Assembly: GCA_947445225.1 (NCBI GenBank) | Contig: CANFCX010000002.1 | Span: 26,119 to 90,118, forward strand | DNA length: 64,000 nucleotides | Direction: 5' to 3' | Source of the DNA: Rhodospirillales bacterium | GTDB taxonomy: Bacteria; Pseudomonadota; Alphaproteobacteria; CACIAM-22H2 | In this document: positions 1 to 64,000 of the stretch, in pieces | Position numbering within the stretch: the first letter of the stretch is position 1 | Layout of the letters: each line of letters starts with the position of its first letter | The notes under the pieces: generated by a model | The model's input: the letters and a program-made list of their open reading frames with translations, nothing else | What the model was told of the DNA's origin: nothing | The model's database searches: none | Made by a program: the position numbers and the translations under genes

Positions 1-1
1 C

Positions 2-436
2 ATCCGGGCCTATTCCGGCGACATCGACTCGGGCCTGATCGCCGCTCGCGAAGGGCCGCGCGTCCTTGGCCGTTGGACCAGTAGTTTGCGCGATGCCCAA
101 AGTGCTTGCCCAGGCCATGTCGCCCTGATGTCGGCCCTCAAACGGGCGGCCTTCACCGATGACGGCCAGCTGTTGTTCGTCAACGCCGGCATCGATCCTA
201 CCCGCCCGCTTTCCGCCCAAAGCGACAGCTTTTGGTGGGGCGCGGGCGCGTTTAGCCGCATCAACGAACCTTATGCCGGTTATCGCCGGGTCGTGCGCGG
301 CTTCGATACCGCCCATGCCGGCCTTGTGGAGGGCCCGTTTACGGTCAGCCTCGACGGGGGCAGCGGGTTTGGCGGCCCGCTGCTGGCCGCCTGTTTTGCT
401 CCCGACGGCACCGTTATCGACCGGATCGAGGCTTAG
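2..436 (+). CDS. metallophosphoesterase family protein, C-terminal fragment (5-prime end outside window)
   Basis: Open frame continuous from window start to stop at 436; C-terminal residues resemble Ser/Thr phosphatase / ApaH-like metallophosphoesterases; weak assignment from memory only. Confidence 0.35.
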   Translation: MRAYSGDIDSGLIAAREGPRVLGRWTSSLRDAQSACPGHVALMSALKRAAFTDDGQLLFVNAGIDPTRPLSAQSDSFWWGAGAFSRINEPYAGYRRVVRGFDTAHAGLVEGPFTVSLDGGSGFGGPLLAACFAPDGTVIDRIEA

Positions 437-544
437 TCCGTAAGACCGGCGCGCACGTTCCAAGTGACCGGCGTCACTGCCGGGCGTGGTGTCCTTCGTC
501 GTATTCTCCGAGCGATCGGCAATTCGCGTTTCCGGATCGACCGG

Positions 545-1411
545 ATGGGTACCATGACTGCTTCCAGCCAAACTCGGCCGGCCTATTCGGGCCGCCGCAC
601 CCACGCTCCCCTACCCCCGCTCTTGTCCCGAGAGCGCGAGTTGGAGCTAACCCGCCGCTGGCGCGACGGCCGCGATCGCGGCGCACTGGCGGAGATTGTC
701 GCGGCGTTCGACCGATTGGTCCTATCGAATGCGCGGCGTTATCGAAATTACGGCTTGCCGCTCGACGATCTGGTGCAGGAAGGCCATGTTGGCCTGCTTC
801 AGGCTGCGGCGCGGTTTGAGCCCGAACGCGGACTTCGCTTCGCCACCTATGCGATCTGGTGGGTGCGGGCGGCGATTCAGGATTTCATCCTGCGGAACTG
901 GTCGGTGGTTCGCACCGGGACCACGGCGGCGCAGAAATCGCTCTTCTTCAATTTACGGCGGCTGCGGGCCCAGCTCGATCCCGAGGCGGAGCGCCTCTCG
1001 CCCGCGAGCCGGTTGGCGATCGCGCGACGGCTCGGCGTCACGATCGGGGACGTCGCCGACATGGAAGGGCGACTCGGCGGCTCGGACCACTCGCTTAATC
1101 GCAGGCTGGCCGAAGACGGCGGCGAGGAATGGCAGGACTTGCTGACCTGCCCGCGCCCGACGCCGGAGGAAGACGTCGGCGACCGTCGCGAGGCCGCGAG
1201 TCGCAGACTGTGGTTGACCCAGGCGCTCGGCGATCTGCCGCCGCGGGAACGGATGATCATCGACCACCGGCGTCTGCGCGAAGAGGAAACGACGCTGGAG
1301 GTCCTCGGGCGGAAACTGGGGGTCAGCAAGGAACGTATCCGCCAGCTCGAGGAACGCGCCATCCGCAAGCTCCGGCAAAACCTGCAGGAAAGGATCGCCG
1401 CCCAGGCCTGA
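545..1411 (+). CDS. rpoH: RNA polymerase sigma-32 factor RpoH
   Basis: Sigma-70 family regions 2-4 (DDLVQEGHVGLLQAAARF, YAIWWVRAAIQDF) and the RpoH-box-like segment QRKLFFNLRRL variant (QKSLFFNLRRL); ATG at 545 chosen inside ORF 464..1411. Confidence 0.85.
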   Translation: MGTMTASSQTRPAYSGRRTHAPLPPLLSRERELELTRRWRDGRDRGALAEIVAAFDRLVLSNARRYRNYGLPLDDLVQEGHVGLLQAAARFEPERGLRFATYAIWWVRAAIQDFILRNWSVVRTGTTAAQKSLFFNLRRLRAQLDPEAERLSPASRLAIARRLGVTIGDVADMEGRLGGSDHSLNRRLAEDGGEEWQDLLTCPRPTPEEDVGDRREAASRRLWLTQALGDLPPRERMIIDHRRLREEETTLEVLGRKLGVSKERIRQLEERAIRKLRQNLQERIAAQA

Positions 1412-1420
1412 TGCCCGCGG

Positions 1421-2233
1421 CTAAGGCGGCAACACCTCGACCTGCTCGGGGTGCGAAACTTCGATCGCCGGACCGTTCAATGACCCCAGCCAGCCCCGAA
1501 TTCTGACGCGGCTTCCGGCATAACTCTGGGGATCGACCCGCGCCGCCGTGAACAGCCGGCGGGCCGAAGACGGAATCGACGCCGTGAAGTCCGTGCGATA
1601 GTCCGGCCCGAAATTCAGATAGGTGCGGCCGCGGATGGTCTCGACCTTGAGAACGGTTCCTTCGACGATTTGAAACGTGTCGATCAAGCGCGCGGTTTCT
1701 TCGGGTTTCAGCACGCGATAATAATCGTCGCTCCACAGGCCGCGCCGCGCGGCGCGCGCCGCGCCTTCAATGGCGAGCATCTCGGCGGCCATGGCCCGAT
1801 TGTCGGCGAAGGTGTAGACGCGGGCGAACCCAAGCCGCAGCATCTCTCCCTGAACCCAAATCCCCGGCTGGCCGCGTGTTTGGCTCTCGAGATGGAGATG
1901 GGCAAGAGCGCGCCGGTACCGGTCCGCGCGCGCCCCGCCGAAGGAAAGCGTCAGCCGGCGCCCGAGCGTGAGGTCGCTGAGGGCGGTGCGCGCTTGTTCG
2001 GCCAACGGCCAGGTCGGAAAATTCGCGCGGCCGAGCGGCAATTTAGGCGCCTGAATGCCGACCAGGCGGATGGACCGCCCATCGGCCAGGACCAAAGTAT
2101 CGCCATCGACGATTTCACGCGCGGTGCCAGTGCCGTCTTGCACCAAGGACGCCGTCTCCACGGCGCTTGGCGGCGCGACGGCTAGGATGAGGCCGATCAC
2201 GACGGCCAGGGCGGGAGCAAGGCGACGTACCAT
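1421..2233 (-). CDS. thermonuclease (SNase-like) family protein with N-terminal signal peptide
   Basis: Hydrophobic N-terminus then staphylococcal-nuclease-like motifs (VVDGDTLVL, LVGIQAPKL, RADRYRRALAHL). Confidence 0.65.
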   Translation of the reverse strand: MVRRLAPALAVVIGLILAVAPPSAVETASLVQDGTGTAREIVDGDTLVLADGRSIRLVGIQAPKLPLGRANFPTWPLAEQARTALSDLTLGRRLTLSFGGARADRYRRALAHLHLESQTRGQPGIWVQGEMLRLGFARVYTFADNRAMAAEMLAIEGAARAARRGLWSDDYYRVLKPEETARLIDTFQIVEGTVLKVETIRGRTYLNFGPDYRTDFTASIPSSARRLFTAARVDPQSYAGSRVRIRGWLGSLNGPAIEVSHPEQVEVLPP

Positions 2234-2287
2234 GTTCCGCGATCCTAGACCAACCGGGCGCGTCGCGGCAAAAACGCGCCGAGGCGG

Positions 2288-3301
2288 TTGACGGAGGGCC
2301 GCAGCCTGTGGCGATGTTCAGTCATGGCGCCAAGGCAAGAGACCGGAATGGGTCGCACCGAGTTGTTCCCCCCCATAGAACCCAAGGTCAGCGGCCTTCT
2401 GCCCCTTGATTCCCGTCACAGCATGTATTGGGAAGAATGCGGCAATCCGCAGGGCCGGCCGGTTGTGTTCCTTCATGGCGGCCCGGGCGCAGGCGCCACA
2501 TCCGCCCATCGCCGTTTTTTCGATCCGGCCTATTGGCGCATCATCGTTTATGACCAACGCGGCGCCGGCCGCTCCGTGCCCCATGGCGACCTGGTCGACA
2601 ACACAACCCCGCATCTGGTCGCCGATCTCGAATTGCTGCGGCGCCATCGCGGCATCGATCGCTGGGTTCTCTTCGGCGGTTCGTGGGGCAGCACGCTGGC
2701 GCTCGCCTACGCCGAGACCCATGCCGAAAGGTGCCTCGGCCTGATCTTGCGCGGCATCTTTCTCGCCCGGCAGAAAGAGATCGATTGGTTCTTGCACGGC
2801 GTCAAGGCGGTGTTCCCGGAGGCGTGGCGCAGCTTCGCCGGGTTTCTGCCGGAGGCGGAGCGCGGCGACATCCTGCCCGCCTATTATCGGCGCCTGATCG
2901 ATCCCGACGAGGCCGTTCACATGCCCGCCGCCCGGAGCTGGAGCAGTTATGAGGGGGCTTGTTCATCGCTCCTCCCCAGCACCGATGTGGCCGCAAGCCT
3001 GGTGGAAGATCGCACCGCGCTCGGGTTGGCTTGGATCGAGGCCCATTATTTCATCAACGACGCCTTTCTTCCCGAAAACGCGCTCCTCGCCAATCTCCGC
3101 GGCATCCGCCACTTGCCAGCCACGATTGTCCAAGGACGCTACGACCTGATTTGCCCCGTCGTCACCGCCGATGAATTGGCGCGCGCCTGGCCGGAGGCCG
3201 ACTACGTCATCGTCCCCGATGCCGGGCATTCGGCCATGGAGCCGGGCATTCGGAGCGCCCTCGTCGGCGCCACCGAAAGGCTACAGAGTTTGCTACTATG
3301 A
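2288..3301 (+). CDS. pip: proline iminopeptidase (alpha/beta hydrolase)
   Basis: LYPPIEP-like N-terminus (LFPPIEP), HGGPGAG, GGSWGSTLALAYA nucleophile elbow; true start may be ATG at 2327 or 2348. Confidence 0.8.
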   Translation: MTEGRSLWRCSVMAPRQETGMGRTELFPPIEPKVSGLLPLDSRHSMYWEECGNPQGRPVVFLHGGPGAGATSAHRRFFDPAYWRIIVYDQRGAGRSVPHGDLVDNTTPHLVADLELLRRHRGIDRWVLFGGSWGSTLALAYAETHAERCLGLILRGIFLARQKEIDWFLHGVKAVFPEAWRSFAGFLPEAERGDILPAYYRRLIDPDEAVHMPAARSWSSYEGACSSLLPSTDVAASLVEDRTALGLAWIEAHYFINDAFLPENALLANLRGIRHLPATIVQGRYDLICPVVTADELARAWPEADYVIVPDAGHSAMEPGIRSALVGATERLQSLLL

Positions 3302-3349
3302 AAAGGGCGATCGGCCCGTGGCCGACGCTCACCATGTGGGAGGGACTAT

Positions 3350-3865
3350 ATGCGCGGAATCCGGCTAACCTTGGCGGTTGCGGTCTTGGTTCTTACCCTG
3401 GCGGTTGGCGGACAACGCGCGGCGGCCCAAGATCCCGCATTTCTTGTCATTGGCGCCGGCGGGTATGACGTCAACAAACAGGACAATACCGCGGCCGAGT
3501 TTTCGCTTCAGTACCGTTCCGACGTCGACCTTTGGATATTCCGACCGTTCGCCGGGCTGATGGCGACAACCGATTCGGCCGTGAACGTCTATGCAGGAAT
3601 CGGCATCGATCTTTTCTTCGGCAATCGCTGGGTCGTGCGACCGAGTTTCGCGCCCGGATTCTATGCCGAAGGCGACGGCAAGGACCTCGGCCACAGCGTG
3701 GAGTTTCGCTCCGGAGTCGAAATCGCGTATCGGTTCGACGATCGCGCCCGCCTCGGGCTCGAACTCTACCATCTGTCGAACGCCAGCATTGGCAGCCGCA
3801 ACCCCGGCGAGGAATCGCTTATTTTGACCTACGCCGTGCCGATTTCATCACTGTTCGGCCCCTGA
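3350..3865 (+). CDS. PagL-like lipid A 3-O-deacylase / acyloxyacyl hydrolase family outer-membrane protein
   Basis: Signal peptide, beta-barrel-like alternating pattern, conserved H-x-S-N (HLSNAS) near C-terminus as in PagL. Confidence 0.55.
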   Translation: MRGIRLTLAVAVLVLTLAVGGQRAAAQDPAFLVIGAGGYDVNKQDNTAAEFSLQYRSDVDLWIFRPFAGLMATTDSAVNVYAGIGIDLFFGNRWVVRPSFAPGFYAEGDGKDLGHSVEFRSGVEIAYRFDDRARLGLELYHLSNASIGSRNPGEESLILTYAVPISSLFGP

Positions 3866-3906
3866 TCGCCGCCGGCCTGGATTTTTTCCGCCGGGCGGGT
3901 GGCCCG

Positions 3907-4476
3907 TCAGCCGCCGGCGGGCCCGGGTGGGCTTGCCACTTCAACGGCAACGGCTTCCGGCCCTTTTTGCGCGTGAACGACACGCATCTTGACGGTCTGG
4001 CCAGGTGTCAGCCCGCTTAGGCCGGCATTGCGAAGAATGGTGATGTGCAAGAACACATCCTTGCCGCCATCGTTCGGCGAAACAAACCCATAACCCTTGA
4101 GGGCGCTGAACCATTTAACGACACCATCCATCGGTGTGCCGTCATCGGCCGCGGGCGCCGCGAACCTGGGCGCCGGAGCGTCCATCCGCGACCGCGGCGG
4201 CGGCGCCTGCGCCGTGCTCAAATCAACATCGAGGACACGGAGCACCTGGCGACCCTTCGGGCTCTGCCCAATTTCGGCGAGCAAGCCCGCACCTTCCGCC
4301 ACGGCCTCAAAACCGGCGAGCTTCAGCACCGATAGGTGAAGGAAGGCTTCGGATGAACCGTCGACCGGGGTCACGAATCCGAATCCCTTGGCGACGTTGA
4401 ACCATTTGACGGTGGCGCGAACGCGGGTCCCGTCCCCGTCGGCCCGAAAATCGGGCTGTTCGAATTGCCTTTGCAC
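3907..4476 (-). CDS. cold-shock protein with two tandem cold-shock domains
   Basis: Two copies of the CSD RNP motifs (VVKWFSALKGYGFVSP... and VKWFNVAKGFGFVTP...). Confidence 0.8.
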   Translation of the reverse strand: MQRQFEQPDFRADGDGTRVRATVKWFNVAKGFGFVTPVDGSSEAFLHLSVLKLAGFEAVAEGAGLLAEIGQSPKGRQVLRVLDVDLSTAQAPPPRSRMDAPAPRFAAPAADDGTPMDGVVKWFSALKGYGFVSPNDGGKDVFLHITILRNAGLSGLTPGQTVKMRVVHAQKGPEAVAVEVASPPGPAGG

Positions 4477-4635
4477 TGGAGCGATCCACTCGAAAGAAAT
4501 GCGTCAATATGACGCGCCCGCGCGCCGAGATTAGCACTCCTGCCGGGGCACGGACAATCGCCTTCGGCTCGCGACGCTCAGGCGATATCGGCGGTCTTCG
4601 TCGCCGGTACCCGCCGCCTAGCATGCAAACCGCAC

Positions 4636-5406
4636 CTAATAGCGGTTTAGGTTGTTGTAAACGGCATGGGCGATCGGCAGTAAATCGTCGCGTGGCAGCT
4701 TCCCGACCAGCGCATAGGCCAAAGCCCCGTCGAGCCAGAAGAAAACGGACGCGCCTTCACCCTGAACGAAACGGAAGGCGGTCTCCTGGGAACCGCCGCC
4801 CGGCGCCGCGGCATGATAGAGGGTGACGCGGTTCCCACGATCGTTTTCATACATCAATTGGCTGGCCGCGCTGCCATCGGCCGAAGGCAGCAACCTGCCC
4901 CCGACCAGCGTGTAGCCTTCGCCGTCGAGGCGGGGCGCCTTGATCGGATGGCCCATCCGTTTGGACAGCCATGTCACGAGATGATCCTGCTCATTGGCCG
5001 CCACCTCCACCGGATGACGGACCTCGCCGACATAAACGACATGCGCGGCCACGGCCTGGCGGGTGATGGCGAAGACCGGCTGGGTGGCGTCGAGATTGGC
5101 ACCGCGCAGAAACCAACCTCCAGCCAGGCCGGTCACGACCAGAGCCCCGCCCGCGGCAATTCGCGCGGCGCGAGACGCCCAATTTCGGCGAGGCGCCGCC
5201 CACTCGGTTGGAAAGGGCTCCGCCAGCAGCGGATCGTACAGCGCGTGGAGTTCCTGATTGATCCGGCGATACGCGGCAACCCGCTCCGCCTCCTCCGGTT
5301 TGGCCGCCATCAGGGCTTCGACCGCGGCCTTGCGAACCGGATCGAGCTGCCCGTCGACATAAGCGTGCAGCTCGGTTTCACCGATGGTTTCCGGCGTCTG
5401 CGTCAT
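4636..5406 (-). CDS. anti-sigma factor (zinc-finger/transmembrane type) partnered with the upstream ECF sigma
   Basis: N-terminal anti-sigma motif (LHAYVDGQLD), central hydrophobic segment, start overlaps ECF sigma stop by ATGA. Confidence 0.6.
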   Translation of the reverse strand: MTQTPETIGETELHAYVDGQLDPVRKAAVEALMAAKPEEAERVAAYRRINQELHALYDPLLAEPFPTEWAAPRRNWASRAARIAAGGALVVTGLAGGWFLRGANLDATQPVFAITRQAVAAHVVYVGEVRHPVEVAANEQDHLVTWLSKRMGHPIKAPRLDGEGYTLVGGRLLPSADGSAASQLMYENDRGNRVTLYHAAAPGGGSQETAFRFVQGEGASVFFWLDGALAYALVGKLPRDDLLPIAHAVYNNLNRY

Positions 5407-5948
5407 TTGATTCTCCGCAACGCCGGCACCATGGTCCCCGCCATGGTCACGCGCAGCTTTTCACGCCCGCGATGCAGCCGCGACATCACCGTGCCGACGG
5501 GTATATCGAGGATGGTCGCCGCGTCCTGGTAGCTCGACTCTTCGAGGCCGACCAGCAACACGACCGCGCGTTGGTCCTCCGGGAGCAAGGCCAGGGCGTC
5601 GGCGAGCGAGCGAATTTCGAGCCGGGCTTCCTGTGACGCCGGTGTCGAGGCACCCGCACCGGCATCGTCGAGCGATATCGGGTGGGGCTGGCGATGATCC
5701 TTGCGTCGGATGTTAGCGTGAAGGTTGTGCATGATCGTAAATAGCCACGTTCTCATATTGCTGCCGCGCCGCCAAAGGTGAAGGCGGCTCCAGGCGCGTT
5801 CCAGACAATCCTGGACGAGGTCTTCCGCCGCTTCGCGGTTCCGCATCAGCGCGATCGCGTATCGCCGCAAATGCGGAATCTGCTCGACGACTAGGCGACG
5901 CCGGTCCTCACTCACCCGTGACTGCTCCCCGGTCCGCCCGCCAAACAC
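5403..5948 (-). CDS. ECF-subfamily RNA polymerase sigma-70 factor
   Basis: Region 2 (DLVQDCLERAW, TWLFTIMHNL) and region 4 (YQDAATILDIPVGTVMSRLHRGR). Confidence 0.85.
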   Translation of the reverse strand: MFGGRTGEQSRVSEDRRRLVVEQIPHLRRYAIALMRNREAAEDLVQDCLERAWSRLHLWRRGSNMRTWLFTIMHNLHANIRRKDHRQPHPISLDDAGAGASTPASQEARLEIRSLADALALLPEDQRAVVLLVGLEESSYQDAATILDIPVGTVMSRLHRGREKLRVTMAGTMVPALRRIK

Positions 5949-6049
5949 GCCCTAGACATATAATACACCCGTGCGTCGTGGTTATTCCGGCTACCCACCA
6001 AATGGATGGACGTGCGGCGGCGAGGCTAACATGGCAATATCGCCCGGTC

Positions 6050-7297
6050 ATGTGGACCCGCTGGATCGCCACCGCACCCAATTCGCGCCGGACGATCATC
6101 GGGGTTGGGCTCGGCTTGGCGCTTGCCTCGGCCGCGCAGGGCCAACAGCCCGGAGAGCGATTCCGCATCGATCCGCGCGACCTGCCGGCGCCCTTTTCCA
6201 CCCCAAGCATCGCCAATCCGCCGATCGCGGTATCGCGCCCCGCCGGCGCCGGCTTGACCCTGCCACCGGGGTTTTCGGCGACGATCTTCGCCGAGCGCCT
6301 TGGTCATGCGCGTTGGATCGAGACCGCACCCAACGGCGATGTTTTTCTTGCCCAGCCGGATAATGGCGTCGTCACCCTGCTCCGCGACACCGATGGCGAT
6401 GGGCGGGCCGACATCAATGTTCCCTTCGTGCAGGGATTGCGTCAGCCGCACGGACTGGCCGTGCGCGCCGGTTATCTCTACGTCGCCGATGTCGATCGCG
6501 TCTGGCGCATTCCCTATCGCCCCGGCGAAACCAGACCCACCGGTCCGCGCGAGGCGGTGACACCCACGGGTGCCCTTGGCGATGGCGGCGGTCATTGGAC
6601 ACGGAACCTTGCCTTCAGCCCGGACGGCAGCCGCTTCTATGTGGCCATCGGCTCACGCGGCAATCTGGGGGAGGAAAACGAACCGCGCGCGACCGTGCAA
6701 GAATTCCGGTCCGACGGCAGCAGCCAACGCACCTTCGCGAGCGGTCTGCGCAACCCGGTCGGCATTGCATTCCGGCCGGGGTCCCCTGACCTCTACGTCG
6801 TCGTAAATGAACGCGACGGGCTGGGTGACGGTTTGGTTCCGGACTATCTCACGCGGGTTGAAAATGGCGGCTTCTACGGGTGGCCCTATGCGTATATTGG
6901 ACGCAACCCTCAGCCTCGCCTGGCCGAAAGACGGCCCGATCTGGTGGCGCGCAGCCTGGTTCCCGATGTGCTGTTTCGGAGCCACTCGGCGCCGCTGGGC
7001 CTGGCGTTCTACACCGGGACACAGTTCCCCGACGATTATCGCGGCGACGCGTTTGTTGCCTTTCACGGTTCCTGGAATGCGAGCCAGCCGACCGGTTACA
7101 TGATCGTTCGCGTACCCTTCACGAATGGACGCGCCTCCGGCCACTACGAGGCGTTCGCCACCGGTTTTGCCACGCTGGGCCCCGGCCGGGCTCGGGTTTG
7201 GGGCCGCCCGGTCGGCCTCGCGATCGCCGCCGATGGCAGCCTGCTCGCCGCCGACGATGTCGGCAACGTCGTCTGGCGTATTCAATACCGCCGTTAA
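6050..7297 (+). CDS. PQQ-dependent soluble aldose/sorbosone dehydrogenase family protein (signal peptide)
   Basis: Signal peptide then beta-propeller SGDH motifs (DTDGDGRAD, FRPGSPDLYVV, HGSWNAS); ATG 6050 chosen inside ORF 5918..7297. Confidence 0.7.
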   Translation: MWTRWIATAPNSRRTIIGVGLGLALASAAQGQQPGERFRIDPRDLPAPFSTPSIANPPIAVSRPAGAGLTLPPGFSATIFAERLGHARWIETAPNGDVFLAQPDNGVVTLLRDTDGDGRADINVPFVQGLRQPHGLAVRAGYLYVADVDRVWRIPYRPGETRPTGPREAVTPTGALGDGGGHWTRNLAFSPDGSRFYVAIGSRGNLGEENEPRATVQEFRSDGSSQRTFASGLRNPVGIAFRPGSPDLYVVVNERDGLGDGLVPDYLTRVENGGFYGWPYAYIGRNPQPRLAERRPDLVARSLVPDVLFRSHSAPLGLAFYTGTQFPDDYRGDAFVAFHGSWNASQPTGYMIVRVPFTNGRASGHYEAFATGFATLGPGRARVWGRPVGLAIAADGSLLAADDVGNVVWRIQYRR

Positions 7298-7356
7298 CCG
7301 ATCGTTAGTCACGGGGGCATACAACAGGGCGACGGCAATGACATGCGAGCGCCCGG

Positions 7357-7611
7357 ATGCAAATCCCACCCAGCTTTTCCGTCTTGGAAGCCCTGTCGCG
7401 ACACGTCGCGCCCGCCAATGGCGGGGCCCCGCGTCCGGCGCCGGTCAAACCGCAACCACCCACAACGGATGTCGCGCGAACTCAACCGCTGACGGCGACC
7501 AATACTCGTCTAGCGGCCGCGGCCCCAACCCAACCGGGGGCCAATAAACCGGTCGCAATTTCCCATCTGCCCACGGTTCCGCGCGGGAGCCTGCTGAACA
7601 TCCTCGTCTGA
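7357..7611 (+). CDS. hypothetical proline-rich small protein (doubtful)
   Basis: ORF only; no recognisable domain; low complexity. Confidence 0.15.
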   Translation: MQIPPSFSVLEALSRHVAPANGGAPRPAPVKPQPPTTDVARTQPLTATNTRLAAAAPTQPGANKPVAISHLPTVPRGSLLNILV

Positions 7612-7654
7612 TTCTTGGGGATAGGCGGGGCGGGCTTAAAGCCAAACCCTGTCG

Positions 7655-7692
7655 CCCAAAAAAGGAAGTCGGCGACCCATGGGGCCGCCGAC
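7655..7692 (-). terminator. candidate rho-independent terminator for the small KA-peptide gene
   Basis: Inverted repeat gtcggcga / ccgccgac (7668-7675 / 7685-7692) followed on the minus strand by TTTTTTG (plus-strand caaaaaa 7655-7661). Confidence 0.35.
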
Positions 7693-7771
7693 TGAAGCAG
7701 GCCGGGGGCAAATCGCGCCCGGACGCGATGGAGTCTTCAAACGGCCGTTAGGCCGGTGAAAACTCAACCAA

Positions 7772-7861
7772 CTACTTCTTCTTAGCGGTCTTTTTTGCGG
7801 CGGGCTTCTTCGCCACGGTCTTCTTCGCCGGTTTCTTTGCAGCAGCCTTCTTCACTGGCAT
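7772..7861 (-). CDS. 29-aa lysine/alanine-rich small basic peptide (MPVKKAAAKKPAKKTVAKKPAAKKTAKKK)
   Basis: Hand translation of minus strand; ATG 7861..7859 preceded 7 nt upstream by AGGAGG; TAG stop at 7774..7772; followed on minus strand by a hairpin plus T-run at 7692..7655; below 60-aa track cutoff. Confidence 0.35.
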   Translation of the reverse strand: MPVKKAAAKKPAKKTVAKKPAAKKTAKKK

Positions 7862-8212
7862 GTCATTGACCTCCTATTGGTCACACTAAGGACCGGGTCG
7901 GCTGAGGGTGGTGGCTGTCGGTACCGCGGAGCTTTTTCGCGGACTTGATCATCGCATGATGATCGGGCCACCCCTCGACCACTGCGCACAACGCGCAACC
8001 AGTCCTAGGCGGCAGAAGATCATGGCAATTCAACCCCCTGTCAAGAAAATTCAATATCCTGTAGGTGAGCTTTGCAAATCATCCAAATATTGCGTATGCC
8101 CCCAATGGTTGCGTACATGAAAATTATCTACACACGCCATGGTATGACACTTCCGCAGTGCGCCTGAGAGAACTGCACAAACTAGGCGATAGCGGAAAGA
8201 TCGTCATGCATC

Positions 8213-9160
8213 CTACGATTGCAGCGGTTCCGACAACAACCCCCGCGCAAATTCCACCGCATCGAACGGCCGAAAATCGTCCGCGCCTTCGCCGACGCCG
8301 ATAGCGCGCACTGGCAGCGAAAATTTTTCGGCCAACGCGACCAAGATGCCGCCGCGCGCCGATCCATCGAGCTTCGTCAAAACGAGTCCGCTGACGTCGA
8401 CCATGGCACGAAATGTCTCGACCTGAGCCAGCGCATTTTGGCCGATGGTGGCGTCGAGGATCAGCAGACATTCATGCGGCGCGGTTGGATCGGCCTTACG
8501 CAGGGCGCGCACGATCTTTTGCAATTCCGCCATCAGGTCGGCCTTGTTGTGAAGACGCCCCGCGGTGTCGATGAGCAGCAGATCGGCGTCGCGGCGACGG
8601 GCCTCTTCGAGAGCGTCATAAGCAAGAGACGCGGGATCGCCGCCTTCGGGGCCAACGATCACCGGACAGCCGACGCGTTCGCCCCACAGCCGCAATTGGC
8701 TGACCGCGGCGGCGCGGAAGGTGTCGCCGGCCGCCAGCACGACCCGTTTGCCTTCGGCGCCGAACAGCCGGGCGAGTTTGCCGACCGTCGTCGTCTTGCC
8801 GCCGCCATTGGCGCCGACGACGAGCACGACGAAGGGCCGGCGCGCGGGGTCGAGCACAAAGGGACGCGCCGCCGGTGCAAGACGGAGGGCGATTTCGTCG
8901 GCCAAAGCAGCGCGAACGTCGTCGGCCGTGACGCCACGGTCGAATCGCCGCGTCTTCAAGGCGGCAACCAGGGCCGCCGCCGTTCGCGGCCCCAAATCGG
9001 CGCCGACGAGCAACTCCTCCAGCCGATCGAGAGTGGCCTCATCGAGTTTGCCGCTGGTGAGCGCGGCGGCGATGCCTTCGACCAAACGCGAGGACGAGCG
9101 GCTCAACCCGGATTTGAGCCGAGCCAACCAGCCGCGGCCCTGGGCTGTCGTTTCGGTCAT
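8213..9160 (-). CDS. ftsY: signal recognition particle receptor FtsY
   Basis: SRP GTPase motifs (GANGGGKTTTVGKLA, DTAGR, TKLDGSARGG); start set to ATG 9160 (MTETTAQGRGWLARLKSGL). Confidence 0.85.
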   Translation of the reverse strand: MTETTAQGRGWLARLKSGLSRSSSRLVEGIAAALTSGKLDEATLDRLEELLVGADLGPRTAAALVAALKTRRFDRGVTADDVRAALADEIALRLAPAARPFVLDPARRPFVVLVVGANGGGKTTTVGKLARLFGAEGKRVVLAAGDTFRAAAVSQLRLWGERVGCPVIVGPEGGDPASLAYDALEEARRRDADLLLIDTAGRLHNKADLMAELQKIVRALRKADPTAPHECLLILDATIGQNALAQVETFRAMVDVSGLVLTKLDGSARGGILVALAEKFSLPVRAIGVGEGADDFRPFDAVEFARGLLSEPLQS

Positions 9161-9167
9161 GCCGCGA

Positions 9168-10406
9168 TCACGCCAGGATGCGGGCGCGTAGCTCTTCGCC
9201 GTCGATGGCCTCCAGGCGAGCCCTGACCAAGGCACCGACCGGCGTCTCGCGATCGACGCGGACGGGCGCGAAATGTTCGCTGCGCCCGAACGTCCCATCC
9301 TCGACCAGAACATCGGCGGTCGCGCCAACGAGGCCGGCAAGAAATCGCCGTCTCAACTCGGCGCCCTGCTCCCGCAATTGGGCGGCGCGTTCGCGCCGGA
9401 GCGCGACTGGAATCTGCGGCATCCGCGCGGCCGGAGTTCCGACTCGCGGCGAATAGGGAAAGACATGCAGAAAGGCGATGCCGCATTCGTCGAGCAACGA
9501 TCGCGTGCCCGCCGCCATCGCCTCGGTTTCCGTCGGAAAGCCGGCGATGAGATCGGCGCCGAAGGCGATATCGGGACGTACCGCGCGCAGGCGCCCGCAC
9601 AAACGTACGACGTCGGCGCGGCTGTGCCGGCGCTTCATGCGCTTGAGGATGAGATCGTCGCCGGATTGGAGGCTGAGATGGAGATGGGGCATCAGCCGGC
9701 CTTCTTCGGCGAACAGGCGAAACAGATCGTCATCCACTTCGGCCGGATCGACCGAGGACAGCCGAAGCCGGGCAAGCCCGGGAACCGCATCGAGCAAACC
9801 GCGGATCATGCCGCCAAGATGCGGGCGCTCCGGCAGATCGCCGCCATAGGAGGTCAAATCGACGCCGGTGAGAACGACCTCGCGATAACCGGCATCGACC
9901 AACGCCTTGAGTTCTTCGATGATGTGCGCCGGCGGCACGCTGCGGCTGGGTCCACGTCCGTAGGGAATGATGCAAAAGGTGCATCGGTGATCGCAGCCGT
10001 TCTGCACCTGAACGAAGGCGCGGACCCGTTCGCGAAAACCGGCGGCGAGATGCCCGGCGGTCTCGCGAACCGCCATGATGTCGCCGACGATCACCCGAGC
10101 CTCGGTGTCCGCGTAGCGTTCGGATAAGAATTTCTCGCTGTTGCCCAGGACGCGGTCGACCTCCGGCATCGCGGCGAAGGCGCCCGGATTGATCTGGGCG
10201 GCACAGCCGGTGACGACGATGCGGGCGTTCGGTCGTTCGCGCCGCAACCGGCGAATCGCCTGCCGCGCTTGCCGCTCGGCTTCCGCCGTGACGGCGCAAG
10301 TGTTGACGATGACAAGATCGTCGTGCCCGGCGGTGGCCGCGCGTATGGCCTCGGATTCATAAGCGTTGAGCCGGCAGCCGAAGGTGACGATCTCGGGACC
10401 GCTCAT
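9168..10406 (-). CDS. mtaB: tRNA t6A37 methylthiotransferase MtaB (MiaB-like radical SAM)
   Basis: N-terminal MTTase domain (TFGCRLNAYESE), radical SAM CxxxCxxC (CDHRCTFC), TRAM-like C-terminus; ATG 10406. Confidence 0.8.
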   Translation of the reverse strand: MSGPEIVTFGCRLNAYESEAIRAATAGHDDLVIVNTCAVTAEAERQARQAIRRLRRERPNARIVVTGCAAQINPGAFAAMPEVDRVLGNSEKFLSERYADTEARVIVGDIMAVRETAGHLAAGFRERVRAFVQVQNGCDHRCTFCIIPYGRGPSRSVPPAHIIEELKALVDAGYREVVLTGVDLTSYGGDLPERPHLGGMIRGLLDAVPGLARLRLSSVDPAEVDDDLFRLFAEEGRLMPHLHLSLQSGDDLILKRMKRRHSRADVVRLCGRLRAVRPDIAFGADLIAGFPTETEAMAAGTRSLLDECGIAFLHVFPYSPRVGTPAARMPQIPVALRRERAAQLREQGAELRRRFLAGLVGATADVLVEDGTFGRSEHFAPVRVDRETPVGALVRARLEAIDGEELRARILA

Positions 10407-11239
10407 GACAGCAACGCCCCGTCCATGATTCCGGTGAAGGCGATTGCGGCGGGTCCGGTCATCGTGACGTGTCCGTTGGGCAGCCACTCGATCGACAACT
10501 CACCGCCATCCAGGGCGACCGCGGCGCGGCGTCCCGAAAGACCGCGCCGATGGGCCGCGACAATCGCGGCGCAGGCGCCGCTGCCGCAGGCCCGGGTGAG
10601 GCCGGCGCCGCGTTCCCACACGCGCAGACGCACCCGGTCGGGGGCCAAGACCGTGGCCACGCCGACATTGGCCCGTTCGGGAAACAGGGCGTTGTGCTCC
10701 AGAACCGGTCCCAGGGTCGCGAGGTCCACCGCGTCGGCGTCGTCCACGAAGAAAACCATATGCGGGTTCCCCATGCTCACGGCGACCGGCTCCTTCAGGG
10801 GACCCAGCTCGATCGGCAGCCTTTCCGTGTCCATCGCGCGGGCCAGCGGAATGTCGCGCCACTCGGTTCGCGCCGGCCCCATATCCACGGCGATGCGTCC
10901 GCGATCGGCGCGCGCGGCCTCGAGTCGTCCGGCCGCGGTCTCGATGGAGACGTGGTCGAGACCGGATTCGGTCATCAGGAGTTGGGCGACGCAGCGTGTG
11001 GCGTTGCCGCAAGCGGCAACCTCGCCGCCATCGGCGTTGTGAATCCGCATGAAGGCGTCGGCCCGCCCGTTTCGTGGCTTTTCGATGACGATAAGCTGAT
11101 CGCAGCCGATCCCGGTATGGCGGTCGGCGATGTGTCGCGCCACGCGGTCATCCGGAGCAAATGGCTCGCCGCGAGCGTCAACGACGACAAAGTCGTTGCC
11201 GAGCCCATGCATCTTGAGAAAAGCCCGTCCGCTCGTCAT
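10403..11239 (-). CDS. dapF: diaminopimelate epimerase DapF
   Basis: MHGLGNDFVVVD and catalytic-Cys regions (CGNATRC); stop overlaps mtaB start (ATGA). Confidence 0.85.
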   Translation of the reverse strand: MTSGRAFLKMHGLGNDFVVVDARGEPFAPDDRVARHIADRHTGIGCDQLIVIEKPRNGRADAFMRIHNADGGEVAACGNATRCVAQLLMTESGLDHVSIETAAGRLEAARADRGRIAVDMGPARTEWRDIPLARAMDTERLPIELGPLKEPVAVSMGNPHMVFFVDDADAVDLATLGPVLEHNALFPERANVGVATVLAPDRVRLRVWERGAGLTRACGSGACAAIVAAHRRGLSGRRAAVALDGGELSIEWLPNGHVTMTGPAAIAFTGIMDGALLS

Positions 11240-11428
11240 TTCGGCTTATAGGGCGGCCTAAGTCCGCAAGTCCATAGGATTCGCCCTTCACCGCGAGGCC
11301 GCCAAATGCCGATCACATTGGCTCACTTCCCCGTGACCACCAGAGGAAATCGGCGTGGGCCACGTACATATAAGAGACACAGTCGCTTCGCCACCCCTGG
11401 CGGGCCGACATACCAATGCCGACATACA

Positions 11429-12226
11429 ATGAAGGTGAGCCCCATGTACGTACCTATCGCCGCTGCCGCGCTCGGACTCGTCGGGCTCGTGGGTGCCACG
11501 TGCCTCTCGGGGCTGGGAGTCGCCGGTGCGCCCTTGGTCGTGAAGCTCTATGGCGCGGCGGGCGCCGCTCCCGCCTTCGTCGAAGCCGCCGGAGCCTTCG
11601 CCAAGAAGGAGGATGGGCGGATCGAGATCGCAATCGCATCCGCCCATGGGGCCTTCCAGGCCGCCGCGGATGCCGATCTTCTTTTCGACGACGGGGAGAC
11701 GGCGTTGACCGATATCGCGGCCGCGCTGACCGCCAACTTGGCGCCGCGGCCGGCGATACCGCTCTTCGCGCGGCCGCCCTCCGTTGTCGTCAAGCCGGGC
11801 AACCCCGAAAACATTGCCACGGTGCGCGATCTGGCGCGGCCCGGCACGAACATCATGGTTGTATCGGGAGCCCATGATTGGTTGCAGGCATCCACGCCGA
11901 CCGATGCGGCGGATGCGGTTCTGCTCCGCGCCGTGCTCGACAATGTTGTCGCCGTCGCCCGGGATCGCAAAGAAGCCGAACAGCTGTGGGCGGCGAACAC
12001 CCACATCGACGTCTGGTTGAATTGGGGCGCCGGCAAGGTCGAGGAGAGCGAAGTCGCCGACATCTCGGGCGGCCTGCCGGAATCGCTGCACCGCGCGGCA
12101 AGTGTCATGTTCACCGATCTGGGTGAATCCAAGACCTTGGCACATTCCTTCGTCGCCTTCCTGGCGAGCCGGCAAGGGTCGTCGATCTTCGCCAAATGGG
12201 GTTGGCCATACACCCCGTCTGAATGA
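11429..12226 (+). CDS. periplasmic substrate-binding protein (ModA/sulfate-type solute-binding fold), signal peptide
   Basis: Signal peptide after ATG 11429, overall SBP-like composition; weak family assignment. Confidence 0.45.
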   Translation: MKVSPMYVPIAAAALGLVGLVGATCLSGLGVAGAPLVVKLYGAAGAAPAFVEAAGAFAKKEDGRIEIAIASAHGAFQAAADADLLFDDGETALTDIAAALTANLAPRPAIPLFARPPSVVVKPGNPENIATVRDLARPGTNIMVVSGAHDWLQASTPTDAADAVLLRAVLDNVVAVARDRKEAEQLWAANTHIDVWLNWGAGKVEESEVADISGGLPESLHRAASVMFTDLGESKTLAHSFVAFLASRQGSSIFAKWGWPYTPSE

Positions 12227-12414
12227 GTCGAACACCGGCGCCACCGCGCCCCGCCCGGCCGGGCGGGGTGGGTCGTGCTTGACGAAGCGGGGCGCGACTT
12301 CTAGATTTCGCCCGTCCACGCAGTTTGTGGCGATCCGAACCCCTTGAGGGTCCGCCGGTCCGCGAGTTTCGCGCACCGGCGTGTTTTCGTTTTTGGCAAG
12401 GCAGCGTCGCGACG

Positions 12415-13779
12415 ATGTTCGAATCCTTGACGGGAAAACTCGGCGAAGTCTTCGATCGCCTACGCAAGCGCGGGGCGTTGTCGGAGGCCGACGTCGACGC
12501 CGCGCTGCGCGAAGTGCGCGTTGCCCTGCTCGAGGCCGATGTCGCCCTGTCCGTGGTCAAGGATTTCACCGGACGCGTGCGCCTTGCCGCTGTCGGCCAG
12601 GACGTGATCCGGAGCGTTACGCCCGGCCAGATGGTGGTGAAGATCGTCCACGATCAGCTCGTCGAGCTGCTTGGCGGCGGTCAACCGGTCGATGAAGCCG
12701 GCATCAATCTGCGCGCCGCCGCTCCCGTGGTCGTCCTCATGGTCGGACTTCAAGGATCGGGCAAAACGACGACGACGGCCAAGATCGCGCTGCGCCTCAA
12801 GACCCGCGAACGCAAGAAGGTTTTGATGGCGTCGCTCGACACGCGGCGTCCGGCCGCGCAGGAGCAGCTCGCCGTTCTGGGAACCCAGGTGGACGTGGCG
12901 ACATTGCCGATCGTCGTCGGCGAGCAGCCCGAGGCGATCGCCCGCCGCGCCCTGGAAACCGCCCGGCGCGAAGGCTGCGACGTACTTTTGCTCGATACCG
13001 CCGGCCGTCTGCATATCGACGATGAGTTGATGGCGGAGGCGCGTGCCATCGGCGCGATTGCTGCGCCCACCGAGACACTTTTGGTTGTCGACGCCATGAC
13101 CGGGCAGGACGCGGTCAATTTGGCGCGGGCCTTCAATGAACAGCTCGGGGTTACCGGCATCGTCATGACCCGCGTTGATGGCGATGCGCGCGGCGGCGCG
13201 GCCCTGTCCATGCGGGCGGTGACCGGCCGGCCGATCAAATTGATCGGCACCGGCGAAAAGCCCGACGCACTCGAGATTTTCCAACCCGACCGCATCGCGT
13301 CCCGAATCCTCGGCATGGGCGACATCGTTGGCTTGGTCGAACGCGCCGCCGAAACCGTCGAACGCGACGAAGCCGAGAAAATCGCCCGCAAATTGCAAAA
13401 AGGCGAATTCGACCTCGACGATATGGCGTCGCAACTGCGCCAGATTCGCCGCATGGGCGGGTTGTCGGGGGTCATGGGTATGTTGCCGAGCATCGGTCAG
13501 ATCAAACAGAAGCTCGCCGGTGCCAAAGTCGATGAACGTGTCCTGCGGCGTCAGGAGGCGATCATCGGATCGATGACTCGGATTGAACGCCGCAACGTCA
13601 AATTGCTCAACGCCTCGCGTAAACGTCGCATTGCCGGCGGCTCGGGCACGTCCGTCGAAGACGTCAATCGGCTGATCAAGCAGTACATGGAGATGAGCCG
13701 GATCGTGAAGCAGGTCGGCCGCATGGGCCAAAAGGGATTGGCGCGCCAGGGCATGGCCGCCCTCATGCGGCGTCATTAG
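12415..13779 (+). CDS. ffh: signal recognition particle protein Ffh
   Basis: MFESLTGKLGEVFDRLRKRG N-domain, GTPase motifs (GLQGSGKTTT, DTAGR, TRVDGDARGGAALS), M-domain. Confidence 0.9.
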   Translation: MFESLTGKLGEVFDRLRKRGALSEADVDAALREVRVALLEADVALSVVKDFTGRVRLAAVGQDVIRSVTPGQMVVKIVHDQLVELLGGGQPVDEAGINLRAAAPVVVLMVGLQGSGKTTTTAKIALRLKTRERKKVLMASLDTRRPAAQEQLAVLGTQVDVATLPIVVGEQPEAIARRALETARREGCDVLLLDTAGRLHIDDELMAEARAIGAIAAPTETLLVVDAMTGQDAVNLARAFNEQLGVTGIVMTRVDGDARGGAALSMRAVTGRPIKLIGTGEKPDALEIFQPDRIASRILGMGDIVGLVERAAETVERDEAEKIARKLQKGEFDLDDMASQLRQIRRMGGLSGVMGMLPSIGQIKQKLAGAKVDERVLRRQEAIIGSMTRIERRNVKLLNASRKRRIAGGSGTSVEDVNRLIKQYMEMSRIVKQVGRMGQKGLARQGMAALMRRH

Positions 13780-13794
13780 GCCGGAGACCGCACC

Positions 13795-14175
13795 ATGATC
13801 GATCATCTCTCCGTCGGGGTCGCGAACTTGACCCGCAGCCGCGGCTTCTATGACAAGGTGCTGAAGACGCTGGGCTACAAACGCGAGCTCACCTTCCCCC
13901 ACGCCGTCGGTTACGGCCGCGAGGGCAAGCCGAGTTTCTGGCTCGGGCCGGCGACCGGGCGCGCAAAAGCCAAAGCGATGCCCGGCTTCCACGTCGCCTT
14001 TGTGGCCGCCGACCGCAAATCCGTGGATCGTTTCTACAAGGCCGCGATCGCGGCGGGCGCCAAGGACAACGGCAAGCCCGGCCCGCGGCCGCTCTACCAC
14101 GCAAACTACTACGGCGCTTTTGTTGTCGATCCCGACGGCCATCACATCGAGGCCGTCTGCCACCAGCCGGAATGA
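13795..14175 (+). CDS. VOC/glyoxalase-bleomycin resistance family protein
   Basis: [23 protein letters not shown] fold signature, 126 aa. Confidence 0.7.
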
Positions 14176-14209
14176 TGTCACTCCAACTAGAAATGAGGTC
14201 GAGACCGAC

Positions 14210-14572
14210 ATGGCTTTGAAAATTCGCATGAGCCGGGCCGGAGCCAAGAAACGGCCGTTCTACCGTATCGTCGTCGCCGATAGCCGTTGCCCAAGGGACG
14301 GACGCTTCATCGAAAAGCTCGGCACCTATAATCCGATGGTCGCCGACAACCATCCCGATCGCGTGACGCTGGACGCCGACCGCATCAAATATTGGCTGTC
14401 GGTCGGCGCCAAGCCGAGCGACCGTGTCGGCCGTTTCCTCGGGAAGGCCGGCCTGGTGCCGATGCCGACCTATGGCGAGAGCCCGAAAAAGAGCGCGCCC
14501 CGCAAGAAGACGCGCGAGCGCACCGAGGCCGCGGCCGCCGCGGCGCCGGCCAGCGGCGCACCCGCCGCCTAA
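14210..14572 (+). CDS. rpsP: 30S ribosomal protein S16 (C-terminally extended)
   Basis: [26 protein letters not shown] signature; ATG 14210 inside ORF 14000..14572. Confidence 0.9.
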
Positions 14573-14587
14573 ACGCCGGATCGGACG

Positions 14588-15184
14588 ATGGTCGCAGTGA
14601 AGCAGGACGGAACACCGACGCAGCCCATTTGCGTCGGCGTGATCGTGGGGCCGCACGGCGTGCGCGGCGCCGTGCGTGTCCAAAGCTTCACGTCCGACCC
14701 GGCCGCGATCGCCGCCTATCAACCCCTTTTCGATGAGTCGGGCTCGCGGCGCTTCGCGCTGAAGAAGCTGGCCGCGGCAAGGGGTGGGCTGGTCGCGGCG
14801 ATTCGGGGCGTCGAGGACCGCGACGCCGCCGCGGCTTTGGCGGGCACCCGCCTGTTTACCTCGCGCGACGCCCTGCCGAAACTGGCGGAGGAGGAATACT
14901 ACCAGGCCGATCTGATCGGATTGCGCGCGGAGTCCGACGACGGCCGCGTCTTGGGAACGGTCAAGGCTGTCCACGACCATGGCGGCGGGCCCTATCTCGA
15001 AATCGCCGGCGAAACATCCGAAATGATGATTCCCTTCGGTCGCCGGACGGTTCCGGTCGTCGATCTGGGCGGAGGACGCATCGTTGTCGATCCTCCGGCG
15101 GAAACCGACGATGACCCGGGTATCGAACAAGGCGGGCTTCGTCCGCCCATCCCTGCGAGCGGTCGATCCGCCGGTCGGGATTGA
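14588..15184 (+). CDS. rimM: 16S rRNA processing protein RimM
   Basis: [19 protein letters not shown]-terminus; conserved rpsP-rimM-trmD-rplS order. Confidence 0.85.
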
Positions 15185-15188
15185 TGGA

Positions 15189-15908
15189 ATGACCGAGACG
15201 GCAAGACTTCCCTGGTCGGCCACGGTGCTGACGTTGTTCCCGGAGATGTTTCCCGGGCCGCTCGGCCATTCCTTGGCCGGCCGCGCATTGGCCGATGGTC
15301 GTTGGGCGTTGGAGGCCGTGGACATTCGCGGCTTCGCCACCGACCGCCATCGCACGGTCGACGATTACCCATTTGGCGGCGGCCCGGGCATGGTGATGCG
15401 TCCCGACGTCATCGACGCCGCGCTCGCCTGGGCGGCCCAAAACGGCCCGGCGCGGCCAACGATCTGCCTGTCGCCGCGCGGCAACCTGCTGGCGCAGCGC
15501 CGCATCCGTGAGCTTGCCGAAGCCCCCGGCGTTGTCATGGTGTGCGGCCGTTTCGAGGGCATCGACGAACGGGTCATCGCCGCGCGCGGATTGGAAGAGG
15601 TGAGCCTCGGCGATTTCGTGCTGTCCGGCGGCGAACCGGCGGCGATCGCGCTGATCGACGCCTGCGTGCGGCTGTTGCCAGGTGTCATGGGGCAGGAGCA
15701 ATCGCTGGCGGAGGAAAGCTTCGAGCGCGGCCTCTTGGAATATCCGCACTACACGAGGCCCCAGATTTGGCAGGAAAGACCCGTGCCCGATGTGTTGGTC
15801 TCGGGTCACCATGAAAAAATCCGGGCCTGGCGCCTTAGTCAGGCCGAACAAATAACGCGCGAGCGGCGGCCCGATTTGTGGGCCCGCTATGTGGCTGCCC
15901 GCGCGTAG
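15189..15908 (+). CDS. trmD: tRNA (guanine37-N1)-methyltransferase TrmD
   Basis: [27 protein letters not shown] motifs; ATG 15189 just after rimM stop. Confidence 0.9.
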
Positions 15909-15931
15909 TGCATTCGCAGAAAGGACTAACC

Positions 15932-16369
15932 ATGAACGTCATCGAACAAATCGAAAAAGAACAGATCACCAAGCTGACGGCGCAACGCAAAGTGCCGAGC
16001 TTCCGACCGGGGGACACATTGAGGATCAGCGTCAAGGTGGTCGAAGGCACGCGCGAGCGCCTTCAGGCATTCGAGGGCGTGTGCATCGCGCGCCGCAACG
16101 CCGGACTCAATTCGTCCTTCACCGTGCGCAAAATCTCGTTCGGCGAGGGTGTTGAGCGCGTTTTCCCGCTTTATTCTCCCCGGATCGCAGACATCGAGGT
16201 CGTCCGCCTCGGCGATGTGCGCCGGGCCAAGCTGTATTACCTGCGCGGCCTGACCGGCAAGAAAGCGCGTATCGCCGAACGTGCGGCGACGGCCGCGGAT
16301 ATGCCGGAAGCCGAGCTGATTGCCGACGTCGCCCCGGTCGCTGCAGAGGCGGCCAAGGCGGATAAATGA
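15932..16369 (+). CDS. rplS: 50S ribosomal protein L19 (C-terminally extended)
   Basis: [12 protein letters not shown]..., [14 protein letters not shown] signature. Confidence 0.9.
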
Positions 16370-16401
16370 TCCACGAACCGGCTCGGTGACGCAGGAGCGA
16401 C

Positions 16402-17808
16402 ATGTCGAAGCCGCTCACCCTGTTCGACAAGATTTGGAACCACCATGTCGTTGATCGGCAGAAGGACGGTACGTGCCTCATCTACGTCGACCTCCACCTC
16501 ATTCACGAGGTCACCTCGCCGCAGGCTTTCGAGGGATTGCGTAGCGCCGGGCGGCCGGTGCGCCGTCCGGATCTGACACTCGCCGTCGCCGATCATAACG
16601 TCCCGACGACCGACCGCCGGTTCGGCATTACCGACCCGGAATCGCTTCTTCAGGTCGAAACGCTGGGGCAGAACTGCGCCGCTTTCGGCATCCGCTATTT
16701 CGACATGGGGGATATCAGGCAGGGCATCGTTCATATCGTGGGCCCGGAGCAGGGTTTGACCCAACCGGGCATGACCATCGTCTGCGGCGACAGCCATACC
16801 TCCACCCATGGCGCCTTCGGCGCGCTGGCCTTTGGCATCGGCACGTCCGAGGTCGAACATGTGCTGGCCACGCAAACCCTGATCCAGCGTCCGGCCTCGA
16901 ACATGCGCGTCACCGTATCGGGGCGGCGGGGAAAAGGCGTCGCGGCCAAGGATTTGATCTTGGGGATCATCGGCCAGATCGGAACGGCCGGCGGCACCGG
17001 ACATGTCATCGAATTTGCAGGCCAAGCGGTTGCCGAGCTGTCGATGGAAGGCCGCATGACCATGTGCAACATGTCGATCGAGGCCGGAGCGCGGGCGGGT
17101 TTGATCGCGCCGGATGAAAAGACCTTCGCCTATCTTCTCGGACGTCCGATGGCGCCGAAGGCCGGGGCCTGGGAAATGGCGCTCGCTTATTGGAAGACGC
17201 TGCCTTCCGATCCCGGGGCGATTTACGAGAGTGAGGTCACCCTGGATGCCGGCGCAATCGCGCCCCAGGTCACTTGGGGCACCAGCCCCCAAGACGTGGC
17301 CGCCATCGATGGAACGGTGCCCGATCCGGCCGACCAGGCCGATCCGCGCCGCCGGGAAGCCATGGAGCGCGCGCTGAGTTACATGGGGCTGGCGCCGGGC
17401 ATGAACCTTCGCGACATCCACATCGACACCGTGTTCATCGGTTCGTGCACGAATGCGCGCATCGAGGATCTGCGCGCCGCCGCCGCGGTCGTGAAGAACC
17501 GCCATGTGGCCGATTCGGTGCGGGCATTGGTGGTTCCCGGATCCGGCCTGGTCAAGAACCAGGCGGAAGCGGAGGGGCTCGATCGCATCTTCATCGATGC
17601 CGGATTTGAATGGCGCGAACCTGGCTGTTCGATGTGCCTGGCCATGAACGCCGACAAGTTGAAGCCCGGCGAGCGCTGCGCCTCGACCTCCAATCGCAAC
17701 TTCGAGGGACGGCAGGGACCGGGCGGACGCACCCATCTGATGAGCCCCGAAATGGCCGCCGCGGCCGCGCTGGCCGGCCGCCTCGCCGATGTGCGCGAGC
17801 TGGTGTAG
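16402..17808 (+). CDS. leuC: 3-isopropylmalate dehydratase large subunit LeuC
   Basis: [17 protein letters not shown], aconitase-family Cys ligand regions. Confidence 0.95.
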
Positions 17809-17842
17809 CGCCCGCTGACACGACGACAACAAGCGGACAGAC

Positions 17843-18454
17843 ATGCAAAAGTTTGACACGTTTTCCGGGGTGGCGGCCCCGCTGCAGATCGACAATGTCG
17901 ATACCGACAGGATCATTCCCGCTCGATTCCTGAAAACCATCAAGCGGAGCGGGCTCGGCACGGCTTTGCTCTATCCCCTGCGTTACCACGCCGACGGCAG
18001 CGAGAGGCCGGATTTTGTCCTCAACCAACCCCGCTACCGCAAGGCCGGCATCCTGATCGCGGGCGAGAATTTCGGTTGTGGATCGAGCCGGGAGCACGCG
18101 CCCTGGGCCCTGCTCGATTTCGGCATCCGTTGTGTCATCGCCGAAAGCTTCGCCGATATTTTCTATAACAACTGTTTCAAGAACGGCATTCTCCCGGTGG
18201 TCTTGCCCAAATCGGAAATCGCCCGCCTGACGGAGTGCGCCGAGCGCGGCGCCAACGCCGTTTTCACCATTGATTTGGCGAAACAGGAAATCACCGATCC
18301 CGACGGCAGGACGTTGACCTTCGAGATCGACCCTTTCCGGAAGCACTGCCTGCTCAACGGCCTGGACGATATCGGATTGACCCTGGAGAAGGCGCCCGCG
18401 ATCGCGACCTACGAACAGGCGGCGCGGCAAACTCAGCCTTGGCTGTTCAAGTGA
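17843..18454 (+). CDS. leuD: 3-isopropylmalate dehydratase small subunit LeuD
   Basis: [13 protein letters not shown] swivel-domain signature. Confidence 0.9.
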
Positions 18455-18459
18455 ACCCG

Positions 18460-19581
18460 ATGCCAGGCAAACGCAGGCTCCTGATCCTTGCCGGCGACGG
18501 CATCGGTCCGGAATCCATGCGGCAGGTTCGCCGCGTCATCGACTGGCTAAGTCGCAACCGCGCGGTCGATTTCGACATCGAGGAAGGTTTGGTCGGCGGC
18601 GCCGCTTACGACGTTCATGGCACGCCGCTCACCGATGCCACGCTCGACCGGGCGATGCGGGCCGACGCCGTGTTGTTTGGCGCCGTCGGCGGCCCGAAAT
18701 GGGATTCGGTGCCATTCGCCAAGAAGCCGGAGCGCGGCCTGCTGCGCCTGCGCAAGGATTTGGACCTATTCGCGAATCTGCGGCCGGCCTTCCTATTCGA
18801 CGCCTTGCTCGACGCCTCGACGCTTAAACCTGAAATCGTACGCGGCCTCGATCTCTTGATCGTCCGCGAGTTGACCGGTGGCGTCTATTTCGGCCTGCCC
18901 CGCGGCATCGAGACATTGCCAGACGGCAGCCGCCGCGGCGTGAATACCCAGGTCTACACGACCGCGGAAATCGACCGCGTGGCCCGCGTGGCCTTCGAGC
19001 TTGCCGGCAAACGCCGCGGGAAACTCTGCTCCGTGGAAAAAGCCAATGTCATGGAAAGCGGCCAGCTTTGGCGCGAGGAGGTGCAAAAGCTGCACGACTC
19101 CTCCTATCCGCGCATCGAATTGTCGCATATGTACGCCGACAACTGCGCCATGCAGCTCGTGCGGGCGCCGAAGCAATTCGACGTCATTCTCACCGATAAT
19201 CTGTTCGGCGACTTGCTCTCCGATTGCGCGGCAATGTTGACCGGCTCGCTCGGCATGTTGCCTTCGGCCTCGCTGGGCCAAGCCGACGGCTCGGGACGGC
19301 GCCGGGCGCTGTACGAACCCGTCCATGGCAGCGCCCCCGACATCGCGGGCAAGGACATCGCCAATCCGCTGGCCACGGTGTTGAGCTTCGCGATGATGCT
19401 GCGTTATTCGTTCGATCTCGAGGAAGACGCGAGGCTGGTCGAGCGTGCCGTCGAGGCCGCGCTGAACGCGGGCATACGCACGGCCGACATCATGCAACCG
19501 GGCAAGACACCGGTTTCAACGACCGGGATGGGTGACGCCGTATTAAGGGAACTTGACCGGCTTTCCGCCGAACCGACCTAA
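18460..19581 (+). CDS. leuB: 3-isopropylmalate dehydrogenase LeuB
   Basis: [18 protein letters not shown] signatures; ORF opens at 18439, ATG 18460 preferred. Confidence 0.9.
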
Positions 19582-20264
19582 GCGGCTTCCGGTTCGATCT
19601 TTTGATAGTCCCAAACCGAGGCGGGCGGCAGGTTGAGGATCGTCGTGCCCAACCGTTTGCCCGTGAGGCCGAGCCGGGCCTTGGGCAGAGGGGATACCGG
19701 CAAATACGTGAATTGCAGGAAGCGGCCGCCGGGCGCCAAGACCGAAAAGCATTCATCGACGATCCGCTTTTGAACGGAAAGCGGCAGGTTCACCATCGGA
19801 ATTCCGCAGATGACCGTGCCGATCCGGCCATGCCACGCCGCTGGCAACAATTGCGAGAGGTTGGTGGCGTCGCCATGGATGACTTGGAGACCGGTGAATT
19901 GCTTCCGCAGATACGCGGCCATTCTGCCGTCGATTTCCACGACGAACAGACGGTCGTTCGGGATCCCCGAGGCTCTCAGCGCTCGGGTCACGGCACCGGT
20001 CCCGGCGCCGAGCTCGATCACGGCCTGATCTTCACCGACCCTAACGTTTCTGGCGATCAAGCGCGCCAGCGCCGGGGAACTCGGCAGCACCGACCCGACC
20101 TTCAGGGGATTGGCGAGCCATCGCCGCAGAAACAACAGATCCGCGCCGCGTTTGGCTGGCTTGGCGGGGATATCGCCGATGCCAAGGCCAAAGGCATCGT
20201 TGAGCCGGGTGGCGACGGCGCCTCGCAACCTGCGGTGGAAGTGGCCGGATGGAGGATTGGGCAT
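19578..20264 (-). CDS. class I SAM-dependent methyltransferase (phospholipid N-methyltransferase/rRNA adenine dimethylase-like fold)
   Basis: Motif [13 protein letters not shown]; small (228 aa) MTase. Confidence 0.5.
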
Positions 20265-20427
20265 GGTGCTGAACCCCTGGGAAAGCGTGCGGCCTGGCTG
20301 TCAGACCGCGCGCCTGCCGCCCACCCCGCCATTGACGCAAGGAACCGGCAAGCGCACTTGCAATCGCCCCCCGATGAGGGGTAAGCAACGCGGTCTCGCT
20401 TGTCAAGCCAAACGGAGAACGAGGACC

Positions 20428-21453
20428 ATGGGTTACCGGGTTGCAGTGGTTGGAGCCACCGGCAATGTCGGCCGCGAAATGCTGACGACGCTCGCCGAAC
20501 GCAAGTTTCCCGTCGATGACGTCGTGGCGCTTGCGTCCGAGCGATCGGTCGGTTCGGAGATCTCGTTCGGCGAGGACAATGTATTAAAGGTCCGCGACCT
20601 CGCGAAATTCGATTTCAAGGGAATCGATATCGCGCTGTCCTCGCCGGGATCGAAAGTGTCCGCCGTCTTCGCGCCGAAGGCCGCCAAGGCGGGTTGCGTC
20701 GTCATCGATAATACGTCGCAATTCCGCATGGATCCCGACGTGCCGCTGGTCGTGCCCGAGGTCAACCCCCAGGCGATCGCCAATTACGGCCGGCGCAATA
20801 TTATTGCCAACCCCAATTGTTCCACCATCCAGATGGTGGTCGCTCTCAAACCCCTGCACGATCTCGCCCGAATCAAACGGGTGGTCGTGTCCACCTATCA
20901 ATCGACCTCGGGCGCGGGAAAAGACGCGATGGACGAGCTGTTCAGCCAAACCCGCGCGATATTCGTCAACGACAGAATCGAGCGCCACAAATTCACCAAG
21001 CAGATCGCCTTCAACGTCATCCCGCACATCGACGTATTCATGGAAGACGGCGCCACCAAGGAAGAATGGAAGATGCGGGTGGAAACGCGGAAGATTCTCG
21101 ATCCCGATATCGAGGTCATCGCCACCTGTGTTCGTGTGCCCGTGTTCATCGGCCACGCCGAATCGATCAACGTCGAATTCGCGCGGCCGATTTCGGCCGC
21201 GGAAGCGCGCGCCGCTCTCAAGAAGGCGCCCGGCATTTCGGTGGTCGACCAACGCGCCGACGAAGGTTATGTGACGCCGATCGAGGTGGCCGGCGAGGAC
21301 AATGTTTTTGTCAGCCGCATTCGGGAAGATCATACGGTACCGCACGGCCTCGCCTTGTGGGTGGTCGGCGATAACCTGCGCAAGGGCGCCGCGCTGAACG
21401 CGGTCCAGATCGCCGAACACCTCATCAAGAACTATATGCAACGCGCCGCCTGA
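20428..21453 (+). CDS. asd: aspartate-semialdehyde dehydrogenase Asd
   Basis: VAVVGATGNVGREML, catalytic NPNCSTI region; ATG 20428 inside ORF 20110..21453. Confidence 0.9.
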   Translation: MGYRVAVVGATGNVGREMLTTLAERKFPVDDVVALASERSVGSEISFGEDNVLKVRDLAKFDFKGIDIALSSPGSKVSAVFAPKAAKAGCVVIDNTSQFRMDPDVPLVVPEVNPQAIANYGRRNIIANPNCSTIQMVVALKPLHDLARIKRVVVSTYQSTSGAGKDAMDELFSQTRAIFVNDRIERHKFTKQIAFNVIPHIDVFMEDGATKEEWKMRVETRKILDPDIEVIATCVRVPVFIGHAESINVEFARPISAAEARAALKKAPGISVVDQRADEGYVTPIEVAGEDNVFVSRIREDHTVPHGLALWVVGDNLRKGAALNAVQIAEHLIKNYMQRAA

Positions 21454-21538
21454 CCTAAGGGCTCGCCGCCATTGGCCTTGTCCCTTGTCGCCAACACCTC
21501 CACCTGATACGACACGGGGAAACCTTTAAGGTCATTTC

Positions 21539-22201
21539 ATGCAGCAATCCGTGCGCATCGCACCGTCGATCTTGTCGGCTGATTTCGCCCGGCTTGGTGA
21601 AGAGGTACGCGCGGTAACCTCGGCGGGCGCGGACTACATCCATGTCGACGTCATGGACGGCCACTTCGTGCCCAACATCACGATCGGCCCGGGAGTCGTG
21701 AAGGCGCTGCGACCCCACACGAAGCTGGTTTTCGACGTCCATCTCATGATCGCCCCGGTCGACCCGTTTATCCGCGATTTCGCGGAGGCCGGCGCCGACA
21801 TCATCACGGTTCATCCGGAATCCGGTCCACATCTGCATCGCACGGTGCAACTCATCAAATCCCTGGGAAAGAAGGCGGGCGTATCGCTGAACCCGGCGAC
21901 CCCGGTGGAGGCGATCGATTTCATCCTTGGCGACATCGACCTTGTCCTGGTCATGTCGGTCAATCCGGGCTTCGGCGGTCAGGCCTTCATCGCCAGCCAA
22001 CTCGACAAAATTCGAGTTTTGCGCCGGCGCATCGATGCCCTGGGCCGGAATGTCGATCTAGAAGTCGATGGCGGAATCAATCTCGAGACCGCGCGCAGCG
22101 CCGCCGCCGCCGGCGCCGATGTTCTGGTTGCCGGCACCGCGACATTCGCCGGCGGCCCGAATGCCTACGCCGAAAACATTCGGCGCCTCAGGAACGGCTG
22201 A
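21539..22201 (+). CDS. rpe: ribulose-phosphate 3-epimerase
   Basis: [29 protein letters not shown] signatures. Confidence 0.9.
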
Positions 22202-22213
22202 ACGCCGGTCGGA

Positions 22214-23791
22214 ATGGAAGGCACCGCCGGGAAGGCGCCCCGTTCTCGCCCGCCCACGTTGATCGCGCGGCTGTCGCGGCTGTGGCGTGACTGGGCCACC
22301 GGCGCGGTTCCACGGCCGCATCGCATTGCCTCCAGCCCTTGGGCCGGCGACCCGAACCGTGACGCCCGAATTTTCCTCGAAGAAAAAGCCCGAGCCGAAG
22401 CCGACAATTCGGCTGGCGCCCGCTTCCATTCCTTTGAGTGGCTGAACGATTTGCGCGCGTCCGGGGACGCGGATGCGCGCGGCCTGGCTCTCGGCGAGAT
22501 TTCGTCCTGGATCGACCTCCATGGCGATCCTAGTACGGTTTCCTGGCGCGCCGACATTCTGGGCGCGCGCTTGACGTCATGGCTGCGCGCTTACGATTTT
22601 CTCAACCCCGACGCCGATCTCGACCTTCGTCTCCGCCGCAGTTTCGCCCGGCAACTCCTCCGTCTCGCGCGCAGCGCCGGCACCGGGCCCGACGGAGTCC
22701 CCCGCCTCCTCGCGATCAAGGGATTGGTCTTTGCCGGGGCCTGCCTGCCCGGGCGGGACGCCCTCCTCACCCGTGGTCTGACCCTGCTCGAGCGTGAGCT
22801 TGGACGCCAAATCTTGGTTGACGGCGGACATGTCGAACGTTCGCCGGCCGCCCAACTCGAAGCGCTGCGTGTTCTTGTCGAGCTGCGCGTCCTCTTGAGC
22901 GAATGCGGCATCGGCGCGCCCGAGGCCCTTCATCACGCCATCGACCGCGTTGCTCCGATGCTCCGCTTCTTTCGTCATGGCGATGGCGGCCTTGCCCTGT
23001 TCAACGACAGCGGCGAGGCGGACGGCACGGAGATCGACGCTGTTCTTGCGGCCAGCGAAGCCAAGGGCAAACCACCCGCCGCGGCGTCGCATCTGGGCTT
23101 CCAGCGCCTGAGCGCGGAGCGCACGCTGGTTATCTTCGATGCCGGCGCGCCGCCGCCACCGGGGCTTGATCGGAGAGCCCATGCCGGCACGCTCAGCTTC
23201 GAGATGAGTGCCGGCCGCGAACGCCTGATCGTCAATTGCGGGGCACGCGCGGATTCGTCCGCGTGGCGGACCGCCCAACGCGCCACCGCCGCCCACAGCA
23301 CCGTCGTGGTTGCCGACACCAATTCGTCGGAATTGCTCGCCGATGGCGGTCTCGGCCATCGGCCGGTGACCGTGGAATGCCAACGCGCCGAGGCCGATGA
23401 AAATATCTGGATCGAGGCCAGCCACGACGGGTACCGCACGTTTGGCGTCATCCACCATCGCCGGCTTTATCTTTCCGCAGCCGGCGACGATTTGCGCGGC
23501 GAGGACCGTCTGACGGGTACCGCGGGGCGGCCTTTTGCCCTCCGCTTCCACATCCATCCCGAGGTGCAGGTGTCGCTCGCGCAAAATGGCGCCATGGTGC
23601 TGTTGCGGCCGCCGCGCGGGCCGGGCTGGCGCCTTCAGGTCGCGGGCGGGCGGATCGGGCTCGCGGAAAGCGTCTATTTGGGCAAGGCCGGCAAACCCCG
23701 GCGTTGCGAACAGATCGTCGTCGACGGAACGATCGGAACCGACGGCGCGGCGGTGAAATGGGCCATCAAACGCCTTCCGACGAAGGCTTGA
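22214..23791 (+). CDS. heparinase II/III-like family protein
   Basis: Alpha/alpha-toroid plus beta-sandwich family signatures (HAGTLSFEMSAG, ILVDGGHVERSP); conserved neighbour of rpe in alphaproteobacteria from memory. Confidence 0.55.
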   Translation: MEGTAGKAPRSRPPTLIARLSRLWRDWATGAVPRPHRIASSPWAGDPNRDARIFLEEKARAEADNSAGARFHSFEWLNDLRASGDADARGLALGEISSWIDLHGDPSTVSWRADILGARLTSWLRAYDFLNPDADLDLRLRRSFARQLLRLARSAGTGPDGVPRLLAIKGLVFAGACLPGRDALLTRGLTLLERELGRQILVDGGHVERSPAAQLEALRVLVELRVLLSECGIGAPEALHHAIDRVAPMLRFFRHGDGGLALFNDSGEADGTEIDAVLAASEAKGKPPAAASHLGFQRLSAERTLVIFDAGAPPPPGLDRRAHAGTLSFEMSAGRERLIVNCGARADSSAWRTAQRATAAHSTVVVADTNSSELLADGGLGHRPVTVECQRAEADENIWIEASHDGYRTFGVIHHRRLYLSAAGDDLRGEDRLTGTAGRPFALRFHIHPEVQVSLAQNGAMVLLRPPRGPGWRLQVAGGRIGLAESVYLGKAGKPRRCEQIVVDGTIGTDGAAVKWAIKRLPTKA

Positions 23792-23890
23792 CCGCGGGAG
23801 ATCCCGGAAATCGCGCCAGGAAAGGCGTCGCGGCGCCTTGACGTTCATGCCATGAACGGGGTATCGTTCACGATCTGAACAAGGATACCC

Positions 23891-24520
23891 TTGGCGAAAT
23901 CACAGGCATCGACGGGCGCGGGCGACACCGAAATCACACTCGGTCTGCTCAATGCGGTCGAAAAAAACAGCGATCTCACGCAGCGATCGGCGTCCCGCGA
24001 TCTCGGTATCGCGCTGGGTCTGACGAACGCCTATCTGCGCCGCTGCGTCAGCAAGGGGCTGATCAAGGTCAGGCAAATTCCCCGGAAGCGTTATGCGTAT
24101 TATCTGACGCCCAAGGGATTCGCCGAAAAAAGCCGGCTGACCGCGGAATACCTGTCCTCGTCGTTCAATTTTTTTCGCAAGGCCCGCAGCCAGCTCTCGG
24201 AATTGTTCGTGTTGTGCGAACAACGAAACTGGCGCCGCATCGCCCTTTGGGGATCCAGCGAGTTGGCCGAAATCGCCACCTTATGCGCGCGCGAACATGG
24301 CGTCGTTCTGGTCGGCATCCAGGATTCGAGAAGTAAAGCCGACACTTTCGCCGGGCTGAAGGTGTCAAGGCTGCCAGGCCAGCTTGGCGCGGTCGATGCC
24401 GTCATCCTCACCGAAACGCGGGCGCCGCAGGCCGCCTTCGACGAAGCCGCGGCAACCTTCGATCCAGAACGGATCCTGACGCCCAATCTGCTGCGGCTCG
24501 CGCATGGACGGAACCGCTGA
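23891..24520 (+). CDS. putative winged-helix transcriptional regulator, first gene of glycan locus
   Basis: N-terminal wHTH-like segment (LTQRSASRDLGIALGLTNAYLRRCVSKGLIKV...YAYYLTPKG) plus C-terminal alpha/beta domain; family unassigned. Confidence 0.4.
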   Translation: MAKSQASTGAGDTEITLGLLNAVEKNSDLTQRSASRDLGIALGLTNAYLRRCVSKGLIKVRQIPRKRYAYYLTPKGFAEKSRLTAEYLSSSFNFFRKARSQLSELFVLCEQRNWRRIALWGSSELAEIATLCAREHGVVLVGIQDSRSKADTFAGLKVSRLPGQLGAVDAVILTETRAPQAAFDEAAATFDPERILTPNLLRLAHGRNR

Positions 24521-24521
24521 C

Positions 24522-25025
24522 ATGCGGCGATGGTACGTCGCCCACACCCAGCCGCGCGCCGAATCCCAGGCCGAAATGCATTTGCGCCGCCAGGAATTCG
24601 ACGTCTACCTGCCGCGCCACAAAAAACAGCGCCGGCATGCGGGCCGCGCGGAAATCGTCGCGGCACCGTTGTTTCCGGGCTATCTGTTCGTGGGCATCGA
24701 CATGGAGCGCCAGCGTTGGCGTTCCATCGATTCCACGGTCGGCGTTCACCGGCTGGTATCGGGCGGAGACGGACCGATTCCCGTGCCGCCGGAGGTGATC
24801 GAGGCGATCCGCGAGCGCGAGGATGATTGCGGCTTCGTGGTCCTCGGGCGGGGGACAACTTTCGCGAAGGGCGATCGGATACGCGTGGTCGCCGGAGCAT
24901 TGAGCGATCAAGTCGGGTTGTTTGACGACGGGTCCGATTCCCAGCGTGTTGTTGTCCTGCTTCAACTTCTCGGCCGCCCCGTGCGCGTGAGGCTTCCGCT
25001 CGACGCGGTGGCCGCCTGCGCCTAG
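24522..25025 (+). CDS. NusG-family paralog (RfaH/UpxY-like operon-specific antiterminator candidate)
   Basis: NGN domain signature WYVAHTQPRAE...LFPGYLFV and KOW-like C-terminus; ~168 aa; sits directly upstream of the glycan operon leader. Confidence 0.7.
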   Translation: MRRWYVAHTQPRAESQAEMHLRRQEFDVYLPRHKKQRRHAGRAEIVAAPLFPGYLFVGIDMERQRWRSIDSTVGVHRLVSGGDGPIPVPPEVIEAIREREDDCGFVVLGRGTTFAKGDRIRVVAGALSDQVGLFDDGSDSQRVVVLLQLLGRPVRVRLPLDAVAACA

Positions 25026-25124
25026 GCGTAATTGTTCCTGGCGCTCGCCCTCGGCGAGCCCAGTTTTCCGCGGCTTAGGGCGCGGTTGGAGTCAAGTTCC
25101 ACTGGGTGAAGGCTTTCACCCGGA

Positions 25125-25138
25125 CTGCGGTAGCTTTG
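25125..25138 (+). promoter_or_regulatory. ops-like element (ctGCGGTAGCtttg) in operon leader
   Basis: GCGGTAGC at 25127-25134 matches the 8 core positions of E. coli ops GGCGGTAGCGTG on the non-template strand, 32 nt upstream of the first biosynthetic ATG (25166). Confidence 0.45.
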
Positions 25139-25165
25139 CCGCGATCGTAAGGTTTCTTTCCCAAA

Positions 25166-25864
25166 ATGATCAGAGTTTTCATCGGTTACGATCCGCGCGA
25201 GGCGGCGGCGTTCAGCGTGCTCGTCCACAGCATCCACAAACGGGCGACCCAGCCGGTTTGTGTGGTGCCGCTGATGTTGACTCAGCTCGCCGGCACCCTC
25301 ACGCGGCCGCGTGAGAAACTGCAATCGTCGGATTTTTCGTTTTCCAGATTCCTCACGCCGCATCTTGCGGACTACCGCGGTTGGGCGATCTTCATGGATT
25401 GCGACATGATCATGCGCGAGGACATCGGCGCGTTGTGGAACCTCCGCGACGAACGTTTCGCGGTCATGGTCGTCAAACACGATCATGTTCCGTCCGAGAC
25501 CAAGAAATTTCTCGATGAGCCGCAGTCCAAATACGGCAAGAAGAACTGGTCGAGTGTCATGCTGTTCAATTGCGACCGGTGTCGGGCGTTGACACCGTCT
25601 TATGTCAACGCCGCGAGCGGCCTTGAACTCCACCAGTTCAAATGGCTCGGGGACGACTCCTTGATCGGCGAGCTGCCGTCGAAATGGAACCACCTGGTCG
25701 GAGTATCCGCGCCCCGACCCGATGCGGCGTTGGTCCACTACACGATCGGCGGACCCTATTTCGATGAATACCGGGATTGCGAATATTCGGCCGAGTGGTT
25801 CGCCGAACGCGACGACATGATGCGTTGCGACCAGCGGGCGACCGGCCCGGCGAAGCGGCCTTAG
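25166..25864 (+). CDS. nucleotide-diphospho-sugar transferase (GT-A-like, DxD) family protein
   Basis: DxD-like FMDCDMI motif, ~230 aa; weak family assignment. Confidence 0.45.
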   Translation: MIRVFIGYDPREAAAFSVLVHSIHKRATQPVCVVPLMLTQLAGTLTRPREKLQSSDFSFSRFLTPHLADYRGWAIFMDCDMIMREDIGALWNLRDERFAVMVVKHDHVPSETKKFLDEPQSKYGKKNWSSVMLFNCDRCRALTPSYVNAASGLELHQFKWLGDDSLIGELPSKWNHLVGVSAPRPDAALVHYTIGGPYFDEYRDCEYSAEWFAERDDMMRCDQRATGPAKRP

Positions 25865-27412
25865 GTGCTGGCCGTGAGCCCCGATACAGGTTTTCCGCCG
25901 GCCCTCGACGAAGCGACCGCGGCGCGGCGCTTCGCCAGCGTCGGGATAGAGGTGCGGGCGGTTTGGCGCGATCTCGCGCTCAAATTGGCGGAACGGCTAA
26001 AGCAGCGGTACGGGTCCAAGATCCATCTTTACGTTCGCAGCCCGGAGGAACTCCGAGCCTTTCAAAAGATGAACGCCGATGGCCGTTGGGACTCCGTATC
26101 CAACAACAATGTCATCCCCGAAGCCATGCGCGCGACCGGCCTGAACGACGCCGACGTCATTGCCCGCGCCCAAGAATTTGAAAAACAGACCGACACGACG
26201 ATTAACCTGATCGCCTGCGTCCACCGCCATTTCGGCCGCGGCTTCAGTCCGGGCAGCTTCCATTACCCGCGATCGCGGCACTATCAGGCGGTCAGCTACA
26301 TTCAGATGCTGCACGCACATAGCGAGCTGCTTGAATTCTGGCGCCGCGAGATCGAGGGCAAGGGCCTGACCCTGCTGCTCCAAGGCGACAAGGATGCGGC
26401 GATCATGGCCCGCGCCCATGGCATTCTCTATCGCCGTCTCGATACCACGCGCTACAAGAACTATTGGTACTGGACACCGAGCGAGTACTACTTCAACCCC
26501 GCCGTCGAGCCGGCCTATCACGCGATGACGTCGTGGCCGGAATCGGATCTCGGCGAGTCCTACACGCTTGCCACCGCAAAGAAGACTTGGTTCGCCAGCG
26601 ATTCGCTCGCCCTTACCTTGCGCCGCACCGCCATGGCGGCCCTTCGATATGGCTATTGGAAGTTACGGCGCTACCAAAAGGCCGATAGCTACGATTTCAG
26701 AGCCTTCGTGGCCTTCCCCATGCGTGAACATCTCGCCTTTCGGCGCATGACGGGAGCGCGCACCGTGCGGCTTGGTGATCTGGCCGGCCGACGGTTCGCC
26801 TATTTCCCGTTGCACAAGGAACCGGAAACGAGCCTCCAGCTGATGTCGCCGGAGCATTTCAATCAGCACGCCGCGATCCTTTCGATCGCCCGCGACTTGC
26901 CGGCCGGCGTGTTGCTCGCGATCAAGGAGAACATGTGGTCGCTCGGCCGCCGGCCCACCGACTTCTACGAACAAGTCGCCGACCTCAAGAATGTCGTGTT
27001 TCTCGATCTCCGCGAAAATGGCATCGATTGCGCGCGGCAGGCCGATTTCACCGTCACGATCACGGGCACGGCGGGATTCGAAGCCGCCGTGATGGGCAAG
27101 CCCGTTGTCACCTTTGGCCGCCACAACATGTACAGCGTGCTGCCTCACGTTATGACGGTCACCGACGAAAGGCAGATCAAGGGTTTCGTCGATCGGGCGA
27201 TCCACGGCGTCGATCCCGAAAAGGCGCGCAGCGATGGGGCCCGCTTCCTGGCGGCCGCGCTTGCTTGCTCTTTCGACATGAAAAACTTTGCCCTGAATAC
27301 GCGGACGCAGACCGCCCGCCTTCAGGATGACGCGGTCGAAAACGCTTATGCCGGGCTGATTACGAGCCTCGCCCTTCCCGAGACCAACCAGGTGGCGGCC
27401 TTGGCCGGATGA
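25865..27412 (+). CDS. capsule polysaccharide biosynthesis protein, KpsC/KpsS-like (Capsule_synth fold) candidate
   Basis: C-terminal motif TITGTAGFEAAVMGKPVVTFG resembles the NSTVGFEAL...GKPVV motif of KpsC/KpsS beta-Kdo transferases; from memory. Confidence 0.45.
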   Translation: MLAVSPDTGFPPALDEATAARRFASVGIEVRAVWRDLALKLAERLKQRYGSKIHLYVRSPEELRAFQKMNADGRWDSVSNNNVIPEAMRATGLNDADVIARAQEFEKQTDTTINLIACVHRHFGRGFSPGSFHYPRSRHYQAVSYIQMLHAHSELLEFWRREIEGKGLTLLLQGDKDAAIMARAHGILYRRLDTTRYKNYWYWTPSEYYFNPAVEPAYHAMTSWPESDLGESYTLATAKKTWFASDSLALTLRRTAMAALRYGYWKLRRYQKADSYDFRAFVAFPMREHLAFRRMTGARTVRLGDLAGRRFAYFPLHKEPETSLQLMSPEHFNQHAAILSIARDLPAGVLLAIKENMWSLGRRPTDFYEQVADLKNVVFLDLRENGIDCARQADFTVTITGTAGFEAAVMGKPVVTFGRHNMYSVLPHVMTVTDERQIKGFVDRAIHGVDPEKARSDGARFLAAALACSFDMKNFALNTRTQTARLQDDAVENAYAGLITSLALPETNQVAALAG

Positions 27413-28635
27413 CCCTGGAACTCGAATCCCCGCCGCCGGATGTCCGCCGGGCACCATCGCTCCACGACCGCATGCTCGCGAATTTCCGGTTGGCCCGCGA
27501 AAGTTATGTCCGGCACCATCGCAGCCGACATTGGGACCTTTTTCCGCCGGATTACGAGGCGCGGCTTGGCGACGAGAGTCTGTGGCCGGATTTCCGCCGC
27601 AATGGGCTGACCCGCGGGTTCGGCACCTCAAGGGGCGCGCCGGACACGCCCGACGATACGCTCGATTCGCGGGCGGCCGGCAAGTTGGTCGCGGCGTTCG
27701 ACGGGTTGGTCGGGATCACCGGCTTTGAGTTTGTCCGCGATTATCACGAGGCGCGCATCGGCCGCCCGGTGGCTCTGGAACACCGCGGTCTGCTGCTCGA
27801 TCGCAACGATTTGCGTCTGGTCCATGACACCTGGGAGATCGTGCGCCATCTCGGGCTGCCGGCGGATGCGGCGCCGACCTTCGTCGAAATCGGCGGCGGC
27901 CATGGCGGCCTCGTCGCCAAACTCAAACGGCGTTGGCCGCGTGCGCGGTGCATCATCCTCGACCTGCCGGAGGTCAACGCCGTTCAGACCCACTATCTTT
28001 CGACCGCCTTTCCTGGCGCTCGGTTGCTTCTTTATTCCGAGTTCCTGGCCGGCGGCGCCAAGGCGCTTTCAGGCGAGTTCGATTTCGCCATCCTGCCGGG
28101 CTGGACCGCCGATCAATTGCGCGACGAGTCGGCCGATCTGGTGATGAACACCCGGTCGATGCAGGAGATGAACCGCGAGACCATCGGGTTCTATTTCGAC
28201 CGGATTCATCGGTTCCTGCGGCCGGGCGGCCTGTTCTATTGCGTCAATCGCTATACCAAATCGACGGTCGGCGAGCCCATCCGCATTAAGGACTTCCCGT
28301 TCGATGACCGCTGGCACATTCAGGTATCGCGGCCGTCTTTCGACCAGCCTTGGATACATGAGTTGATCGCCGTTCGCTCGACAATGCCGGTCGTGCCGGC
28401 GCCAGCGAGCACACTTGCCGCGTTGCCCCCCTATCGTTTGGCCGATGTCGGGACCGGCTTGGCGACGGCGATCCGGCGGCTGTTCGCGATTATTTTCGGC
28501 GACCATCCCAACATCAATCCGGGCATTCCAGGCACCCTGCGCAACGCTCGCGTGGCGCTGGAGCGGGGTTTGGTGGCTTGGGTGCGCGGGCGCCCCGGTC
28601 TTCGGGCCGGCTTGAAGAAACTTCTGCGCCGCTGA
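27409..28635 (+). CDS. class I SAM-dependent methyltransferase (sugar O-methyltransferase-like)
   Basis: Motif I FVEIGGGHGGL and acidic motif II; ATGA overlap with upstream gene. Confidence 0.55.
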   Translation: MTLELESPPPDVRRAPSLHDRMLANFRLARESYVRHHRSRHWDLFPPDYEARLGDESLWPDFRRNGLTRGFGTSRGAPDTPDDTLDSRAAGKLVAAFDGLVGITGFEFVRDYHEARIGRPVALEHRGLLLDRNDLRLVHDTWEIVRHLGLPADAAPTFVEIGGGHGGLVAKLKRRWPRARCIILDLPEVNAVQTHYLSTAFPGARLLLYSEFLAGGAKALSGEFDFAILPGWTADQLRDESADLVMNTRSMQEMNRETIGFYFDRIHRFLRPGGLFYCVNRYTKSTVGEPIRIKDFPFDDRWHIQVSRPSFDQPWIHELIAVRSTMPVVPAPASTLAALPPYRLADVGTGLATAIRRLFAIIFGDHPNINPGIPGTLRNARVALERGLVAWVRGRPGLRAGLKKLLRR

Positions 28636-28647
28636 CGACGACAAAAC

Positions 28648-29946
28648 GTGCGCCCTCGCCTTGTCCTATTTTTCCTGTCGCCGCGGTTGATCGATTGCGA
28701 CAGCTACTTGCCCGTGGCGATGGAGATGAAGGCGCAGCTTCCCGATCTCGACATCCGGTTCGTTACCTTCAGCCGGGAAAACTACGATGATGTCCGCAGC
28801 AACCCCACTTTGGCGGCGGGCCTCGCCCGCTGTGGCACACTCGCCTGGGTCGGCGGCGAGGGGCCGGGCGGTCGGTTACGACGGTCGCTGCGTCGAATCC
28901 GCAAATTCGCGGAACTCGCCGCAAGCCTTATCCGGCGACCCGGGGCCATGCTCTTTCACGGGCGGCAGTATGTCGAACGCCCCTACCGCGCGCTGTTTTG
29001 GCTGAACCGCATGCTTGGCGGGCGCGGTTTCGTCCTGGCCAGGATCCGCATGGTTGACGAGGGGCACCATCCCCATCGGCTGAGCGAGTTCGAGGTCATG
29101 GGGTCGCGCCGACTCTCGTGGCTTGATCGCCTTCGCGGGCGCGAGAGCGACGGACTTGTGCACTACCACGACCGCCAGGAGATGTATCTCCGCTCTCTCG
29201 CGAAATTTGGACGCACAGACTGGCCGCGGCGCGCCAAAGTCGGGTTGCCCAGCGCCTTGCCTTCATGGCGGGCGCTTATCGCCGAGGCGGTGGAGACCGA
29301 ACGCCAAGCGCTCGCCGCCGCGGGCCGCAACGTGGACGAGATCTACAGTTTCTTTTCTGCCAAGGGTTACAGCTCCACCCATCTGCGCACGCCGGAGTCG
29401 GCGCAACGCACCTTCGACAACGTCGTGCGTAGTTTGACGACCCTGCGGCCGCGCGCGACGATTCTGCTTCGGCCCCATCCCCTGGCCCTGCGCGAACCTT
29501 GGTTCAAGGCGGCGTTGGAGGCGATCGGGAACCCCAATGTGGTTCTCAGCTACGCCCATCCCGAAGTCATGGTCGCCCTGTCGCGCCGTGCCTTGGTCAA
29601 CAATCCCACCAACATCCTGTTCACCACGCCCTTCGGCCGATTCATCGATTGCAGCGACTATCGCCCGTCACATTATGAGCAAGTCGGCGAGGCTTCGCTG
29701 GCGGAGGGATATGGCGTCGTGTTCGTCAACCCCGCCCGCGACGATTTCGCCCAGCGCCTCGAATGGGCGCTCGGCGAGGAGCCGTGGCAAGACGTGGCCG
29801 TCTTCGCCAAGCGGGAGCGACTGAGCCGCGACAATCCGCCCTCGATCGCCGAAATGCTGAACTGGTTCGAGGCGTCCATGCCAAACGCCGATCCCATCCC
29901 CTCGGGCATAAGCAACGCCGCTAGCAGTCCGGGGCAACGACCGTGA
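28648..29946 (+). CDS. hypothetical protein, possible GT-B-like/Capsule_synth-like transferase
   Basis: No firm motif; length and position in glycan operon. Confidence 0.3.
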   Translation: MRPRLVLFFLSPRLIDCDSYLPVAMEMKAQLPDLDIRFVTFSRENYDDVRSNPTLAAGLARCGTLAWVGGEGPGGRLRRSLRRIRKFAELAASLIRRPGAMLFHGRQYVERPYRALFWLNRMLGGRGFVLARIRMVDEGHHPHRLSEFEVMGSRRLSWLDRLRGRESDGLVHYHDRQEMYLRSLAKFGRTDWPRRAKVGLPSALPSWRALIAEAVETERQALAAAGRNVDEIYSFFSAKGYSSTHLRTPESAQRTFDNVVRSLTTLRPRATILLRPHPLALREPWFKAALEAIGNPNVVLSYAHPEVMVALSRRALVNNPTNILFTTPFGRFIDCSDYRPSHYEQVGEASLAEGYGVVFVNPARDDFAQRLEWALGEEPWQDVAVFAKRERLSRDNPPSIAEMLNWFEASMPNADPIPSGISNAASSPGQRP

Positions 29947-30665
29947 GCACCGGCGTTCTTTGCGTGATCCCGGCGCGCGGCGGGTCAAAAGGCCTGCCCC
30001 GGAAAAACGTCCTGCCCCTGGCCGGGCGGCCGCTAGTCGGCTACCCCATCGCGGCGGCGAAGGCGAGCGGCGTGTGCGATGCCATCTTCGTCACGACCGA
30101 CGACGAAGAAATCGCGGCGGTTGCCCGGGCCGAGGGCGCCGATGTGCCGTTCCTGCGGCCCGCCGATTTGGCCGGGGACCTGACGACGACGGAAGCCACG
30201 TTGCGCCACGCCTTGCTCGCCTATGAGTCCCATACCGGACGGCAATTCGACATTTGCGTCTTCCTGACGCCGACCGACATCTTTCGCAGCCCGGCCTGGA
30301 TTGCTCGCGCCGTGAACCTGCTGAAGGAACAGCCGAAACTCGAAAGCGCCTTCGCCGGTACCGCCACGCACAAGAATTACTGGGACCGCGAACCCGGCGG
30401 CGCCTGGGTTCGCGTCCTGCCCTGGATGCGCGACTACAGCTCGCGGCAGGTGCGCCGGAAAATCTATCGCGAGGACACCGGGCTCGCCTGCGCCAGCCGC
30501 GCCGATATCTGGCGCGGCGGACGGCGAATCGGCGACGTCGTTGAAATCATTCCCAACGACCTCCCCGAGACGGCGATCGACATCCATACCGCCTTCGACC
30601 TGTTCCTGGCGACCAAGGCGATCGAATATCTGCGCGCGCACCACCCCGAGCGCCTCCCCGTCTGA
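29943..30665 (+). CDS. acylneuraminate cytidylyltransferase family protein (CMP-ulosonic acid synthetase)
   Basis: N-terminal VIPARGGSKGLPRKN motif of NeuA/PseF/LegF family. Confidence 0.8.
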   Translation: MSTGVLCVIPARGGSKGLPRKNVLPLAGRPLVGYPIAAAKASGVCDAIFVTTDDEEIAAVARAEGADVPFLRPADLAGDLTTTEATLRHALLAYESHTGRQFDICVFLTPTDIFRSPAWIARAVNLLKEQPKLESAFAGTATHKNYWDREPGGAWVRVLPWMRDYSSRQVRRKIYREDTGLACASRADIWRGGRRIGDVVEIIPNDLPETAIDIHTAFDLFLATKAIEYLRAHHPERLPV

Positions 30666-32062
30666 TGGCAAAAACACCAACCGCGACTTCAGGCAACGAT
30701 GGACCTTTGGTCTCCATCATCGTACGCACAAAGAACGAGGAGCGCTGGATCGGTAGCTGCCTGCGCGCCATCCAACGCCAGACCTATCGCAATTACGAAA
30801 TTATCCTGGTCGATAACCTGTCGACCGACCAGACGGTGGCGAAGGCCGCGCCTTTCGGTGTCAAGCTGGTGCGAATCGACAAATTCCTGCCCGGCAAGTC
30901 CCTGAACGACGGCATCCGCGCCAGTCGTGGAGAGATTCTGGTCTGCCTTTCCGGGCACTGCATCCCGGTCAACGAGGTCTGGCTTGGCAATCTCGTCCGC
31001 AATCTCGGCGATTCAGACGTCGCGGGCGTTTATGGCCGTCAGGAGCCGTTGAGCTTTTCGTCCGATCTCGATAAACGCGACCTGCTCATTACATTTGGCC
31101 TCGACCGCAAAGTACAGGTCAGGGACAGCTTTTTTCACAACGCCAACAGCGCGATGCGGCGGGCGGTCTGGGATCGCTTTCCCTTCGACGAAACCGTGAC
31201 CAATATCGAGGATCGGGTGTGGGCGCGACAGGTCCTATCCGCGGGCATGAAGATCGTCTACGAGCCCGAAGCCAGCGTCTACCACTGGCACGGCATCCAT
31301 CAGGAGATGAATTCTGAGCGGGCGCGCAATGTCGTGCGCATCATGGAACAGATCGATGGTACCGAAAGGATCGGCGCCGGCCCCGATTCCGCCGACCTTC
31401 ACGTCGTGGCGATCGTGCCGAGCAAGGGCGAACCGCGCCGATTCAACAACGCGCCGCTCGCCCTGCCCACGCTACGCCACGCGCTGGCCGCCAAATACGT
31501 CAACCATGTATTTGTCGCCACCGACAATGACGAGATGGCGGCGGTGGCGCGATCCGCCGGCGCCGGCGTCATCATGCGGCCGCCGAGCCTGTCCGAAGAC
31601 TACGTTGATATCGTCGATGTGTTGCAATTCGCCTTGGAACGAATCGAGGCGCAGGGGACTGTCCCGGATTTGGTCGTCGCACTCGAGGAGACCCACCCCT
31701 TTCGCCCAATCGCCCTCGTGGATTCAATGATCGCCAAATTGGTGAAGGAAGGGATGGACAGCCTGGTGGCGGCCAAACGGGAGCCCCGCCGCGTGTGGCT
31801 GAGCGACGATGGCTCGATCCGAGATGCGGGAGAGGGCGGATTCATGCCGCGTCAGTTCAAACGCACCGTGGCGTTTATCGGGCTGTTCGGTCTCGCCTTC
31901 GTCACTCACCCCAGCCTGATCCGCAGCGGCAGCATGTTCGGCGGCAAGGCCGGCATCTACGAAATCGACGATCCCTTCTGCGGCATCGAAATCCGCAGCG
32001 AGGAGCATCTGAAAAAAGCCGGCCCGCTGTTCGAGGCGTGGTCCCGAGAGACCCGGCCGTGA
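30665..32062 (+). CDS. bifunctional fusion: N-terminal GT2 glycosyltransferase + C-terminal acylneuraminate-cytidylyltransferase-like domain
   Basis: N-term VSIIVRTKNEERWIGSCLRAIQRQTY...EIILVDN (GT2), C-term AIVPSKGEPRRFNNAPLA...ATDNDEMAAVARSAG (CTase). Confidence 0.65.
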   Translation: MAKTPTATSGNDGPLVSIIVRTKNEERWIGSCLRAIQRQTYRNYEIILVDNLSTDQTVAKAAPFGVKLVRIDKFLPGKSLNDGIRASRGEILVCLSGHCIPVNEVWLGNLVRNLGDSDVAGVYGRQEPLSFSSDLDKRDLLITFGLDRKVQVRDSFFHNANSAMRRAVWDRFPFDETVTNIEDRVWARQVLSAGMKIVYEPEASVYHWHGIHQEMNSERARNVVRIMEQIDGTERIGAGPDSADLHVVAIVPSKGEPRRFNNAPLALPTLRHALAAKYVNHVFVATDNDEMAAVARSAGAGVIMRPPSLSEDYVDIVDVLQFALERIEAQGTVPDLVVALEETHPFRPIALVDSMIAKLVKEGMDSLVAAKREPRRVWLSDDGSIRDAGEGGFMPRQFKRTVAFIGLFGLAFVTHPSLIRSGSMFGGKAGIYEIDDPFCGIEIRSEEHLKKAGPLFEAWSRETRP

Positions 32063-33150
32063 GTCGCCGGAGTTATCGCGCCGCGTTCATCGGCTGCGGC
32101 CGCGTGGCCGAGCACTATGTGCGCATTCTCACCAAGATCGATCCGGTCGATCGGCTTGCGATCGCCGCTTGCAGCGATCCGATCGAAGCTAAAGCGCGGT
32201 CGATCGGCGCCGCGCTTGGCGCCAAACCCTACGGCAATACCGCCCAAATGCTCGCCGAAACCCGGCCCGATCTGGCCATCGTGATGACGCCCAGCGGATA
32301 CCACTATGACCATGCCAAGCAGGCGCTGGAGGCCGGATGCCACGTTCTCGCGGAGAAACCGGTGACGATCATCCCCGGCCAGGCAGGTGAGCTTGCGACT
32401 CTCGCCCGCGCTCGCGGTTTGCTCTACGGCGGCGTATTCCAGAACCGGTACAATCCGGCGCTCCGAAAGCTGCGCGAAGCCGTCGATAAGGGACGCTTCG
32501 GCACCATCGTAACGGCCGCCATTCGCCTGCGCTGGTGCCGCACCCAGGATTATTACGAGGATGGGTGGCACGGCACCTGGGCCATGGATGGCGGTGTCAT
32601 CAACCAGCAGGCCATACATCATGTCGATGCGCTGAATTGGCTTTGCGGCCCGATCGAGGCTGTCTCCGCGTCGGCCGGCAACCGCCTGAACCGGCTGGAG
32701 GCGGAGGACACGATGGTGGCCGCCATCCGCTTTTCCAGCGGCGCGCTCGGCACCATCGAGGCGACGACCGCGGCGCGACCGGTGGATTTCGAAGCCTCGC
32801 TGAGCATCGTCGGTGAGAAGGGAATGGTCCAGGTCGGCGGCATCGCCCTCAACCATATCGATGTCTGGCGTTTCGTGGTGCCCGAAGCGGAAGACGCGGA
32901 GATTCCCGCCCGCTGGTCGCAAGAGGTGGAATTCGGCTACGGAGTCGGCCACGGTCCGCTGCTTCGGGATTGGGTGGCGGCGCTGGATGCTGGCGCCGTC
33001 GAGCCACCGATCCCGGCGATGCAGGCGGTCCAGGCCGTCGAGCTGGTGCACGCGCTCTACGCCAGCGTCGAGACCGGCAACTGGGTCCGACCGCGCGACA
33101 AGGCGCAATCCGCGCGACTGGGCATCGCGCCGAAATCAAGGGCATCATGA
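32059..33150 (+). CDS. Gfo/Idh/MocA family NAD(P)-dependent oxidoreductase
   Basis: AFIGCGRVAEHY Rossmann start, EKP motif (VLAEKPV); GTG 32059 overlaps upstream stop (GTGA). Confidence 0.8.
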   Translation: MSRRSYRAAFIGCGRVAEHYVRILTKIDPVDRLAIAACSDPIEAKARSIGAALGAKPYGNTAQMLAETRPDLAIVMTPSGYHYDHAKQALEAGCHVLAEKPVTIIPGQAGELATLARARGLLYGGVFQNRYNPALRKLREAVDKGRFGTIVTAAIRLRWCRTQDYYEDGWHGTWAMDGGVINQQAIHHVDALNWLCGPIEAVSASAGNRLNRLEAEDTMVAAIRFSSGALGTIEATTAARPVDFEASLSIVGEKGMVQVGGIALNHIDVWRFVVPEAEDAEIPARWSQEVEFGYGVGHGPLLRDWVAALDAGAVEPPIPAMQAVQAVELVHALYASVETGNWVRPRDKAQSARLGIAPKSRAS

Positions 33151-34043
33151 CCACGATTGAAAACAAGTTTCCCGGCAAGGATGTCTCCGACGATGACCTG
33201 CGCACGAAACTCAGGCTGACGGCGAAGGCCAATCCCGGACACAGGAGCCGATTCACCGTGGCCGGGGTTGAATTCGGCGGCGATCTCGTCCCCGTCTTCG
33301 CCGGCCCGAACATGGTCGAGTCCGAGAGCCTGATCGTCGATATCGCCAAAGCCGTCAAACGGGCGGGCGCTCATTTCCTGCGCGGCGGCGCCTTCAAGCC
33401 GCTGACGTTCCCCTATCGCAGCGCGAAATACGCCGAGACACGCGAAGAGGGAATTGCCTGGCTCGCTCGCGCCAAGGCGGTGGCGGGAATCCCGGTCATC
33501 ACCGAGATCATGGAAGAGAAGTACATACCGCTCGTCGCCGGAGTCGCCGACATCCTCCAGATCGGCGCCCGCAACATGCAGAACTATCCCTTGATCGTCG
33601 CCTGCGCGCGGACCGGCAAGCCGATCATGTTGAAACGCCATTTCGGCTGCTCGTTGCGCGATTGGCTGGGCGCGGCGGAATACATCCTGGCCGAGGGCAA
33701 TGAAAAGGTGATCCTGTGCGAGCGCGGCATCTCCGCACCGCACACGCACCGCGCCACCTCGCGCTTCCTCCTCGATCTTCAAGTCGTGCCGGCCGCGCAG
33801 GAAGTGACACATCTGCCGATCGTCGTTGATCCCAGCCACGCCACCTTTTGGCGGGCTTGGGTGGCGCCGATGGCTCTCGCCTCGGTCGCCGCCGGAGCCG
33901 ACGGCGTGATGATCGAAGTTCACCCCGATCCGCCCAACGCCGCGGTCGATCCCCTGCAACCCGTCGACTACGCCGAGTTCAAGGACATCATGGGCCGCAT
34001 GGACGCGGTCGCCCGCGCCGTCGGACGAAAAGTGCTGGCGTGA
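33147..34043 (+). CDS. DAHP synthetase I family protein (type I-beta DAHPS/KDOPS-like PEP aldolase) paralog
   Basis: [10 protein letters not shown] and [13 protein letters not shown] motifs match AroA(G)/T. maritima-type DAHPS; 298 aa; ATGA overlap with upstream gene. Confidence 0.75.
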
Positions 34044-34933
34044 CGGCGATCTCCGGACTGATCGAGAACAACGTAGCGTGGCAGCCGGGCAAGCCCTTCG
34101 CGGCGATCTTGGGCGCCAGCCCCTCAAAGGGGGCGCGGTCGCCTCGCCTTTGGAATGCAGCCTTCGCCGCGTGCGGCCGGGATTCAAGGATGGTGCCGTT
34201 CGACGTGACCGCGGCCAAACTGGCGGCTCTGCTGGAGGCCCTCGACCGCGATACCGATTTCCTCGGCGCGGCGATTGCCGTGCCGCATAAGGAGGCCGTG
34301 GCCCGGTGGCTCGGGGAGCGCGTCACTCCGGAAGCCGCGCGGATCGGAGCCGTGAACTGCCTCTTTCGGCGCGACGGACGCCTTTGGGGCACCAATACCG
34401 ATGGCGAGGCCGCCCGCGTCAGCCTGGAGCGAAGAGTTGGCGGGCTGTTGTCGGAGAAGCGTGTCCTCCTGCTCGGCCCCGGAGGCGCTGGCAAGGCAGT
34501 CGCGGCCTTCATCGTCGGCGGCTGCCGCGCGCTGTTTTTGGTCGGACGCGATGCCGAACGGACGCGCGCCTTCGCGGACAGGATCGGAGCGTCGTCCATT
34601 TCCGTCTCGGCACTCGATGCGCAATTGCCGGCGGTGGATGTGCTGGTCAACTGCACCAGCGTCGGCAGCGCCGCGGCCGGCACGGCGGAGCTTTCGCCGC
34701 TCTCCCCGGCCCAGATTGCGCGGCTTCCCGACCACGCCCTGGTCTTTGACATCATCTACGATCCCAGCCCGACTCGGCTTCTTGCCCTCGCGGCGGCGCG
34801 CGGCCTGGCCACGCTTGACGGGACCGAAATGAACCTCGAACAGGCGGCGCTCGCATTCGGCCATGCCGTTCCCGGCACTGGCACCGCCTCTGACATACAT
34901 GCGGCGATGGCGGCGGCGGCACGCCGCGCGTGA
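34040..34933 (+). CDS. shikimate/quinate 5-dehydrogenase (AroE) family protein
   Basis: SPxxxNAAF-like (SPRLWNAAF), GTNTDG and Rossmann LLLGPGGAGKAV motifs; GTG 34040 overlaps upstream stop (GTGA). Confidence 0.75.
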   Translation: MTAISGLIENNVAWQPGKPFAAILGASPSKGARSPRLWNAAFAACGRDSRMVPFDVTAAKLAALLEALDRDTDFLGAAIAVPHKEAVARWLGERVTPEAARIGAVNCLFRRDGRLWGTNTDGEAARVSLERRVGGLLSEKRVLLLGPGGAGKAVAAFIVGGCRALFLVGRDAERTRAFADRIGASSISVSALDAQLPAVDVLVNCTSVGSAAAGTAELSPLSPAQIARLPDHALVFDIIYDPSPTRLLALAAARGLATLDGTEMNLEQAALAFGHAVPGTGTASDIHAAMAAAARRA

Positions 34934-34967
34934 ACGCCGTCCCGGCGACAACCTCACGGATGGGGAC

Positions 34968-35810
34968 ATGCGCAAAATACTGAAGAGAATATTGATGGCG
35001 CTCGGGCTGTTCCCGATCGTCCTGGCCTTCCTCGACAAAGTCAAAAAGCCATTTCGGCGCACCGTGAACAAATGGCTGCTTTGGACCACAAGGCTGCGGG
35101 GCGGCAGCTACACCGATTTCTACGAGCGGATGATGGACCGCCGCGCCCGCGGCGCCTGGACCGGCAAATCGGGCGCGGCCGTTACCGGCACGCCCGAAGA
35201 GCGGAGGCGCCAGTTCGCCCCGGACTATTTCGCAACCCATGGCTGGATTACACCGGCGACGGTCTTCCTGGACTATGGCTGCGGCGGGGGGGCCACCGGA
35301 GTCAATTTCATCCGCCACCTGGACGCCGGCCGCTACACCGGCGCCGACATCTCAAGCGAATGCCTCGAACGTGCGCGCGGCTGGGTTGCCACATGCGGTC
35401 TTTCGGACAAGAACCCGAATTTCGTTCATTTGAGCCGCGGTTCGCTTGCCGGGCTGGCCGGGAAGAAGTTCGACGTCATCTACGCGCAAGATGTCGTCGT
35501 GCATATGCCGCCCGAGGCGGTTCGACAATTGATCCGCGACATGGCCGAATTTATGCACGAACGAAGTGTATTCCTGCTGACGTTCACCTATGCGGACTCC
35601 GATTGCGAATACCAAAACGACAACGTCAATTGGCACCACAACCCGCGATTCTTTATCGATGCGATCGAAGGGACGCCGCTCGATTGCGAGGAAGTTCGCG
35701 AGTGGGCCACCGCGGGCTACAAGCCAACCGTGCCCATCCGCATGGCCCGCTTCCGTTTGCGGTCGGGCGCGGCGAGTCACGAGCCCCGGGCGGCGGCGAC
35801 GCAGGGATAG
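34968..35810 (+). CDS. class I SAM-dependent methyltransferase
   Basis: Motif I LDYGCGGGATG; ATG 34968 inside ORF 34863..35810. Confidence 0.6.
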   Translation: MRKILKRILMALGLFPIVLAFLDKVKKPFRRTVNKWLLWTTRLRGGSYTDFYERMMDRRARGAWTGKSGAAVTGTPEERRRQFAPDYFATHGWITPATVFLDYGCGGGATGVNFIRHLDAGRYTGADISSECLERARGWVATCGLSDKNPNFVHLSRGSLAGLAGKKFDVIYAQDVVVHMPPEAVRQLIRDMAEFMHERSVFLLTFTYADSDCEYQNDNVNWHHNPRFFIDAIEGTPLDCEEVREWATAGYKPTVPIRMARFRLRSGAASHEPRAAATQG

Positions 35811-35816
35811 GCACAC

Positions 35817-36752
35817 ATGGACGCGCAAGCCAAAATCAAACCGCGCCGCACACCGGTCCAAGAAATGATGTTCATTTACGGTCTGCGCGCGGGCTTGCCC
35901 TTTCCGGCGATCAAGGTCGCCGCGGAGGCTCTGGACGTTGCGCGCCGCCCGTTGGATTGCTGGCATCGCCGCGCCGTCGCCCGATCGGTGTCGGCCGGTT
36001 CGTCGCGGCGGAACCACATTCCCCGGGCGAAGGGATTTGAGTTCATCGATTCCACGATCGTCCCGGAGATCGCGGCGCTGGTTTCCGCCGGGCAGGCGCT
36101 TTACGCCGAACGCGCGCGTTCCGTGCCCCAGGATGGGGCGCAGCCTTTCTACGACATCCTAACTGCGCGCGACATTCTCGACCAAAAGGCATTTCTCGAC
36201 GCGGCCTTGTCGCCGGCGATGGTCGAGATCGCCGCGGGCTATTTCGGCACGATGCCACGGCTGCAAAACCTAATGCTCTGTGTCTCGCCAGGCCGTCCCG
36301 CCTCGGCCCAAAGCGAACTGTTCCATTTGGATAAACCAAACGTTGGATTCCTGCAGGCCTTCGTCAACGTGCTCGATGTGGGGCCGGAAAACGGTCCGCT
36401 AACCTTTCTGCCCGCCGATGTTACCGCCCGCGTTCGCAGCGCCACCGGTTATGACCGCCGCTCGTTTTCCGGCGATACACGTCTCCGCGACGAAGAGGTG
36501 TTTCAGCATTGCCGTCACGAGGACGCCGTCGCCCTGGTCGGTCCGGCCGGGCACGGCGCCTTCGTCGACACGTCGAATTGCCTGCATTTCGGCTCTCGAT
36601 GCCGCGGCGGTGTTCGCGTCGTTTGTATTATTCAATACGCCCCGGCGCATAAATGTCGCCCGTCCTTTTCCGGGCGTTTCGACGGTCATCGATTCGGCGG
36701 CGATCCGATCCGGAGTCTCTTGCTCGACGGCGCGAGGCCGCGGTCCGAGTGA
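35817..36752 (+). CDS. phytanoyl-CoA dioxygenase (PhyH) family Fe(II)/2-oxoglutarate oxygenase candidate
   Basis: H-x-D facial triad candidate (FHLDKP), ENGPLTFLP motif. Confidence 0.45.
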   Translation: MDAQAKIKPRRTPVQEMMFIYGLRAGLPFPAIKVAAEALDVARRPLDCWHRRAVARSVSAGSSRRNHIPRAKGFEFIDSTIVPEIAALVSAGQALYAERARSVPQDGAQPFYDILTARDILDQKAFLDAALSPAMVEIAAGYFGTMPRLQNLMLCVSPGRPASAQSELFHLDKPNVGFLQAFVNVLDVGPENGPLTFLPADVTARVRSATGYDRRSFSGDTRLRDEEVFQHCRHEDAVALVGPAGHGAFVDTSNCLHFGSRCRGGVRVVCIIQYAPAHKCRPSFSGRFDGHRFGGDPIRSLLLDGARPRSE

Positions 36753-38581
36753 CGGATTTGGGTTACAAGGACGCCATCCGCGCCGCACCGCGAGTCGGCT
36801 TCACGCGCCGCCGTGTCGCGATATTGCTGGTGTTACAGGTTGGCGCGGTCGCCTTCGAGGGCCTCGGCATTTCCATGCTGCTGCCTGTGTTCCAATTCAT
36901 GCAGGCCGGCGAGGCCATCGGCCCGCTCGCCGACAGCACGTTTTGGCGCTGGATCATCTCGGCGCACGAGGCCCTCGGCCTCGGGGTCAGCCTGGTGACC
37001 CTGCTGGCCGCGAGTTTCGCCGGAATTCTCTTTCGCCAGGCCTTCGTCTACGCGCGCATGATCTATGAGGCCCGGGTCAATGAGTCCTCCATCCAATCGC
37101 TGCGCAATCTCGGGTTTCGCCGCTATTTGACCGCGCGCGTCACCGCGCAGGAAGACGTTCGGCTCGGCGCCGTGGTTAACGACCTGGTCGTCGAAGCCCC
37201 GCGTGCCGTCGCCGCGGTGATGTGTGTGGTACGCGTCGCGGGCGGCACCATCCTGATGGCCTTCTACGCCGGATTGCTGACCCTGCTGTCGCCCTGGATG
37301 ACGCTTGCCTCTTCGATCGTCTTCGGGGCCGCCATCGGCATGCTCCGCCGCCTGCTCGGTCAAAGCCGGGAGGCCAGTCAACGGATCAGCGAATCCAGCC
37401 GCACCGTAGCCACCTTCCTCGCCGAGCGATTGAAGGCCGTGCGCCTCATTCGTTTATCCGGCACCCAAGCCGGCGAGATCGCCCGCATGGAAATGTTGAC
37501 GCTGCGACAGGCTAAAAGGGCCGTGCATTTCCAATCGCTGGGGGCGAGCATCAACACCTTGATGGAGCCGGTGGTCGTGGCCTTCAGCTTCGTCATGCTG
37601 TACGTGGCGACAACCGTTGCCGCGATGCCGCTCGAATCGATCGGGCTATTTCTGTTGATCCTGCTGCGTTTGCTCCCGGCCGTGACCGAGATGGTGAAGA
37701 TGCACCACGTCGTTCTGGGTTTCTCGGCGAGTCTGCGGGCCGTCGAACAAAGGCTGGCCGCCCTCGAATCGGCCCGCGAAGACAAAGGCGGGGAACTCAG
37801 CTTCAGCGGGCTGCGGCGGGCGATTCGCTTCAACGGCGTGACGTTCGATTACGGTCTGGGAACGGAAGTACCGGCGCTGCACGACATTTCCCTCGACATC
37901 CCCGCCGGTCAAATGACGGCGTTGGTCGGACCTTCTGGCAGCGGCAAGTCGACCTTGATCGACCTTCTGCCGCGCCTCCGCGATCCGACCGGCGGTGCGA
38001 TTTCGATCGATGGCGCGGTGCTCACCGAATTCGCGCTCGATTCCCTGCGCGCGGGCATCGCCTATGTGTCGCAGAGTCCCCAGATATTCGACGTTCTGGT
38101 CGCCGAGCACATCCGATACGGCAACCCGAAGGCCACGGATGACGAAGTGCGTGCCGCCGCCCAACTCGCGGGCGCGGCGGAGTTCATCGAGAAGTTGCCG
38201 AAGGGCTACGACACAGCACTTGGCGAAGATGGGCACCGGCTTTCCGGCGGCCAGCGCCAGCGTCTGGACCTCGCTCGCGCGCTCGCACGCCGCTCCCCCG
38301 TCCTTATCCTCGACGAGCCCACCAGCCAACTTGACGCCGACGCCGAGGTCAAGTTCCGAGAGGCGCTGCGCCGCATCCGGCGGGAAACGTCGACGACCAT
38401 CGTCGTGATTGCCCATCGCCTATCGACCGTTGCCGATGCCGATCAGATCATAGTCCTCGACGGCGGCCGACTCATCGCCATCGGCACACATGAGGCCCTG
38501 CTTCGCCGGGGTGGTTGGTATGCCGAGGCCTTTGCCAAACAGACGGCCGGCGCGGCCCCGCTTAACGCCACGGGAACATGA
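36749..38581 (+). CDS. ABC transporter, fused permease/ATP-binding (MsbA/PglK-like type I exporter)
   Basis: Six TM helices then Walker A GPSGSGKST, signature LSGGQRQRLDLARAL, Walker B ILDEPTS; GTG 36749 (GTGA overlap). Confidence 0.85.
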   Translation: MTDLGYKDAIRAAPRVGFTRRRVAILLVLQVGAVAFEGLGISMLLPVFQFMQAGEAIGPLADSTFWRWIISAHEALGLGVSLVTLLAASFAGILFRQAFVYARMIYEARVNESSIQSLRNLGFRRYLTARVTAQEDVRLGAVVNDLVVEAPRAVAAVMCVVRVAGGTILMAFYAGLLTLLSPWMTLASSIVFGAAIGMLRRLLGQSREASQRISESSRTVATFLAERLKAVRLIRLSGTQAGEIARMEMLTLRQAKRAVHFQSLGASINTLMEPVVVAFSFVMLYVATTVAAMPLESIGLFLLILLRLLPAVTEMVKMHHVVLGFSASLRAVEQRLAALESAREDKGGELSFSGLRRAIRFNGVTFDYGLGTEVPALHDISLDIPAGQMTALVGPSGSGKSTLIDLLPRLRDPTGGAISIDGAVLTEFALDSLRAGIAYVSQSPQIFDVLVAEHIRYGNPKATDDEVRAAAQLAGAAEFIEKLPKGYDTALGEDGHRLSGGQRQRLDLARALARRSPVLILDEPTSQLDADAEVKFREALRRIRRETSTTIVVIAHRLSTVADADQIIVLDGGRLIAIGTHEALLRRGGWYAEAFAKQTAGAAPLNATGT

Positions 38582-39402
38582 ACGACGATGCCGAATCCAC
38601 GAATCGGGATAGCGTCATTCGGGTGGCCGTGCTTACGACCGACACGCCGCACCACCGATATTATCTTCGCCGCCTGTGGAACGAGGCGCCGCAGGGTGTC
38701 GAATTCGTTCTCGCGCTTTTCGAGACCAGGCCCTATCCGTGGGGCCGCAATGCCAAGCGACATTTGCGCCAGACCATGCCGAATCTATGGCGCGGCCTTG
38801 CGCTCAACCCCTATTTCCAGCCCCTATCCTTCGCCCGCGCCCAGGCCGAGTTCGAAAATTCGCACTTCTTCCCCGATGGCGATAGCAGCCTTCCCAAATC
38901 CCTCCCGGTCAGAAAAGTCCGATCCGTCAACGATGACGACGCGGCGGTCGCACTTGCCGAGGCAGCGCCGGACCTTCAACTGGTCTATGGCACCGGCGTG
39001 GTCAAGGCACGGACCTTCGATGGGCCGCCGCTCGGCACGGTCAACGCTCATGGCGGAAAATTGCCGGCCTATCGCGGCCTCGACACCAATCTATGGGCGG
39101 TGCTTGAGGGGCGACCCCAGGATATGACCGTGACCCTCCACGGCATCGATGCCGGAATCGATACCGGCCAGATTTACGCCGCCGAGCCCATCGGCCGCAT
39201 CAAGGGCATGAACGCCGTTAATCTGCGCTGTCATACCGCGATCTTGTGCACACGCATGACCATCGATTTGCTCGCGCGTTTTGCCGCCGGCACCGCCAGA
39301 GCGGAGCCACAGACGGGCGAAGGCCGCTACTTCGGTCCGATGCCGTGGCTTCTCAGGCAGCGCGCCGGCCGGCTGCTGCGCGCCTATGCGGAGTCGCCAT
39401 GA
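38578..39402 (+). CDS. formyltransferase family protein (Fmt/PurN-like N-terminal domain)
   Basis: NAHGGKLPAYRGLD catalytic motif of N10-formyl-THF-dependent formyltransferases. Confidence 0.7.
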   Translation: MNDDAESTNRDSVIRVAVLTTDTPHHRYYLRRLWNEAPQGVEFVLALFETRPYPWGRNAKRHLRQTMPNLWRGLALNPYFQPLSFARAQAEFENSHFFPDGDSSLPKSLPVRKVRSVNDDDAAVALAEAAPDLQLVYGTGVVKARTFDGPPLGTVNAHGGKLPAYRGLDTNLWAVLEGRPQDMTVTLHGIDAGIDTGQIYAAEPIGRIKGMNAVNLRCHTAILCTRMTIDLLARFAAGTARAEPQTGEGRYFGPMPWLLRQRAGRLLRAYAESP

Positions 39403-40349
39403 TCGCCGACCCGCCCGGCCGCTACTTCGTACTGCTCTATCACGGCGTTCATGCCGATGATCTCGAACTCGGCCACCGCAATAGTTCGGGAAAACATGTG
39501 CCGCGCTCGCGTTTTGCCGCCGAGATGCGGCATTTGGCCGCGAACCGCCCGGTCGTGCGCTTGAGCGACATCGCCGCCGCCCATCGCGGCGAGCGCGACC
39601 TGCCGGCGGGTGCGGTCGCCGTCACCTTCGACGACGGCTTCTACAACAATCTCGCCGAGGCGCTGCCTGTTCTTGAGAAATTCGGCGTCCCCGCGACCTT
39701 CTATCTCGCGACCGGATTCATCGGCACCGGCCGCGCGATTTGGACCGACCGGTTAGAGGCAGCGATTGTGCAGACCAAACGCGACCGGCTGACTCTTGTT
39801 TTAAGCGGCGTGGAGACGCGTTTTCCCCTGACCGACAGACAATCCCGCCTAACCGCCCTATCCGCGGTCAAACGTGCCTGCAAAGGCCTGCCCAACGCCG
39901 ACAAGGACATCGTGGTGGCCGAGGTCGAAGCGCAGCTACAGGCTCAAGCCGACCCCAATCACCCGCTTTATCGCTTCCTCGATTGGGACGACGTGCGGAC
40001 GATGAACCGATCCCCCGTTGTCGATTTCGGCGCGCACACCGTGGACCATGTTTCGCTGGCGAAAGTGCCCAGGGCGGAGATGCGGCGGCAAATCGACGAC
40101 TCGGTGGCGGCTCTGGAAAGCGCATTGCAGCATCGCTGCACGTTGTTTTCCTACCCCGAGGGGCAGGCCGACGATTACGACGACCATGTCATCGGCCATC
40201 TGCGCGAACGCGGCTTCGATCACGCGCCGAGCGCCATGGCGGGGTCCAACGATCTTGGAATCACCAACCCCTTCCATATCCGCCGCGACATGGTCGGGTT
40301 CGAGAACCGGCCCTATCCATTCATGCCCCAACCGAAGAACGCGGCATGA
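39399..40349 (+). CDS. polysaccharide deacetylase (NodB homology domain)
   Basis: VTFDDGF and His-ligand motifs; ATGA overlap both ends. Confidence 0.75.
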   Translation: MIADPPGRYFVLLYHGVHADDLELGHRNSSGKHVPRSRFAAEMRHLAANRPVVRLSDIAAAHRGERDLPAGAVAVTFDDGFYNNLAEALPVLEKFGVPATFYLATGFIGTGRAIWTDRLEAAIVQTKRDRLTLVLSGVETRFPLTDRQSRLTALSAVKRACKGLPNADKDIVVAEVEAQLQAQADPNHPLYRFLDWDDVRTMNRSPVVDFGAHTVDHVSLAKVPRAEMRRQIDDSVAALESALQHRCTLFSYPEGQADDYDDHVIGHLRERGFDHAPSAMAGSNDLGITNPFHIRRDMVGFENRPYPFMPQPKNAA

Positions 40350-41362
40350 TCCTGTTCGGTCGCGATCTTGATAAGGATGTGGCCGTGGTCGCCGAAATCG
40401 GCGTCAACCACGAAGGCAACGTCGATGTGGCCTCCCGCATCCTTGCCGCCGCCGCGAAGGCCGGGGCCGATGCGGTCAAGCTGCAAAGTTACACGCCCGA
40501 GCGTTACACCTCCGCTTCGGACGCCGAACGTTTTGCCCGAGTCTCGCGCGTCGCCCTCGACATCGCCGCCCACGACCGCCTGGCAGCGGAGGCCAAGGCA
40601 ATCGGCATTCCCTTGTTTTCGACACCGCTTTCCGAAGATTGGGTCCAGCCGATCGCGGAATTCGCTCCGGCCATCAAGATCGCGAGCGGCGATCTGACGT
40701 TCGAGACCGTGATCCGCGCCGCCGCCCGCACCGGCAAGCCGGTCCTCCTCTCGACCGGCTGCGGTGTCGTCGATGAAATCGACCGGGCCGTGGGTTGGGT
40801 GCGCGACGAGGTTGGTCCGAAGGCATTGAACGAAAGGTTGGTTCTGCTGCATTGCGTGTCCGGCTATCCCACGCCCATTGAGCAGGCCAATGTGCGCGCC
40901 GTGCCTTTCCTGAAGGCACGGTACGGCCTGCCGGTCGGCTACTCCAACCATGTCATCGGGTCCGAGGCCGTGCTGGCCGCCGCGGCTTTGGGGGCGGCGG
41001 TTATCGAGGTCCACGTTACCGATGCCAATCTGCGGGAGACGAGCAGCTTCCGCGATCACCGTCTGTCGTTCACCGGGCCGGAACTGGCGGCGCTCATCCA
41101 ATCCATCCGGGGCGTGAAATCCGCGCTGGGCGATGCGGCGAAGACCGTGCAGGCGGCGGAGGCCGGGAATCGAGACGCAATCCGCAAGGGGATCGTCGCC
41201 AAACACGACCTTGCCGCGGGTGTCGTGTTGACCGATGACGATCTGCTCTATGCGCGCCCGGCAACACAGTTCCTCGCCGCCGAACGTCCGACACTTATCG
41301 GCCGGCGTTTGCTGCGCGCCTTGCGCCGGGGTGAGATCGTTCCGCGGGACGCGGTGAAATAA
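40346..41362 (+). CDS. N-acetylneuraminate synthase family protein (NeuB/LegI/PseI-type) with SAF domain
   Basis: VVAEIGVNHEGN...KAGADAVKLQ N-terminus and C-terminal SAF-like domain. Confidence 0.85.
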   Translation: MILFGRDLDKDVAVVAEIGVNHEGNVDVASRILAAAAKAGADAVKLQSYTPERYTSASDAERFARVSRVALDIAAHDRLAAEAKAIGIPLFSTPLSEDWVQPIAEFAPAIKIASGDLTFETVIRAAARTGKPVLLSTGCGVVDEIDRAVGWVRDEVGPKALNERLVLLHCVSGYPTPIEQANVRAVPFLKARYGLPVGYSNHVIGSEAVLAAAALGAAVIEVHVTDANLRETSSFRDHRLSFTGPELAALIQSIRGVKSALGDAAKTVQAAEAGNRDAIRKGIVAKHDLAAGVVLTDDDLLYARPATQFLAAERPTLIGRRLLRALRRGEIVPRDAVK

Positions 41363-41365
41363 TCC

Positions 41366-43192
41366 ATGTGCGGCATTGCCGGCGCCATCCATAGAAGCCC
41401 GCTCGATGATAAGCGCATCGCCGCGACCTTCGCCGCGATGAAGAACCGCGGACCCGATGGCAGCGGCGTCCATCGCGGCACATTGGGCGGCTTTTCCGTG
41501 ACGCTGCTCCACACGCGACTTGCCATCATCGATCTCGATCCGCGCGCCAATCAGCCCTTCATTCGCGGCAACCTCGTGCTCATCTACAACGGCGAAATCT
41601 ACAATTACGTCGAGCTGCGCGCGGAGTTGGAGGGGCTTGGACACCGCTTCACGACGACATCGGATACCGAGGTCATCGTCGAGGCATGGCGGGAGTGGGG
41701 AAAGGCGTCGTTCGACCGCTTCGAGGGGATGTGGGCCTTCGCCCTTCTCGATACGGCCAAGGATCGTTTGATCCTGTCGCGCGACCGCTTCGGCGAAAAG
41801 CCGCTTTATTTCATGCGCCATGACGGCGCGTTGTATTTCGCTTCCGAGGTGAAATTTCTCGAGGCGCTTTCGGGTCATCGGCCCGCCGCCAATCTTCGCC
41901 AGGTGCGGCGCTACCTCGTTAATGGCTACAAGTCGTTATACAAGGGACAAGACACCTTCTTCGACGGCGTCGGCGCGTTGCCGGCCTCTACCTTCGCCGA
42001 GATGGCCGGTCCGGATTTGCCCATGCCCCGCCGCTATTGGCGACTGGAATACGCCCCACAGGCAATGTCGGCGCCTGACGCCGCCGATGGCGTGCGCGCA
42101 CGTTTGACGCGAGCCGTCGAAATCAGGCTGCGCGCGGACGTCCCGGTTGCCTTCTGCCTGTCCGGCGGCATCGATTCGGGAACCCTGGCGGCCCTGGCCG
42201 TCAAACATTTCGGCGCCCGCCTACATGCCTTTTCGATCATTGACGGCGACGCCCGCTACAACGAAAGCGCCAATATCGCGACCGTGGTCGAGGATCTCGG
42301 CTGCGAGCATCATATCGTCCACACATCGACCGAGGGTTTCCTCGATCGCCTTGACGCGCAAATCGCCTATCACGACGCCCCGGTGGCGACGATCACCTAT
42401 TACCTGCACGCGTTCCTGTCGCAGGCGATCGCGGCGCGCGGCTATAAGGTGGCGATCTCGGGCACGGCCGCCGACGAACTCTTCACCGGCTATTACGACC
42501 ACTACGCCTTCTGGCTGGCCGAACAGCGCGACCGCAACGATTTCCCGCATGTCCTCGACGAATGGCGCAAGAGTTATGGCGCCTTTGTCCAGAACCCGTT
42601 GCTCCAAGATCCCCTCCGTTTCGTCGCCGAGCCCTGCGCGCGCGACCATATTTTCCTGAACGCGGACTTCTTTTCTTCCCTGTTGCGCGATCCCTTCGAC
42701 GAACCCTTCGCGGAGGCGGCCTATAGCGGCAATTTGCTGCGGAACCGGATGCTGAACGAACTCCAACACGAATCCATCCCGGTGATCCTCGGCGAGGACG
42801 ACATGAATTCGATGGAATATTCCATCGAGAACCGTTCGCCCTATCTCGACCGCGATCTGGCGGAGTTCGCTTATCGGATTCCCAACGCGCACCTGATTCG
42901 CGACGGCTTCGTCAAATGGCCGCTGCGCGAAGCCGGGGCCGGAAGCCTGCATGACCGCGTGCGCCTGGACCGGCGCAAGCGGGGATTCAATGCTTCCATC
43001 GAATCGCTGCTCGACCGCCGCGATCCGCGGGTTCGGGAGCGCCTGCTCGCCCCCGGTCCAATTTTCGACGTGGTTGATCGCAAGCGTTTTCTCGAATTCT
43101 TCGACGCCGACATGACCGACAACAGTTTCTCGAAATTCCTGTTCAGTTTCGTTTCGGCGCGCCTGTTCCTCGATCGCCGAGCAGCGGCTTGA
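41366..43192 (+). CDS. asparagine synthetase B-type glutamine amidotransferase (copy 1)
   Basis: MCGIAG nucleophile, PP-loop CLSGGIDS. Confidence 0.85.
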   Translation: MCGIAGAIHRSPLDDKRIAATFAAMKNRGPDGSGVHRGTLGGFSVTLLHTRLAIIDLDPRANQPFIRGNLVLIYNGEIYNYVELRAELEGLGHRFTTTSDTEVIVEAWREWGKASFDRFEGMWAFALLDTAKDRLILSRDRFGEKPLYFMRHDGALYFASEVKFLEALSGHRPAANLRQVRRYLVNGYKSLYKGQDTFFDGVGALPASTFAEMAGPDLPMPRRYWRLEYAPQAMSAPDAADGVRARLTRAVEIRLRADVPVAFCLSGGIDSGTLAALAVKHFGARLHAFSIIDGDARYNESANIATVVEDLGCEHHIVHTSTEGFLDRLDAQIAYHDAPVATITYYLHAFLSQAIAARGYKVAISGTAADELFTGYYDHYAFWLAEQRDRNDFPHVLDEWRKSYGAFVQNPLLQDPLRFVAEPCARDHIFLNADFFSSLLRDPFDEPFAEAAYSGNLLRNRMLNELQHESIPVILGEDDMNSMEYSIENRSPYLDRDLAEFAYRIPNAHLIRDGFVKWPLREAGAGSLHDRVRLDRRKRGFNASIESLLDRRDPRVRERLLAPGPIFDVVDRKRFLEFFDADMTDNSFSKFLFSFVSARLFLDRRAAA

Positions 43193-43809
43193 CGGCGACG
43201 ATCGCCATCGTGGACTACGGACTGGGCAACCTTACGTCGGTGGCCGGGGCGGTCGAACGGCTTGGTTTCTTACCCAGGCTTGCCGCCGACCCCGCCGCGC
43301 TGGAAACCGCCGACAAATTTATCCTGCCGGGGGTTGGCGCCTTCGGCGATGGAATGGCCGAGCTGCATCGGCGCGGCCTCGCCGACGCGCTGAACCGACT
43401 GGTTCTGGGGGCGGGCAGGCCGATCCTGGGCATTTGCCTGGGCGCTCAACTGCTCGCCCGCGGCAGCGCCGAGTTCGGCGATCACCGCGGCCTGGGGTGG
43501 CTGGACGCCGAGGTTGTTCGCATCGACCCAGCGGACACGAACCTGCGCGTCCCCCATGTCGGATGGAACGAGTTGCGCCGGAAACGCGATAGCGTGTTGT
43601 TCAAGAACGTCCCCGACGACGCGCTTTTCTACTACGTCCATAGTTTTCACATTTGCGGCGACCGCGACGTCATCACCGGCGAGACCGATTACGGCGGCCC
43701 GGTGACGGCGACGGTCGAGAAGGGGCGCATTTACGGAACCCAATTTCATCCCGAAAAGAGCCAGCGCCACGGCCTCACCGTCTTGCGCAATTTCCTCGAA
43801 GAGGGCTGA
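43189..43809 (+). CDS. HisH-like glutamine amidotransferase subunit (WbuY-type)
   Basis: IAIVDYGLGNL, GICLGAQLL catalytic Cys, HPE; TTG start overlapping upstream stop. Confidence 0.85.
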   Translation: MTATIAIVDYGLGNLTSVAGAVERLGFLPRLAADPAALETADKFILPGVGAFGDGMAELHRRGLADALNRLVLGAGRPILGICLGAQLLARGSAEFGDHRGLGWLDAEVVRIDPADTNLRVPHVGWNELRRKRDSVLFKNVPDDALFYYVHSFHICGDRDVITGETDYGGPVTATVEKGRIYGTQFHPEKSQRHGLTVLRNFLEEG

Positions 43810-43817
43810 GGAGGGTC

Positions 43818-44564
43818 GTGTTACGCAAACGCCTGGTGACCGTCCTCACCTTCAACGACGGGGTCTTGTTCCGGACGAAGGATTTCCTGCCGGACTATCG
43901 CTATACGCTCAATTTCGTGGATGCGTGGTCGGTGGACGAAATCGTTGTCCTCGATGTCACGCGGCCGGGCAGCGGCCAGCGGGCCAATTTTCTCGAGGTC
44001 GTGCGCCGTTTCGCCGGTAAGTGTTTCGTGCCGCTGGCCGCCGGCGGTGGCCTTCGCCATCTCGATGACGTGCGCGAGATGATGGGCATCGGCGCGGACA
44101 AAGTCGTGGTCAATTCCGCCGCGATTCGGCGGCCGGAATTCATTACCGAAATCGCGCGGGCCTACGGCGCGCAATGTGTTGTCGTCTGCATCGACGCCAG
44201 AAAGCGCGCCGAGGGCGGCTATGAAGTATTCGCGGATTTCGCGTCCTCCCCCACCGGCCTGACACCGGAAAATTGGGCACAGGAGGCGGTGCGGCGGGGA
44301 GCCGGTGAGATTCTTATCCAGGCCGTGGACCGCGATGGGTCGCTCGAGGGTTATGATCTCGAACTCTGCCGGGCGGTCGCCGATGCGGTCGACGTACCGG
44401 TCCTGATCCTCGGCGGCGCCGGCCAATGGCAGCACTTCGTCGAGGGATTCCGGGAGGCCCGCGCCTCCGCCGTGTGCACCCAAAACATCTACCACTTCAC
44501 CGAGACCGCGATCAAAAGCGCGAAGACCTTTCTTACCAAAGCCGGAATCGAAATCCGCCCATGA
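43818..44564 (+). CDS. HisF-like cyclase subunit (WbuZ-type)
   Basis: (beta/alpha)8 HisF signatures (VPLAAGGG, DKVVVNSAA); GTG 43818 preceded by GAGGAGGG. Confidence 0.85.
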   Translation: MLRKRLVTVLTFNDGVLFRTKDFLPDYRYTLNFVDAWSVDEIVVLDVTRPGSGQRANFLEVVRRFAGKCFVPLAAGGGLRHLDDVREMMGIGADKVVVNSAAIRRPEFITEIARAYGAQCVVVCIDARKRAEGGYEVFADFASSPTGLTPENWAQEAVRRGAGEILIQAVDRDGSLEGYDLELCRAVADAVDVPVLILGGAGQWQHFVEGFREARASAVCTQNIYHFTETAIKSAKTFLTKAGIEIRP

Positions 44565-44587
44565 TGTCGTTCACCATCGAGTAGGCA

Positions 44588-45697
44588 ATGTTCCAGTTCT
44601 GCAAAAAATGTCTGATGCCGTCGAGCAGGCCCCGTATCGGCTTTAATCCCGAGGGGATATGCAACGGTTGCCTCAATGCCGAAGAAAAGAACCATGTGGA
44701 TTGGGGGGCCAGGGGCCAGGAATTCCTGGATCTCATCGCCGCCTATAAATCCACGGATGGTAGTTGGGATTGTGTCGTGCCGTGGAGCGGCGGCAAGGAT
44801 TCAAGCGCGATCGCATGGCGGCTGAAATTCGACTACGGCCTTAATCCGCTACTCGTCACGTTTTCGCCGATGATCCCCTCCGAGATCGGGCAACACAATC
44901 GCGAACAGATGCTGAAGGCTGGATTCGACCACCTTCTCGTCCGGCCGAATCAGAAAGTAGCGCGCCACCTCGCCCATCGCTTTTTCGTCGAGCGTGGCAA
45001 CCCCAAGGTGGCCTGGGACGCCGGCGTTAATACGATCCCCTTGCAGGTCGCCGTGCGGTATCGCATCCCGCTGGTCTTTTACGCCGAACATGGCGAAAGC
45101 GAATATGGCGGCAAGGTCCGCAACGAAGAGTCGAAAAAAATTCGCGACTTCACCGAAGTCATCGAACATCAGATCGGCGACGATCCGCGCAACTGGGTCG
45201 ATGACAAGATCGGGGCCGGCGATCTCAACCCCTATCACTATCCCGACCGCGACGCCGTCGCCGCCGTGGGCGTGAAGGCGCTCTATTTCGCCTACTTCCA
45301 CCGATGGGACGTGGTGTCCAATTACGAACTCATCGCCGAAAAGATCGACTTCAAGACCGTTCCCTGGGGCCGCAGCGAAGGCACGTTCACGAGTTTCGAC
45401 AGCCTCGACGACAAGATCGACGACCTCTATTACTACCTTCAATTCATCAAATTCGGATTTGGCCGAGCCGTGCGCGACGCCAGCCGGCAAATCCAAAACG
45501 GCCGCCTGACCCGCGCCCAAGGTCTGGACCTAGCCCAACGTTATGACGGCGAGTTCCCTGGGGAACATATCGATGCCACGCTCGAATTCCTGGGCCTCGG
45601 CCGCGGCGAGTTCGAGCACATCGTCGATCTTCATCGCAATCCCGAAATCTGGACGATTCAAGGCAATGAATGGCATTTGCGCAACCCGTTGCGTTAA
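44588..45697 (+). CDS. N-acetyl sugar amidotransferase (WbuX/PseA-like, PP-loop)
   Basis: N-terminal CxxC...CxxC (CKKCLMP...CNGCLN) and PP-loop VPWSGGKDSS typical of TIGR03573-type proteins. Confidence 0.8.
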   Translation: MFQFCKKCLMPSSRPRIGFNPEGICNGCLNAEEKNHVDWGARGQEFLDLIAAYKSTDGSWDCVVPWSGGKDSSAIAWRLKFDYGLNPLLVTFSPMIPSEIGQHNREQMLKAGFDHLLVRPNQKVARHLAHRFFVERGNPKVAWDAGVNTIPLQVAVRYRIPLVFYAEHGESEYGGKVRNEESKKIRDFTEVIEHQIGDDPRNWVDDKIGAGDLNPYHYPDRDAVAAVGVKALYFAYFHRWDVVSNYELIAEKIDFKTVPWGRSEGTFTSFDSLDDKIDDLYYYLQFIKFGFGRAVRDASRQIQNGRLTRAQGLDLAQRYDGEFPGEHIDATLEFLGLGRGEFEHIVDLHRNPEIWTIQGNEWHLRNPLR

Positions 45698-45720
45698 TTC
45701 GACATTGAGAAAGGCCGAGG

Positions 45721-46596
45721 ATGCCGAACGTTAAGCACACGAATTTTCCCTGCGACCTATGCGGCGCCGACCGACCGGTCGAGGTACCGCATAGCCGCGA
45801 ATACACCGGCGACCAGCCCATCCACATCTGTGGCCAATGTGGGTTTGTCTATGTTCGCAGCCGGCGATCGGCCAAGGACATCGCGGCGTCCTGGTCCGAC
45901 GACATCTTCGGCGAGGGGTACACGGCCCGCATCCCGGCGGTGACCGCCCGGCTGACCTTTGTCGCCGCCTTTCTCGACGAACAAATCGGGCTGAAGGGCA
46001 AGACGTTATGCGACATCGGCGGCGGCGAGGGTGAATTTCTCCGCATCGCCGGTGGGCAGCCCTATGGCGCCCGTACCTTCGGGATCGAGCCGTCGCCGGC
46101 CAATTGCGCCCGGCTTCAAGAGCTTGGCATCGAACATTTCAACGGCACGATCGAGGATTATCGGGATCGGCCGGAAGGGCAAAAACGTCGCTTCGACGTC
46201 GTCACCATCATGTGGACGCTGGAAAATTGCCAGTCCTGCCGCGCCATGCTCGACGCCGCTCATGACGTGCTCGCCGATGGCGGTCACATCCTGGTGGCCA
46301 CGGGCAGCCGCCTGCTCGTGCCGTTCAAGAAGCCGCTGCACTATTATTTGAGCAAGAACCCGGCCGACACCCATTGCTTCCGGTTCAGCGCCAATTCCTT
46401 GCGCGGAATTCTCGCCGTTTCCGGCTTTGCTCCCGTCGCCATCAATCGTTATGTCGATCAGGACTGGCTGGTCGTGGTCGCACGCAAGGAGGCCAAGGGT
46501 AAATCGATCCCCTGGCAAGGGGACGATCCCAAGGCGATGTCGGATTTCTTCGAACGCTGGCACCGCGACACCCAAACCCATTTCCGAGACATTTGA
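45721..46596 (+). CDS. class I SAM-dependent methyltransferase with N-terminal Zn-ribbon
   Basis: CDLCGA...CGQCGF Zn-ribbon then motif I LCDIGGGEGEF. Confidence 0.55.
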   Translation: MPNVKHTNFPCDLCGADRPVEVPHSREYTGDQPIHICGQCGFVYVRSRRSAKDIAASWSDDIFGEGYTARIPAVTARLTFVAAFLDEQIGLKGKTLCDIGGGEGEFLRIAGGQPYGARTFGIEPSPANCARLQELGIEHFNGTIEDYRDRPEGQKRRFDVVTIMWTLENCQSCRAMLDAAHDVLADGGHILVATGSRLLVPFKKPLHYYLSKNPADTHCFRFSANSLRGILAVSGFAPVAINRYVDQDWLVVVARKEAKGKSIPWQGDDPKAMSDFFERWHRDTQTHFRDI

Positions 46597-47684
46597 CGGC
46601 CGCCCCCATGCCCCAAATCCCCTATGACAGCTTCGTGGCGCCGCTCGCCGGCCAGCGCATCCTTCTGGTCGGCGGCGCCGGTTTCATCGGACACAATTTG
46701 GCCCTGGCGCTTCGTCGCGCCAATGCCGAGGTCATGGTCGCCGACAATCTGGTGGTCAACAACCTGATCGCCAATGTCGGCGACCCGGCGCTCGATCCCC
46801 TGCGCCGGCAGATGTATCTCGACTTTCTGCTCGACCGGTTCAGCCTGATGCGCGATGCCGGCGTGTTGATCCGCAATGCCGACGCCCGCAACTTGACCGA
46901 TGTCACGCGCCTCTTCGATGAATTCAAACCCAACAAGGTCGTTCAATTGGCGGCCATCGCCAGCGCCGTCGATGCCCGCAAGGATCCAGGCCTTTGTTTC
47001 GACCTTCAACTCCTCACCCTTCGCAATGTGCTGGAATTGTGCCGTCGCGGCGGTGACCTGATCGAGGTGATGTTTCTTAGCTCCAGTACCGTCTACGGCG
47101 ATTTCGAGACGCCGACCGTGGATGAGGCCACCCGCCCCCAGCCCCGCGGCATCTATGCGAACGCGAAATACATGGGCGAAAGACTGGTTCGCACTTATGC
47201 CGACCAACATGGCATCGCCTGCGTCGTGGTTCGTCCCAGCGCGCTGTATGGCGAACGTTGCATCAGCGGGCGCGTCTCCCAGGCCTTCATTGAAAACGCG
47301 CTTTCGGGGAAACCGTTGTTGCTCGAGGGCGGCGGCGATGGCCGGCTCGATTTCACCTATATCGAGGACCTGGTGCAGGGCATGGCGCGGGCGCTCTCGC
47401 TTAAAAAGCGCCCGGGTTACACGAACACGTTCAATCTGACCTTCGGCAACGCGCGCACCATCGCCGAGCTTGCGGCCATCGTTAAGAGCGTCGTGCCAAC
47501 GGCGAGGCTGGAGGAGAGACCGCGCGCCGCCGACAAACCGGTGCGCGGCACGCTGTCGACCAAGAAGGCCGAAGAGGAGTTGGGCTTCAAGGCTGGGTGG
47601 GCTCTGGAAACTGGGTATAGGCAATATTGCGAGTGGTACGCGGATCAATGGCAACGCACGGTCGCGCGGCGGAACCACGGTTGA
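46593..47684 (+). CDS. NAD-dependent epimerase/dehydratase (extended SDR) family protein
   Basis: ILLVGGAGFIGHNL Rossmann, YxxxK (YANAKYMGE); TTG 46593 or ATG 46608. Confidence 0.8.
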   Translation: MTAAPMPQIPYDSFVAPLAGQRILLVGGAGFIGHNLALALRRANAEVMVADNLVVNNLIANVGDPALDPLRRQMYLDFLLDRFSLMRDAGVLIRNADARNLTDVTRLFDEFKPNKVVQLAAIASAVDARKDPGLCFDLQLLTLRNVLELCRRGGDLIEVMFLSSSTVYGDFETPTVDEATRPQPRGIYANAKYMGERLVRTYADQHGIACVVVRPSALYGERCISGRVSQAFIENALSGKPLLLEGGGDGRLDFTYIEDLVQGMARALSLKKRPGYTNTFNLTFGNARTIAELAAIVKSVVPTARLEERPRAADKPVRGTLSTKKAEEELGFKAGWALETGYRQYCEWYADQWQRTVARRNHG

Positions 47685-49273
47685 CCGCGATCCCGCGACG
47701 CGTGAATGAGGCGGCACGGGCTGTCGCCTTCGACTTGGAGGCGATGGAACGCGACCCGGCGTGGCGCGAAAGCGTGGCGTGGCCGCTGTCGCCGGTGGAA
47801 ATCGCGTCCACTGTCGATGCACTTACGCAACGGTGGCTCGAATTCCTCGATACCCTTCGCGACGAGGGCCACCGTGACGTCGCGGTGCTGGCGGGATTGA
47901 CCCTCGTCGCAACCGCCGGCTGGTTGGCGGAGTCCGCCCTCGCCGTGACTCGCGAAGAACATGCCGGAATTCGCCTTCGCGGCGGCCCTGCCGAACTGCC
48001 CTGGCTACGCGGCGAAGTGGACACGCCGCCGCGCGCGGCTGGTCTTTCCCGCATCAAACCGCCTTCCGTACCGAAATACGCCGCCATTCGGCGCGCGCTA
48101 CGCACGGCCAGTTGGACCGCGCCGTGGCGCCTGCCGCGCGCCCTGCTGGCACCGCGCGCGACCGCGATAAGCCACAACCCGATGTTGGCGACGGCGGCGC
48201 GGCGTTTTCCGGGCGGCGTCGGGTTTAGGCATGCGGAGAGTCTGCTTCTCGACGTCCGCTCGCGGACGGTCGAACCGCTGTTCGCCGTTGGTGAACTGGC
48301 GGCGGCGGCTGCCGCGGCGCTCGCCCGGATCGGCGGACTCGGCGACATCGTCCGCCGGCGTCTCGAGCGGCTCGTCTTGGACCAGGCGCAAAGCCTGTTT
48401 GAGCAGGCAGCCCGCGACCTGGCGGCGATTCGCCAGATCCGCCTTCCCGAAATCCTGTGGTCGGGGACCGGGGGGTATTGGCCGGCGCGGGCCGCGGGGC
48501 TGGAGGTTCTGCGACGCGGCGGCGAGGTTGTCCGCTTCGATCATGGCGGCACCTTCGGCATGTTGGCCAAACTTGAGGACACCGCCCAACGTGAATTTAC
48601 CGCGGCCGGCCGTTACGTCGTGGCCACGGAAGCCGTGGCCGCCATCGCAGGGCTGGCACACCCCGAACGTATGGTGCCGTGGCGAAGCTGTCGGATCGAG
48701 GGCGCCGGTGGCGATCCGGCCTTCGCCGCCGTTCCGATTGCACCGCGGCCGGCGAAAGTCGGGCGGCGGCTGGCCGTCTACGCCCCGACATTACTCCGTG
48801 GCTACCGGCAACTGCCCCAACCCTGGCTTGCCGATCCGATCTATCTCGACTGGCAGTTGCGTTTGGCCGAAATGTTGAAGGCCTCACCGGTCGATGTCTT
48901 GTGCAAGCCGCATCCCGAGGGGCTCCTGCGCGGTCGGCCCCATCCCCTCGCCGCGGTCGCCGACACCACCTATGTCCCGTTTGAAGACGTGATCGACACC
49001 GCCGATGTCTTCGTTTTCGACTTCGCCTCGACGACCGCCTTTTGGAAGGCGCTGTGCACCGACCGGCCCGTGGTCTTCATCGACATGGGCATGGCCCCGT
49101 TCGCGGCGCCGGTCGCGGCGATGATCGCGCGCCGCTGCCGAGTCATTTCCGCGAAAATGGACGAAAGAAATCGGCCGATCGTCGATGCCTCGGCATTTGG
49201 CGAGGCCGTGGCCGGAGGTCCAGGACGCGCGGACCCTTCGGACTTCCGCCGCCTGTTGGCCGGAGAGACATGA
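47648..49273 (+). CDS. hypothetical protein, possible Capsule_synth-like transferase
   Basis: C-terminal FDFASTTAFWKALCTDRPVVFID segment reminiscent of KpsC/S motif; start ATG 47648 or TTG 47681. Confidence 0.3.
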   Translation: MATHGRAAEPRLTAIPRRVNEAARAVAFDLEAMERDPAWRESVAWPLSPVEIASTVDALTQRWLEFLDTLRDEGHRDVAVLAGLTLVATAGWLAESALAVTREEHAGIRLRGGPAELPWLRGEVDTPPRAAGLSRIKPPSVPKYAAIRRALRTASWTAPWRLPRALLAPRATAISHNPMLATAARRFPGGVGFRHAESLLLDVRSRTVEPLFAVGELAAAAAAALARIGGLGDIVRRRLERLVLDQAQSLFEQAARDLAAIRQIRLPEILWSGTGGYWPARAAGLEVLRRGGEVVRFDHGGTFGMLAKLEDTAQREFTAAGRYVVATEAVAAIAGLAHPERMVPWRSCRIEGAGGDPAFAAVPIAPRPAKVGRRLAVYAPTLLRGYRQLPQPWLADPIYLDWQLRLAEMLKASPVDVLCKPHPEGLLRGRPHPLAAVADTTYVPFEDVIDTADVFVFDFASTTAFWKALCTDRPVVFIDMGMAPFAAPVAAMIARRCRVISAKMDERNRPIVDASAFGEAVAGGPGRADPSDFRRLLAGET

Positions 49274-50955
49274 CCGCGCAAATCGCCCGACCCGCCGTCC
49301 CCGCCGCCACGTTTGTCGACATTGAAGACGGCTACGGTTGGCGGCGGACGCGCCATGGCACGATGGTGCTGTGGACCAAGGGCTACGTCCATGGGCAGTC
49401 GGCGGAATCTCTGGCGCGCGCTTTTTCCGATGCCGGCGCGGACAAACTCGAATCCGTCTTGCTCTCGCTCCACGGCCATTTTGCTCTTGTCGCCGAGACG
49501 CCGGAGTGGGCCTTGGCCGCCGTCGATCGGGTTCGCAGCATTCCGCTGTTCGTGACGGAAGGTTCCAACGGCCCGATCGTCGGTGACAATGCCTTGCGCT
49601 TGCAGGGAAGACTTCGTCCATCGCCCGAGTTCGTCGATCGCGAAGCGGCCCTGCTTCTGGGAATGTCCGGATACACGCTGGGCGCCAAAACCTTGGACCG
49701 CCGCATCGACCAGGTCGAGCCCGGCCATTTTCTATTCATACGCGGCCAGGCGGTTCCTCATCAGAAGCGCTACCACGCCTGGGTGCCTTGGAAGAGCGGC
49801 GCCGGTACGCCGGCAAAGACGACAGGCCAACTTGCCGACGTAACGCTCGGCGTGTTGGAGCGGATGGCCGCCTCGGTGGGCGACCGCCCAATTGTGGTGC
49901 CGCTCAGCGCGGGGTTGGATTCGCGCCTGGTCGTTTCCGGCCTCCATCGACTCGGTGTTCGGGACGTGCGGTGTTTTTCCTACGGACTCCCCGGAAATTA
50001 CGAGGCCGAAGCGGGGCGGAGCATCGCCGACCGGCTGGGCTATCCGTGGACATTCATTCACCTCGACCCGAAAATCCAGCGTGAGGTCTTCGCCTCGGCC
50101 GACAACCAGGCCTATGTCCGTTTTGCCGACACCCTGGCCGCGGTTCCATTCCAGCAGGATTTCCACGCCGTACGCAGCCTCCGCGATTCCGGCTGGCTGC
50201 CGAAGGACGCGGTGCTGGTTAATGGCCAGACTGGCGATTTCATTGCCGGCAATCATATCCCCGTGGCGCTGCGGCGGGCGCGATCCGAACTCGACGCCGA
50301 TTCTCGCTGGCGCCTTATTATCGACGGGCTCGTCGCCAAACATTACAGCCTGTGGGGGTTTCTCAAGACGCGGGAGAATTTGGCTCTGGTCGAAGGGCGC
50401 CTGCGCGAGGACATCGCCGCGGCCGGCGGCGCTCTTGGCGATCCCCAGACCGACCACGGGCTTTTCGAGGTGTCGGAATTCCGCAATCGCCAGTGCAAAT
50501 ACGTGATTGGCGGCCAACGCATTTACGAATACCTGGGTTTCGATTGGCGGCTGCCGTTGTGGGACAACGACTATTTGGACTTTTGGGCGGAGGCTCCACT
50601 CGCGGCCAAGGCGGGGCAGTCGCTCTACCGCCGCATGCTCGAAGAACAGAATTGGGGCGGCGTCTGGCAGGGCTGGACCTTTCCGCGGCGTGTCTCACCA
50701 GCTTGGCTCGCGCCGATGCGCCTGGCCGCCAAGGCCGCGTTCTTGCCGCTGGGACGCAAGCGATGGCATCGATTCGAACGCGCGCACTTCGCTTATTGGA
50801 TGGACGTCGTCGCCAATTACGCGATTGCACCCTATGCCCGCGTGCGACGGGATCGCCGCGATCACCGCAACGCTATTTCCTGGCATGTCGAAGCCTATTT
50901 GGCCGCCAAGGGCCTCGGCCTCGACGGACGGGAGATCGAGGCCGAATGCGCGTGA
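49270..50955 (+). CDS. asparagine-synthetase-related amidoligase lacking the N-terminal Cys nucleophile
   Basis: PP-loop VVPLSAGLDSRLV, AsnB-like GHFALV region, but protein starts MTAQ (no Cys2). Confidence 0.5.
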   Translation: MTAQIARPAVPAATFVDIEDGYGWRRTRHGTMVLWTKGYVHGQSAESLARAFSDAGADKLESVLLSLHGHFALVAETPEWALAAVDRVRSIPLFVTEGSNGPIVGDNALRLQGRLRPSPEFVDREAALLLGMSGYTLGAKTLDRRIDQVEPGHFLFIRGQAVPHQKRYHAWVPWKSGAGTPAKTTGQLADVTLGVLERMAASVGDRPIVVPLSAGLDSRLVVSGLHRLGVRDVRCFSYGLPGNYEAEAGRSIADRLGYPWTFIHLDPKIQREVFASADNQAYVRFADTLAAVPFQQDFHAVRSLRDSGWLPKDAVLVNGQTGDFIAGNHIPVALRRARSELDADSRWRLIIDGLVAKHYSLWGFLKTRENLALVEGRLREDIAAAGGALGDPQTDHGLFEVSEFRNRQCKYVIGGQRIYEYLGFDWRLPLWDNDYLDFWAEAPLAAKAGQSLYRRMLEEQNWGGVWQGWTFPRRVSPAWLAPMRLAAKAAFLPLGRKRWHRFERAHFAYWMDVVANYAIAPYARVRRDRRDHRNAISWHVEAYLAAKGLGLDGREIEAECA

Positions 50956-52214
50956 TGGTCGTCTCCCGGCTGTTCTCCGGCTTCTCCGATTCACTAACGA
51001 CGGGCACCTGGCGGCCGAAGGGCCAGCCGGCGATCTATAAGCTGCTGGAAGCCCTCGCCGCCGCGCCCGACATCGACCTGATCTCCGTCTTCGGTTGTAA
51101 GGACGAAACCGCGGGAAAACGATTCGCCGGGCGGCGATGGGCCAATGTCGATCGCCTGGGTGTCTGCGCCATCCTGCCCTATCGGCGGCGCCGCGGGCTC
51201 GCCGCGGTGGGGCTGGACACGGCGTGGCGCGAAATCACCCATGCCGCGCGTTGTCTGTGGCTCTACCTACGCCACCGTCCCGACGTCATCTATTTCACCA
51301 ATGCCAATTTCGCCATTGCCGCGCTTTTCGCGCGCCTTGGATTGGGCCGCGTCATCCTGCGGTTCATGGGCATGTTTCCAGCGGAGCAGGCATTGGCGCT
51401 ATCCCGCGGCGGTTTCGTTCGCTGGCTCTATGCTGCACCCTTCGACCACGTCGTCTGCACGCAGGAAGGCAGCGGCGCCGAATGGTACCTGCCGCGTTTG
51501 CTGCGGCCCTCGGTCCCGCTCTCGATTCTCCTGAACGGTGTGGACCGGGACCGGCCAAGCCCGGAACAGGTCGAGACACTACGCGCCAGCCTTGGGCTGA
51601 CGCGGCGACCGACAATCCTTTTTGTCGGCCGTCTGGAGACCATGAAGGGTTGCGTGGAATTTCTCGATGCGGCGCTCCTTGTCCTCAAGGAGCGGCCGGG
51701 TGCCGGCCAGTTCGTGATCGCCGGTTCGGGCAGCCTCAAGGACACGCTGCTTCGGCGTCTTGAGGATGCCGGCCGCCCCGGCGATATCCATCTTCTAGAC
51801 GGCCTGCCGCATGACTCGATGCCCGCCGTCTACGCGACCTGCGATATCTATGTCTCGCTCAACAAACATGGCAATTTGAGCAACGCCAATCTGGAGGCGC
51901 TCGCAGCCGGCAAATGTCTGGTCGTGCTGGAGGGCGATCCGGCGGCCCATATCGATCAGATCACGGAGTCGCTGCTACCCCGGGAATGCGCAAGGCGCGT
52001 TTCTCGCGCCGACATATCCCGAAATCTCGCCGACACACTCATCACATTGCTCGACCGCCCCGAACAGGCCGCCGCCCACGCCGCCGCCGCGCGGCGGCTC
52101 GCCGATAAGATCTTGATCGGCTGGGACGAGCGTGTGAGTCAGGAAATTTCCATCATTCTCGGTTCCTTCAACACAAAGGCTTCATGTACGTCATCGGCAT
52201 CAGTTCCGGCCTGA
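50955..52214 (+). CDS. glycosyltransferase family 4 (GT-B)
   Basis: GT4 C-terminal E-x7-E-like region (NLEALAAGKCLVV); start TGATG overlap. Confidence 0.65.
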   Translation: MVVSRLFSGFSDSLTTGTWRPKGQPAIYKLLEALAAAPDIDLISVFGCKDETAGKRFAGRRWANVDRLGVCAILPYRRRRGLAAVGLDTAWREITHAARCLWLYLRHRPDVIYFTNANFAIAALFARLGLGRVILRFMGMFPAEQALALSRGGFVRWLYAAPFDHVVCTQEGSGAEWYLPRLLRPSVPLSILLNGVDRDRPSPEQVETLRASLGLTRRPTILFVGRLETMKGCVEFLDAALLVLKERPGAGQFVIAGSGSLKDTLLRRLEDAGRPGDIHLLDGLPHDSMPAVYATCDIYVSLNKHGNLSNANLEALAAGKCLVVLEGDPAAHIDQITESLLPRECARRVSRADISRNLADTLITLLDRPEQAAAHAAAARRLADKILIGWDERVSQEISIILGSFNTKASCTSSASVPA

Positions 52215-53830
52215 AACACGGTCACCACGACGGCGGCGCCGTGCTCCTGCGAGACGGCGAGTTAATCGCGGCCAGCGAGGAGGAGCGGTTCACGCTCGCC
52301 AAACACGCTCGCGGGGAGCTGCCGCGCGGCGCCATCCGCTTCTGCCTCAAGAAGGCCGGCATCACGATGCGCGAGGTCGATTGGGTGTGTTCGCCGCTCA
52401 AATCATATCCGCACTATGCCCAGCGTCTGACCGATTATTTCGCCTTCAATTTCGGCCACAGCCCGAAAATTGAACTCTACGACCACCACCTCTGCCACGC
52501 GGCCAGCACCTATTACGGCTCCGGCTTCGACGAAGCCGGTGTCTTGTGCGTCGATTTCTCGGGGGATTCGAGTTCGGGCCTCGCCATCCATGGCCGGGGA
52601 ACGACGATGTCCGAGGTTGTCCGCTTCGAACGCCACAACAGCCTCGGCCTGTTCTATGGGATGTTGACGCAATACCTTGGGTTCTCCATGACCCATGACG
52701 AATACAAGGTCATGGGTCTTGCCTCCTACGGCACGCCGCGATTCCTGGAAGCCTTCGACCGCATCCTCCGTCCCGAAGGCTTCGGCTTCGTACTCGAGCG
52801 TGGCTATGACAAGCGGCTGCGCGATGCGCCGATATACACGACGGATTTTTCGACGCGACAGGAACGCATATTCACCGAATTGCTCGAAGAGGTTCTTGGG
52901 CCCCGCCGTATGCCCGGCGAAAAACTCGACGACCGCTTCCGCGATATCGCCGCGAGCGGTCAAAAGCGATTGGAGGAAATCGGCGTTCATCTCGCCCGCA
53001 CGCTGGTCCAACGCACGGGCTGTACCGATCTGTGCCTGGCCGGCGGCGTCGCCCTGAACTGCAAGATGAACATGGAGATTTGGCGGGAGGCTGGAATCCG
53101 CCGCCTCTATGTCCCGCCGGTCCCGCATGATGCCGGGGTCGCTTTGGGCGCGGCCATGCTGAAGAGCGTTGAACATGGGCATCCCATCGCGCCGCTCACC
53201 CATGCCTATTGGGGACCGGAGTATTCACCGGACGAAATCCGCCGGACGCTAGTTCAGGTCGGCGCGCGTTTTTCCGAGTGCCGCGACCCGACCGAAGCCG
53301 CCGCCGCCGATTTGCTCGCGCAACGGACCGTGGGCTGGTTTCAGGGACGCATGGAATTCGGTCCGCGCGCCCTCGGCAACCGATCCATCCTCGCCGACCC
53401 ACGCAGCACGGCGATGAAAGATCGCATCAACGCCACCATCAAATACCGTGAGGAATTCCGGCCCTTTTGCCCGTCGGTTCTTCCGGCCGCGCAGTCCGAC
53501 TATTTCGAGAACAGCTTTGACGCGCCGTTCATGGTCGTAACCTTTCCGGCACGGCCAGGGACCGCGGACATCTTGCCCGCCGTCACCCATGTCGACAACA
53601 CCGCGCGCATTCAAAGTGTCAGCGCCCAACACAATCCGCTGTTCCATCGCCTGATCGAGACGTTCGCCGAGCAGGGCGGCGTTCCGGTGGTCCTTAACAC
53701 CAGCCTCAACATCAATGAACAGCCGACGGTCAACGCCCCGCTCGAAGCGCTGCACACCTATTTCTGCAGTGGCCTTGACGTGCTCTACCTCGGCCCATTC
53801 CGTTTGGAGAAAATCCGCGATGAAGCCTGA
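52184..53830 (+). CDS. carbamoyltransferase (NodU/CmcH family)
   Basis: MYVIGISSGLKHGHHDGGAVLL Kae1/YgjD-like N-domain and C-terminal YrdC-like carbamoyltransferase domain. Confidence 0.85.
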   Translation: MYVIGISSGLKHGHHDGGAVLLRDGELIAASEEERFTLAKHARGELPRGAIRFCLKKAGITMREVDWVCSPLKSYPHYAQRLTDYFAFNFGHSPKIELYDHHLCHAASTYYGSGFDEAGVLCVDFSGDSSSGLAIHGRGTTMSEVVRFERHNSLGLFYGMLTQYLGFSMTHDEYKVMGLASYGTPRFLEAFDRILRPEGFGFVLERGYDKRLRDAPIYTTDFSTRQERIFTELLEEVLGPRRMPGEKLDDRFRDIAASGQKRLEEIGVHLARTLVQRTGCTDLCLAGGVALNCKMNMEIWREAGIRRLYVPPVPHDAGVALGAAMLKSVEHGHPIAPLTHAYWGPEYSPDEIRRTLVQVGARFSECRDPTEAAAADLLAQRTVGWFQGRMEFGPRALGNRSILADPRSTAMKDRINATIKYREEFRPFCPSVLPAAQSDYFENSFDAPFMVVTFPARPGTADILPAVTHVDNTARIQSVSAQHNPLFHRLIETFAEQGGVPVVLNTSLNINEQPTVNAPLEALHTYFCSGLDVLYLGPFRLEKIRDEA

Positions 53831-54866
53831 TACCGACCGGAGCGGCCGTTATCAGCCGCGCATCGACCTGAACGGCGCCACCGTCCTGATCACCGGCGGG
53901 AGCGGATCGTTCGGCCGGCATTTTGTGCGCGCCGTGCTCAAACATTGGCGGCCCGAGCGCCTCATCGTCTTTTCCCGCGACGAGATGAAACAATACGAAA
54001 TGCAGGGCGATCCAACGATCGGCGCGGGCGACCCGATGCGTTATTTCATCGGCGATGTCCGCGATTCCGATCGCCTGGAGATGGCCATGCGCGGGGTCGA
54101 CTACGTCATCCACGCCGCCGCGCTGAAACAGGTGCCGACGGCCGAATACAATCCCTTCGAGTGCATCCGCACCAACGTCTTGGGCGCGGAGAACGTGGTG
54201 AAGGCGGCACTCCGCACCGGCGTGAAGCGGGTCGTGGCGCTTTCCACCGACAAGGCGGTCAACCCGATCAATTTGTACGGGGCGAGCAAACTCGCCTCCG
54301 ACAAGATTTTCGTCGCGGCCAACCATTTGAGCGGCCGGGCCGGCGCGCATTTTTGCGTCGTGCGTTACGGCAATGTGCTGGGGTCTCGGGGCAGCGTCGT
54401 CCCCCTGTTCCGGACTCTCGCGGCCACGGGCGCCGGAGACGTGCCGATCACCGACCCCCGCATGACGCGGTTTTGGATCACGCTCGACCAGGGGGTTGAT
54501 TTCGTTCTGTCCGCCCTCGCCGCGATGCAGGCCGGGGAAATCTTCGTGCCCAAAATCCCCAGCGTCCTCATCACAGACCTGGCCGAAGCGATGCTTCCCG
54601 GCCGCGTTCAACGAACCGTCGGCATTCGTCCGGGCGAGAAGCTGCACGAAGTCATGGTCACCGAGGACGATGCCCGCACGACCGTCGAACTCGAAGACCG
54701 CTTTGTTATCGAACCTTCACTCAAGTTCTGGCGGTCCGAATCATTGGCCGATCGCGGCGCCAAGCGGGTTGCCGAGGGTTTTCGATACGCCAGCGACACC
54801 AACCCCGAGTGGCTCGACGCGGTTTCGCTCCGCCGCGTTCTCATCGAAAATGGACTGCTTGCCTAA
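53820..54866 (+). CDS. UDP-N-acetylglucosamine 4,6-dehydratase (PseB/FlaA1/CapE-like)
   Basis: VLITGGSGSFGRHF, YxxxK (YGASKLASD), conserved PseB-family segments. Confidence 0.85.
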   Translation: MKPDTDRSGRYQPRIDLNGATVLITGGSGSFGRHFVRAVLKHWRPERLIVFSRDEMKQYEMQGDPTIGAGDPMRYFIGDVRDSDRLEMAMRGVDYVIHAAALKQVPTAEYNPFECIRTNVLGAENVVKAALRTGVKRVVALSTDKAVNPINLYGASKLASDKIFVAANHLSGRAGAHFCVVRYGNVLGSRGSVVPLFRTLAATGAGDVPITDPRMTRFWITLDQGVDFVLSALAAMQAGEIFVPKIPSVLITDLAEAMLPGRVQRTVGIRPGEKLHEVMVTEDDARTTVELEDRFVIEPSLKFWRSESLADRGAKRVAEGFRYASDTNPEWLDAVSLRRVLIENGLLA

Positions 54867-54868
54867 CC

Positions 54869-55708
54869 ATGCGCCCGACATTGGTCACGGGCGTCACCGG
54901 CCTGCTTGGCCCCTATCTGATCGAGACGATGACAAGCCGGGGCAAGGTCGTGGGCACCGGTGGACGCGGCGGGGAAATCCCATGCGACCTGACCGATGCC
55001 CGGGCTACGCGTCGGATGGTGGAATCGGTCGATCCCGGCATTGTCATTCATTCGGCCGCGCTCAGCCTGGTCGATGAATGCGAAGGGAACCCGGCGCGCG
55101 CGGCCGCCCTCAACCGCGACGCGACGCGTAATCTGGTGTCGGCTCTGGCCCCGGATACCAAACTCGTCGCGATCTCGACGGATCAGGTTTATGCGGATAC
55201 GGACGGACCGCATCCCGAGGACAACACCGGCCCCGTCAACACTTATGGCCTCAGCAAGCTCGACAGCGAACGCGAGGCCATGGCGCATCCGGGCGCATTG
55301 ATCGTTCGCACGAATTTCTTCGGCCCGTCGCGCACGCCCGGACGACAGAGCCTTTCGGACTGGATCGCGGCAAATTTGGCTGAACGCCACCCGATCACCC
55401 TGTTTTTGGACTCCCTTTATTCGCCGCTGCAAATGGATACCGTCGCGGCGCTGATCGCCGAGGCCTTGGACAGAAACCTTTCGGGCATTTTCAATTTTGG
55501 CAGCCGCGCGGGGATGTCGAAGCGGGATTTCGGCTTTGCCGTCGCCCGGCGCCTCGGATTGGCGACCGACAGCGCGGCCTCCGGCTACGCACGAGACATT
55601 CCGGGCCGCGCCCGGCGGGCGCGCGACCTGCGCATGGATGTGAGCCGCCTGGAATCGGCTCTCGGACGGCGCCTCCCCACACTTCGAGAAGAGATCGACA
55701 GACTATGA
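54869..55708 (+). CDS. RmlD-like (dTDP-4-dehydrorhamnose reductase family) NAD(P)-dependent 4-ketoreductase
   Basis: LVTGVTGLLG, YGLSKLDSE YxxxK; 280 aa; immediately downstream of PseB-like gene. Confidence 0.7.
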   Translation: MRPTLVTGVTGLLGPYLIETMTSRGKVVGTGGRGGEIPCDLTDARATRRMVESVDPGIVIHSAALSLVDECEGNPARAAALNRDATRNLVSALAPDTKLVAISTDQVYADTDGPHPEDNTGPVNTYGLSKLDSEREAMAHPGALIVRTNFFGPSRTPGRQSLSDWIAANLAERHPITLFLDSLYSPLQMDTVAALIAEALDRNLSGIFNFGSRAGMSKRDFGFAVARRLGLATDSAASGYARDIPGRARRARDLRMDVSRLESALGRRLPTLREEIDRL

Positions 55709-56775
55709 GCCGGGAATTCACGATAGGCCGCCACCGCGTGGGTGGCCGCAACCCCACCTATTTCATCGCCGACATCGCCGCCAATCACGATGGCGATCTC
55801 GAGCGCGCGAAGCGGCTGATACGGCTGTGCGCGGAAGCCGGCGCCAGCGCCGCGAAGTTCCAGAATTTCAGGGCCGAAACCATCGTTTCCGACTATGGCT
55901 TCAAGGCGCTGGGCGGACAGAAATCGCACCAGGCCAATTGGGCAAAGAGCGTCTTCGATGTTTATGCCGATGCGTCCTTGCCGGTGGCGTGGACCGAGAC
56001 GTTGAAGGCCACCTGCAACGCGGCCGGAATCGATTATTTCACCGCGCCCTACGACCTCGACCTGATCGACCGACTCGGGCCCCATGTCTGCGCCTGGAAA
56101 CTGGGCTCTGGCGACGTGACCTGGCACGAATCGATCGAGCGCATGGCGAAGGACGGCAAACCCCTCATTATCGCCACCGGCGCCTCGACCATGCCCGAGG
56201 TCCGCGCCGCGATGGCGGCCGCCCGAAAATATTGCAACGACATCGTGCTGATGCAATGCAACACCAACTACACGGCGTCGCTTGAGAATTTCCAGCACGC
56301 CAACCTGAAGGTCCTCACGGCCTTCGCGGCCGAATTTCCGGACGTCATCCTCGGTCTTTCCGATCATACGCCCGGTCACGCTACGGTGCTCGGCGCCGTC
56401 GCCCTCGGGGCGAGGGCCATCGAGAAACACTTCACCGACGATTGCGAACGCACGGGTCCCGATCACAAATTTTCGATGGATCCTCGCACCTGGCGCGAGA
56501 TGGTGGATCGCACGCGCGAACTGGAAGCCGCACTCGGCGATGGGATCAAGAAGGTCGAAGACAACGAAGCCGAAACCGTGGTCCTGCAACGCCGCGCCAT
56601 TCGGGCGGCACGGGCGATCCCACGCGGTCGCAAGATCGGGGCGACCGATCTCGTCGTGCTGCGTCCGTGCCCGGCGGACGGGTTACCCCCGTACCGAAAG
56701 GCCGAACTGATCGGCCGCGTCGCCCGTCGCGCCATCGAGGCCGGCGATTGCGTGCGGCTGGCCGACGTCGAATGA
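55705..56775 (+). CDS. N-acetylneuraminate synthase family protein (NeuB/PseI-type) with SAF domain, copy 2
   Basis: PTYFIADIAANHDGDLERAKRLI...AKFQNF; C-terminal SAF domain. Confidence 0.85.
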   Translation: MSREFTIGRHRVGGRNPTYFIADIAANHDGDLERAKRLIRLCAEAGASAAKFQNFRAETIVSDYGFKALGGQKSHQANWAKSVFDVYADASLPVAWTETLKATCNAAGIDYFTAPYDLDLIDRLGPHVCAWKLGSGDVTWHESIERMAKDGKPLIIATGASTMPEVRAAMAAARKYCNDIVLMQCNTNYTASLENFQHANLKVLTAFAAEFPDVILGLSDHTPGHATVLGAVALGARAIEKHFTDDCERTGPDHKFSMDPRTWREMVDRTRELEAALGDGIKKVEDNEAETVVLQRRAIRAARAIPRGRKIGATDLVVLRPCPADGLPPYRKAELIGRVARRAIEAGDCVRLADVE

Positions 56776-57428
56776 AAGCCGGGATCGTCATCCCCGCGCT
56801 GAACGAGGAAAAAACCATCGTCGAAGTCGTGCGCAGCGTCCGCCCCTATGGCGAGGTGATCGTCGTCGATGACGGCTCCAGCGACGCCACGGCGGCGCTG
56901 GCCGAGACGGCGGGCGCCATTGTCGTCCGGCACGCGGCCAATCGCGGCTATGACGGCGCGCTCGCCAGCGGCTTCGCGCGGGCGGCGTCCTTGAACTTCG
57001 ATGCGGCCTTGTCTTTCGACGCGGACGGGCAACACGATCCCACCGTGATCGCGCGTATGTTGACCCCAATCGCCGCCGGGCAAGCGGATCTGGTGCTCGG
57101 AGCACGGCCGCACCCCGCCCGACCCTCCGAATGGCTGTTCGATCTTTATGCGCGCACCCGATTCGGCGTTCCCGACATCTTGTGCGGCCTCAAGGCATTT
57201 TCGGCATCGGTCTATCGCGCCCATGGCGCGGCGGCGGAAAGGCGATCGATCAATACGGCCATGGCTCTGGCCGCGATCCGCGCGGGCCGCCGTTGGGCAA
57301 ACGTCGCCGTACCGATCCGGCCGCGCGACGGACAACCCCGATTCGGCTCGGCCCTGCGGGCGAACTGGCGGATCGTCAAGGCGCTAGGCGGCGCCGTCGC
57401 CGATGATTTCGGCGGCAGGCCGGCATGA
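56772..57428 (+). CDS. glycosyltransferase family 2 (small, DPM1-like)
   Basis: VIPALNEEKTI...VIVVDDGSSD GT2 N-terminus. Confidence 0.6.
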   Translation: MKAGIVIPALNEEKTIVEVVRSVRPYGEVIVVDDGSSDATAALAETAGAIVVRHAANRGYDGALASGFARAASLNFDAALSFDADGQHDPTVIARMLTPIAAGQADLVLGARPHPARPSEWLFDLYARTRFGVPDILCGLKAFSASVYRAHGAAAERRSINTAMALAAIRAGRRWANVAVPIRPRDGQPRFGSALRANWRIVKALGGAVADDFGGRPA

Positions 57429-58180
57429 CCAACGTCGTTGCCGTAATCCAGGCGCGGATGACGTCCACGCGTTTGCCGGGGAAGGTTCTCATGCCCTTGG
57501 CCGGCGCCCCGCTTCTGACCCGCATGATCGAGCGCGTGCGCCGCATCCGCGGGCTCGATCGAATCTGCGTCGCCATTCCCGAAGGCGCGGCGCATGACCC
57601 GATTGCCGAACTGGTCCGTGGGTTGGGGGATGTGACGCTGGTGCGCGGCCCGGAGGACGACGTCTTGCGCCGCACGGCGATGGCCGCGACGGCGTGCCGC
57701 GCGGATATCGTCGTTCGGTTGACCTCGGACTGCCCGATGATCGCCCCCGATGTTTGCGCTGTGGTTATCGCGATGCGGCAGGCGACCGGCACGCCCTATG
57801 CGCGAACCGCGTTCGCAAGCGGCTATCCCCTCGGCTTCGATACCGAAGTCGTCCGCGCGGACGCCTTGGCGGAGGCGGATCGGGAAGCCGTGGATCCCTA
57901 TGAGCGCGAACACGTCACACCCTTCCTGTGGCGCCGCCCGGAGCGTTATCCCTGTGTCTTCCTCGATCGCCGCCCAACGCGGCGCGATTGGCGGCTGGTG
58001 GTCGACACCGCCCAGGATCTGGAACTGGCGAGGAACGTCTTCGACGCTCTCTATTCGACGCGCCCGGCCTTTGGCTTCGCCGACATCGAAGCATTATTCG
58101 CGGCCAGGCCGGAGCTGCTCGACATCAACCGCGCCACGGCGCAAAACCCCTATCGCGGACTTCCGCAGGACGCACCATGA
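57425..58180 (+). CDS. cytidylyltransferase (PseF/SpsF-like CMP-nonulosonic acid synthetase)
   Basis: VIQARMTSTRLPGKVL motif characteristic of PseF/SpsF-type cytidylyltransferases. Confidence 0.8.
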   Translation: MTNVVAVIQARMTSTRLPGKVLMPLAGAPLLTRMIERVRRIRGLDRICVAIPEGAAHDPIAELVRGLGDVTLVRGPEDDVLRRTAMAATACRADIVVRLTSDCPMIAPDVCAVVIAMRQATGTPYARTAFASGYPLGFDTEVVRADALAEADREAVDPYEREHVTPFLWRRPERYPCVFLDRRPTRRDWRLVVDTAQDLELARNVFDALYSTRPAFGFADIEALFAARPELLDINRATAQNPYRGLPQDAP

Positions 58181-58809
58181 CACTCGGCGAAAAACAACTC
58201 GGCATCTGGCGCGGCGATTTCGGCAACGCGTATATCGAGCGCAACCAGGCAACCGCGGAACGTGTCAGACAGCGCGTCGCGGCTTTTGCTTCGATCCTGC
58301 CCCACCTCGCCGGTGCGCCGGCGGCGTCGATTCTCGAGGTCGGCGCCAATATCGGGCTCAACCTGCGCGCCCTCGCCGGCCTTACCGGAGCCGTGCTCCA
58401 CGCCGTGGAGCCAAACCGCCAAGCCCGCGAGATCTTGATTGCGGAATCCGTCTTGCCGGTCGAGCGCGTTCATGACGCCACGGCGGCGGCGTTGCCGATG
58501 GCGGATGCCTCGTTTGACCTCGTTTTCACCTCGACGGTGTTGATCCATGTACCGGACGAGGCGCTCGCCGCGGCCATGCGGGAGATTCATCGCGTCAGCC
58601 GGCGCTGGATCCTCTGCATGGAGTATTTCTCCCCGGTGGCGCAGACCATCACCTATCGCGGGCATGGCGACCTGCTGTTCAAACGCGACTATGGCGGACT
58701 TTGGCTCGACGGCTTTCCCGACCTTGAATACGTCGCCGATGGATTTTTCTGGAAGCGGACAACCGGGCTGGACGACGTCAATTGGTGGTTGTTTCGGAAA
58801 TCCCATTGA
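58177..58809 (+). CDS. pseudaminic-acid-biosynthesis-associated methylase-like SAM methyltransferase
   Basis: ~210 aa MTase, motif I ILEVGANIGLNL; resembles TIGR03587-type methylases from memory. Confidence 0.55.
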   Translation: MTLGEKQLGIWRGDFGNAYIERNQATAERVRQRVAAFASILPHLAGAPAASILEVGANIGLNLRALAGLTGAVLHAVEPNRQAREILIAESVLPVERVHDATAAALPMADASFDLVFTSTVLIHVPDEALAAAMREIHRVSRRWILCMEYFSPVAQTITYRGHGDLLFKRDYGGLWLDGFPDLEYVADGFFWKRTTGLDDVNWWLFRKSH

Positions 58810-59945
58810 CCGCGCCGACCGCAGCGGCCCGAAGCGGGAGGGAACCGCTTCGGGTTTTATTTTTTCTGCCCGACCTCGATCTGGGTGGCGCGCAACGGAC
58901 GGTCGTCAACTTGGTCAACAATCTGCCGCGAGCCGGTGTCGTGCCGATGCTGGCCGTGGCGCGGGCCGATGGACCAGCTCGCGAGTGGCTTGCGAAAGAT
59001 ATCAGCTTCGTCGATTTAGCCGCGGGCCGGTTGCGTGGCGCGGCCCTACCCCTCAGGCGTTTGATCACCGCGACTCGTCCAGACCTTGTTTTCGCGACCA
59101 TCGCACACGCCAATGTCGTCGCGACGTTGGCGACACTCGGGCTTTCACACCGGCCGGCTATCGTGTTGCGCGAGACCAACAGCCATCGCCATCGTCCCGA
59201 TCTGTCTTGGGCCAGCCGCGTGGCGATCGCCTGGGCCTATCGCCGCGCCGATGCCGTGGTGGCGCTTTCGAGCGGAGTCGGCCGCGAATTGACGGAATCC
59301 TACGGTCTCGATCCGAGGCGGGTCGTCACCATTCACAATCCGGTCGAGGTCGAACACATCGCCGCGAACGCGCGCACCGCCATTCGGCCATGGACAGCCG
59401 ACGCACCCGTGGTGATCGGGCTCGGGCGATTGGTCGCGCAGAAGGGTTTCGATCTTCTTCTCCGTGCTTTCGCGGCGGCGGCGCCGGACAATGCTCGGCT
59501 GGTCATCATCGGCGACGGCCCCGACCGCGGCGCCCTTCAACACCTTGCCGGCGAACTCCGCATCGAAGGCCGCGTCGGGATACGGACCAGCGTCGAGAAC
59601 ATCGCTCCCTGGCTGACCCACGCCGCCATGTTCGTCTTGTCGTCGCGTTGGGAGGGTTTCGGTCATGTCATCGTCGAGGCCATGGCCTGCGGCACTCCCG
59701 TGATCGCCGCGGATTGCCCATACGGTCCCGCCGACATCGTCCGCCATGATCGGGACGGGTTGCTGGTTCCGGCAACCCTCGGTGGACTGACCGACGGCAT
59801 GAAAAAGCTATTCGGCGATCCTGCCTTGGCCAGGCGCCTGGGGGCGGCGGCGGTCGAGTCTTCGCGCCGCTTCTCCGCCGACCGTATCGCCGCCCGTTAT
59901 GCGGACCTGTTCCATCGCCTTTGTGCCGCGAAGGAAGCCGCGTGA
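58782..59945 (+). CDS. glycosyltransferase family 4
   Basis: GT4 signatures (GRLVAQKGFDLLL, SRWEGFGHVIVEAMACGTPVIA); start uncertain (TTG 58806 possible). Confidence 0.7.
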   Translation: MVVVSEIPLTAPTAAARSGREPLRVLFFLPDLDLGGAQRTVVNLVNNLPRAGVVPMLAVARADGPAREWLAKDISFVDLAAGRLRGAALPLRRLITATRPDLVFATIAHANVVATLATLGLSHRPAIVLRETNSHRHRPDLSWASRVAIAWAYRRADAVVALSSGVGRELTESYGLDPRRVVTIHNPVEVEHIAANARTAIRPWTADAPVVIGLGRLVAQKGFDLLLRAFAAAAPDNARLVIIGDGPDRGALQHLAGELRIEGRVGIRTSVENIAPWLTHAAMFVLSSRWEGFGHVIVEAMACGTPVIAADCPYGPADIVRHDRDGLLVPATLGGLTDGMKKLFGDPALARRLGAAAVESSRRFSADRIAARYADLFHRLCAAKEAA

Positions 59946-61042
59946 GCACCGACCGTCGTATCCTGCATGTCATCACCGACCTCGATGTCGGCGGCGCCGA
60001 GAACATGCTGGCGACACTTCTTGAGGCAAGGCGGCCGAACGCACCCAAGGCTTCCGTGGTCAGCCTGACACCCGCCGGTCCCCTCGCCGAACGTATCGCC
60101 CACGCGGGTGTACCCGTCGCGGATCTGGGAATTGCCGGCGCGGGAGCGATTCTCCCCGGACTTTGGAGGCTCGCCGCCCATATTCGCTCGTGGAAGCCGC
60201 ACGCCATTCAAGGCTGGATGTATCACGGCAATCTCGCGGCGACCGTCGCCCTCGGTCTTTCCGGGCGACGCCGCGGGACCGGGCTCTACTGGGGCATTCG
60301 TTGCTCCGACATGGATCTCAGCCGATATGACCGGCAGTTGCGGTTGATCGTGCGGGCCGGAGCCCGCCTCTCCCACTTGCCCGACGCCATCGTTGCGAAT
60401 TCAGAGGCCGGCCGGACGACACATGAACGACTGGGCTACCAGGCACAGCGGTTTGACGTGATCGACAACGGCATCGACACCGAACGATTTCGCCCGGACC
60501 CCAGGGCACGGGCAGAGTTGCGGTCGTCTCTCGGCCTCGCCGAGGGAATGCCCGTGCTGATCCATGTTGCTCGCCGCGACCCGATGAAGGATCACGAAAC
60601 GATGCTCGCGAGTTTGGCCCAGTTGCCCGGGACCGCATTGCTGGTCGTCGGTTTGGGCACGGAGACGCTCCCCGAACGTGCCGGGCTTCATCGACTCGGG
60701 CGACGCGACGACGTCGCGCGCGTGTTGGCCGCCTCGGACCTGGTGGTTTCGTCCTCGGCTTTCGGCGAAGGTTTTCCGAGCGCGATCGCGGAGGGCATGG
60801 CCGCTGGGTTGCCGGCGGTCGCCACGGACGTCGGTGATTCCGCGCGCATCATTGGCGGGACCGGCCGAGTCGTGCCACCATCCGATCCGGTGGCGATGAG
60901 TGCCGCCATCGCCGGGCTCCTGAAGGAGGGACCGGAATCATTGGCCAAACGCGGCATCGCCGCTCGCCGACGGATCGAAGAGAATTTTTCCGTGGCCCGC
61001 GCCGCCGCCGCCTTCGACGCGCTCCACCTGGGTTTGACCTAA
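59942..61042 (+). CDS. glycosyltransferase family 4
   Basis: GT4 signatures (SSAFGEGFPSAIAEGMAAGLPAVATD); GTG 59942 (GTGA overlap). Confidence 0.75.
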   Translation: MSTDRRILHVITDLDVGGAENMLATLLEARRPNAPKASVVSLTPAGPLAERIAHAGVPVADLGIAGAGAILPGLWRLAAHIRSWKPHAIQGWMYHGNLAATVALGLSGRRRGTGLYWGIRCSDMDLSRYDRQLRLIVRAGARLSHLPDAIVANSEAGRTTHERLGYQAQRFDVIDNGIDTERFRPDPRARAELRSSLGLAEGMPVLIHVARRDPMKDHETMLASLAQLPGTALLVVGLGTETLPERAGLHRLGRRDDVARVLAASDLVVSSSAFGEGFPSAIAEGMAAGLPAVATDVGDSARIIGGTGRVVPPSDPVAMSAAIAGLLKEGPESLAKRGIAARRRIEENFSVARAAAAFDALHLGLT

Positions 61043-61044
61043 CC

Positions 61045-62949
61045 ATGTGCGGCATCGCCGGACTCGTCGATCTCGGCGGCATCAACCGGGCCATTGTGGC
61101 GCCGCGCTTGTCGGCGGCACTGGATCGCCTGAAGCGACGCGGCCCGGACGGCGAAGGAACCTGGTTCGACGAGCGTGCCGCTTTCGGCCATCGCCGGCTG
61201 GCCATTATCGACCTTACTCAAGCAGCGGCCCAACCGATGGCCGCCCATGGTTTCGTCGTCACCTATAATGGCGAAGTCTATAATTTCTCCGCGCTGCGCG
61301 AGGAGCTTGCGGCGCGCGGCCATCGCTTTCAGACCCAATCCGACACCGAAATCCTGCTTGCGGGTTGGCGCGAATGGGGCGAAGGCCTTCTCGACCGGAT
61401 TTCCGCCATGTTCGCCTTCGCCCTGTGGGATCCGGAAAAGGGCGAGTTGATCCTGGCGCGCGACCGCTTCGGCAAGAAGCCTCTATTGTTTCACCACGAC
61501 GGCAGGCGGCTGGCCTTTGCCTCCGATCTGATCGCCCTCGAAAAACTCGCGGGTGCCCAATTCCCCATCGATCCGGAGGCGTTGCGCCTCTATTTCGCCT
61601 TGCGCTTCGTCCCCGAGTCTCGATCGATCGCGGCCGGGGTTACCAAGCTTCCGCCGGGGCATCTTGTCCGATTCTCCGCGACCGGGATGAGCATTACGCG
61701 ATGGTATCGGCCGGAGAGAACCGCCGCGCCTGTCTTTGCCACGGAAGACGAAGCCGGGTCCGCGTTGAGGCGCCATTTGAAGACCGCGGTTGCGGATCGT
61801 TTGGTGGCCGATGTTCCGGTCGGCGCGTTTCTTTCCGGGGGCATCGATTCGTCCATCATCGCCGCGCTGATGGCCGAACGGGGTGGCACGGTGCGTACCT
61901 TTACCGTGGGTTTCGCCGACGCTCCCGAATATTACGAAGAAAGACCCGCGGCACAGGTGGTCGCCAACCATCTCGGCACCAAACACACCGAAATCGCGGT
62001 TTCGGCGAACGACGCATTGGCGGCTCTGCCGGAGGTGTTCGCCGGGCTCGATGAACCCTTTGCCGACAGCTCGGCGGTGCCGACCTATCTCGTTTCGCGA
62101 GCGACTCGCCAGCATGTGACGGTTGCCCTGTCGGGCGATGGCGCCGATGAAGTGTTTGGTGGCTATCGCCGTTATCAGGGCGAGTTGTATGCGGAGAGGT
62201 ATCGCCGCCTGCCGCGTTGGCTGCGAAAAAATGTCATCGAAACCCTGGTCGGCCTTCTGCCCGAGAGCAAGGACAATCCGGTGCTGGAGGCGAGCCGGCG
62301 GATCAAGCGTTTTGCCGCCCATGCCGGAAAGACCGCGACCGAGCGGCAGGCGGGCTGGGCGCGATCGCTGAACGAAGACGAACTCGACGCGTTGCTGGTC
62401 TCACCGGCGCCGACGGCGCCGACCGTGGAGGCGCTGGTCGGACAACTCCGCGAAGGCCAATCCGGAAGCGACCCGATCAATGTCATGCTGGGCACGGAAA
62501 TCGCGTTCGGCCTGCCCGGCGACATGCTGGTGAAGGTTGACCGCATGAGCATGGCCAACGGACTCGAAGTCAGATGCCCGTATTTGGATCACCACGTCAT
62601 CGAATGCGCCGCGGCGATGCCCGGCGGCTTCAAGCTGGCACCCGGCCTCGGCAAACGCATCCTTCGCCGTGCCTTCGCGGACGTTCTTCCGGCATCGGTC
62701 TTCGCGCGCCCCAAGAAAGGCTTCGAGTTGCCGGTCGCCGCGTGGTTGACCGGCGATCTGGCGGACGGCTTGCGGCGCGCCATCGATCCGGCGCGGCTCA
62801 AGCGCCAGGGTTTGTTTAGGCCGGAACCACCACAGCGCTGGCTGGCCGACCTAAAATCCGGCCGCCGCGATACGGCCTGGACCTTGTGGACACTGCTCGC
62901 CTTTCAGTCCTGGGCCGAGGCGCATGGCCGGCCGGAGGCGCACGCGTGA
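61045..62949 (+). CDS. asparagine synthetase B-type glutamine amidotransferase (copy 2)
   Basis: MCGIAG, PP-loop FLSGGIDSS. Confidence 0.85.
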   Translation: MCGIAGLVDLGGINRAIVAPRLSAALDRLKRRGPDGEGTWFDERAAFGHRRLAIIDLTQAAAQPMAAHGFVVTYNGEVYNFSALREELAARGHRFQTQSDTEILLAGWREWGEGLLDRISAMFAFALWDPEKGELILARDRFGKKPLLFHHDGRRLAFASDLIALEKLAGAQFPIDPEALRLYFALRFVPESRSIAAGVTKLPPGHLVRFSATGMSITRWYRPERTAAPVFATEDEAGSALRRHLKTAVADRLVADVPVGAFLSGGIDSSIIAALMAERGGTVRTFTVGFADAPEYYEERPAAQVVANHLGTKHTEIAVSANDALAALPEVFAGLDEPFADSSAVPTYLVSRATRQHVTVALSGDGADEVFGGYRRYQGELYAERYRRLPRWLRKNVIETLVGLLPESKDNPVLEASRRIKRFAAHAGKTATERQAGWARSLNEDELDALLVSPAPTAPTVEALVGQLREGQSGSDPINVMLGTEIAFGLPGDMLVKVDRMSMANGLEVRCPYLDHHVIECAAAMPGGFKLAPGLGKRILRRAFADVLPASVFARPKKGFELPVAAWLTGDLADGLRRAIDPARLKRQGLFRPEPPQRWLADLKSGRRDTAWTLWTLLAFQSWAEAHGRPEAHA

Positions 62950-64000
62950 AAATCTGCCAGCTCTGCGCCGTCGATTTCACGTTGCACACCTTTCTCTTGC
63001 CGCTGATGCGCGGCATGCGGGAGGCGGGGCATGAGGTCGTCGGCGTTTGTGCCGACGGACCACTTCTGGCGGGCGTGCGGGCGCAAGGATTCACCGTCGA
63101 GACCGTTCCTTTCGTCCGCGGCTACAAACCCTTGGCCCATCTCCGCGCCTTCCGCGCCTTGGTGCGGATATTTCGCCGCGAAAACTTCGACCTTGTTCAT
63201 ACCCATACACCGATCGGTGCCTTGATCGGCCGTCTGGCCGCCGCCTGGGCCGGCGTGCCGCGAATCGTTTATACCGCCCATGGCTTCTACTTCCACGACC
63301 GCATGCCTCTGTGGAAGCGGGCCTTGTTCATGGCGCTTGAATTCGTTCCGGGCCGCTTCACCGACATTCTGTTCACGCAGTCGGCGGAGGACGCGGCCAC
63401 CGCCCGACAATTCCGCCTGTGCCGCGGTGGGATCGTCGAGGCGATCGGCAATGGCGCCGATCCCGCGCGGTTCCACCCGGTGGCCGATGGCGATCGCGAG
63501 CGTAACGCTCTGCGCCGGCAGCTCGACACGCCTGACGAGGCCGTGGTCATCGTCACCGTGGGAAGGCTGGTCGCCGAAAAGGGTTATCCCGAACTTTTCA
63601 CGGCGATGCGCGAGGTGAACGCGATTTTATGGGCGGTCGGCGAAAGGTTGCCGAGCGACCATGCGGCAGGCATCGAGGCGGCGATCGAGACGGCGCAATC
63701 CGATCCCAATCGCCGGGTTCGCCTGCTTGGCTACCGCCCGGACATTCCCCATTTGCTGAGGGCCGCCGACATCTTCGTGCTGGCATCCCATCGCGAGGGC
63801 ATGCCCCGTTCGATCATCGAGGCCATGTTTACCGGCTTGCCCGTCGTGGCCACCGATATTCGCGGCTGCCGCGAAGAGGTTGCCGCGGAGTCGACCGGAA
63901 TTCTGGTGCCGGTCGAAGACCGGCCCGCGTTGGCGGCAGCCCTGAACCGGCTTGTCGTGGACCGGAGCCTGCGGGCGCGCATGGGTGCGGCCGGACGAGA
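62946..64000 (+). CDS. glycosyltransferase family 4, 3-prime truncated by window end
   Basis: Hand-read frame from GTG 62946 (GTGA overlap): VKICQLCAVDFTLHTFLLPL... with GT4 C-domain (ASHREGMPRSIIEAMFTGLPVVATD); no stop before 64000. Confidence 0.7.
   Translation, partial: MKICQLCAVDFTLHTFLLPLMRGMREAGHEVVGVCADGPLLAGVRAQGFTVETVPFVRGYKPLAHLRAFRALVRIFRRENFDLVHTHTPIGALIGRLAAAWAGVPRIVYTAHGFYFHDRMPLWKRALFMALEFVPGRFTDILFTQSAEDAATARQFRLCRGGIVEAIGNGADPARFHPVADGDRERNALRRQLDTPDEAVVIVTVGRLVAEKGYPELFTAMREVNAILWAVGERLPSDHAAGIEAAIETAQSDPNRRVRLLGYRPDIPHLLRAADIFVLASHREGMPRSIIEAMFTGLPVVATDIRGCREEVAAESTGILVPVEDRPALAAALNRLVVDRSLRARMGAAGR

What the first reader, a model, noticed from the sequence alone, without database searches (positions are those of the whole stretch)
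38578..41362. Formyltransferase - polysaccharide deacetylase - NeuB-type synthase triplet suggests an N-formyl nonulosonic acid
A PurN/Fmt-type formyltransferase (NAHGGKLPAYRGLD), a NodB-type deacetylase and the first NeuB-type synthase are chained by ATGA overlaps. Removing an N-acetyl group and installing N-formyl before or after condensation is the simplest reading. N-formylated nonulosonic acids are known in a few O-antigens but the responsible enzymes are poorly defined.
Basis: inference. Interest (0 to 1): 0.6.

Follow-up and report, generated by a model that had tools for sequence, protein, structure and literature searches.

The report
Formyltransferase–deacetylase pair coupled to sialic-acid-like synthase
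Three overlapping genes (a formyltransferase, a de-N-acetylase and a sialic-acid-type synthase) form a conserved unit, fused into one protein in some bacteria, that most likely swaps an acetyl for a formyl group on a sialic-acid-like surface sugar; no member has ever been tested.

Summary
Genes at 38578-39402 (formyltransferase fold, FT), 39399-40349 (CE4 de-N-acetylase) and 40346-41362 (NeuB + SAF) are chained by ATGA overlaps.

It is not a chance adjacency:
- The FT defines a small family: 292 cluster representatives among 1.84 billion proteins.
- It occurs in 33 species genomes from about ten phyla, all uncultured.
- FT is followed directly by the CE4 gene in 32 of 34 loci, counting the window.
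- The two genes overlap by 4 nt in 23 of 32 loci, and a NeuB gene is adjacent almost always.
- FT::CE4 single-polypeptide fusions exist in two lineages; FT::NeuB and CE4::NeuB fusions exist too.

Both enzymes keep complete catalytic sets and look cytoplasmic. The CE4 is PgaB/IcaB-like, not ArnD-like. The FT is not an orthologue of PseJ or Fmt.

Best reading: an N-acyl editing module that strips the inherited N-acetyl and installs N-formyl around the condensation step. The chemistry, the site and the order of steps are inferred.

A 2026 preprint reports CMP-nonulosonates carrying formyl plus a free amine in an anammox bacterium and points to a deacetylase and a formyltransferase. An anammox MAG carries this same triplet.

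The window has no sugar aminotransferase, NeuC or PseG, so the sugar's identity is open.

Verdict: new variant of a known kind.

The parts
38578..39402 (+). Formyltransferase-fold protein (FT), 274 aa, founding member here of a distinct FT clade
   Evidence: Pfam PF00551 33.4 bits. Fmt, ArnA and PurN equivalogs score far below their cut-offs. N156, H158 and D195 are invariant in 61 homologues and align to the Fmt catalytic residues. AlphaFold pLDDT is 96; Foldseek matches Fmt, ArnA-FT, WbkC and PseJ with TM 0.5-0.63. The ATG overlaps the upstream stop as ATGA.
39399..40349 (+). Cytoplasmic CE4 de-N-acetylase of the PgaB/IcaB (permuted) type, 316 aa
   Evidence: Pfam PF01522 79.9 bits. Invariant residues are Y14-H15, D78-D79, H213, H217, Y252-P-E-G255 and R296. 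Alignment to PgaB covers the YH and TFDD motifs. pLDDT is 96; Foldseek best hits are PgaB, IcaB, PplD and BpsB at E about 1e-14, against ArnD at 4e-4. No signal peptide or transmembrane segment is visible in the sequence.
40346..41362 (+). NeuB-family ulosonic acid synthase (NeuB-1) with SAF domain, 338 aa
   Evidence: Pfam NeuB 197.6 bits plus SAF 31.1 bits. The NeuB equivalog scores 243, below its 399.65 cut-off; the PseI equivalog scores 205, below 340.25. PDB best hits are PseI 8h2c at 141 bits and NeuB 1xuu at 112 bits.
41366..43192 (+). AsnB-type glutamine-dependent amidotransferase (N-terminal MCGIAG), 608 aa; fourth core member of the cassette
   Evidence: Asn_synthase 190 bits plus GATase_7; TIGR01536 369 bits. 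Present next to the triplet in 28 of 34 loci at 43-60% identity.
43189..43809 (+). HisH-like glutaminase subunit (WbuY-like)
   Evidence: TIGR01855 214 bits; found in 7 related loci.
43818..44564 (+). HisF/WbuZ-like cyclase subunit (glycosyl amidation-associated)
   Evidence: TIGR03572 WbuZ 221 bits, below its 299.7 cut-off. The gene call comes from the identical contig.
44588..45697 (+). WbuX-family N-acetyl sugar amidotransferase (acetamido to acetamidino), 369 aa
   Evidence: TIGR03573 313.7 bits, above its 203.2 cut-off; found in 20 of 34 loci.
45721..46596 (+). SAM-dependent methyltransferase
   Evidence: Methyltransf_23 68 bits.
46608..47684 (+). Extended SDR (epimerase/oxidoreductase type), orthologue of the cassette SDR
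   Evidence: Pfam Epimerase 145 bits. Orthologues share 38-63% identity in 17 other loci (96% in L005), all with SSS[M/T]VYG and YxxxK and none with a TDE or TSE motif. LegB model TIGR04180 scores only 50 bits against a 475 cut-off.
36749..38581 (+). MsbA/HepA-like ABC exporter whose stop overlaps the FT start
   Evidence: ABC_tran 116 bits; HepA_fam 357 bits, MsbA 334 bits. GTGA overlap at 36749, ATGA at 38578.
29943..30665 (+). CMP-sugar synthetase candidate (CTP_transf_3)
   Evidence: PF02348 70.9 bits. PseF model scores 119 bits, below its 205.7 cut-off. CTP_transf_3 genes accompany the triplet in at least 21 of 34 loci.
30665..32062 (+). GT2::CTP_transf_3 fusion protein, an architecture that recurs beside the triplet elsewhere
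   Evidence: Glycos_transf_2 84.5 bits plus CTP_transf_3 36.5 bits. The same architecture occurs in L038 (anammox MAG), L045, L020, L024 and L005.

Best explanation
FT, CE4 and NeuB-1 form a cytoplasmic N-acyl editing and condensation unit for a CMP-activated, sialic-acid-like (ulosonic) sugar.

1. The PgaB-type metal-dependent CE4 removes the N-acetyl group that the sugar inherits from its HexNAc precursor. This is the future N5 position.
2. The formyltransferase, using N10-formyl-tetrahydrofolate and its Asn-His-Asp triad, formylates the exposed amine.
3. NeuB-1 performs the PEP condensation immediately before or after this exchange.
4. The product, a 5-formamido ulosonic acid, is then further tailored. 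Candidates are WbuX/HisH/HisF (acetamidino formation on another N-acetyl, if one is present), the AsnB-type amidotransferase and the methyltransferase.
5. It is activated by a CTP_transf_3 enzyme and used for a surface glycan.

Shown: gene identity, folds, intact catalytic residues, obligate coupling and fusion of FT with CE4, and association with NeuB.

Inferred: the formyl donor, the substrate, the nitrogen edited, the order of steps and the final structure.
For: **Coupling of the genes**
- FT is followed directly by CE4 in 32 of 34 loci, counting the window, spanning about ten phyla.
- The FT stop and CE4 start overlap by 4 nt in 23 of 32 loci, across GC contents from AT-rich SAR86 to 64% GC.
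- Two independent FT::CE4 single-chain fusions exist, P0350 and P0370. They were seen on 9 and 6 contigs from different samples.
- FT::NeuB (P0357) and CE4::NeuB (P0156) fusions also exist.

**Enzyme features**
- FT keeps N156, H158 and D195 invariant and aligned to the Fmt catalytic residues. The model is confident and has the FT fold.
- CE4 keeps the full PgaB-type set: H15, D78, D79, H213, H217.
- CE4's nearest structures are GlcNAc de-N-acetylases at E about 1e-14, not the deformylase ArnD at 4e-4 with TM 0.33.
- Neither protein has a visible signal peptide (sequence).

**Independence from an aminotransferase**
- The triplet occurs both with and without a DegT aminotransferase nearby. None was found in the 64-kb window or in L001/L008, L005, L012, L020, L027, L033 and L038.
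- A deacetylase is needed only for an inherited N-acetyl. This argues that FT uses the amine freed by CE4.

**Precedent**
- CMP-nonulosonates with N-formyl and a free amine occur in Ca. Kuenenia, whose leg-like cluster holds a deacetylase and a formyltransferase (preprint 10.64898/2026.04.20.719630).
- An anammox Scalinduaceae MAG carries NeuB-FT-CE4 with 33% (FT) and 38% (CE4) identity to the window proteins.
- 5-N-formyl-legionaminic acid exists in Halorubrum (PMC6137143).
Against: - There is no biochemical datum for any family member, and every genome carrying it is a MAG or SAG.
- Homology of the Kuenenia genes to this family could not be verified. No Kuenenia-named hit appeared.
- The Kuenenia product, with a free amine plus a formyl group, fits the rival dual-site model equally well.
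- WbuX needs an acetamido group and CE4 removes one. This implies two nitrogens on the sugar, yet the window encodes no sugar aminotransferase in 64 kb.
- The cassette lacks any recognisable NDP-sugar hydrolase or 2-epimerase (NeuC/LegG, PseG) and any classical 4,6-dehydratase. The precursor, and even the carbon number of the sugar, are therefore unknown.
- Known sugar N-formyltransferases all act on aminotransferase-derived amines of NDP-sugars, not on de-acetylated positions (my knowledge of PseJ, ArnA, VioF, WbkC and WlaRD).
Confidence: 0.45

Rival explanations
1. Dual-site editing. FT replaces the usual acetyltransferase and formylates the amine introduced by the aminotransferase (the future N7), as PseJ does. 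CE4 separately removes the inherited N5-acetyl. That either leaves a free, charge-neutralising amine or allows re-acylation by the GNAT with a non-acetyl group.
For: - The Ca. Kuenenia CMP-nonulosonates carry one free amine and one formylated amine.
- All characterised sugar formyltransferases act on aminotransferase products; PDB neighbours are ArnA, WbkC, VioF and PseJ.
- DegT is in 19 of 34 loci and its best PDB matches are the 4-aminotransferases Per and ArnB.
- A GNAT or LbH acyltransferase accompanies most DegT-containing loci.
Against: - FT is coupled or fused to CE4 and not to DegT.
- The triplet occurs without DegT in the 64-kb window and in seven other roughly 20-kb loci.
- If FT acted on the DegT amine, there would be no reason for the obligate CE4 partnership.
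Confidence: 0.27
2. Transient protection, as in ArnA/ArnD. FT formylates an amine to pull an unfavourable transamination, or to protect the amine during hydrolysis and condensation. CE4 later removes the formyl group, so the final sugar carries no formyl.
For: - FT plus a CE4 hydrolase is exactly the enzyme pair of the Ara4N pathway.
- ArnA-FT is among the best sequence and fold hits.
- The cassette DegT resembles ArnB at about 209 bits.
- Strict co-occurrence suits an add-and-remove cycle.
Against: - CE4 is PgaB/IcaB-like; ArnD is a remote match (E 4e-4, TM 0.33) and no ArnD model hit was found.
- Fusing the adding and the removing enzyme in one cytoplasmic polypeptide would risk a futile cycle.
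- The window lacks DegT.
- Formyl persists on the CMP-sugar in Kuenenia.
Confidence: 0.1
3. FT and/or CE4 have been recruited for a different step. They might supply the missing release or 2-epimerisation of the NDP-sugar that NeuC/LegG/PseG normally perform, or act on a non-sugar substrate such as a lipid or peptide.
For: - The cassette has no recognisable NeuC/LegG/PseG. FT and CE4 are the only universally conserved members without a canonical pathway role.
- FT has family-specific invariant residues (T21, T23, H25, H26, E49) and a 50-residue insertion absent from known FTs.
Against: - Both proteins keep the complete catalytic sets of their parent families.
- No precedent exists for glycosyl-phosphate hydrolysis by either fold.
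- Fusion to NeuB argues for a sugar substrate.
Confidence: 0.08

Closest known systems
PseJ of Anoxybacillus kamchatkensis (PDB 6CI2/6CI4), the formyltransferase of the 7-N-formyl-pseudaminic acid pathway
   Same: It has the formyltransferase fold with the N-H-D triad. It is encoded in a nonulosonic acid gene cluster. Foldseek probability is 1.0.
   Different: Sequence similarity is local only: 31 bits over residues 154-204. PseJ is a minimal enzyme of about 190 aa (TM 0.48 on the query). It has no CE4 partner. One PDB entry (6ci4) is a crystal soaked with a UDP-4-amino-4,6-dideoxy sugar. The window FT has a 50-residue insertion and a distinct N-terminal TTDTPHH motif.
ArnA formyltransferase domain plus ArnD deformylase (L-Ara4N lipid A modification)
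   Same: A formyltransferase and a CE4-fold hydrolase are dedicated to the same sugar nitrogen. ArnA-FT is among the top sequence and structure hits.
   Different: ArnD is only a remote structural match to this CE4 (E 4e-4, TM 0.33). ArnD works on a lipid-linked substrate after transfer, whereas here the two enzymes are cytoplasmic, overlapping or fused. The chemistry proposed here removes acetyl, not formyl.
PgaB / IcaB / BpsB / PplD de-N-acetylases
   Same: Circularly permuted CE4 fold with an N-terminal YH acid motif, TFDD and a His-His metal site. These are the best sequence and fold matches.
   Different: Those enzymes are secreted or periplasmic and act on polymers (PNAG, rhamnopolysaccharide). 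This protein has no signal peptide. It carries an insertion of about 80 residues (110-190) and sits in a nucleotide-sugar pathway.
Deacetylase plus formyltransferase in the leg-like cluster of Ca. Kuenenia stuttgartiensis (SugarBase preprint, 10.64898/2026.04.20.719630)
   Same: A deacetylase, a formyltransferase and neuB lie together. CMP-nonulosonates with N-formyl and a free amine were detected by MS. Another anammox lineage (a Scalinduaceae MAG, L038) carries a NeuB-FT-CE4 triplet homologous to the window's.
   Different: I could not obtain the Kuenenia sequences, so family identity is unverified. That cluster is reported to include legB, legC and legG, which the window lacks. No enzyme assays were reported.
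Halorubrum sp. PV6 5-N-formyl-legionaminic acid locus (HrrPV6_1050 formyltransferase; PMC6137143)
   Same: It yields a nonulosonic acid formylated at N5, the position predicted here, with a candidate formyltransferase in the leg cluster.
   Different: No deacetylase is reported there. The locus is archaeal and has canonical LegB, LegC, LegG, LegH, LegI and LegF. The sequence relationship was not tested.

Membership tests
Formyltransferase superfamily (Pfam PF00551, PurN/Fmt/ArnA-FT fold) | Profile match above the gathering threshold | tested here: met
   33.4 bits against 26.1, but only profile positions 62-152 match.
Formyltransferase superfamily (Pfam PF00551, PurN/Fmt/ArnA-FT fold) | Catalytic Asn-His-Asp triad | tested here: met
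   N156, H158 and D195 are invariant in 61 homologues. They align with the N, H and LDTG Asp of P. aeruginosa Fmt.
Formyltransferase superfamily (Pfam PF00551, PurN/Fmt/ArnA-FT fold) | Three-dimensional fold | tested here: met
   pLDDT 96. Foldseek probability is 1.0 to Fmt, FDH hydrolase domain, ArnA-FT, WbkC, VioF and PseJ, with TM 0.5-0.63.
Formyltransferase superfamily (Pfam PF00551, PurN/Fmt/ArnA-FT fold) | Use of N10-formyl-tetrahydrofolate as donor | not testable with these tools
   Needs an enzyme assay.
Methionyl-tRNA formyltransferase (Fmt, TIGR00460) | Equivalog score and the C-terminal tRNA-binding domain PF02911 | tested here: not met
   36 bits against a 201.5 cut-off; no PF02911 domain.
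PseJ-type nonulosonate formyltransferase | Full-length similarity to PseJ | tested here: not met
   31 bits over 50 residues only; TM 0.48 on the query.
CE4 / NodB-homology de-N-acetylases (PF01522) | Profile match above threshold | tested here: met
   79.9 bits against 23.1, in two stretches split by an insertion.
CE4 / NodB-homology de-N-acetylases (PF01522) | Asp-His-His metal site plus catalytic base Asp and acid His | tested here: met
   D78, D79, H213, H217 and H15 are invariant in 61 homologues. TFDD and YH align to PgaB. Assignment of roles rests on published PgaB work (my knowledge).
PgaB/IcaB permuted CE4 subfamily | Closest fold and N-terminal position of the acid-His motif | tested here: met
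   Foldseek top 10 hits are PgaB, IcaB, PplD and BpsB at E 3e-14 to 6e-12. The PgaB equivalog score (68, cut-off 322) is not met, so this is not PgaB itself.
ArnD-type deformylase | Sequence or fold similarity to ArnD | tested here: not met
   No ArnD model hit at E up to 0.01. Foldseek to 8t0j gives E 4e-4 and TM 0.33.
NeuB family synthases (PF03102 + SAF) | NeuB catalytic domain plus C-terminal SAF domain | tested here: met
   197.6 and 31.1 bits.
N-acetylneuraminate synthase (TIGR03569) / pseudaminic acid synthase (TIGR03586) | Equivalog cut-off | tested here: not met
   243 bits against 399.65, and 205 bits against 340.25. The sugar substrate therefore cannot be assigned.
Canonical legionaminic/pseudaminic acid pathway | 4,6-dehydratase, aminotransferase, N-acetyltransferase, NDP-sugar hydrolase (LegG/PseG), synthase and CMP-synthetase linked to the synthase | tested here: not met
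   - The window has no DegT, GNAT, NeuC or PseG match in 64 kb.
- The cassette SDR lacks the TDE/TDK motif.
- A true PseB exists at 53655-54866 but is linked to NeuB-2.
- Related loci have DegT and GNAT but still no NeuC or PseG.

The most novel reading that the evidence does not exclude
The FT::CE4 pair is the signature of a previously unrecognised ulosonic-acid pathway in uncultured bacteria. The cassette is NeuB, FT, CE4, AsnB, WbuX, a CTP-transferase and a non-dehydratase SDR, with GFO, DegT and GNAT in some loci. It has no 4,6-dehydratase and no NeuC/LegG/PseG. It would make a sugar that is not neuraminic, legionaminic or pseudaminic acid. FT-CE4 would act as a dedicated bifunctional N-acyl exchange enzyme, possibly in a complex with the synthase.
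Probability: 0.25. Interest if true: 0.8.

Novelty: new variant of a known kind. Interest (0 to 1): 0.58.

Why it matters
Sialic-acid-like sugars cap bacterial surface glycans. They govern charge, phage recognition and immune interaction, and their N-acyl groups are the main source of diversity.

How positions inherited as N-acetyl become formyl, free amine or other acyl groups is unknown. Examples are 5-N-formyl-legionaminic acid, and free-amine sugars in anammox bacteria.

This module offers concrete, compact candidates, including natural single-chain fusions, that can be tested in vitro. If they work as proposed, they could also serve as tools for chemo-enzymatic synthesis of N-modified nonulosonates.

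The family occurs only in uncultured lineages so far (Nitrospira, SAR86, anammox, Acidimicrobiia and others). It also marks an unexplored pool of surface-sugar chemistry.

Tried and rejected
- **Orthology to PseJ, Fmt, PurN or ArnA-FT.** Rejected on scores and architecture.
- **CE4 as an ArnD-like deformylase.** Tested by NCBIfam and Foldseek; ArnD is only a remote match.
- **Link to Ca. Kuenenia.** The genome scan with the FT alignment returned 33 loci but no Kuenenia. A search with the anammox (Scalinduaceae) FT gave no Kuenenia-named hit. The link remains indirect.
- **Cassette GNAT as PseH-like.** The PDB search was uninformative, with only generic GNAT hits at E of 3e-4 or weaker.
- **Cassette SDR as LegB, a 4,6-dehydratase or a UXS-type decarboxylase.** The motif check shows SSS[M/T]VYG, so this is rejected.
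- **Window GFO as the cassette GFO.** It is WlbA-like (227 bits to 3q2k) and only 22-30% identical to the cassette GFO. It probably belongs to the neighbouring module.
- **Literature search for PDB 8VR2/8VR3/8VR5.** Nothing relevant.
- **Promoter and terminator scan of 34-48.5 kb.** Nothing above shuffled expectation, consistent with one long operon but not informative.
- **NeuC/LegG/PseG, HAD phosphatase or Nudix among conserved neighbours.** None found, by Pfam annotations of fetched loci and by all-vs-all clustering. I had no NeuC or PseG seed sequence for a direct tblastn.

Full report
**Observation.** The window is about 64% GC. From roughly 25 kb to its end it carries one long + strand glycan-biosynthesis locus.

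| Gene | Coordinates | Length | Domain evidence |
|---|---|---|---|
| FT | 38578-39402 | 274 aa | Formyl_trans_N 33.4 bits (cut-off 26.1), profile positions 62-152 only |
| CE4 | 39399-40349 | 316 aa | Polysacc_deac_1 79.9 bits |
| NeuB-1 | 40346-41362 | 338 aa | NeuB 197.6 bits + SAF 31.1 bits |

The sequence shows ATGA start/stop overlaps at 38578, 39399 and 40346. The first links the FT gene to an upstream MsbA/HepA-like ABC exporter. The quoted motif is FT residues 156-169. A second NeuB lies at about 55.7-56.8 kb.

**The proteins.**

*FT.* It belongs to the formyltransferase superfamily but to none of its named families.
- The Fmt, ArnA and PurN equivalogs score 19-43 bits against cut-offs of 150-777.
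- PDB sequence hits are weak: Fmt 43 bits, ArnA 38 bits, and PseJ 31 bits over 50 residues.
- In 61 homologues N156, H158 and D195 are invariant. So are R166-G167, D169-T170, W173 and an N-terminal T21/T23/H25/H26 motif. The triad aligns with the catalytic residues of Fmt.
- The AlphaFold model is confident (pLDDT 96). It matches Fmt, FDH hydrolase domain, ArnA-FT, WbkC, VioF and PseJ with TM 0.5-0.63. That is the fold plus a family-specific insertion (residues about 45-100) and no C-terminal domain.

*CE4.* It has invariant Y14-H15, D78-D79, H213, H217, YPEG252-255 and R296.
- Its YH and TFDD motifs align to PgaB.
- Its model (pLDDT 96) is closest to PgaB, IcaB, PplD and BpsB (E 3e-14 to 6e-12). 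ArnD is a remote match (E 4e-4, TM 0.33).
- It is therefore a PgaB/IcaB-type permuted, metal-dependent de-N-acylase. Unlike those enzymes it has no signal peptide (sequence).

*NeuB-1.* It scores below both the NeuB and PseI equivalog cut-offs. It is about equally distant from PseI (141 bits) and NeuB (112 bits) in the PDB. Its sugar substrate cannot be assigned.

**Conservation.**
- A homology search found about 130 FT relatives, nearly all from metagenomes.
- An exhaustive profile search found 292 cluster representatives at E up to 1e-30 among 1.84 billion.
- A scan of 185,579 species genomes found 33 loci, all MAGs or SAGs. They come from Alphaproteobacteria, Acidimicrobiia, Dehalococcoidia, Solirubrobacterales, Syntrophomonadaceae, Acidobacteriota, Nitrospira, SAR86, Verrucomicrobia, Latescibacterota and Bacteroidota.
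- The window itself matches a metagenome contig. The closest genome locus (L005) is 90% identical in FT.

My own ORF clustering and seed searches count the following in 34 loci, including the window:

| Gene family | Loci |
|---|---|
| FT directly followed by CE4 | 32 |
| NeuB adjacent, upstream or downstream | 33 |
| AsnB-type amidotransferase | 28 |
| CTP_transf_3 | at least 21 |
| WbuX | 20 |
| The SDR | 20 |
| A GFO/IDH/MocA oxidoreductase | 20 |
| DegT | 19 |
| A GNAT | 17 |

The FT stop and CE4 start overlap by 4 nt in 23 of 32 loci, across very different GC contents.

**Fusions.** The profile search also revealed single-chain fusions.
- P0350 (564 aa) and P0370 (543 aa) carry FT then CE4 in one polypeptide. 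Each was seen on several contigs from independent samples.
- P0357 is FT::NeuB and P0156 is CE4::NeuB.

Taken together, these results show that the three proteins work as a unit.

**What the unit most likely does.** Both enzymes look catalytically competent and cytoplasmic. They sit in a pathway that ends in a CMP-activated ulosonic acid. Three arrangements of the chemistry are possible.

1. *Swap.* CE4 removes the N-acetyl inherited from the HexNAc precursor and FT formylates that same nitrogen.
2. *Dual-site.* FT formylates the aminotransferase-derived amine, and CE4 frees the other nitrogen.
3. *Transient formylation*, as in ArnA/ArnD.

I favour the swap for three reasons.
- FT is coupled or fused to CE4, not to DegT.
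- A deacetylase is needed only for an inherited acetyl.
- The triplet occurs without any DegT-type gene in the 64-kb window and in seven other roughly 20-kb loci.

The ArnD-like model is weakened by the CE4's PgaB-like rather than ArnD-like structure. Fusing an adding and a removing enzyme also makes little sense. The dual-site model stays a serious rival. All characterised sugar formyltransferases use aminotransferase products. It also explains the only chemical precedent just as well.

**Literature.**
- A preprint of April 2026 (10.64898/2026.04.20.719630) reports CMP-nonulosonates with one free and one formylated amine in Ca. Kuenenia stuttgartiensis. It notes a deacetylase and a formyltransferase inside a leg-like cluster.
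- An earlier preprint from the same group found an unmasked amine on Kuenenia S-layer glycans.
- I could not obtain the Kuenenia sequences, and a targeted search gave no Kuenenia-named hit.
- However, a CE4 homologue from a Scalinduaceae (anammox) MAG sits in a NeuB-FT-CE4 triplet. Its FT is 33% identical to the window FT over the full length, and its CE4 is 38% identical.
- 5-N-formyl-legionaminic acid is known in Halorubrum, with a candidate formyltransferase but no deacetylase (PMC6137143).
- PseJ, the 7-N-formyl-Pse enzyme, has solved structures but is not an orthologue.

**Unresolved context.** The conserved cassette is not a canonical Leg or Pse pathway.
- Its SDR has SSS[M/T]VYG and YxxxK but none of the acid/base residues of 4,6-dehydratases or decarboxylases. 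This is inference from established SDR enzymology.
- No NeuC/LegG or PseG homologue appears in any fetched locus.
- The cassette DegT resembles Per and ArnB more than PseC or PglE.
- In the window, DegT and GNAT are absent altogether. Yet WbuX/HisH/HisF, which act on an acetamido group, are present. Either the missing genes lie elsewhere or the sugar is unusual.
- The role of the AsnB-type amidotransferase, the fourth most conserved member, is unknown.

**Verdict.**
The functional link is strong; the chemistry is plausible but unproven.
- The module is a new variant of a known kind (N-formyl nonulosonate biosynthesis). It comprises an uncharacterised formyltransferase clade obligately paired or fused with a PgaB-type de-N-acetylase.
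- It has been seen so far only in uncultured bacteria.

Noticed in passing
window 53655-58810: A second ulosonic-acid module. It holds a true PseB (TIGR03589 510 bits, above the 408 cut-off), an RmlD-like reductase (54863-55708), NeuB-2 (about 55705-56775), a GT2, a KdsB-like CTP_transf_3 (57407-58180) and a methyltransferase. It has no aminotransferase. A dehydratase plus a reductase feeding a NeuB would give a 9-deoxy, 7-hydroxy (mono-amino) nonulosonate, which would be unusual.
   Followed up: partly
window 29943-35810: A DAHP synthase (TIGR01361 280 bits, above the 268 cut-off; 33147-34043) and an AroE-like shikimate dehydrogenase (34190-34933) are embedded in the glycan operon. They lie between a WlbA-like GFO oxidoreductase (32059-33150; 227 bits to PDB 3q2k), two CTP_transf_3 genes and a methyltransferase. 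This suggests a third, heptulosonate- or octulosonate-type activated sugar.
   Followed up: partly
window 30665-32062; L038 6802-8172; L045 11280-12698; L020 11658-13022: A GT2::CTP_transf_3 fusion protein (about 455-472 aa) recurs beside the FT-CE4-NeuB unit in distant lineages, including an anammox MAG. It may couple CMP activation to transfer.
   Followed up: partly
whole window (1-64000): There are three PEP-condensing synthases (two NeuB, one DAHP-synthase type), four CTP_transf_3 domains and three AsnB-like genes. No DegT-type aminotransferase, NeuC/LegG or PseG was detected in 64 kb.
   Followed up: yes
window 52109-53830; related loci L007, L009, L028, L031: A NodU-like carbamoyltransferase (Carbam_trans_N/C) lies in the window locus. 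A carbamoyltransferase-like protein of about 600 aa also recurs next to the FT cassette in four other genomes (my cluster c36). This hints at O-carbamoylation of the sugar.
   Followed up: no
window 28636-29946, 35817-36752, 47627-49273: Three sizeable ORFs (436, 311 and 548 aa) inside the operon have coding-type GC3 but no Pfam or NCBIfam match. They are candidates for the missing steps or for novel glycosyltransferases.
   Followed up: partly
L012 10001-10492 (OY282368.1): This is the only locus lacking the CE4 gene. Its FT match covers only query residues 14-175 and runs straight into NeuB, which looks like a decayed copy. A second, 29%-identical FT-like gene lies 4 kb downstream.
   Followed up: no
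L026 6036-17696 (Nitrospira CP092081.1; same in L029, L030, L034): A compact, gap-free 12-gene operon: CTP-transferase, DegT, SDR, NeuB, FT, CE4, GFO, GNAT, AsnB, WbuX, a 132-aa protein and a methyltransferase. It is the cleanest version of the cassette and a good target for heterologous expression.
   Followed up: partly
L038 and L043-L046: In anammox and marine loci the triplet is flanked by several B12-binding radical SAM enzymes, and by CTP_transf_3/NeuB fusions (in either domain order) in L038 and L043/L044 (not L045/L046). This suggests C-methylated or otherwise extended ulosonic acids.
   Followed up: no
window 27331-28635 and 22202-23791: A NanM-type putative sugar O-methyltransferase (TIGR04371 100 bits, above the 44 cut-off) lies at the start of the locus. 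A heparinase II/III-like protein lies just upstream. leuC, leuD, leuB, asd and rpe at 16-22 kb indicate a chromosomal context.
   Followed up: no

Follow-up and report, generated by a model that had tools for sequence, protein, structure and literature searches.

A Cys-less AsnB-superfamily protein of nonulosonic-acid loci as a candidate glutamine-independent glycan-tailoring enzyme

The locus and its genes

The window analysed here, a 64,000-nucleotide stretch of a Rhodospirillales contig, contains a group of glycan genes in which a divergent member of the AsnB superfamily lies between two glycosyltransferases (Table 1). As a preliminary description of this DNA had reported, the open reading frame translates to 561 residues that begin MTAQ and include the PP-loop PLSAGLDSR. 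It overlaps the upstream gene by 4 nt and the downstream gene by 10 nt, and is co-transcribed and translationally coupled with both. The upstream 548-aa protein matched no Pfam or NCBIfam model, but has a GT-B fold and an invariant histidine in the motif 'KPHPEG', and is a candidate nonulosonic-acid transferase. Downstream lies a nonulosonic-acid block (53715..58180), and upstream an acetamidino-forming trio (43189..45697). The two complete AsnB copies noted earlier are indeed present, each starting with MCGIAG and combining GATase_7 with Asn_synthase. The window holds no DegT aminotransferase, deacetylase, GNAT or hexapeptide acetyltransferase, and the gene's context consists of glycan genes only, with no precursor peptide.

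Table 1. Features of the target gene and its surroundings (window coordinates)
Feature	Position	Strand	Details
Full-length AsnB	41366-43192		far above Pfam cut-offs
HisH	43189-43809	+	acetamidino-forming trio
WbuZ/HisF-like	43653-44564	+	acetamidino-forming trio
WbuX N-acetyl-sugar amidotransferase	44588-45697	+	acetamidino-forming trio; TIGR03573 313.7 bits, cut-off 203
Divergent GT-B fold transferase	47627..49273	+	548 aa; ATGA junction overlaps target start
Cys-less AsnB-superfamily gene (target)	49270..50955	+	561 aa; ORF, homologs, hhalign, AF2/Foldseek
Degenerate Ntn/GATase-like N-domain	49312..49809	+	aa ~15-180; hhalign mapping, column composition, pLDDT >90
K37-G38-Y39	49378..49386		in place of AsnB N74-G75-E76
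PP-loop PLSAGLDSR	49900..49926	+	aa 211-219; equivalent of AsnB S234-GGLDS-239; invariant in family
N318-G-Q-T-G-D323...G327-N-H329	50221..50256	+	equivalent of AsnB S346-G-E348-G-S-D351-E352...Y357
Invariant block E400, E403, R407, Q408, Y411, G415-Q-R417, W426-RLPLWD-432	50467..50565	+	aligns with AsnB '...CARANKAMSAWGVEARVPFLD'
Invariant Lys447	50608..50610	+	alignment ambiguous: K429 or K449
Basic conserved C-terminal region	50647..50952	+	aa ~460-561; family-specific, without AsnB sequence similarity
GT1/GT4-family glycosyltransferase	50946..52214	+	its ATG at 50946 overlaps target end
PseB equivalog	53715-54866	+	nonulosonic-acid block
RmlD-like reductase	54809-55708	+	nonulosonic-acid block
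NeuB-type synthase	55705-56775	+	nonulosonic-acid block
GT2	56442-57428	+	nonulosonic-acid block
CMP-sugar cytidylyltransferase	57425-58180	+	nonulosonic-acid block
Full-length AsnB	61045-62949		far above Pfam cut-offs

The preliminary description also held that the product lacks Cys2, and that no upstream start could supply it because the frame was closed by the stop codon of the preceding gene. The first point holds across the family, with Cys2 present in none of 36 homologs. For the second, the conclusion stands but the argument does not: the TGA at 49271-49273 ends the upstream gene in a different frame, so it does not close that of the target, which is open upstream as far as 49042. The in-frame upstream start candidates TTG 49042, GTG 49054 and CTG 49135 have Glu, His and Pro, respectively, as their next residue, and the sole upstream Cys in this frame is preceded by an Arg codon. 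Among the 36 aligned homologs the first ~20 residues are unconserved and conservation sets in only around residue 15-24, so no start provides a Cys nucleophile. An alternative start codon was therefore rejected, homolog N-termini also matching position 49270. Judged from these alignments, loss of Cys2 is a family trait and not a start-codon artefact.

A complete AsnB fold

Assignment of the protein to the AsnB superfamily, first made from its PP-loop and an AsnB-like N-domain, was borne out at several levels. Pfam PF00733 (Asn_synthase) matched at 30.6 bits (cut-off 21) over aa 203-268 only, while TIGR01536 aligned aa 61-268 to model positions 114-318, which marks the N-domain as AsnB-like, although its whole-protein score of 33.8 bits fell below the cut-off of 267.1. 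The alignment against AsnB that had been proposed at the outset gave full-length correspondence between the family and canonical AsnB (hhalign probability 99.5%, E 1.7e-21). The AF2 model (pLDDT 90.9) matched TsnB9, beta-lactam synthetase (beta-LS), ASNS, CarA and AsnB in Foldseek (E 3e-15 to 1e-12) in full-length alignments of 540-590 columns that take in an Ntn-type N-domain and a synthetase domain in one chain. A search of PDB sequences with the single protein returned only a marginal PP-loop match to nitrile synthetase (E 0.13), and it took profile and fold searches to relate the target to AsnB-fold structures; with the family profile, the best match through the N-domain was CarA (E 3e-5, aa 60-260), and beta-LS was also matched there (E 4e-4). 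The protein is thus modeled as a complete two-domain AsnB fold. Of the NCBIfam lasso/macrolactam cyclase models, NF033561 reached only 16.3 bits (cut-off 300) and NF033535 gave no match, nor did the target match TIGR03573, the WbuX-type N-acetyl sugar amidotransferase model.

Loss of the glutaminase site

By comparison with AsnB, every class-II glutaminase element (Cys1, R49, N74, E76 and D98) is missing from the target. Across 36 homologs, hhalign placed the AsnB segments bearing Cys1, R49 and D98 in regions absent or deleted from the family, and column composition showed K, A, T or R at the N74 position and Y, H, W or F at that of E76. The earlier statement that this protein cannot hydrolyse glutamine is thereby supported for the family as a whole. 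The N-domain is nevertheless well folded (pLDDT >90) and conserved, though catalytically dead.

A remodeled synthetase site

The synthetase domain retains its nucleotide-binding features. The PP-loop pattern S-A-G-x-D-S-R occurs in 36/36 sequences, as does N-G-x-S-G-D (N-G-Q-T-G-D in the target), and D323, the equivalent of the Mg2+ ligand, is invariant together with H329. Since the PP-loop and the Mg-ligand Asp are intact, ATP binding and adenylation chemistry would be expected.

Other positions have changed. Among the 36 homologs the E348 position is Q in 22, N in 11, L in two and A in one, and by alignment the E352 position is Y in 22 and F in 14, with His at the Y357 position in all 36. 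AsnB K449 aligns to a variable stretch, the AsnB 'TTIR' loop lies opposite a gap in the alignment, and D384 and R387 would correspond to Tyr411 and Gly414 of the target if the alignment were extended gap-free. Lys447 may stand in functionally for the AsnB lysines. The dyad E352/Y357 is important in AS-like enzymes (PMC13060819). As E348, E352, Y357 and K449, to which a part in acyl-adenylate formation is ascribed in AsnB, are not conserved, the chemistry could differ from simple amide formation. The C-terminal region has its own invariant residues (R484, W499, E503, R533 and W538).

A non-catalytic pseudoenzyme, serving the flanking glycosyltransferases solely as a scaffold or regulator, would fit the loss of the glutaminase site, the several altered synthetase-site residues and the tight coupling to glycosyltransferases, sometimes by fusion, but is very improbable. 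Sequences only 45-54% identical share without exception the PP-loop, the Mg-ligand Asp and some 20 more polar residues, a pattern typical of an active site rather than a scaffold, and such conservation argues for an active enzyme.

Distribution and genomic context of the family

The family comprises at least 811 clusters at 90% identity and, at E <= 1e-30, 2,332 clusters at 50% identity; it is conserved in length and found mainly in Alphaproteobacteria, with members also in Gamma- and Betaproteobacteria and Flavobacteriia. Neighbors were surveyed within +/-10 kb at 55 family loci and in the window, giving 56 loci, and were always co-directional with the family gene. NeuB lies nearby at 40/56 loci and a GT4 glycosyltransferase at 42/56; PseB and PseG each occur at 21/56 (PseG at 238 bits, over the cut-off), and CMP-transferases at 19 and 15 of the 56. 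The 548-aa GT-B protein is directly upstream at 20/56 loci, and a GT1b glycosyltransferase directly downstream at 17/56. The family is embedded in pseudaminic-type nonulosonic-acid loci.

Several family members are fused to other domains: one to a GT1-family glycosyltransferase (P0242) and two to GNAT domains (P0094 and P0247), that of P0094 having a weak PseH-like match. A canonical Asn_synthase C-terminus reads through into the family in P0345; this is a lone representative, incomplete at either end, and an assembly error or a frameshift may have produced it. The family is linked to the assembly of nonulosonic-acid glycans by its gene order, its translational coupling and its fusions. Among publications on AsnB-like genes of Pse/Leg loci we found only the full-length AsnB of T. 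forsythia (Tanf_01265), and nothing on the Cys-less family.

These surveys bear on the partner and substrate first suggested for the protein. A HisH-like subunit had been put forward as a possible partner, but the HisH of the window already belongs to a canonical acetamidino trio with its WbuX and WbuZ/HisF-like neighbors, and HisH/HisF lies within 10 kb of only 7/56 family genes, and it was rejected as a partner. Amidation of a uronic acid is likewise disfavored in its hexuronic version, as a motif scan of +/-10 kb found UDP-sugar 6-dehydrogenase signatures at 4/55 loci and none in the window. An ulosonic (nonulosonic) or other acid, with ammonia, an amine or an amino acid as nucleophile, is compatible with the data; it is the presence of NeuB at 40/56 loci that supports the nonulosonic-acid link.

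Proposed role and alternatives

We lean, if only slightly, toward the view that the target is a glutamine-independent tailoring enzyme of the AsnB superfamily, adenylating and amide-forming, that serves a nonulosonic-acid (pseudaminic-type) surface polysaccharide, to which it probably adds an unusual decoration of the amide type. It would adenylate a carboxylate with ATP, and the resulting acyl-AMP would be attacked by a nitrogen nucleophile not derived from in-cis glutamine hydrolysis to give an amide. The invariant His329, which aligns with the Tyr of the AsnB dyad, may serve as a base. AS-like enzymes are known to carry out amidation, lactamisation and the transfer of hydroxylamine or hydrazine to adenylated carboxylates (PMC13060819, PMC13622209).

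A more specific version, which we offer only tentatively, is that the carboxylate is C-1 of a nonulosonic-acid residue already transferred by the upstream GT-B enzyme. C-1 is favored because no other sugar carboxylate is encoded consistently in family loci, and modification would follow transfer since CMP activation needs the free acid. Ammonia, a small amine or an amino acid could act as the amine, and modification would come before the downstream glycosyltransferase extends the chain. Independent of this proposal, archaeal AglU, which adjoins AglXYZ, forms a threonine amide on ManNAc3NAmA. Against the proposal, no nonulosonic-acid C-1 amide in a bacterial glycan is known to us. Deacetylase-like, class-III aminotransferase and ATP-grasp genes that flank the family elsewhere fit a role in N-acylation at least as well.

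In that role the enzyme would be an N-acyl ligase, adenylating a free amino or hydroxy acid and joining it to an amino group on a nonulosonic acid or on a 2,3-diamino sugar precursor, to make a non-acetyl N-acyl substituent; the added amino-acyl group would next be acetylated by the GNAT. Nonulosonic acids carry diverse N-acyl groups, and several genes recur directly beside the family at other loci: a 250-aa protein with an 'RHDVD' motif that may be deacetylase-like (c11; 20 loci), a PIG-L/LmbE-type de-N-acetylase (8 loci) and a class-III aminotransferase (12 loci) flank it, as do ATP-grasp genes and the diamino-sugar-making GFO-DegT-hexapeptide trio (26-34 loci). The two GNAT fusions, with the PseH-like match of P0094, point the same way. 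The window, however, retains the target with no DegT, deacetylase, GNAT or hexapeptide gene, which means that none of these can be required for the conserved function; the 'RHDVD' protein matched nothing in Pfam, NCBIfam or PDB sequences; and known AsnB-fold enzymes adenylate the scaffold substrate rather than the small donor acid. We regard an N-acyl ligase as unlikely, though well short of negligible.

Rather improbable is an ammonia-dependent amidotransferase that amidates a carboxylate with free NH3 or with NH3 supplied in trans by a separate glutaminase, either HisH or the glutaminase domain of a neighboring AsnB, perhaps in a heterodimer formed through the retained N-domain. Canonical AS-like enzymes do take ammonia instead of glutamine (PMC13060819), a full-length AsnB lies within 10 kb at 25/56 loci (directly upstream at 8), the two types of sequence are joined in P0345, and the persistence of a folded, conserved but inactive N-domain would be accounted for. 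More than half of the loci nevertheless have no full-length AsnB nearby, HisH is both rare and provided with its own WbuX partner, P0345 is a lone truncated sequence and a possible artefact, and the dyad and E348 positions of amidating AS-like enzymes are changed in the family.

A lactam-forming cyclase like beta-lactam or carbapenam synthetase, in which an amine of the same sugar attacks the adenylated carboxylate, for example to form a nonulosonic-acid lactam after de-N-acetylation, seems hardly credible. The Cys-less CarA and beta-LS are the best profile matches through the N-domain and both are among the top structural matches, and putative deacetylase-like neighbors occur at 24/56 loci. 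Against these stand the variability of the family (Q, N, L or A) at the position of the beta-LS/CarA catalytic Tyr348, the lack of conservation at positions aligned with Glu382 and Lys443, and the lack of a deacetylase in the window.

Returning to C-1 modification, its boldest form would make the family an unrecognised class of glycan-tailoring amide ligases, acting on C-1 of a pseudaminic-type residue between two glycosyl transfers to produce a primary amide, an amino-acid amide or an internal lactam, with a His-based center replacing the AsnB Glu-Tyr dyad. We think this unlikely; if true, the charge of the sugar would be neutralised. We know of no enzyme assigned to amide or lactam modification at C-1 of a nonulosonic acid.

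Nonulosonic acids (pseudaminic and legionaminic acids and their relatives) are found on the flagella, capsules and O-antigens of bacteria, where they influence immune recognition and phage attack, and to our knowledge no enzyme has been assigned to many of their substituents. The family offers glycobiologists a specific candidate for an ATP-dependent modification that still lacks an assigned enzyme. Source annotations call its members only 'asparagine synthase(-related)', and several sources use the name 'asparagine synthase (glutamine-hydrolysing)'. The family is not an asparagine synthetase, and its delimitation corrects a systematic mis-annotation, the 'glutamine-hydrolysing' name being at odds with the missing glutaminase site.

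Comparison with known systems

Like AsnB (E. coli, PDB 1ct9) and human ASNS (Foldseek E ~1e-13), the target has an Ntn-type N-domain and a PP-loop synthetase domain, with an SGxGxD-type motif that bears the Mg-ligand Asp. It differs from AsnB in the lack of Cys1, the deletion of the R49 and D98 segments, the replacement of N74 and E76, the non-conservation of E348, E352/Y357 and K449, and a family-specific C-terminal 100 aa, the identity being 13-19%.

Beta-LS and CarA (PDB 1jgt and 1q15) likewise are Cys-less AsnB folds that keep a dead N-domain, and in them an amine, rather than glutamine-derived ammonia, attacks the adenylated carboxylate. Their catalytic residues are reportedly a Tyr348-Glu382 dyad and Lys443; this Tyr-Glu-Lys set is not conserved at aligned positions of the target (identity 13-17%), which lies in a glycan locus and not in a beta-lactam cluster. 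The top structural match is the hydroxyamidotransferase TsnB9 (PDB 7ylz; E 3e-15, TMq 0.56-0.58). In TsnB9, PesC, FzmA and the lasso-peptide cyclases, the fold joins adenylated pathway carboxylates to varied N-nucleophiles; TsnB9-type AS-like enzymes act on polyketides or peptides, in contrast to the glycan setting of the target. With Cys-less AsnB-fold enzymes for carboxylate coupling already well established, the find is not categorically new.

Closer in context are the full-length AsnB-type glycan amidotransferases of the same superfamily, namely the two copies in the window, the XrtA/PEP-CTERM type (TIGR03108) and T. forsythia Tanf_01265. They too are found in surface-glycan loci, some beside Pse genes, but retain MCG..., GATase_7 and a complete glutaminase site, which the target family does not. 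The WbuX/PseA-type amidotransferase shares with the target the PP-loop, the locus and a concern with sugar nitrogen chemistry, but it belongs to TIGR03573, outside which the target falls, and makes acetamidino groups with ammonia derived from HisH/HisF.

Gene structure and family

The open reading frame at 49270..50955 on the plus strand is a real gene, and its 561-aa product (the target) begins MTAQ and carries the PP-loop PLSAGLDSR at residues 211-219 (49900..49926). Its ATG, preceded by GGAGAG, shares bases with the TGA that ends the gene before it (47627..49273), forming an ATGA junction, and its end overlaps by 10 nt the downstream gene, whose ATG lies at 50946. The other two AsnB copies in the window both begin MCGIAG and have full GATase_7 and Asn_synthase domains. 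The preliminary description held that the TGA at 49271-49273 closes the target's frame to any upstream start supplying a Cys. That stop lies in the frame of the upstream gene, and the target frame has no stop as far back as 49042. It is nevertheless correct that the target has no Cys nucleophile at its disposal, because none of the in-frame start candidates (TTG 49042, GTG 49054, and CTG 49135) supplies a following Cys, the next residues being Glu, His, and Pro, and the sole upstream Cys follows an Arg codon. At 64% G+C, the window has many long spurious ORFs over real genes, including many antisense ORFs across 46-52 kb. For example, the target can be extended to 637 aa from TTG 49042 (49042-49269) and the downstream glycosyltransferase (GT) to 620 aa from GTG 50352; automated gene calling could assign wrong starts to both.

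At least 811 homologs of the target were found by database search, nearly all of 540-580 aa and 45-54% identity, and when 1.84 billion representatives were searched exhaustively with the family profile, 2,332 clusters at 50% identity were obtained (E <= 1e-30). Where homologs are named at source, they are called "asparagine synthase (glutamine-hydrolysing)" or "asparagine synthase-related protein"; the exact target protein is present, unnamed, in NCBI and ENA. The closest genome locus, with 91% identity and full synteny, belongs to a MAG labelled Asaia bogorensis. Carriers are mostly Alphaproteobacteria; some belong to the Gamma- and Betaproteobacteria and the Flavobacteriia. Among the carriers that can be cultured are Insolitispirillum peregrinum CCUG 13795 (L048), Roseospirillum parvum 930I (L071), and Hwanghaeella sp. 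1Z406 (L054). Across 36 aligned family sequences, position 2 is never Cys, conservation is lacking over the first ~20 residues, and P211-L-S-A-G-x-D-S-R219 is invariant. Judged from this alignment, the missing Cys is a trait of the whole family and not an annotation artefact.

Fold and active site

Pfam detects on the target a short Asn_synthase match alone (aa 203-268, 30.6 bits, cut-off 21), and the NCBIfam asparagine synthase model (cut-off 267) scores 33.8 bits, with aa 61-268 aligned to its positions 114-318. An AlphaFold2 model built with the family alignment is confident (pLDDT 90.9, pTM 0.90), and its top Foldseek matches in the PDB are all two-domain AsnB-fold enzymes, namely TsnB9 hydroxyamidotransferase, beta-lactam synthetase (beta-LS), human ASNS, carbapenam synthetase (CarA), and E. 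coli AsnB (E 3e-15 to 1e-12), in nearly full-length alignments at 13-17% identity. Through the N-domain, the profile of the family finds CarA (E 3e-5) and beta-LS (E 4e-4), both Cys-less, and profile-profile alignment with 32 canonical AsnB sequences gave a probability of 99.5% (E 1.7e-21). With the Pfam cut-off passed and both the fold and the PP-loop present, the target belongs to the AsnB superfamily.

Residues were mapped by alignment onto E. coli AsnB (mature numbering), with the reference sequence checked against 1ct9. AsnB residues 1-23, including Cys1, have no family counterpart; the R49 segment falls in a 12-residue deletion, the D98 segment is deleted, and N74-G75-E76 is replaced by K37-G38-Y39 (family-wide K/A/T/R, an invariant G, and an aromatic residue). 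On this mapping, the class-II glutaminase site is therefore wholly lost, although the N-domain stays well folded. The PP-loop S234GGLDS corresponds to an invariant S213AGLDS, and S346-G-E-G-S-D351 to N318-G-x-S/T-G-D323, in which N, G, G, and D are invariant and the Glu348 position is variable (Q/N/L/A). A recent preprint reports that a Glu-Tyr dyad is conserved in all amidating asparagine-synthetase-like (AS-like) enzymes; in the tailoring enzyme PesC this dyad is E363/Y368, spaced identically to E. coli E352/Y357, and Tyr-to-Phe mutation abolished activity (PMC13060819). In the target these positions are F324 (Y/F in the family) and an invariant His329. AsnB K449 aligns to a variable stretch, and the putative aspartate-binding positions D384 and R387 become Tyr411 and Gly414 if the ungapped alignment is extended from the conserved "R-x-P-x-x-D". 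Particular to the family are a set of invariant polar residues (R206, R219, Y238, E245, H329, E400, E403, R407, Q408, Y411, Q416, R417, R427, D432, K447, R484, E503, and R533) and a conserved basic C-terminal region of ~100 aa with no counterpart in AsnB. That the protein has the AsnB fold, an intact PP-loop, and a dead glutaminase site is established; in our reading of the residues, ATP binding and adenylation are probably kept, and the acyl substrate, nucleophile, and catalytic base altered.

The glycan locus

The target lies in a glycan locus that extends from ~22 kb to the window end, the left 22 kb being housekeeping. The window has no flagellar genes, so the product is more likely a surface polysaccharide than glycosylated flagellin.

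Features of the glycan locus around the target gene
Feature	Position	Strand	Remarks
MsbA/HepA-type ABC exporter	36653-38581	+
NeuB-type synthase	39740-41362	+
Full-length AsnB	41366-43192	+
HisH	43189-43809	+
WbuZ/HisF-like	43653-44564	+
WbuX	44588-45697	+	313.7 bits, cut-off 203
Methyltransferase, then SDR epimerase/dehydratase	between WbuX and the 548-aa protein	+
548-aa protein	47627-49273	+	directly upstream of target
GT1/GT4-family transferase	from 50946	+	directly downstream of target
NodU-like carbamoyltransferase	after the GT1/GT4 transferase, before PseB	+
PseB equivalog	within block 53715-58180	+	510 bits, cut-off 408
RmlD-like reductase, then second NeuB	after PseB	+
GT2, CMP-sugar cytidylyltransferase, methyltransferase	after second NeuB	+
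Two GT4s, then second full-length AsnB	AsnB at 61045-62949	+	right part of locus

At its left edge the locus begins with a heparinase II/III-like protein (22214-23791), followed by two long ORFs of 515 aa (25865-27412) and 432 aa (28648-29946) that match nothing in Pfam; all three are on the plus strand. Three ulosonic-acid routes are apparently encoded in this one locus (29943-34043, 39740-41362, and 55705-58180, all plus strand), comprising two NeuB-type synthases, a KdsA-like DAHP_synth_1 protein (32970-34043), and three CTP_transf_3 cytidylyltransferases (29943-30665; 30665-32062, fused to a GT2; and 57425-58180). The first NeuB-type ORF has ~215 aa ahead of the NeuB domain, perhaps an additional domain or perhaps the result of a TTG start placed too far upstream. 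The PseB-RmlD-like reductase-NeuB-GT2-CMP-transferase block is conserved in five relatives' loci (L005, L008, L011, L017, and L057), at 50-70% identity between loci. By tblastn, the 64-kb window holds no DegT (PseC) aminotransferase, PseH, or PseG, which suggests an atypical nonulosonic acid, possibly without the 7-amino group.

The WbuX/HisH/WbuZ trio is the classical machinery that turns a sugar N-acetyl into an acetamidino group. A complete trio (43189-45697, plus strand) directly follows the first full-length AsnB, and because WbuX and the WbuZ/HisF-like gene adjoin it, HisH is part of this trio. HisH/HisF occur in just 7 of the 56 loci compared (55 and the window), and the suggestion that a HisH-like subunit partners the target is not supported.

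Context among relatives

Of 80 genome loci fetched, the 55 longer than 15 kb, with the window, were used for context counts after de novo clustering of all ORFs and annotation of recurrent clusters. In every locus the target homolog is co-directional with its neighbours and sits at the junction of two blocks. The upstream block contains NeuB (40 loci), PseB (21), PseG (21; 238 bits, above cut-off), and CMP-transferases (19 and 15), and ends in the 548-aa protein (20 loci) or a Pfam-less 627-aa protein (11). The downstream block starts with the window's GT1b (17 loci) or a Pfam-less 250-aa protein (20); farther on are GT4s (42), DegT aminotransferase (34), GFO/IDH/MocA oxidoreductase (27), hexapeptide acetyltransferase (26), carbamoyltransferase (15), and WbqC (14). 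The 250-aa family, with an "RHDVD" motif, lies directly downstream of target homologs (e.g., L060:7527-8276; also L010, L015, L020, and L024), and the 627-aa family directly upstream (e.g., L051:7613-9496); neither has a Pfam, NCBIfam, or PDB sequence match. A full-length AsnB lies <=10 kb away in 25 loci, directly upstream of the target homolog in 8. UDP-sugar 6-dehydrogenase signatures were found in 4 of the 55 loci and not in the window; given this rarity and the Pse (pseudaminic acid)/NeuB context, the nonulosonic-acid carboxylate is the sole sugar carboxylate consistently encoded.

Fusion proteins mirror these gene-neighbour links. One homolog (P0242) carries a C-terminal GT1-family glycosyltransferase, and two (P0094 and P0247) an N-terminal GNAT domain, that of P0094 matching PseH weakly. 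Operon and fusion coupling to glycosyltransferases, and location in Pse-type nonulosonic-acid loci, are established. In a single metagenomic representative (P0345, 716 aa) a canonical Asn_synthase C-terminal part reads into the Cys-less family; this parallels the AsnB-target adjacency of the 8 loci and may be either a genuine fusion or the product of a frameshift or faulty assembly.

Homologs of the 548-aa upstream protein are all "hypothetical"; the protein itself has no Pfam or NCBIfam match, and PF27859 is found on a few homologs. Its AF2 model (pLDDT 91.3) has a divergent GT-B fold, with weak matches to CalG1, UrdGT2, TarL/TagF, capsule polymerase, and KpsC (best E 4e-5, TM ~0.3). H306, R412, H429 (in "KPHPEG"), D460, and R503 are invariant in its family, and in relatives' loci its gene frequently comes after a CMP-sugar synthetase gene. 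From the modelled fold, these residues, and this position, we infer that it would transfer nonulosonic acid, as a candidate new transferase family.

Proposed function

By analogy with the known mode of action of beta-LS, CarA, lasso cyclases, TsnB9, PesC, and FzmA, the target would adenylate a carboxylate with ATP, and a nitrogen nucleophile, from a source not in cis, would attack it. We favour a version in which the C-1 carboxylate of the nonulosonic acid would be amidated after sugar transfer and before chain extension, because of the gene order and because no other sugar acid is consistently encoded. Counting against it, we know of no report of a nonulosonic-acid C-1 amide, and the remodelled active site may catalyse another reaction. 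The strongest alternative is N-acyl ligation, in which the enzyme would attach an amino acid or hydroxy acid to an amine of a sugar. In its favour, other loci have deacetylase-like, PIG-L, class-III aminotransferase, ATP-grasp, and GNAT genes as neighbours, but all of these genes are absent from the window. Both C-1 amidation and N-acyl ligation are likelier than ammonia supplied in trans, lactam cyclisation, or a role as a pseudoenzyme.

Comparison with known systems

The target's family is sizeable, carries wrong annotations, and can be tested directly. The target lacks every tested defining feature of a glutamine-hydrolysing asparagine synthetase, as well as those tested for beta-LS/CarA, for lasso cyclases, and for WbuX. 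It probably works like the known Cys-less AS-like adenylating enzymes, from which its catalytic constellation is distinct. The general principle of such enzymes is already established; glycan biosynthesis is a new context for them.

Follow-up and report, generated by a model that had tools for sequence, protein, structure and literature searches.

On balance, we lean to the reading that a PseB-SDR-NeuB-GT2-cytidylyltransferase cassette of a Rhodospirillales bacterium makes a CMP-5-acylamino-3,5,9-trideoxy-nonulosonate via a reduced 4-hydroxy sugar of the 6-deoxy-L-AltNAc type, and would represent an amine-sparing variant of the Pse route. Since both enzymes responsible for the second nitrogen appear to be replaced by a reductase, the product is probably a rarer, one-nitrogen sugar acid. 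If this is true, the cassette holds hitherto undescribed biosynthetic genes for a rare one-nitrogen nonulosonic acid. The original prediction had held that the biosynthesis of such a product was not established and, in agreement with it, a literature search retrieved no paper on 3,5,9-trideoxy nonulosonate biosynthesis. The window, i.e., the whole stretch of DNA analyzed, comprises 64,000 nt (assembly GCA_947445225.1, contig CANFCX010000002.1, positions 26,119-90,118, forward strand).

Genes of the cassette

Six genes that had been predicted between positions 53820 and 58809 were all confirmed by Pfam/NCBIfam scores (Table 1); their order is PseB, RmlD-fold SDR, NeuB-family synthase, GT2, CTP_transf_3 cytidylyltransferase and Pse-associated methylase. 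When the junctions were read directly, ATGA overlaps were seen at SDR/NeuB, NeuB/GT2, GT2/cytidylyltransferase and cytidylyltransferase/methylase; the PseB/SDR junction is TAA-CC-ATG, with no overlap, and PseB shares 11 nt with the carbamoyltransferase gene located upstream.

Table 1. Features of the window considered in this work, with the model scores (bits) that define them.
Feature	Position	Strand	Scores and remarks
PseF-like cytidylyltransferase	29943..30665	+	TIGR03584 119, under cutoff 206
Formyltransferase-like gene	38578..39402	+	PF00551
Polysaccharide deacetylase	39246..40349	+	PF01522
NeuB2, second NeuB paralog	40346..41362	+	NeuB model 243, PseI 205, both under cutoff
HisH-like, WbuZ/HisF-like and WbuX trio (predicted N-acetyl to acetamidino)	43189..45697	+	hisH 214; WbuZ 221; WbuX 314 (cutoff 203)
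NodU/CmcH-family O-carbamoyltransferase	52184..53830	+	Carbam_trans_N 169, Carbam_trans_C 214
PseB, inverting UDP-GlcNAc 4,6-dehydratase	53820..54866	+	TIGR03589 510 (cutoff 408); PF02719 340
RmlD-fold SDR, proposed UDP-4-keto-6-deoxy-L-HexNAc 4-reductase	54869..55708	+	PF04321 128
NeuB-family PEP-condensing synthase (cassette NeuB)	55705..56775	+	PF03102 227; SAF domain 41
GT2, small soluble GT-A protein, 218 aa	56772..57428	+	PF00535 80
CTP_transf_3 cytidylyltransferase, SpsF/KdsB-like	57425..58180	+	PF02348 90; closest solved structure, cytidylyltransferase 6oew
Pse-associated methyltransferase	58177..58809	+	TIGR03587 156 (cutoff 112)

Judged by family membership, the product of the gene at 53820 is a true PseB; the FnlA model matched it with 246 bits against a cutoff of 730. 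The SDR gave 113 bits with the rmlD equivalog model (cutoff 224) and is a member of a distinct, unnamed family with signature motifs STDQVY and FGPSRTPGRxSLSD. Residues G8 and G11 (in the region of the glycine-rich NAD(P)-binding motif), T104, Y126 and K130 are invariant in the family alignment. The AlphaFold2 model (pLDDT 96) matches RmlD structures 8ctr, 1vl0 and 3sc6 with a TM of 0.90. The SDR has the RmlD fold, which is the fold of a nucleotide-sugar 4-ketoreductase, and its catalytic Thr, Tyr and Lys are the invariant residues named above. In addition to fold and catalytic triad, the SDR would share with RmlD (dTDP-6-deoxy-L-lyxo-4-hexulose reductase) an L-configured 4-keto-6-deoxy sugar nucleotide substrate; however, identity to RmlD is 22-25%, there are no rmlABC genes, and the SDR substrate would be UDP-linked and N-acetylated.

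The cassette NeuB scored under cutoff with both the NeuB (262 bits) and PseI (224 bits) models; its closest solved structure is PseI 8h2c, and SpsE 1vli is the second-best PDB match. On a neighbour-joining tree, its clade is monophyletic, separate, and travels with GT2, the two being co-inherited in ~60 loci. The GT2 gene always follows cassette NeuB. The DxD motif is kept in the GT2 family alignment (D83 and D85 are invariant), and the AlphaFold2 model (pLDDT 95), which has no membrane part, matches catalytic domains of ArnC, GpgS, GtrB and DPMS (TMq ~0.75). The enzyme encoded at 57425 had been called PseF-type; since the PseF model gives only 19 bits, this label is inaccurate, and the enzyme is SpsF/KdsB-like.

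Recurrence of the cassette and the search for second-nitrogen genes

The conservation set comprised 132 loci; the 99 non-redundant ones all come from metagenome-assembled genomes or metagenomes and span several phyla. Neither Fusobacterium nor any cultured strain was found to have a member of the SDR family, which counts against the proposed reading. The SDR neighbours PseB and NeuB in the 99 non-redundant loci, and a gene order that recurs to this extent is not due to chance. Among the 44 loci flanked by 5 kb or more on each side, PseB was present in 41, cassette NeuB in 42, GT2 in 39, the cytidylyltransferase in 36 and a NeuC-like gene in none. GT2 occurred alone in 36 of these loci, PseG-like alone in three, both in three and neither in two. 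Since GT2 and PseG thus tend to substitute for each other, GT2 is probably a UDP-sugar hydrolase in PseG's place; we propose this fixed member of the cassette as the sole candidate for that step. Against this assignment, its closest structural relatives (ArnC, GtrB, DPMS) are polyprenyl-phosphate glycosyltransferases, not hydrolases.

PseC and PseH are absent from the window, in agreement with the original prediction, which had recognised no DegT-type or acetyltransferase gene at 24-64 kb. Pfam/NCBIfam scans found no DegT or acetyltransferase among plus-strand genes at 24-64 kb, and a six-frame phmmer search of the whole window, seeded with E. coli WecE, ArnB, WecD and WecB and, from related loci, with sequences of PseC, DegT, GNAT, hexapeptide-acetyltransferase and class-III aminotransferase, retrieved no match. 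The original prediction had turned on whether such genes lie just downstream. On identical metagenome contigs, position 64000 is followed by GT4, NmrA-like SDR, Wzy_C, WecA-like transferase and PglF-like dehydratase genes and then purH, and no DegT or acetyltransferase gene was found in this ~5.5 kb region. Class-III aminotransferase, PseG and NeuC/WecB genes were likewise found neither there nor in the window. PseC and PseH could be encoded on other contigs of this genome.

Elsewhere, 18 of the 44 well-flanked loci contain no aminotransferase of any class, which speaks for the proposed reading; counting against it, 14 contain some DegT, and in 13 a class-III aminotransferase gene is located immediately 3' of the cytidylyltransferase. 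Nearby DegT proteins were rejected as PseC (202-251 bits at a cutoff of 423.5); that of L012 belongs to a GFO/IDH/MocA-DegT-hexapeptide trio of WbpB/E/D type. Decayed PseC fragments were found in L056, L007, L093 and L127. Nitrospinota loci L021 and L032 have the order PseB-SDR-CarbT-NeuB2-type-HisH-HisF-WbuX-methylase-PseF-like-PseG (PseB, 528 bits; PseF-like, 186; PseG, 239 at a cutoff of 154, with a match to PDB 3hbm at 8e-16); these are Pse operons that lack only PseC and PseH and have the SDR and carbamoyltransferase in the position that PseC and PseH usually occupy. L028, L037, L098, L103 and L059 encode a fusion of the SDR with a genuine PseC (422.6 bits, cutoff 423.5), followed by a GT-B protein and then NeuB-GT2. 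On a quick neighbour-joining tree, the fusions form one derived clade nested among stand-alone SDRs. The two activities, reduction and transamination, can thus operate alongside each other, and the notion of a reductase instead of an aminotransferase is not universal.

Proposed pathway and its alternatives

The pathway would start with PseB converting UDP-GlcNAc to UDP-2-acetamido-2,6-dideoxy-beta-L-arabino-hex-4-ulose. With NAD(P)H, the SDR would reduce the 4-keto group to yield UDP-6-deoxy-L-HexNAc (altro or ido), replacing PseC transamination and PseH acetylation. GT2, using water as acceptor, would release the free sugar in a PseG-like manner, the NeuB-clade synthase would condense it with PEP to 5-acetamido-7-hydroxy-3,5,9-trideoxy-non-2-ulosonic acid, and the SpsF-like cytidylyltransferase would provide the CMP-sugar for O-antigen glycosyltransferases of the same island. 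We infer all steps after PseB.

The Pse pathway of Helicobacter and Campylobacter (PseB, PseC, PseH, PseG, PseI, PseF) has the same first enzyme, a PseB equivalog, and the same logic, in which a UDP-sugar is converted to a free 6-deoxy-L-hexosamine, condensed with PEP and activated with CMP; the Pse-associated methylase of the cassette locus and the true PseG and PseF-like enzymes kept in sister operons L021 and L032 add to the likeness. Since PseC and PseH are absent and an RmlD-fold reductase occupies their place, position 7 should carry OH, not NHAc; the cassette also has a GT-A protein for PseG, and its synthase and cytidylyltransferase are not PseI/PseF equivalogs. A UDP-GlcNAc 4,6-dehydratase/5-epimerase followed by a C4 ketoreductase, with a 2-acetamido-2,6-dideoxy-L-hexose nucleotide as product, is also characteristic of the UDP-6-deoxy-L-HexNAc routes (FnlA/B/C, CapE/F/G, WbjB/C/D, WbvB/R/D), but the cassette dehydratase is PseB-type rather than FnlA-type, its reductase lies outside the FnlB/WbjC family, a 2-epimerase is missing, and the sugar would go to a NeuB-type synthase. 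The Bacillus subtilis sps legionaminic acid pathway (PMC7439481) has an SpsF-type CTP_transf_3 cytidylyltransferase and NeuB-family SpsE, but keeps aminotransferase SpsC, acetyltransferase SpsD and PseG-like SpsG, which the cassette locus does not. According to the title of Vinogradov et al. 2017, as cited in PMC12940168, the O-antigen of Fusobacterium nucleatum ATCC 25586 contains 6-deoxy-L-AltNAc, which reduction of the PseB product should yield, and 5-acetimidoylamino-3,5,9-trideoxy-non-2-ulosonic acid, which condensation and WbuX-type amidination should yield. As far as this title goes, it is a chemical precedent only, with no genes assigned, and the stereochemistry of the cassette product is not predictable from sequence.

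We regard it as unlikely, though deserving of weight, that PseB and the SDR, alone or together with GT2, supply the O-antigen directly with a 6-deoxy-L-HexNAc donor (UDP- or undecaprenyl-phosphate-linked 6-deoxy-L-AltNAc, or an acetamidino form made by WbuXYZ), with NeuB and the cytidylyltransferase making an ordinary diamino nonulosonate from the 4-amino sugar of a PseC and PseH encoded elsewhere in the genome. ArnC, GtrB and DPMS, the closest structures to GT2, load sugars onto polyprenyl phosphate; however, GT2 is missing the juxtamembrane and transmembrane part of ArnC/GtrB. The window contains a WbuX-type trio, and WbuX/Y/Z act in L-FucNAm synthesis on a 6-deoxy-L-HexNAc. 6-Deoxy-L-AltNAc is itself a glycan residue in F. 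nucleatum, judging from the same title, the SDR::PseC fusions show that both branches can coexist, and PseC/PseH could sit on the other contigs. Against such a division of labour, NeuB lies between the SDR and GT2, joined to both by ATGA overlaps, its clade is co-inherited with GT2, and the L021 operon has PseG and a PseF-like enzyme but no PseC. Moreover, no PseC, PseH, PseG or NeuC was found across the 45 kb island, which would leave NeuB with neither a locally encoded substrate nor a hydrolase.

The recurrent 711 aa SDR::PseC fusions, in which the catalytic Tyr and Lys are kept, could also mean that the SDR works with a PseC-type aminotransferase in some other redox or epimerisation step, the product being a stereoisomeric 5,7-diamino nonulosonate and pseC lying outside the window. 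We consider this improbable: the fusions are a single derived clade, full-length PseC occurs only in fusion loci (3-4 of 99), no keto group remains after transamination for an RmlD-fold reductase, and many well-flanked loci are devoid of aminotransferases, as described above. L098 has duplicate downstream enzymes (NeuB2 and PseF-like as well as NeuB and CTP_transf_3; both GT2 and a GT-B protein), in keeping with a single PseB product that feeds two branches in parallel. Public annotation of SDR family members as 'dTDP-4-dehydrorhamnose reductase' and the RmlD-like fold would agree with an ordinary deoxy-sugar module unrelated to NeuB, the SDR being RmlD (dTDP-L-rhamnose) or an FnlB/CapF/WbvR reductase (L-FucNAc, L-QuiNAc, L-RhaNAc). 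We give this very little credence, given the rmlD score under cutoff, the lack of a match to FnlB-type model NF047837, a dehydratase that is PseB and not FnlA, no WecB/FnlC-type 2-epimerase, no RmlA, RmlB or RmlC family in Pfam/NCBIfam scans of 11-64 kb, and the invariable SDR-NeuB linkage.

Decoration genes and the second synthase

The nonulosonate proposed here is probably decorated by products of neighbouring genes. The WbuX/HisH/HisF trio would yield a 5-acetamidino group; the deacetylase and formyltransferase encoded at 38578..40349 probably exchange the acyl substituent of the sole amino group, giving a 5-formyl derivative; the carbamoyltransferase and methylase would act on hydroxyl groups. 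The order PseB-SDR-CarbT is found in L015, L021, L032, L079, L080, L112 and L118, and the carbamoyltransferase gene directly follows the SDR in PseG-type relatives.

The original prediction mentioned neither NeuB2 nor the WbuX/HisH/HisF trio, both of which are located in the same operon as the cassette, nor the UDP-sugar hydrolase step. NeuB2 is 29% identical to cassette NeuB and is placed on the tree with non-cassette NeuB sequences, outside the cassette clade. The NeuB beside the SDR in L021 and L032 matches NeuB2 best, and the NeuB2 type accompanies PseG and a PseF-like enzyme in the Nitrospinota operons. NeuB2 and a PseF-like enzyme probably process a variant of the same precursor; a possible partner is the PseF-like enzyme encoded at 29943, which matches its L021 counterpart with 89 bits.

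Cassette genes and absent pathway enzymes

Scoring against Pfam and NCBIfam models recovered all six genes that the original prediction had named in this nonulosonic acid module, at the positions it had assigned to them. Family membership gives a PseB, a NeuB-family synthase and a CTP_transf_3 cytidylyltransferase, together with an RmlD-fold reductase (SDR) with an intact catalytic triad and a GT-A protein with a DxD motif (GT2). One label had to be corrected: the cytidylyltransferase was described as PseF-type and in fact matches KdsB/SpsF-type models. Direct reading of the gene junctions revealed ATGA overlaps at four of them and 2 bases between PseB and SDR. The window has a G+C content of 64%, and nearly all real genes at 24-64 kb lie on the + strand; high-GC antisense ORFs were set aside as spurious by codon-position GC content.

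Features of the window and of related loci (L-numbers) found in genome and metagenome scans; cutoffs are in brackets
Feature	Sequence	Coordinates	Strand	Remarks
PseB equivalog	window	53820-54866	+	TIGR03589 510 bits (407.75); FnlA model 246 (730)
RmlD-domain SDR	window	54869-55708	+	PF04321 128 bits; rmlD TIGR01214 113 (224)
NeuB-family synthase with SAF domain	window	55705-56775	+	TIGR03569 262 (399.65); TIGR03586 224 (340)
GT2, 218 aa	window	56772-57428	+	GT-A catalytic domain, DxD motif
CTP_transf_3 cytidylyltransferase	window	57425-58180	+	KdsB/SpsF-type models; PseF 19 bits (205.7)
Pse-associated methylase	window	58177-58809	+	TIGR03587 156 (112)
Second, ulosonic-acid-synthesis-like module	window	29943-34043	+	
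GT2::CTP_transf_3 fusion of that module	window	30665-32062	+	
GFO/IDH/MocA oxidoreductase of that module	window	~32.1-33.15 kb	+	
Formyltransferase-like gene, polysaccharide deacetylase	window	38578-40349		upstream of NeuB2
NeuB2	window	40346-41362	+	29% identical to cassette NeuB
AsnB, HisH-like, WbuZ-like, WbuX	window	41366-45697		downstream of NeuB2
548-aa protein	window	47627-49273	+	no Pfam/NCBIfam match; adjoins cassette in many loci
Counterpart of 548-aa protein	L012	11308-12912		353 bits
Insertion of glycan island between heparinase II/III-like gene and purH	window; L001	22202-25025; 13370-14965		
NmrA-like SDR, Wzy_C, WecA/WbpL-like transferase, 626-aa PglF/WbpM-like dehydratase	L001	7956-13342		~64.1-69.5 kb
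SDR::PseC fusion (711 aa)	L028	7941-10076		
SDR::PseC fusion	L037	7911-10061		
SDR::PseC fusion	L098	7941-10076		
SDR::PseC fusion	L103	3030-5165		
SDR::PseC fusion	L059	1890-3971		
Class-III aminotransferase variant	L009	13584-18484		
Class-III aminotransferase variant	L057	9651-14162		
GT2 fused to final 130 residues of PseC	L056	2224-3294		
Short N-terminal PseC fragment	L007	6612-6899		beside divergently oriented PseB
Short N-terminal PseC fragment	L093	4594-4965		beside divergently oriented PseB
Short N-terminal PseC fragment	L127	4264-4965		beside divergently oriented PseB

The claim that the module stands without an aminotransferase and an acetyltransferase was borne out by scans of the window and of contigs continuing past position 64000, where a downstream DegT or acetyltransferase gene was looked for and not found. 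Pfam and NCBIfam revealed no DegT, Aminotran_3, GNAT or hexapeptide transferase among the + strand genes at 24-64 kb. All six frames of the 64 kb were also scanned with phmmer, using as seeds E. coli WecE, ArnB, WecD and WecB as well as PseC, class-III aminotransferase, DegT, GNAT and hexapeptide proteins encoded in related loci; no aminotransferase or acetyltransferase matches were obtained.

The Pse pathway enzymes were considered one by one. For PseC, the DegT-family C4 aminotransferase, six-frame ORFs of the window and the downstream contig contained no DegT match. For PseH, no Acetyltransf or Hexapep Pfam domain was present at 24-64 kb and the GNAT, hexapeptide and WecD seeds were negative, a search that divergent GNATs may escape. 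For PseG, the GT-B UDP-sugar hydrolase, a seed from the Nitrospinota locus L021 had no match in the window and the NCBIfam-scanned proteins had none to the PseG model; GT2 stands in the cassette where PseG is absent. The cassette NeuB and its paralog NeuB2 both score below the PseI equivalog cutoff of 340 (TIGR03586, 224 and 205 bits) and below the NeuB/LegI cutoff of 399.65 (TIGR03569, 262 and 243). Likewise, neither CTP_transf_3 cytidylyltransferase, at 57425 (19 bits) or at 29943 (119 bits), reaches the PseF cutoff of 205.7. The hydrolysing 2-epimerase NeuC/LegG (Epimerase_2) was not detected with the WecB seed, either in the window or across the 132 related loci.

Two other reductase-containing routes were also weighed. 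The FnlABC route to UDP-L-FucNAc/L-QuiNAc is out, given the FnlA score of the dehydratase (246 vs 730), an SDR with no NF047837 match and the lack of a WecB-like 2-epimerase; the dTDP-L-rhamnose (RmlABCD) route is out given the rmlD score of the SDR and the lack of RmlA, RmlB and RmlC families at 11-64 kb, positions 1-11 kb having been covered by the DegT, WecB and WecD seeds alone. Since defining features of the Pse, Leg/Neu, FnlABC and Rml pathways were searched for and not found, we place the locus outside all of them. In mode of working, the closest in our comparison is the Pse pathway.

The reductase family and its gene neighbourhood

The SDR has a Rossmann motif, a Ser/Thr-Tyr-Lys triad and an RmlD substrate-binding domain, and its predicted model superposes on RmlD structures with a TM of 0.90. 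Its homologues make up a distinct family (45-66% identity) with the signature motifs STDQVY and FGPSRTPGRxSLSD, in which G8, G11, T104, Y126 and K130 are invariant and the catalytic Thr/Tyr/Lys are kept. An HMMER scan retrieved at least 150 representatives clustered at 50% identity, all above 270 bits. Public names of family members go no further than "SDR family oxidoreductase" or "dTDP-4-dehydrorhamnose reductase".

Related loci were searched with an 8-sequence alignment (A2), an 18-sequence alignment (A1) being too diverse for finding loci. Scanning genomes and metagenomes yielded 132 loci (99 after removal of redundancy), every one from a metagenome-assembled genome or a metagenome. The cassette is widespread in several phyla of uncultured bacteria from soil, freshwater and the sea; among its hosts are Alphaproteobacteria (Xanthobacteraceae, Rhodospirillaceae, Hwanghaeella, Emcibacter), Nitrospinota, Chromatiaceae, Flavobacteriaceae, Planctomycetota, Dormibacteraeota and Actinomycetota.

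Neighbourhoods were counted in the 44 loci whose flanks reach 5 kb or more on each side. Near the SDR, PseB is found in 41/44, the cassette NeuB in 42, GT2 in 39 and the cytidylyltransferase in 36, while a NeuC-like gene is found in none; 18 of the 44 have no aminotransferase of whatever class. NeuB sequences adjoining GT2 are united in a single clade, and GT2 homologues with identity as low as 47% occur within the same cassette.

A proposed route and the aminotransferases that bear on it

We lean towards a route in which reduction by the SDR replaces the PseC and PseH steps, yielding a 7-hydroxy mono-amino 9-deoxy nonulosonate. The SDR would reduce C4 of the PseB product to UDP-6-deoxy-L-HexNAc, from which GT2 would release the free sugar by hydrolysis; NeuB would join this sugar to PEP, giving 5-acetamido-7-hydroxy-3,5,9-trideoxy-nonulosonate, and the cytidylyltransferase would turn the latter into a CMP-sugar.

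GT2 is the candidate for the hydrolase step because of two Nitrospinota loci and the distribution of GT2 and PseG. In L021 and L032, genes for an HTH protein, a NusG-like protein, PseB (528 bits), SDR, a carbamoyltransferase and a NeuB2-type synthase are followed by HisH, HisF, WbuX, methylase, a PseF-like gene (186 bits) and PseG (239 bits vs cutoff 154; PDB 3hbm match at 8e-16). Judged by gene content, this is a canonical Pse operon without PseC and PseH only, the SDR standing directly after PseB, and GT2 is absent from it. Of the 44 loci with long flanks, 36 contain GT2 without a PseG-like gene, 3 the reverse, 3 both and 2 neither. Structure prediction gives GT2 as a soluble GT-A domain with high confidence (pLDDT 95), similar to the UDP-binding catalytic domains found in ArnC, GpgS, GtrB and DPMS. 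Whereas ArnC, GtrB and DPMS carry juxtamembrane and transmembrane helices for a lipid acceptor, GT2 has no membrane part: its 218 residues comprise the catalytic domain with a DAD motif, and the chain stops after one C-terminal helix.

Aminotransferase genes do occur near some related cassettes. Nine DegT genes, which might be PseC in disguise, lie within 9 kb of such cassettes, but score 202-251 bits vs the PseC cutoff of 423.5. In L012, whose gene order otherwise follows that of the window, the DegT gene belongs to a GFO/IDH/MocA-DegT-hexapeptide trio of WbpB/E/D type occupying the place held in the window by the carbamoyltransferase. A second group of cassettes (L009, L057 and ~19 other loci) has genes for a class-III aminotransferase, DUF4910 and a GNAT after the cytidylyltransferase, to which the aminotransferase is joined in some cases; the window lacks all three.

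A 693-aa family representative (P0283) was considered as an SDR::NeuB fusion and rejected, as BLASTP showed no NeuB similarity; its SDR is instead joined to a genuine PseC, which makes up the C-terminal half (422.6 bits vs cutoff 423.5). A 711-aa version is common to L028, L037 (a Hwanghaeella chromosome), L098 and L103; the Hwanghaeella fusion is under accession NZ_OZ245754.1. A divergent GT-B protein follows every such fusion; in these four loci NeuB, GT2, cytidylyltransferase and Aminotran_3 come next, and the L059 contig stops inside the GT-B gene. This GT-B protein had no PDB PseG match, unlike the PseG of L021. Since SDR::PseC fusions exist, presence of the reductase does not preclude an aminotransferase, and the fusion may be a bifunctional enzyme at a branch point.

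We keep the reductive route because three observations limit this caveat. The fusions group as one derived clade among stand-alone SDRs in a quickly built neighbour-joining tree. L098 carries duplicates, NeuB2 and a PseF-like gene beside NeuB and CTP_transf_3, and GT-B beside GT2, consistent with two pathways branching from a single PseB product. Finally, the decayed PseC remnants of L056, L007, L093 and L127 fit the idea that PseC was lost after the reductase had become established.

A wider reading, in which the cassette is a fourth self-contained general nonulosonic acid route beside Neu, Leg and Pse, is tentative and on balance we doubt it. Such a route may be distinguished by a dedicated RmlD-fold reductase leading to a 7-hydroxy (mono-amino) 9-deoxy sugar, and by a GT-A fold "glycosyltransferase" that may have been recruited as a UDP-sugar hydrolase. 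Where a NodU-type carbamoyltransferase follows the reductase, or adjoins PseB as in the window, reductase and O-carbamoyltransferase may replace aminotransferase and N-acetyltransferase, and the product may be a 7-O-carbamoyl sugar nearly isosteric with Pse5Ac7Ac.

Mono-amino 9-deoxy nonulosonic acids are known chemically, from the O-antigen of Fusobacterium nucleatum 25586 according to a title cited in PMC12940168, and the naming of isomers is treated in PMC7371886. The matches listed from the genome, profile and metagenome scans included no SDR family member from Fusobacterium or cultured strains, so the link to F. nucleatum remains chemical only. In the literature searched we found no paper assigning genes to these sugars, and nothing relevant on trideoxy-nonulosonate biosynthesis, reductase-containing clusters or carbamoylated nonulosonates.

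Nonulosonic acids cap bacterial surface glycans and control phage attachment, Siglec immune recognition and flagellar assembly. The cassette is a concrete five-gene candidate route to the mono-amino 9-deoxy members and would serve as a genomic marker predicting them in metagenomes. It would add a new reductase family and possibly a GT-A-fold UDP-sugar hydrolase. For glycoengineering and the making of probes, it would give enzymatic access to CMP-activated Pse analogues whose 7-hydroxyl is either free or carbamoylated. Pipelines seeking PseC/PseH or LegC/LegH by homology would overlook or mis-assign ~100 such loci.

Accessory genes and the surrounding glycan island

The glycan island spans ~23.9 to ~69.5 kb (~45 kb) and also holds WbuX/HisH/HisF (acetamidino group formation), deacetylase, formyltransferase and O-carbamoyltransferase genes. 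NeuB2, which the original prediction did not mention, is of the type that adjoins the SDR in the PseG-containing Nitrospinota operons. With NeuB2 and accessory modifying genes in the operon, more than one derivative is likely. A deacetylase and formyltransferase pair has also been reported inside a Leg cluster of Ca. Kuenenia (bioRxiv 10.64898/2026.04.20.719630).

The second module comprises a PseF-like cytidylyltransferase, the GT2::CTP_transf_3 fusion, the oxidoreductase and a DAHP-synthase-like gene that scores above its cutoff (TIGR01361, 279 vs 268), which is odd for a glycan cluster. Its product could be a CMP-activated 7- or 8-carbon 3-deoxy acid.

Housekeeping genes (ffh, trmD, leuCDB, asd, rpe) and a heparinase-like gene occupy 11-24 kb. 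The island starts with an HTH regulator and a NusG/RfaH-like paralog, a pair that also precedes the related operon in L021. Past position 64000, identical metagenome contigs continue with GT4, NmrA-like SDR, Wzy_C, WecA-like and PglF-like genes, then purH and an MFS transporter. The set from the NmrA-like SDR to the PglF/WbpM-like dehydratase is similar to wreQ, wreU and wreV, the QuiNAc-type genes for O-antigen initiation in Rhizobium etli.
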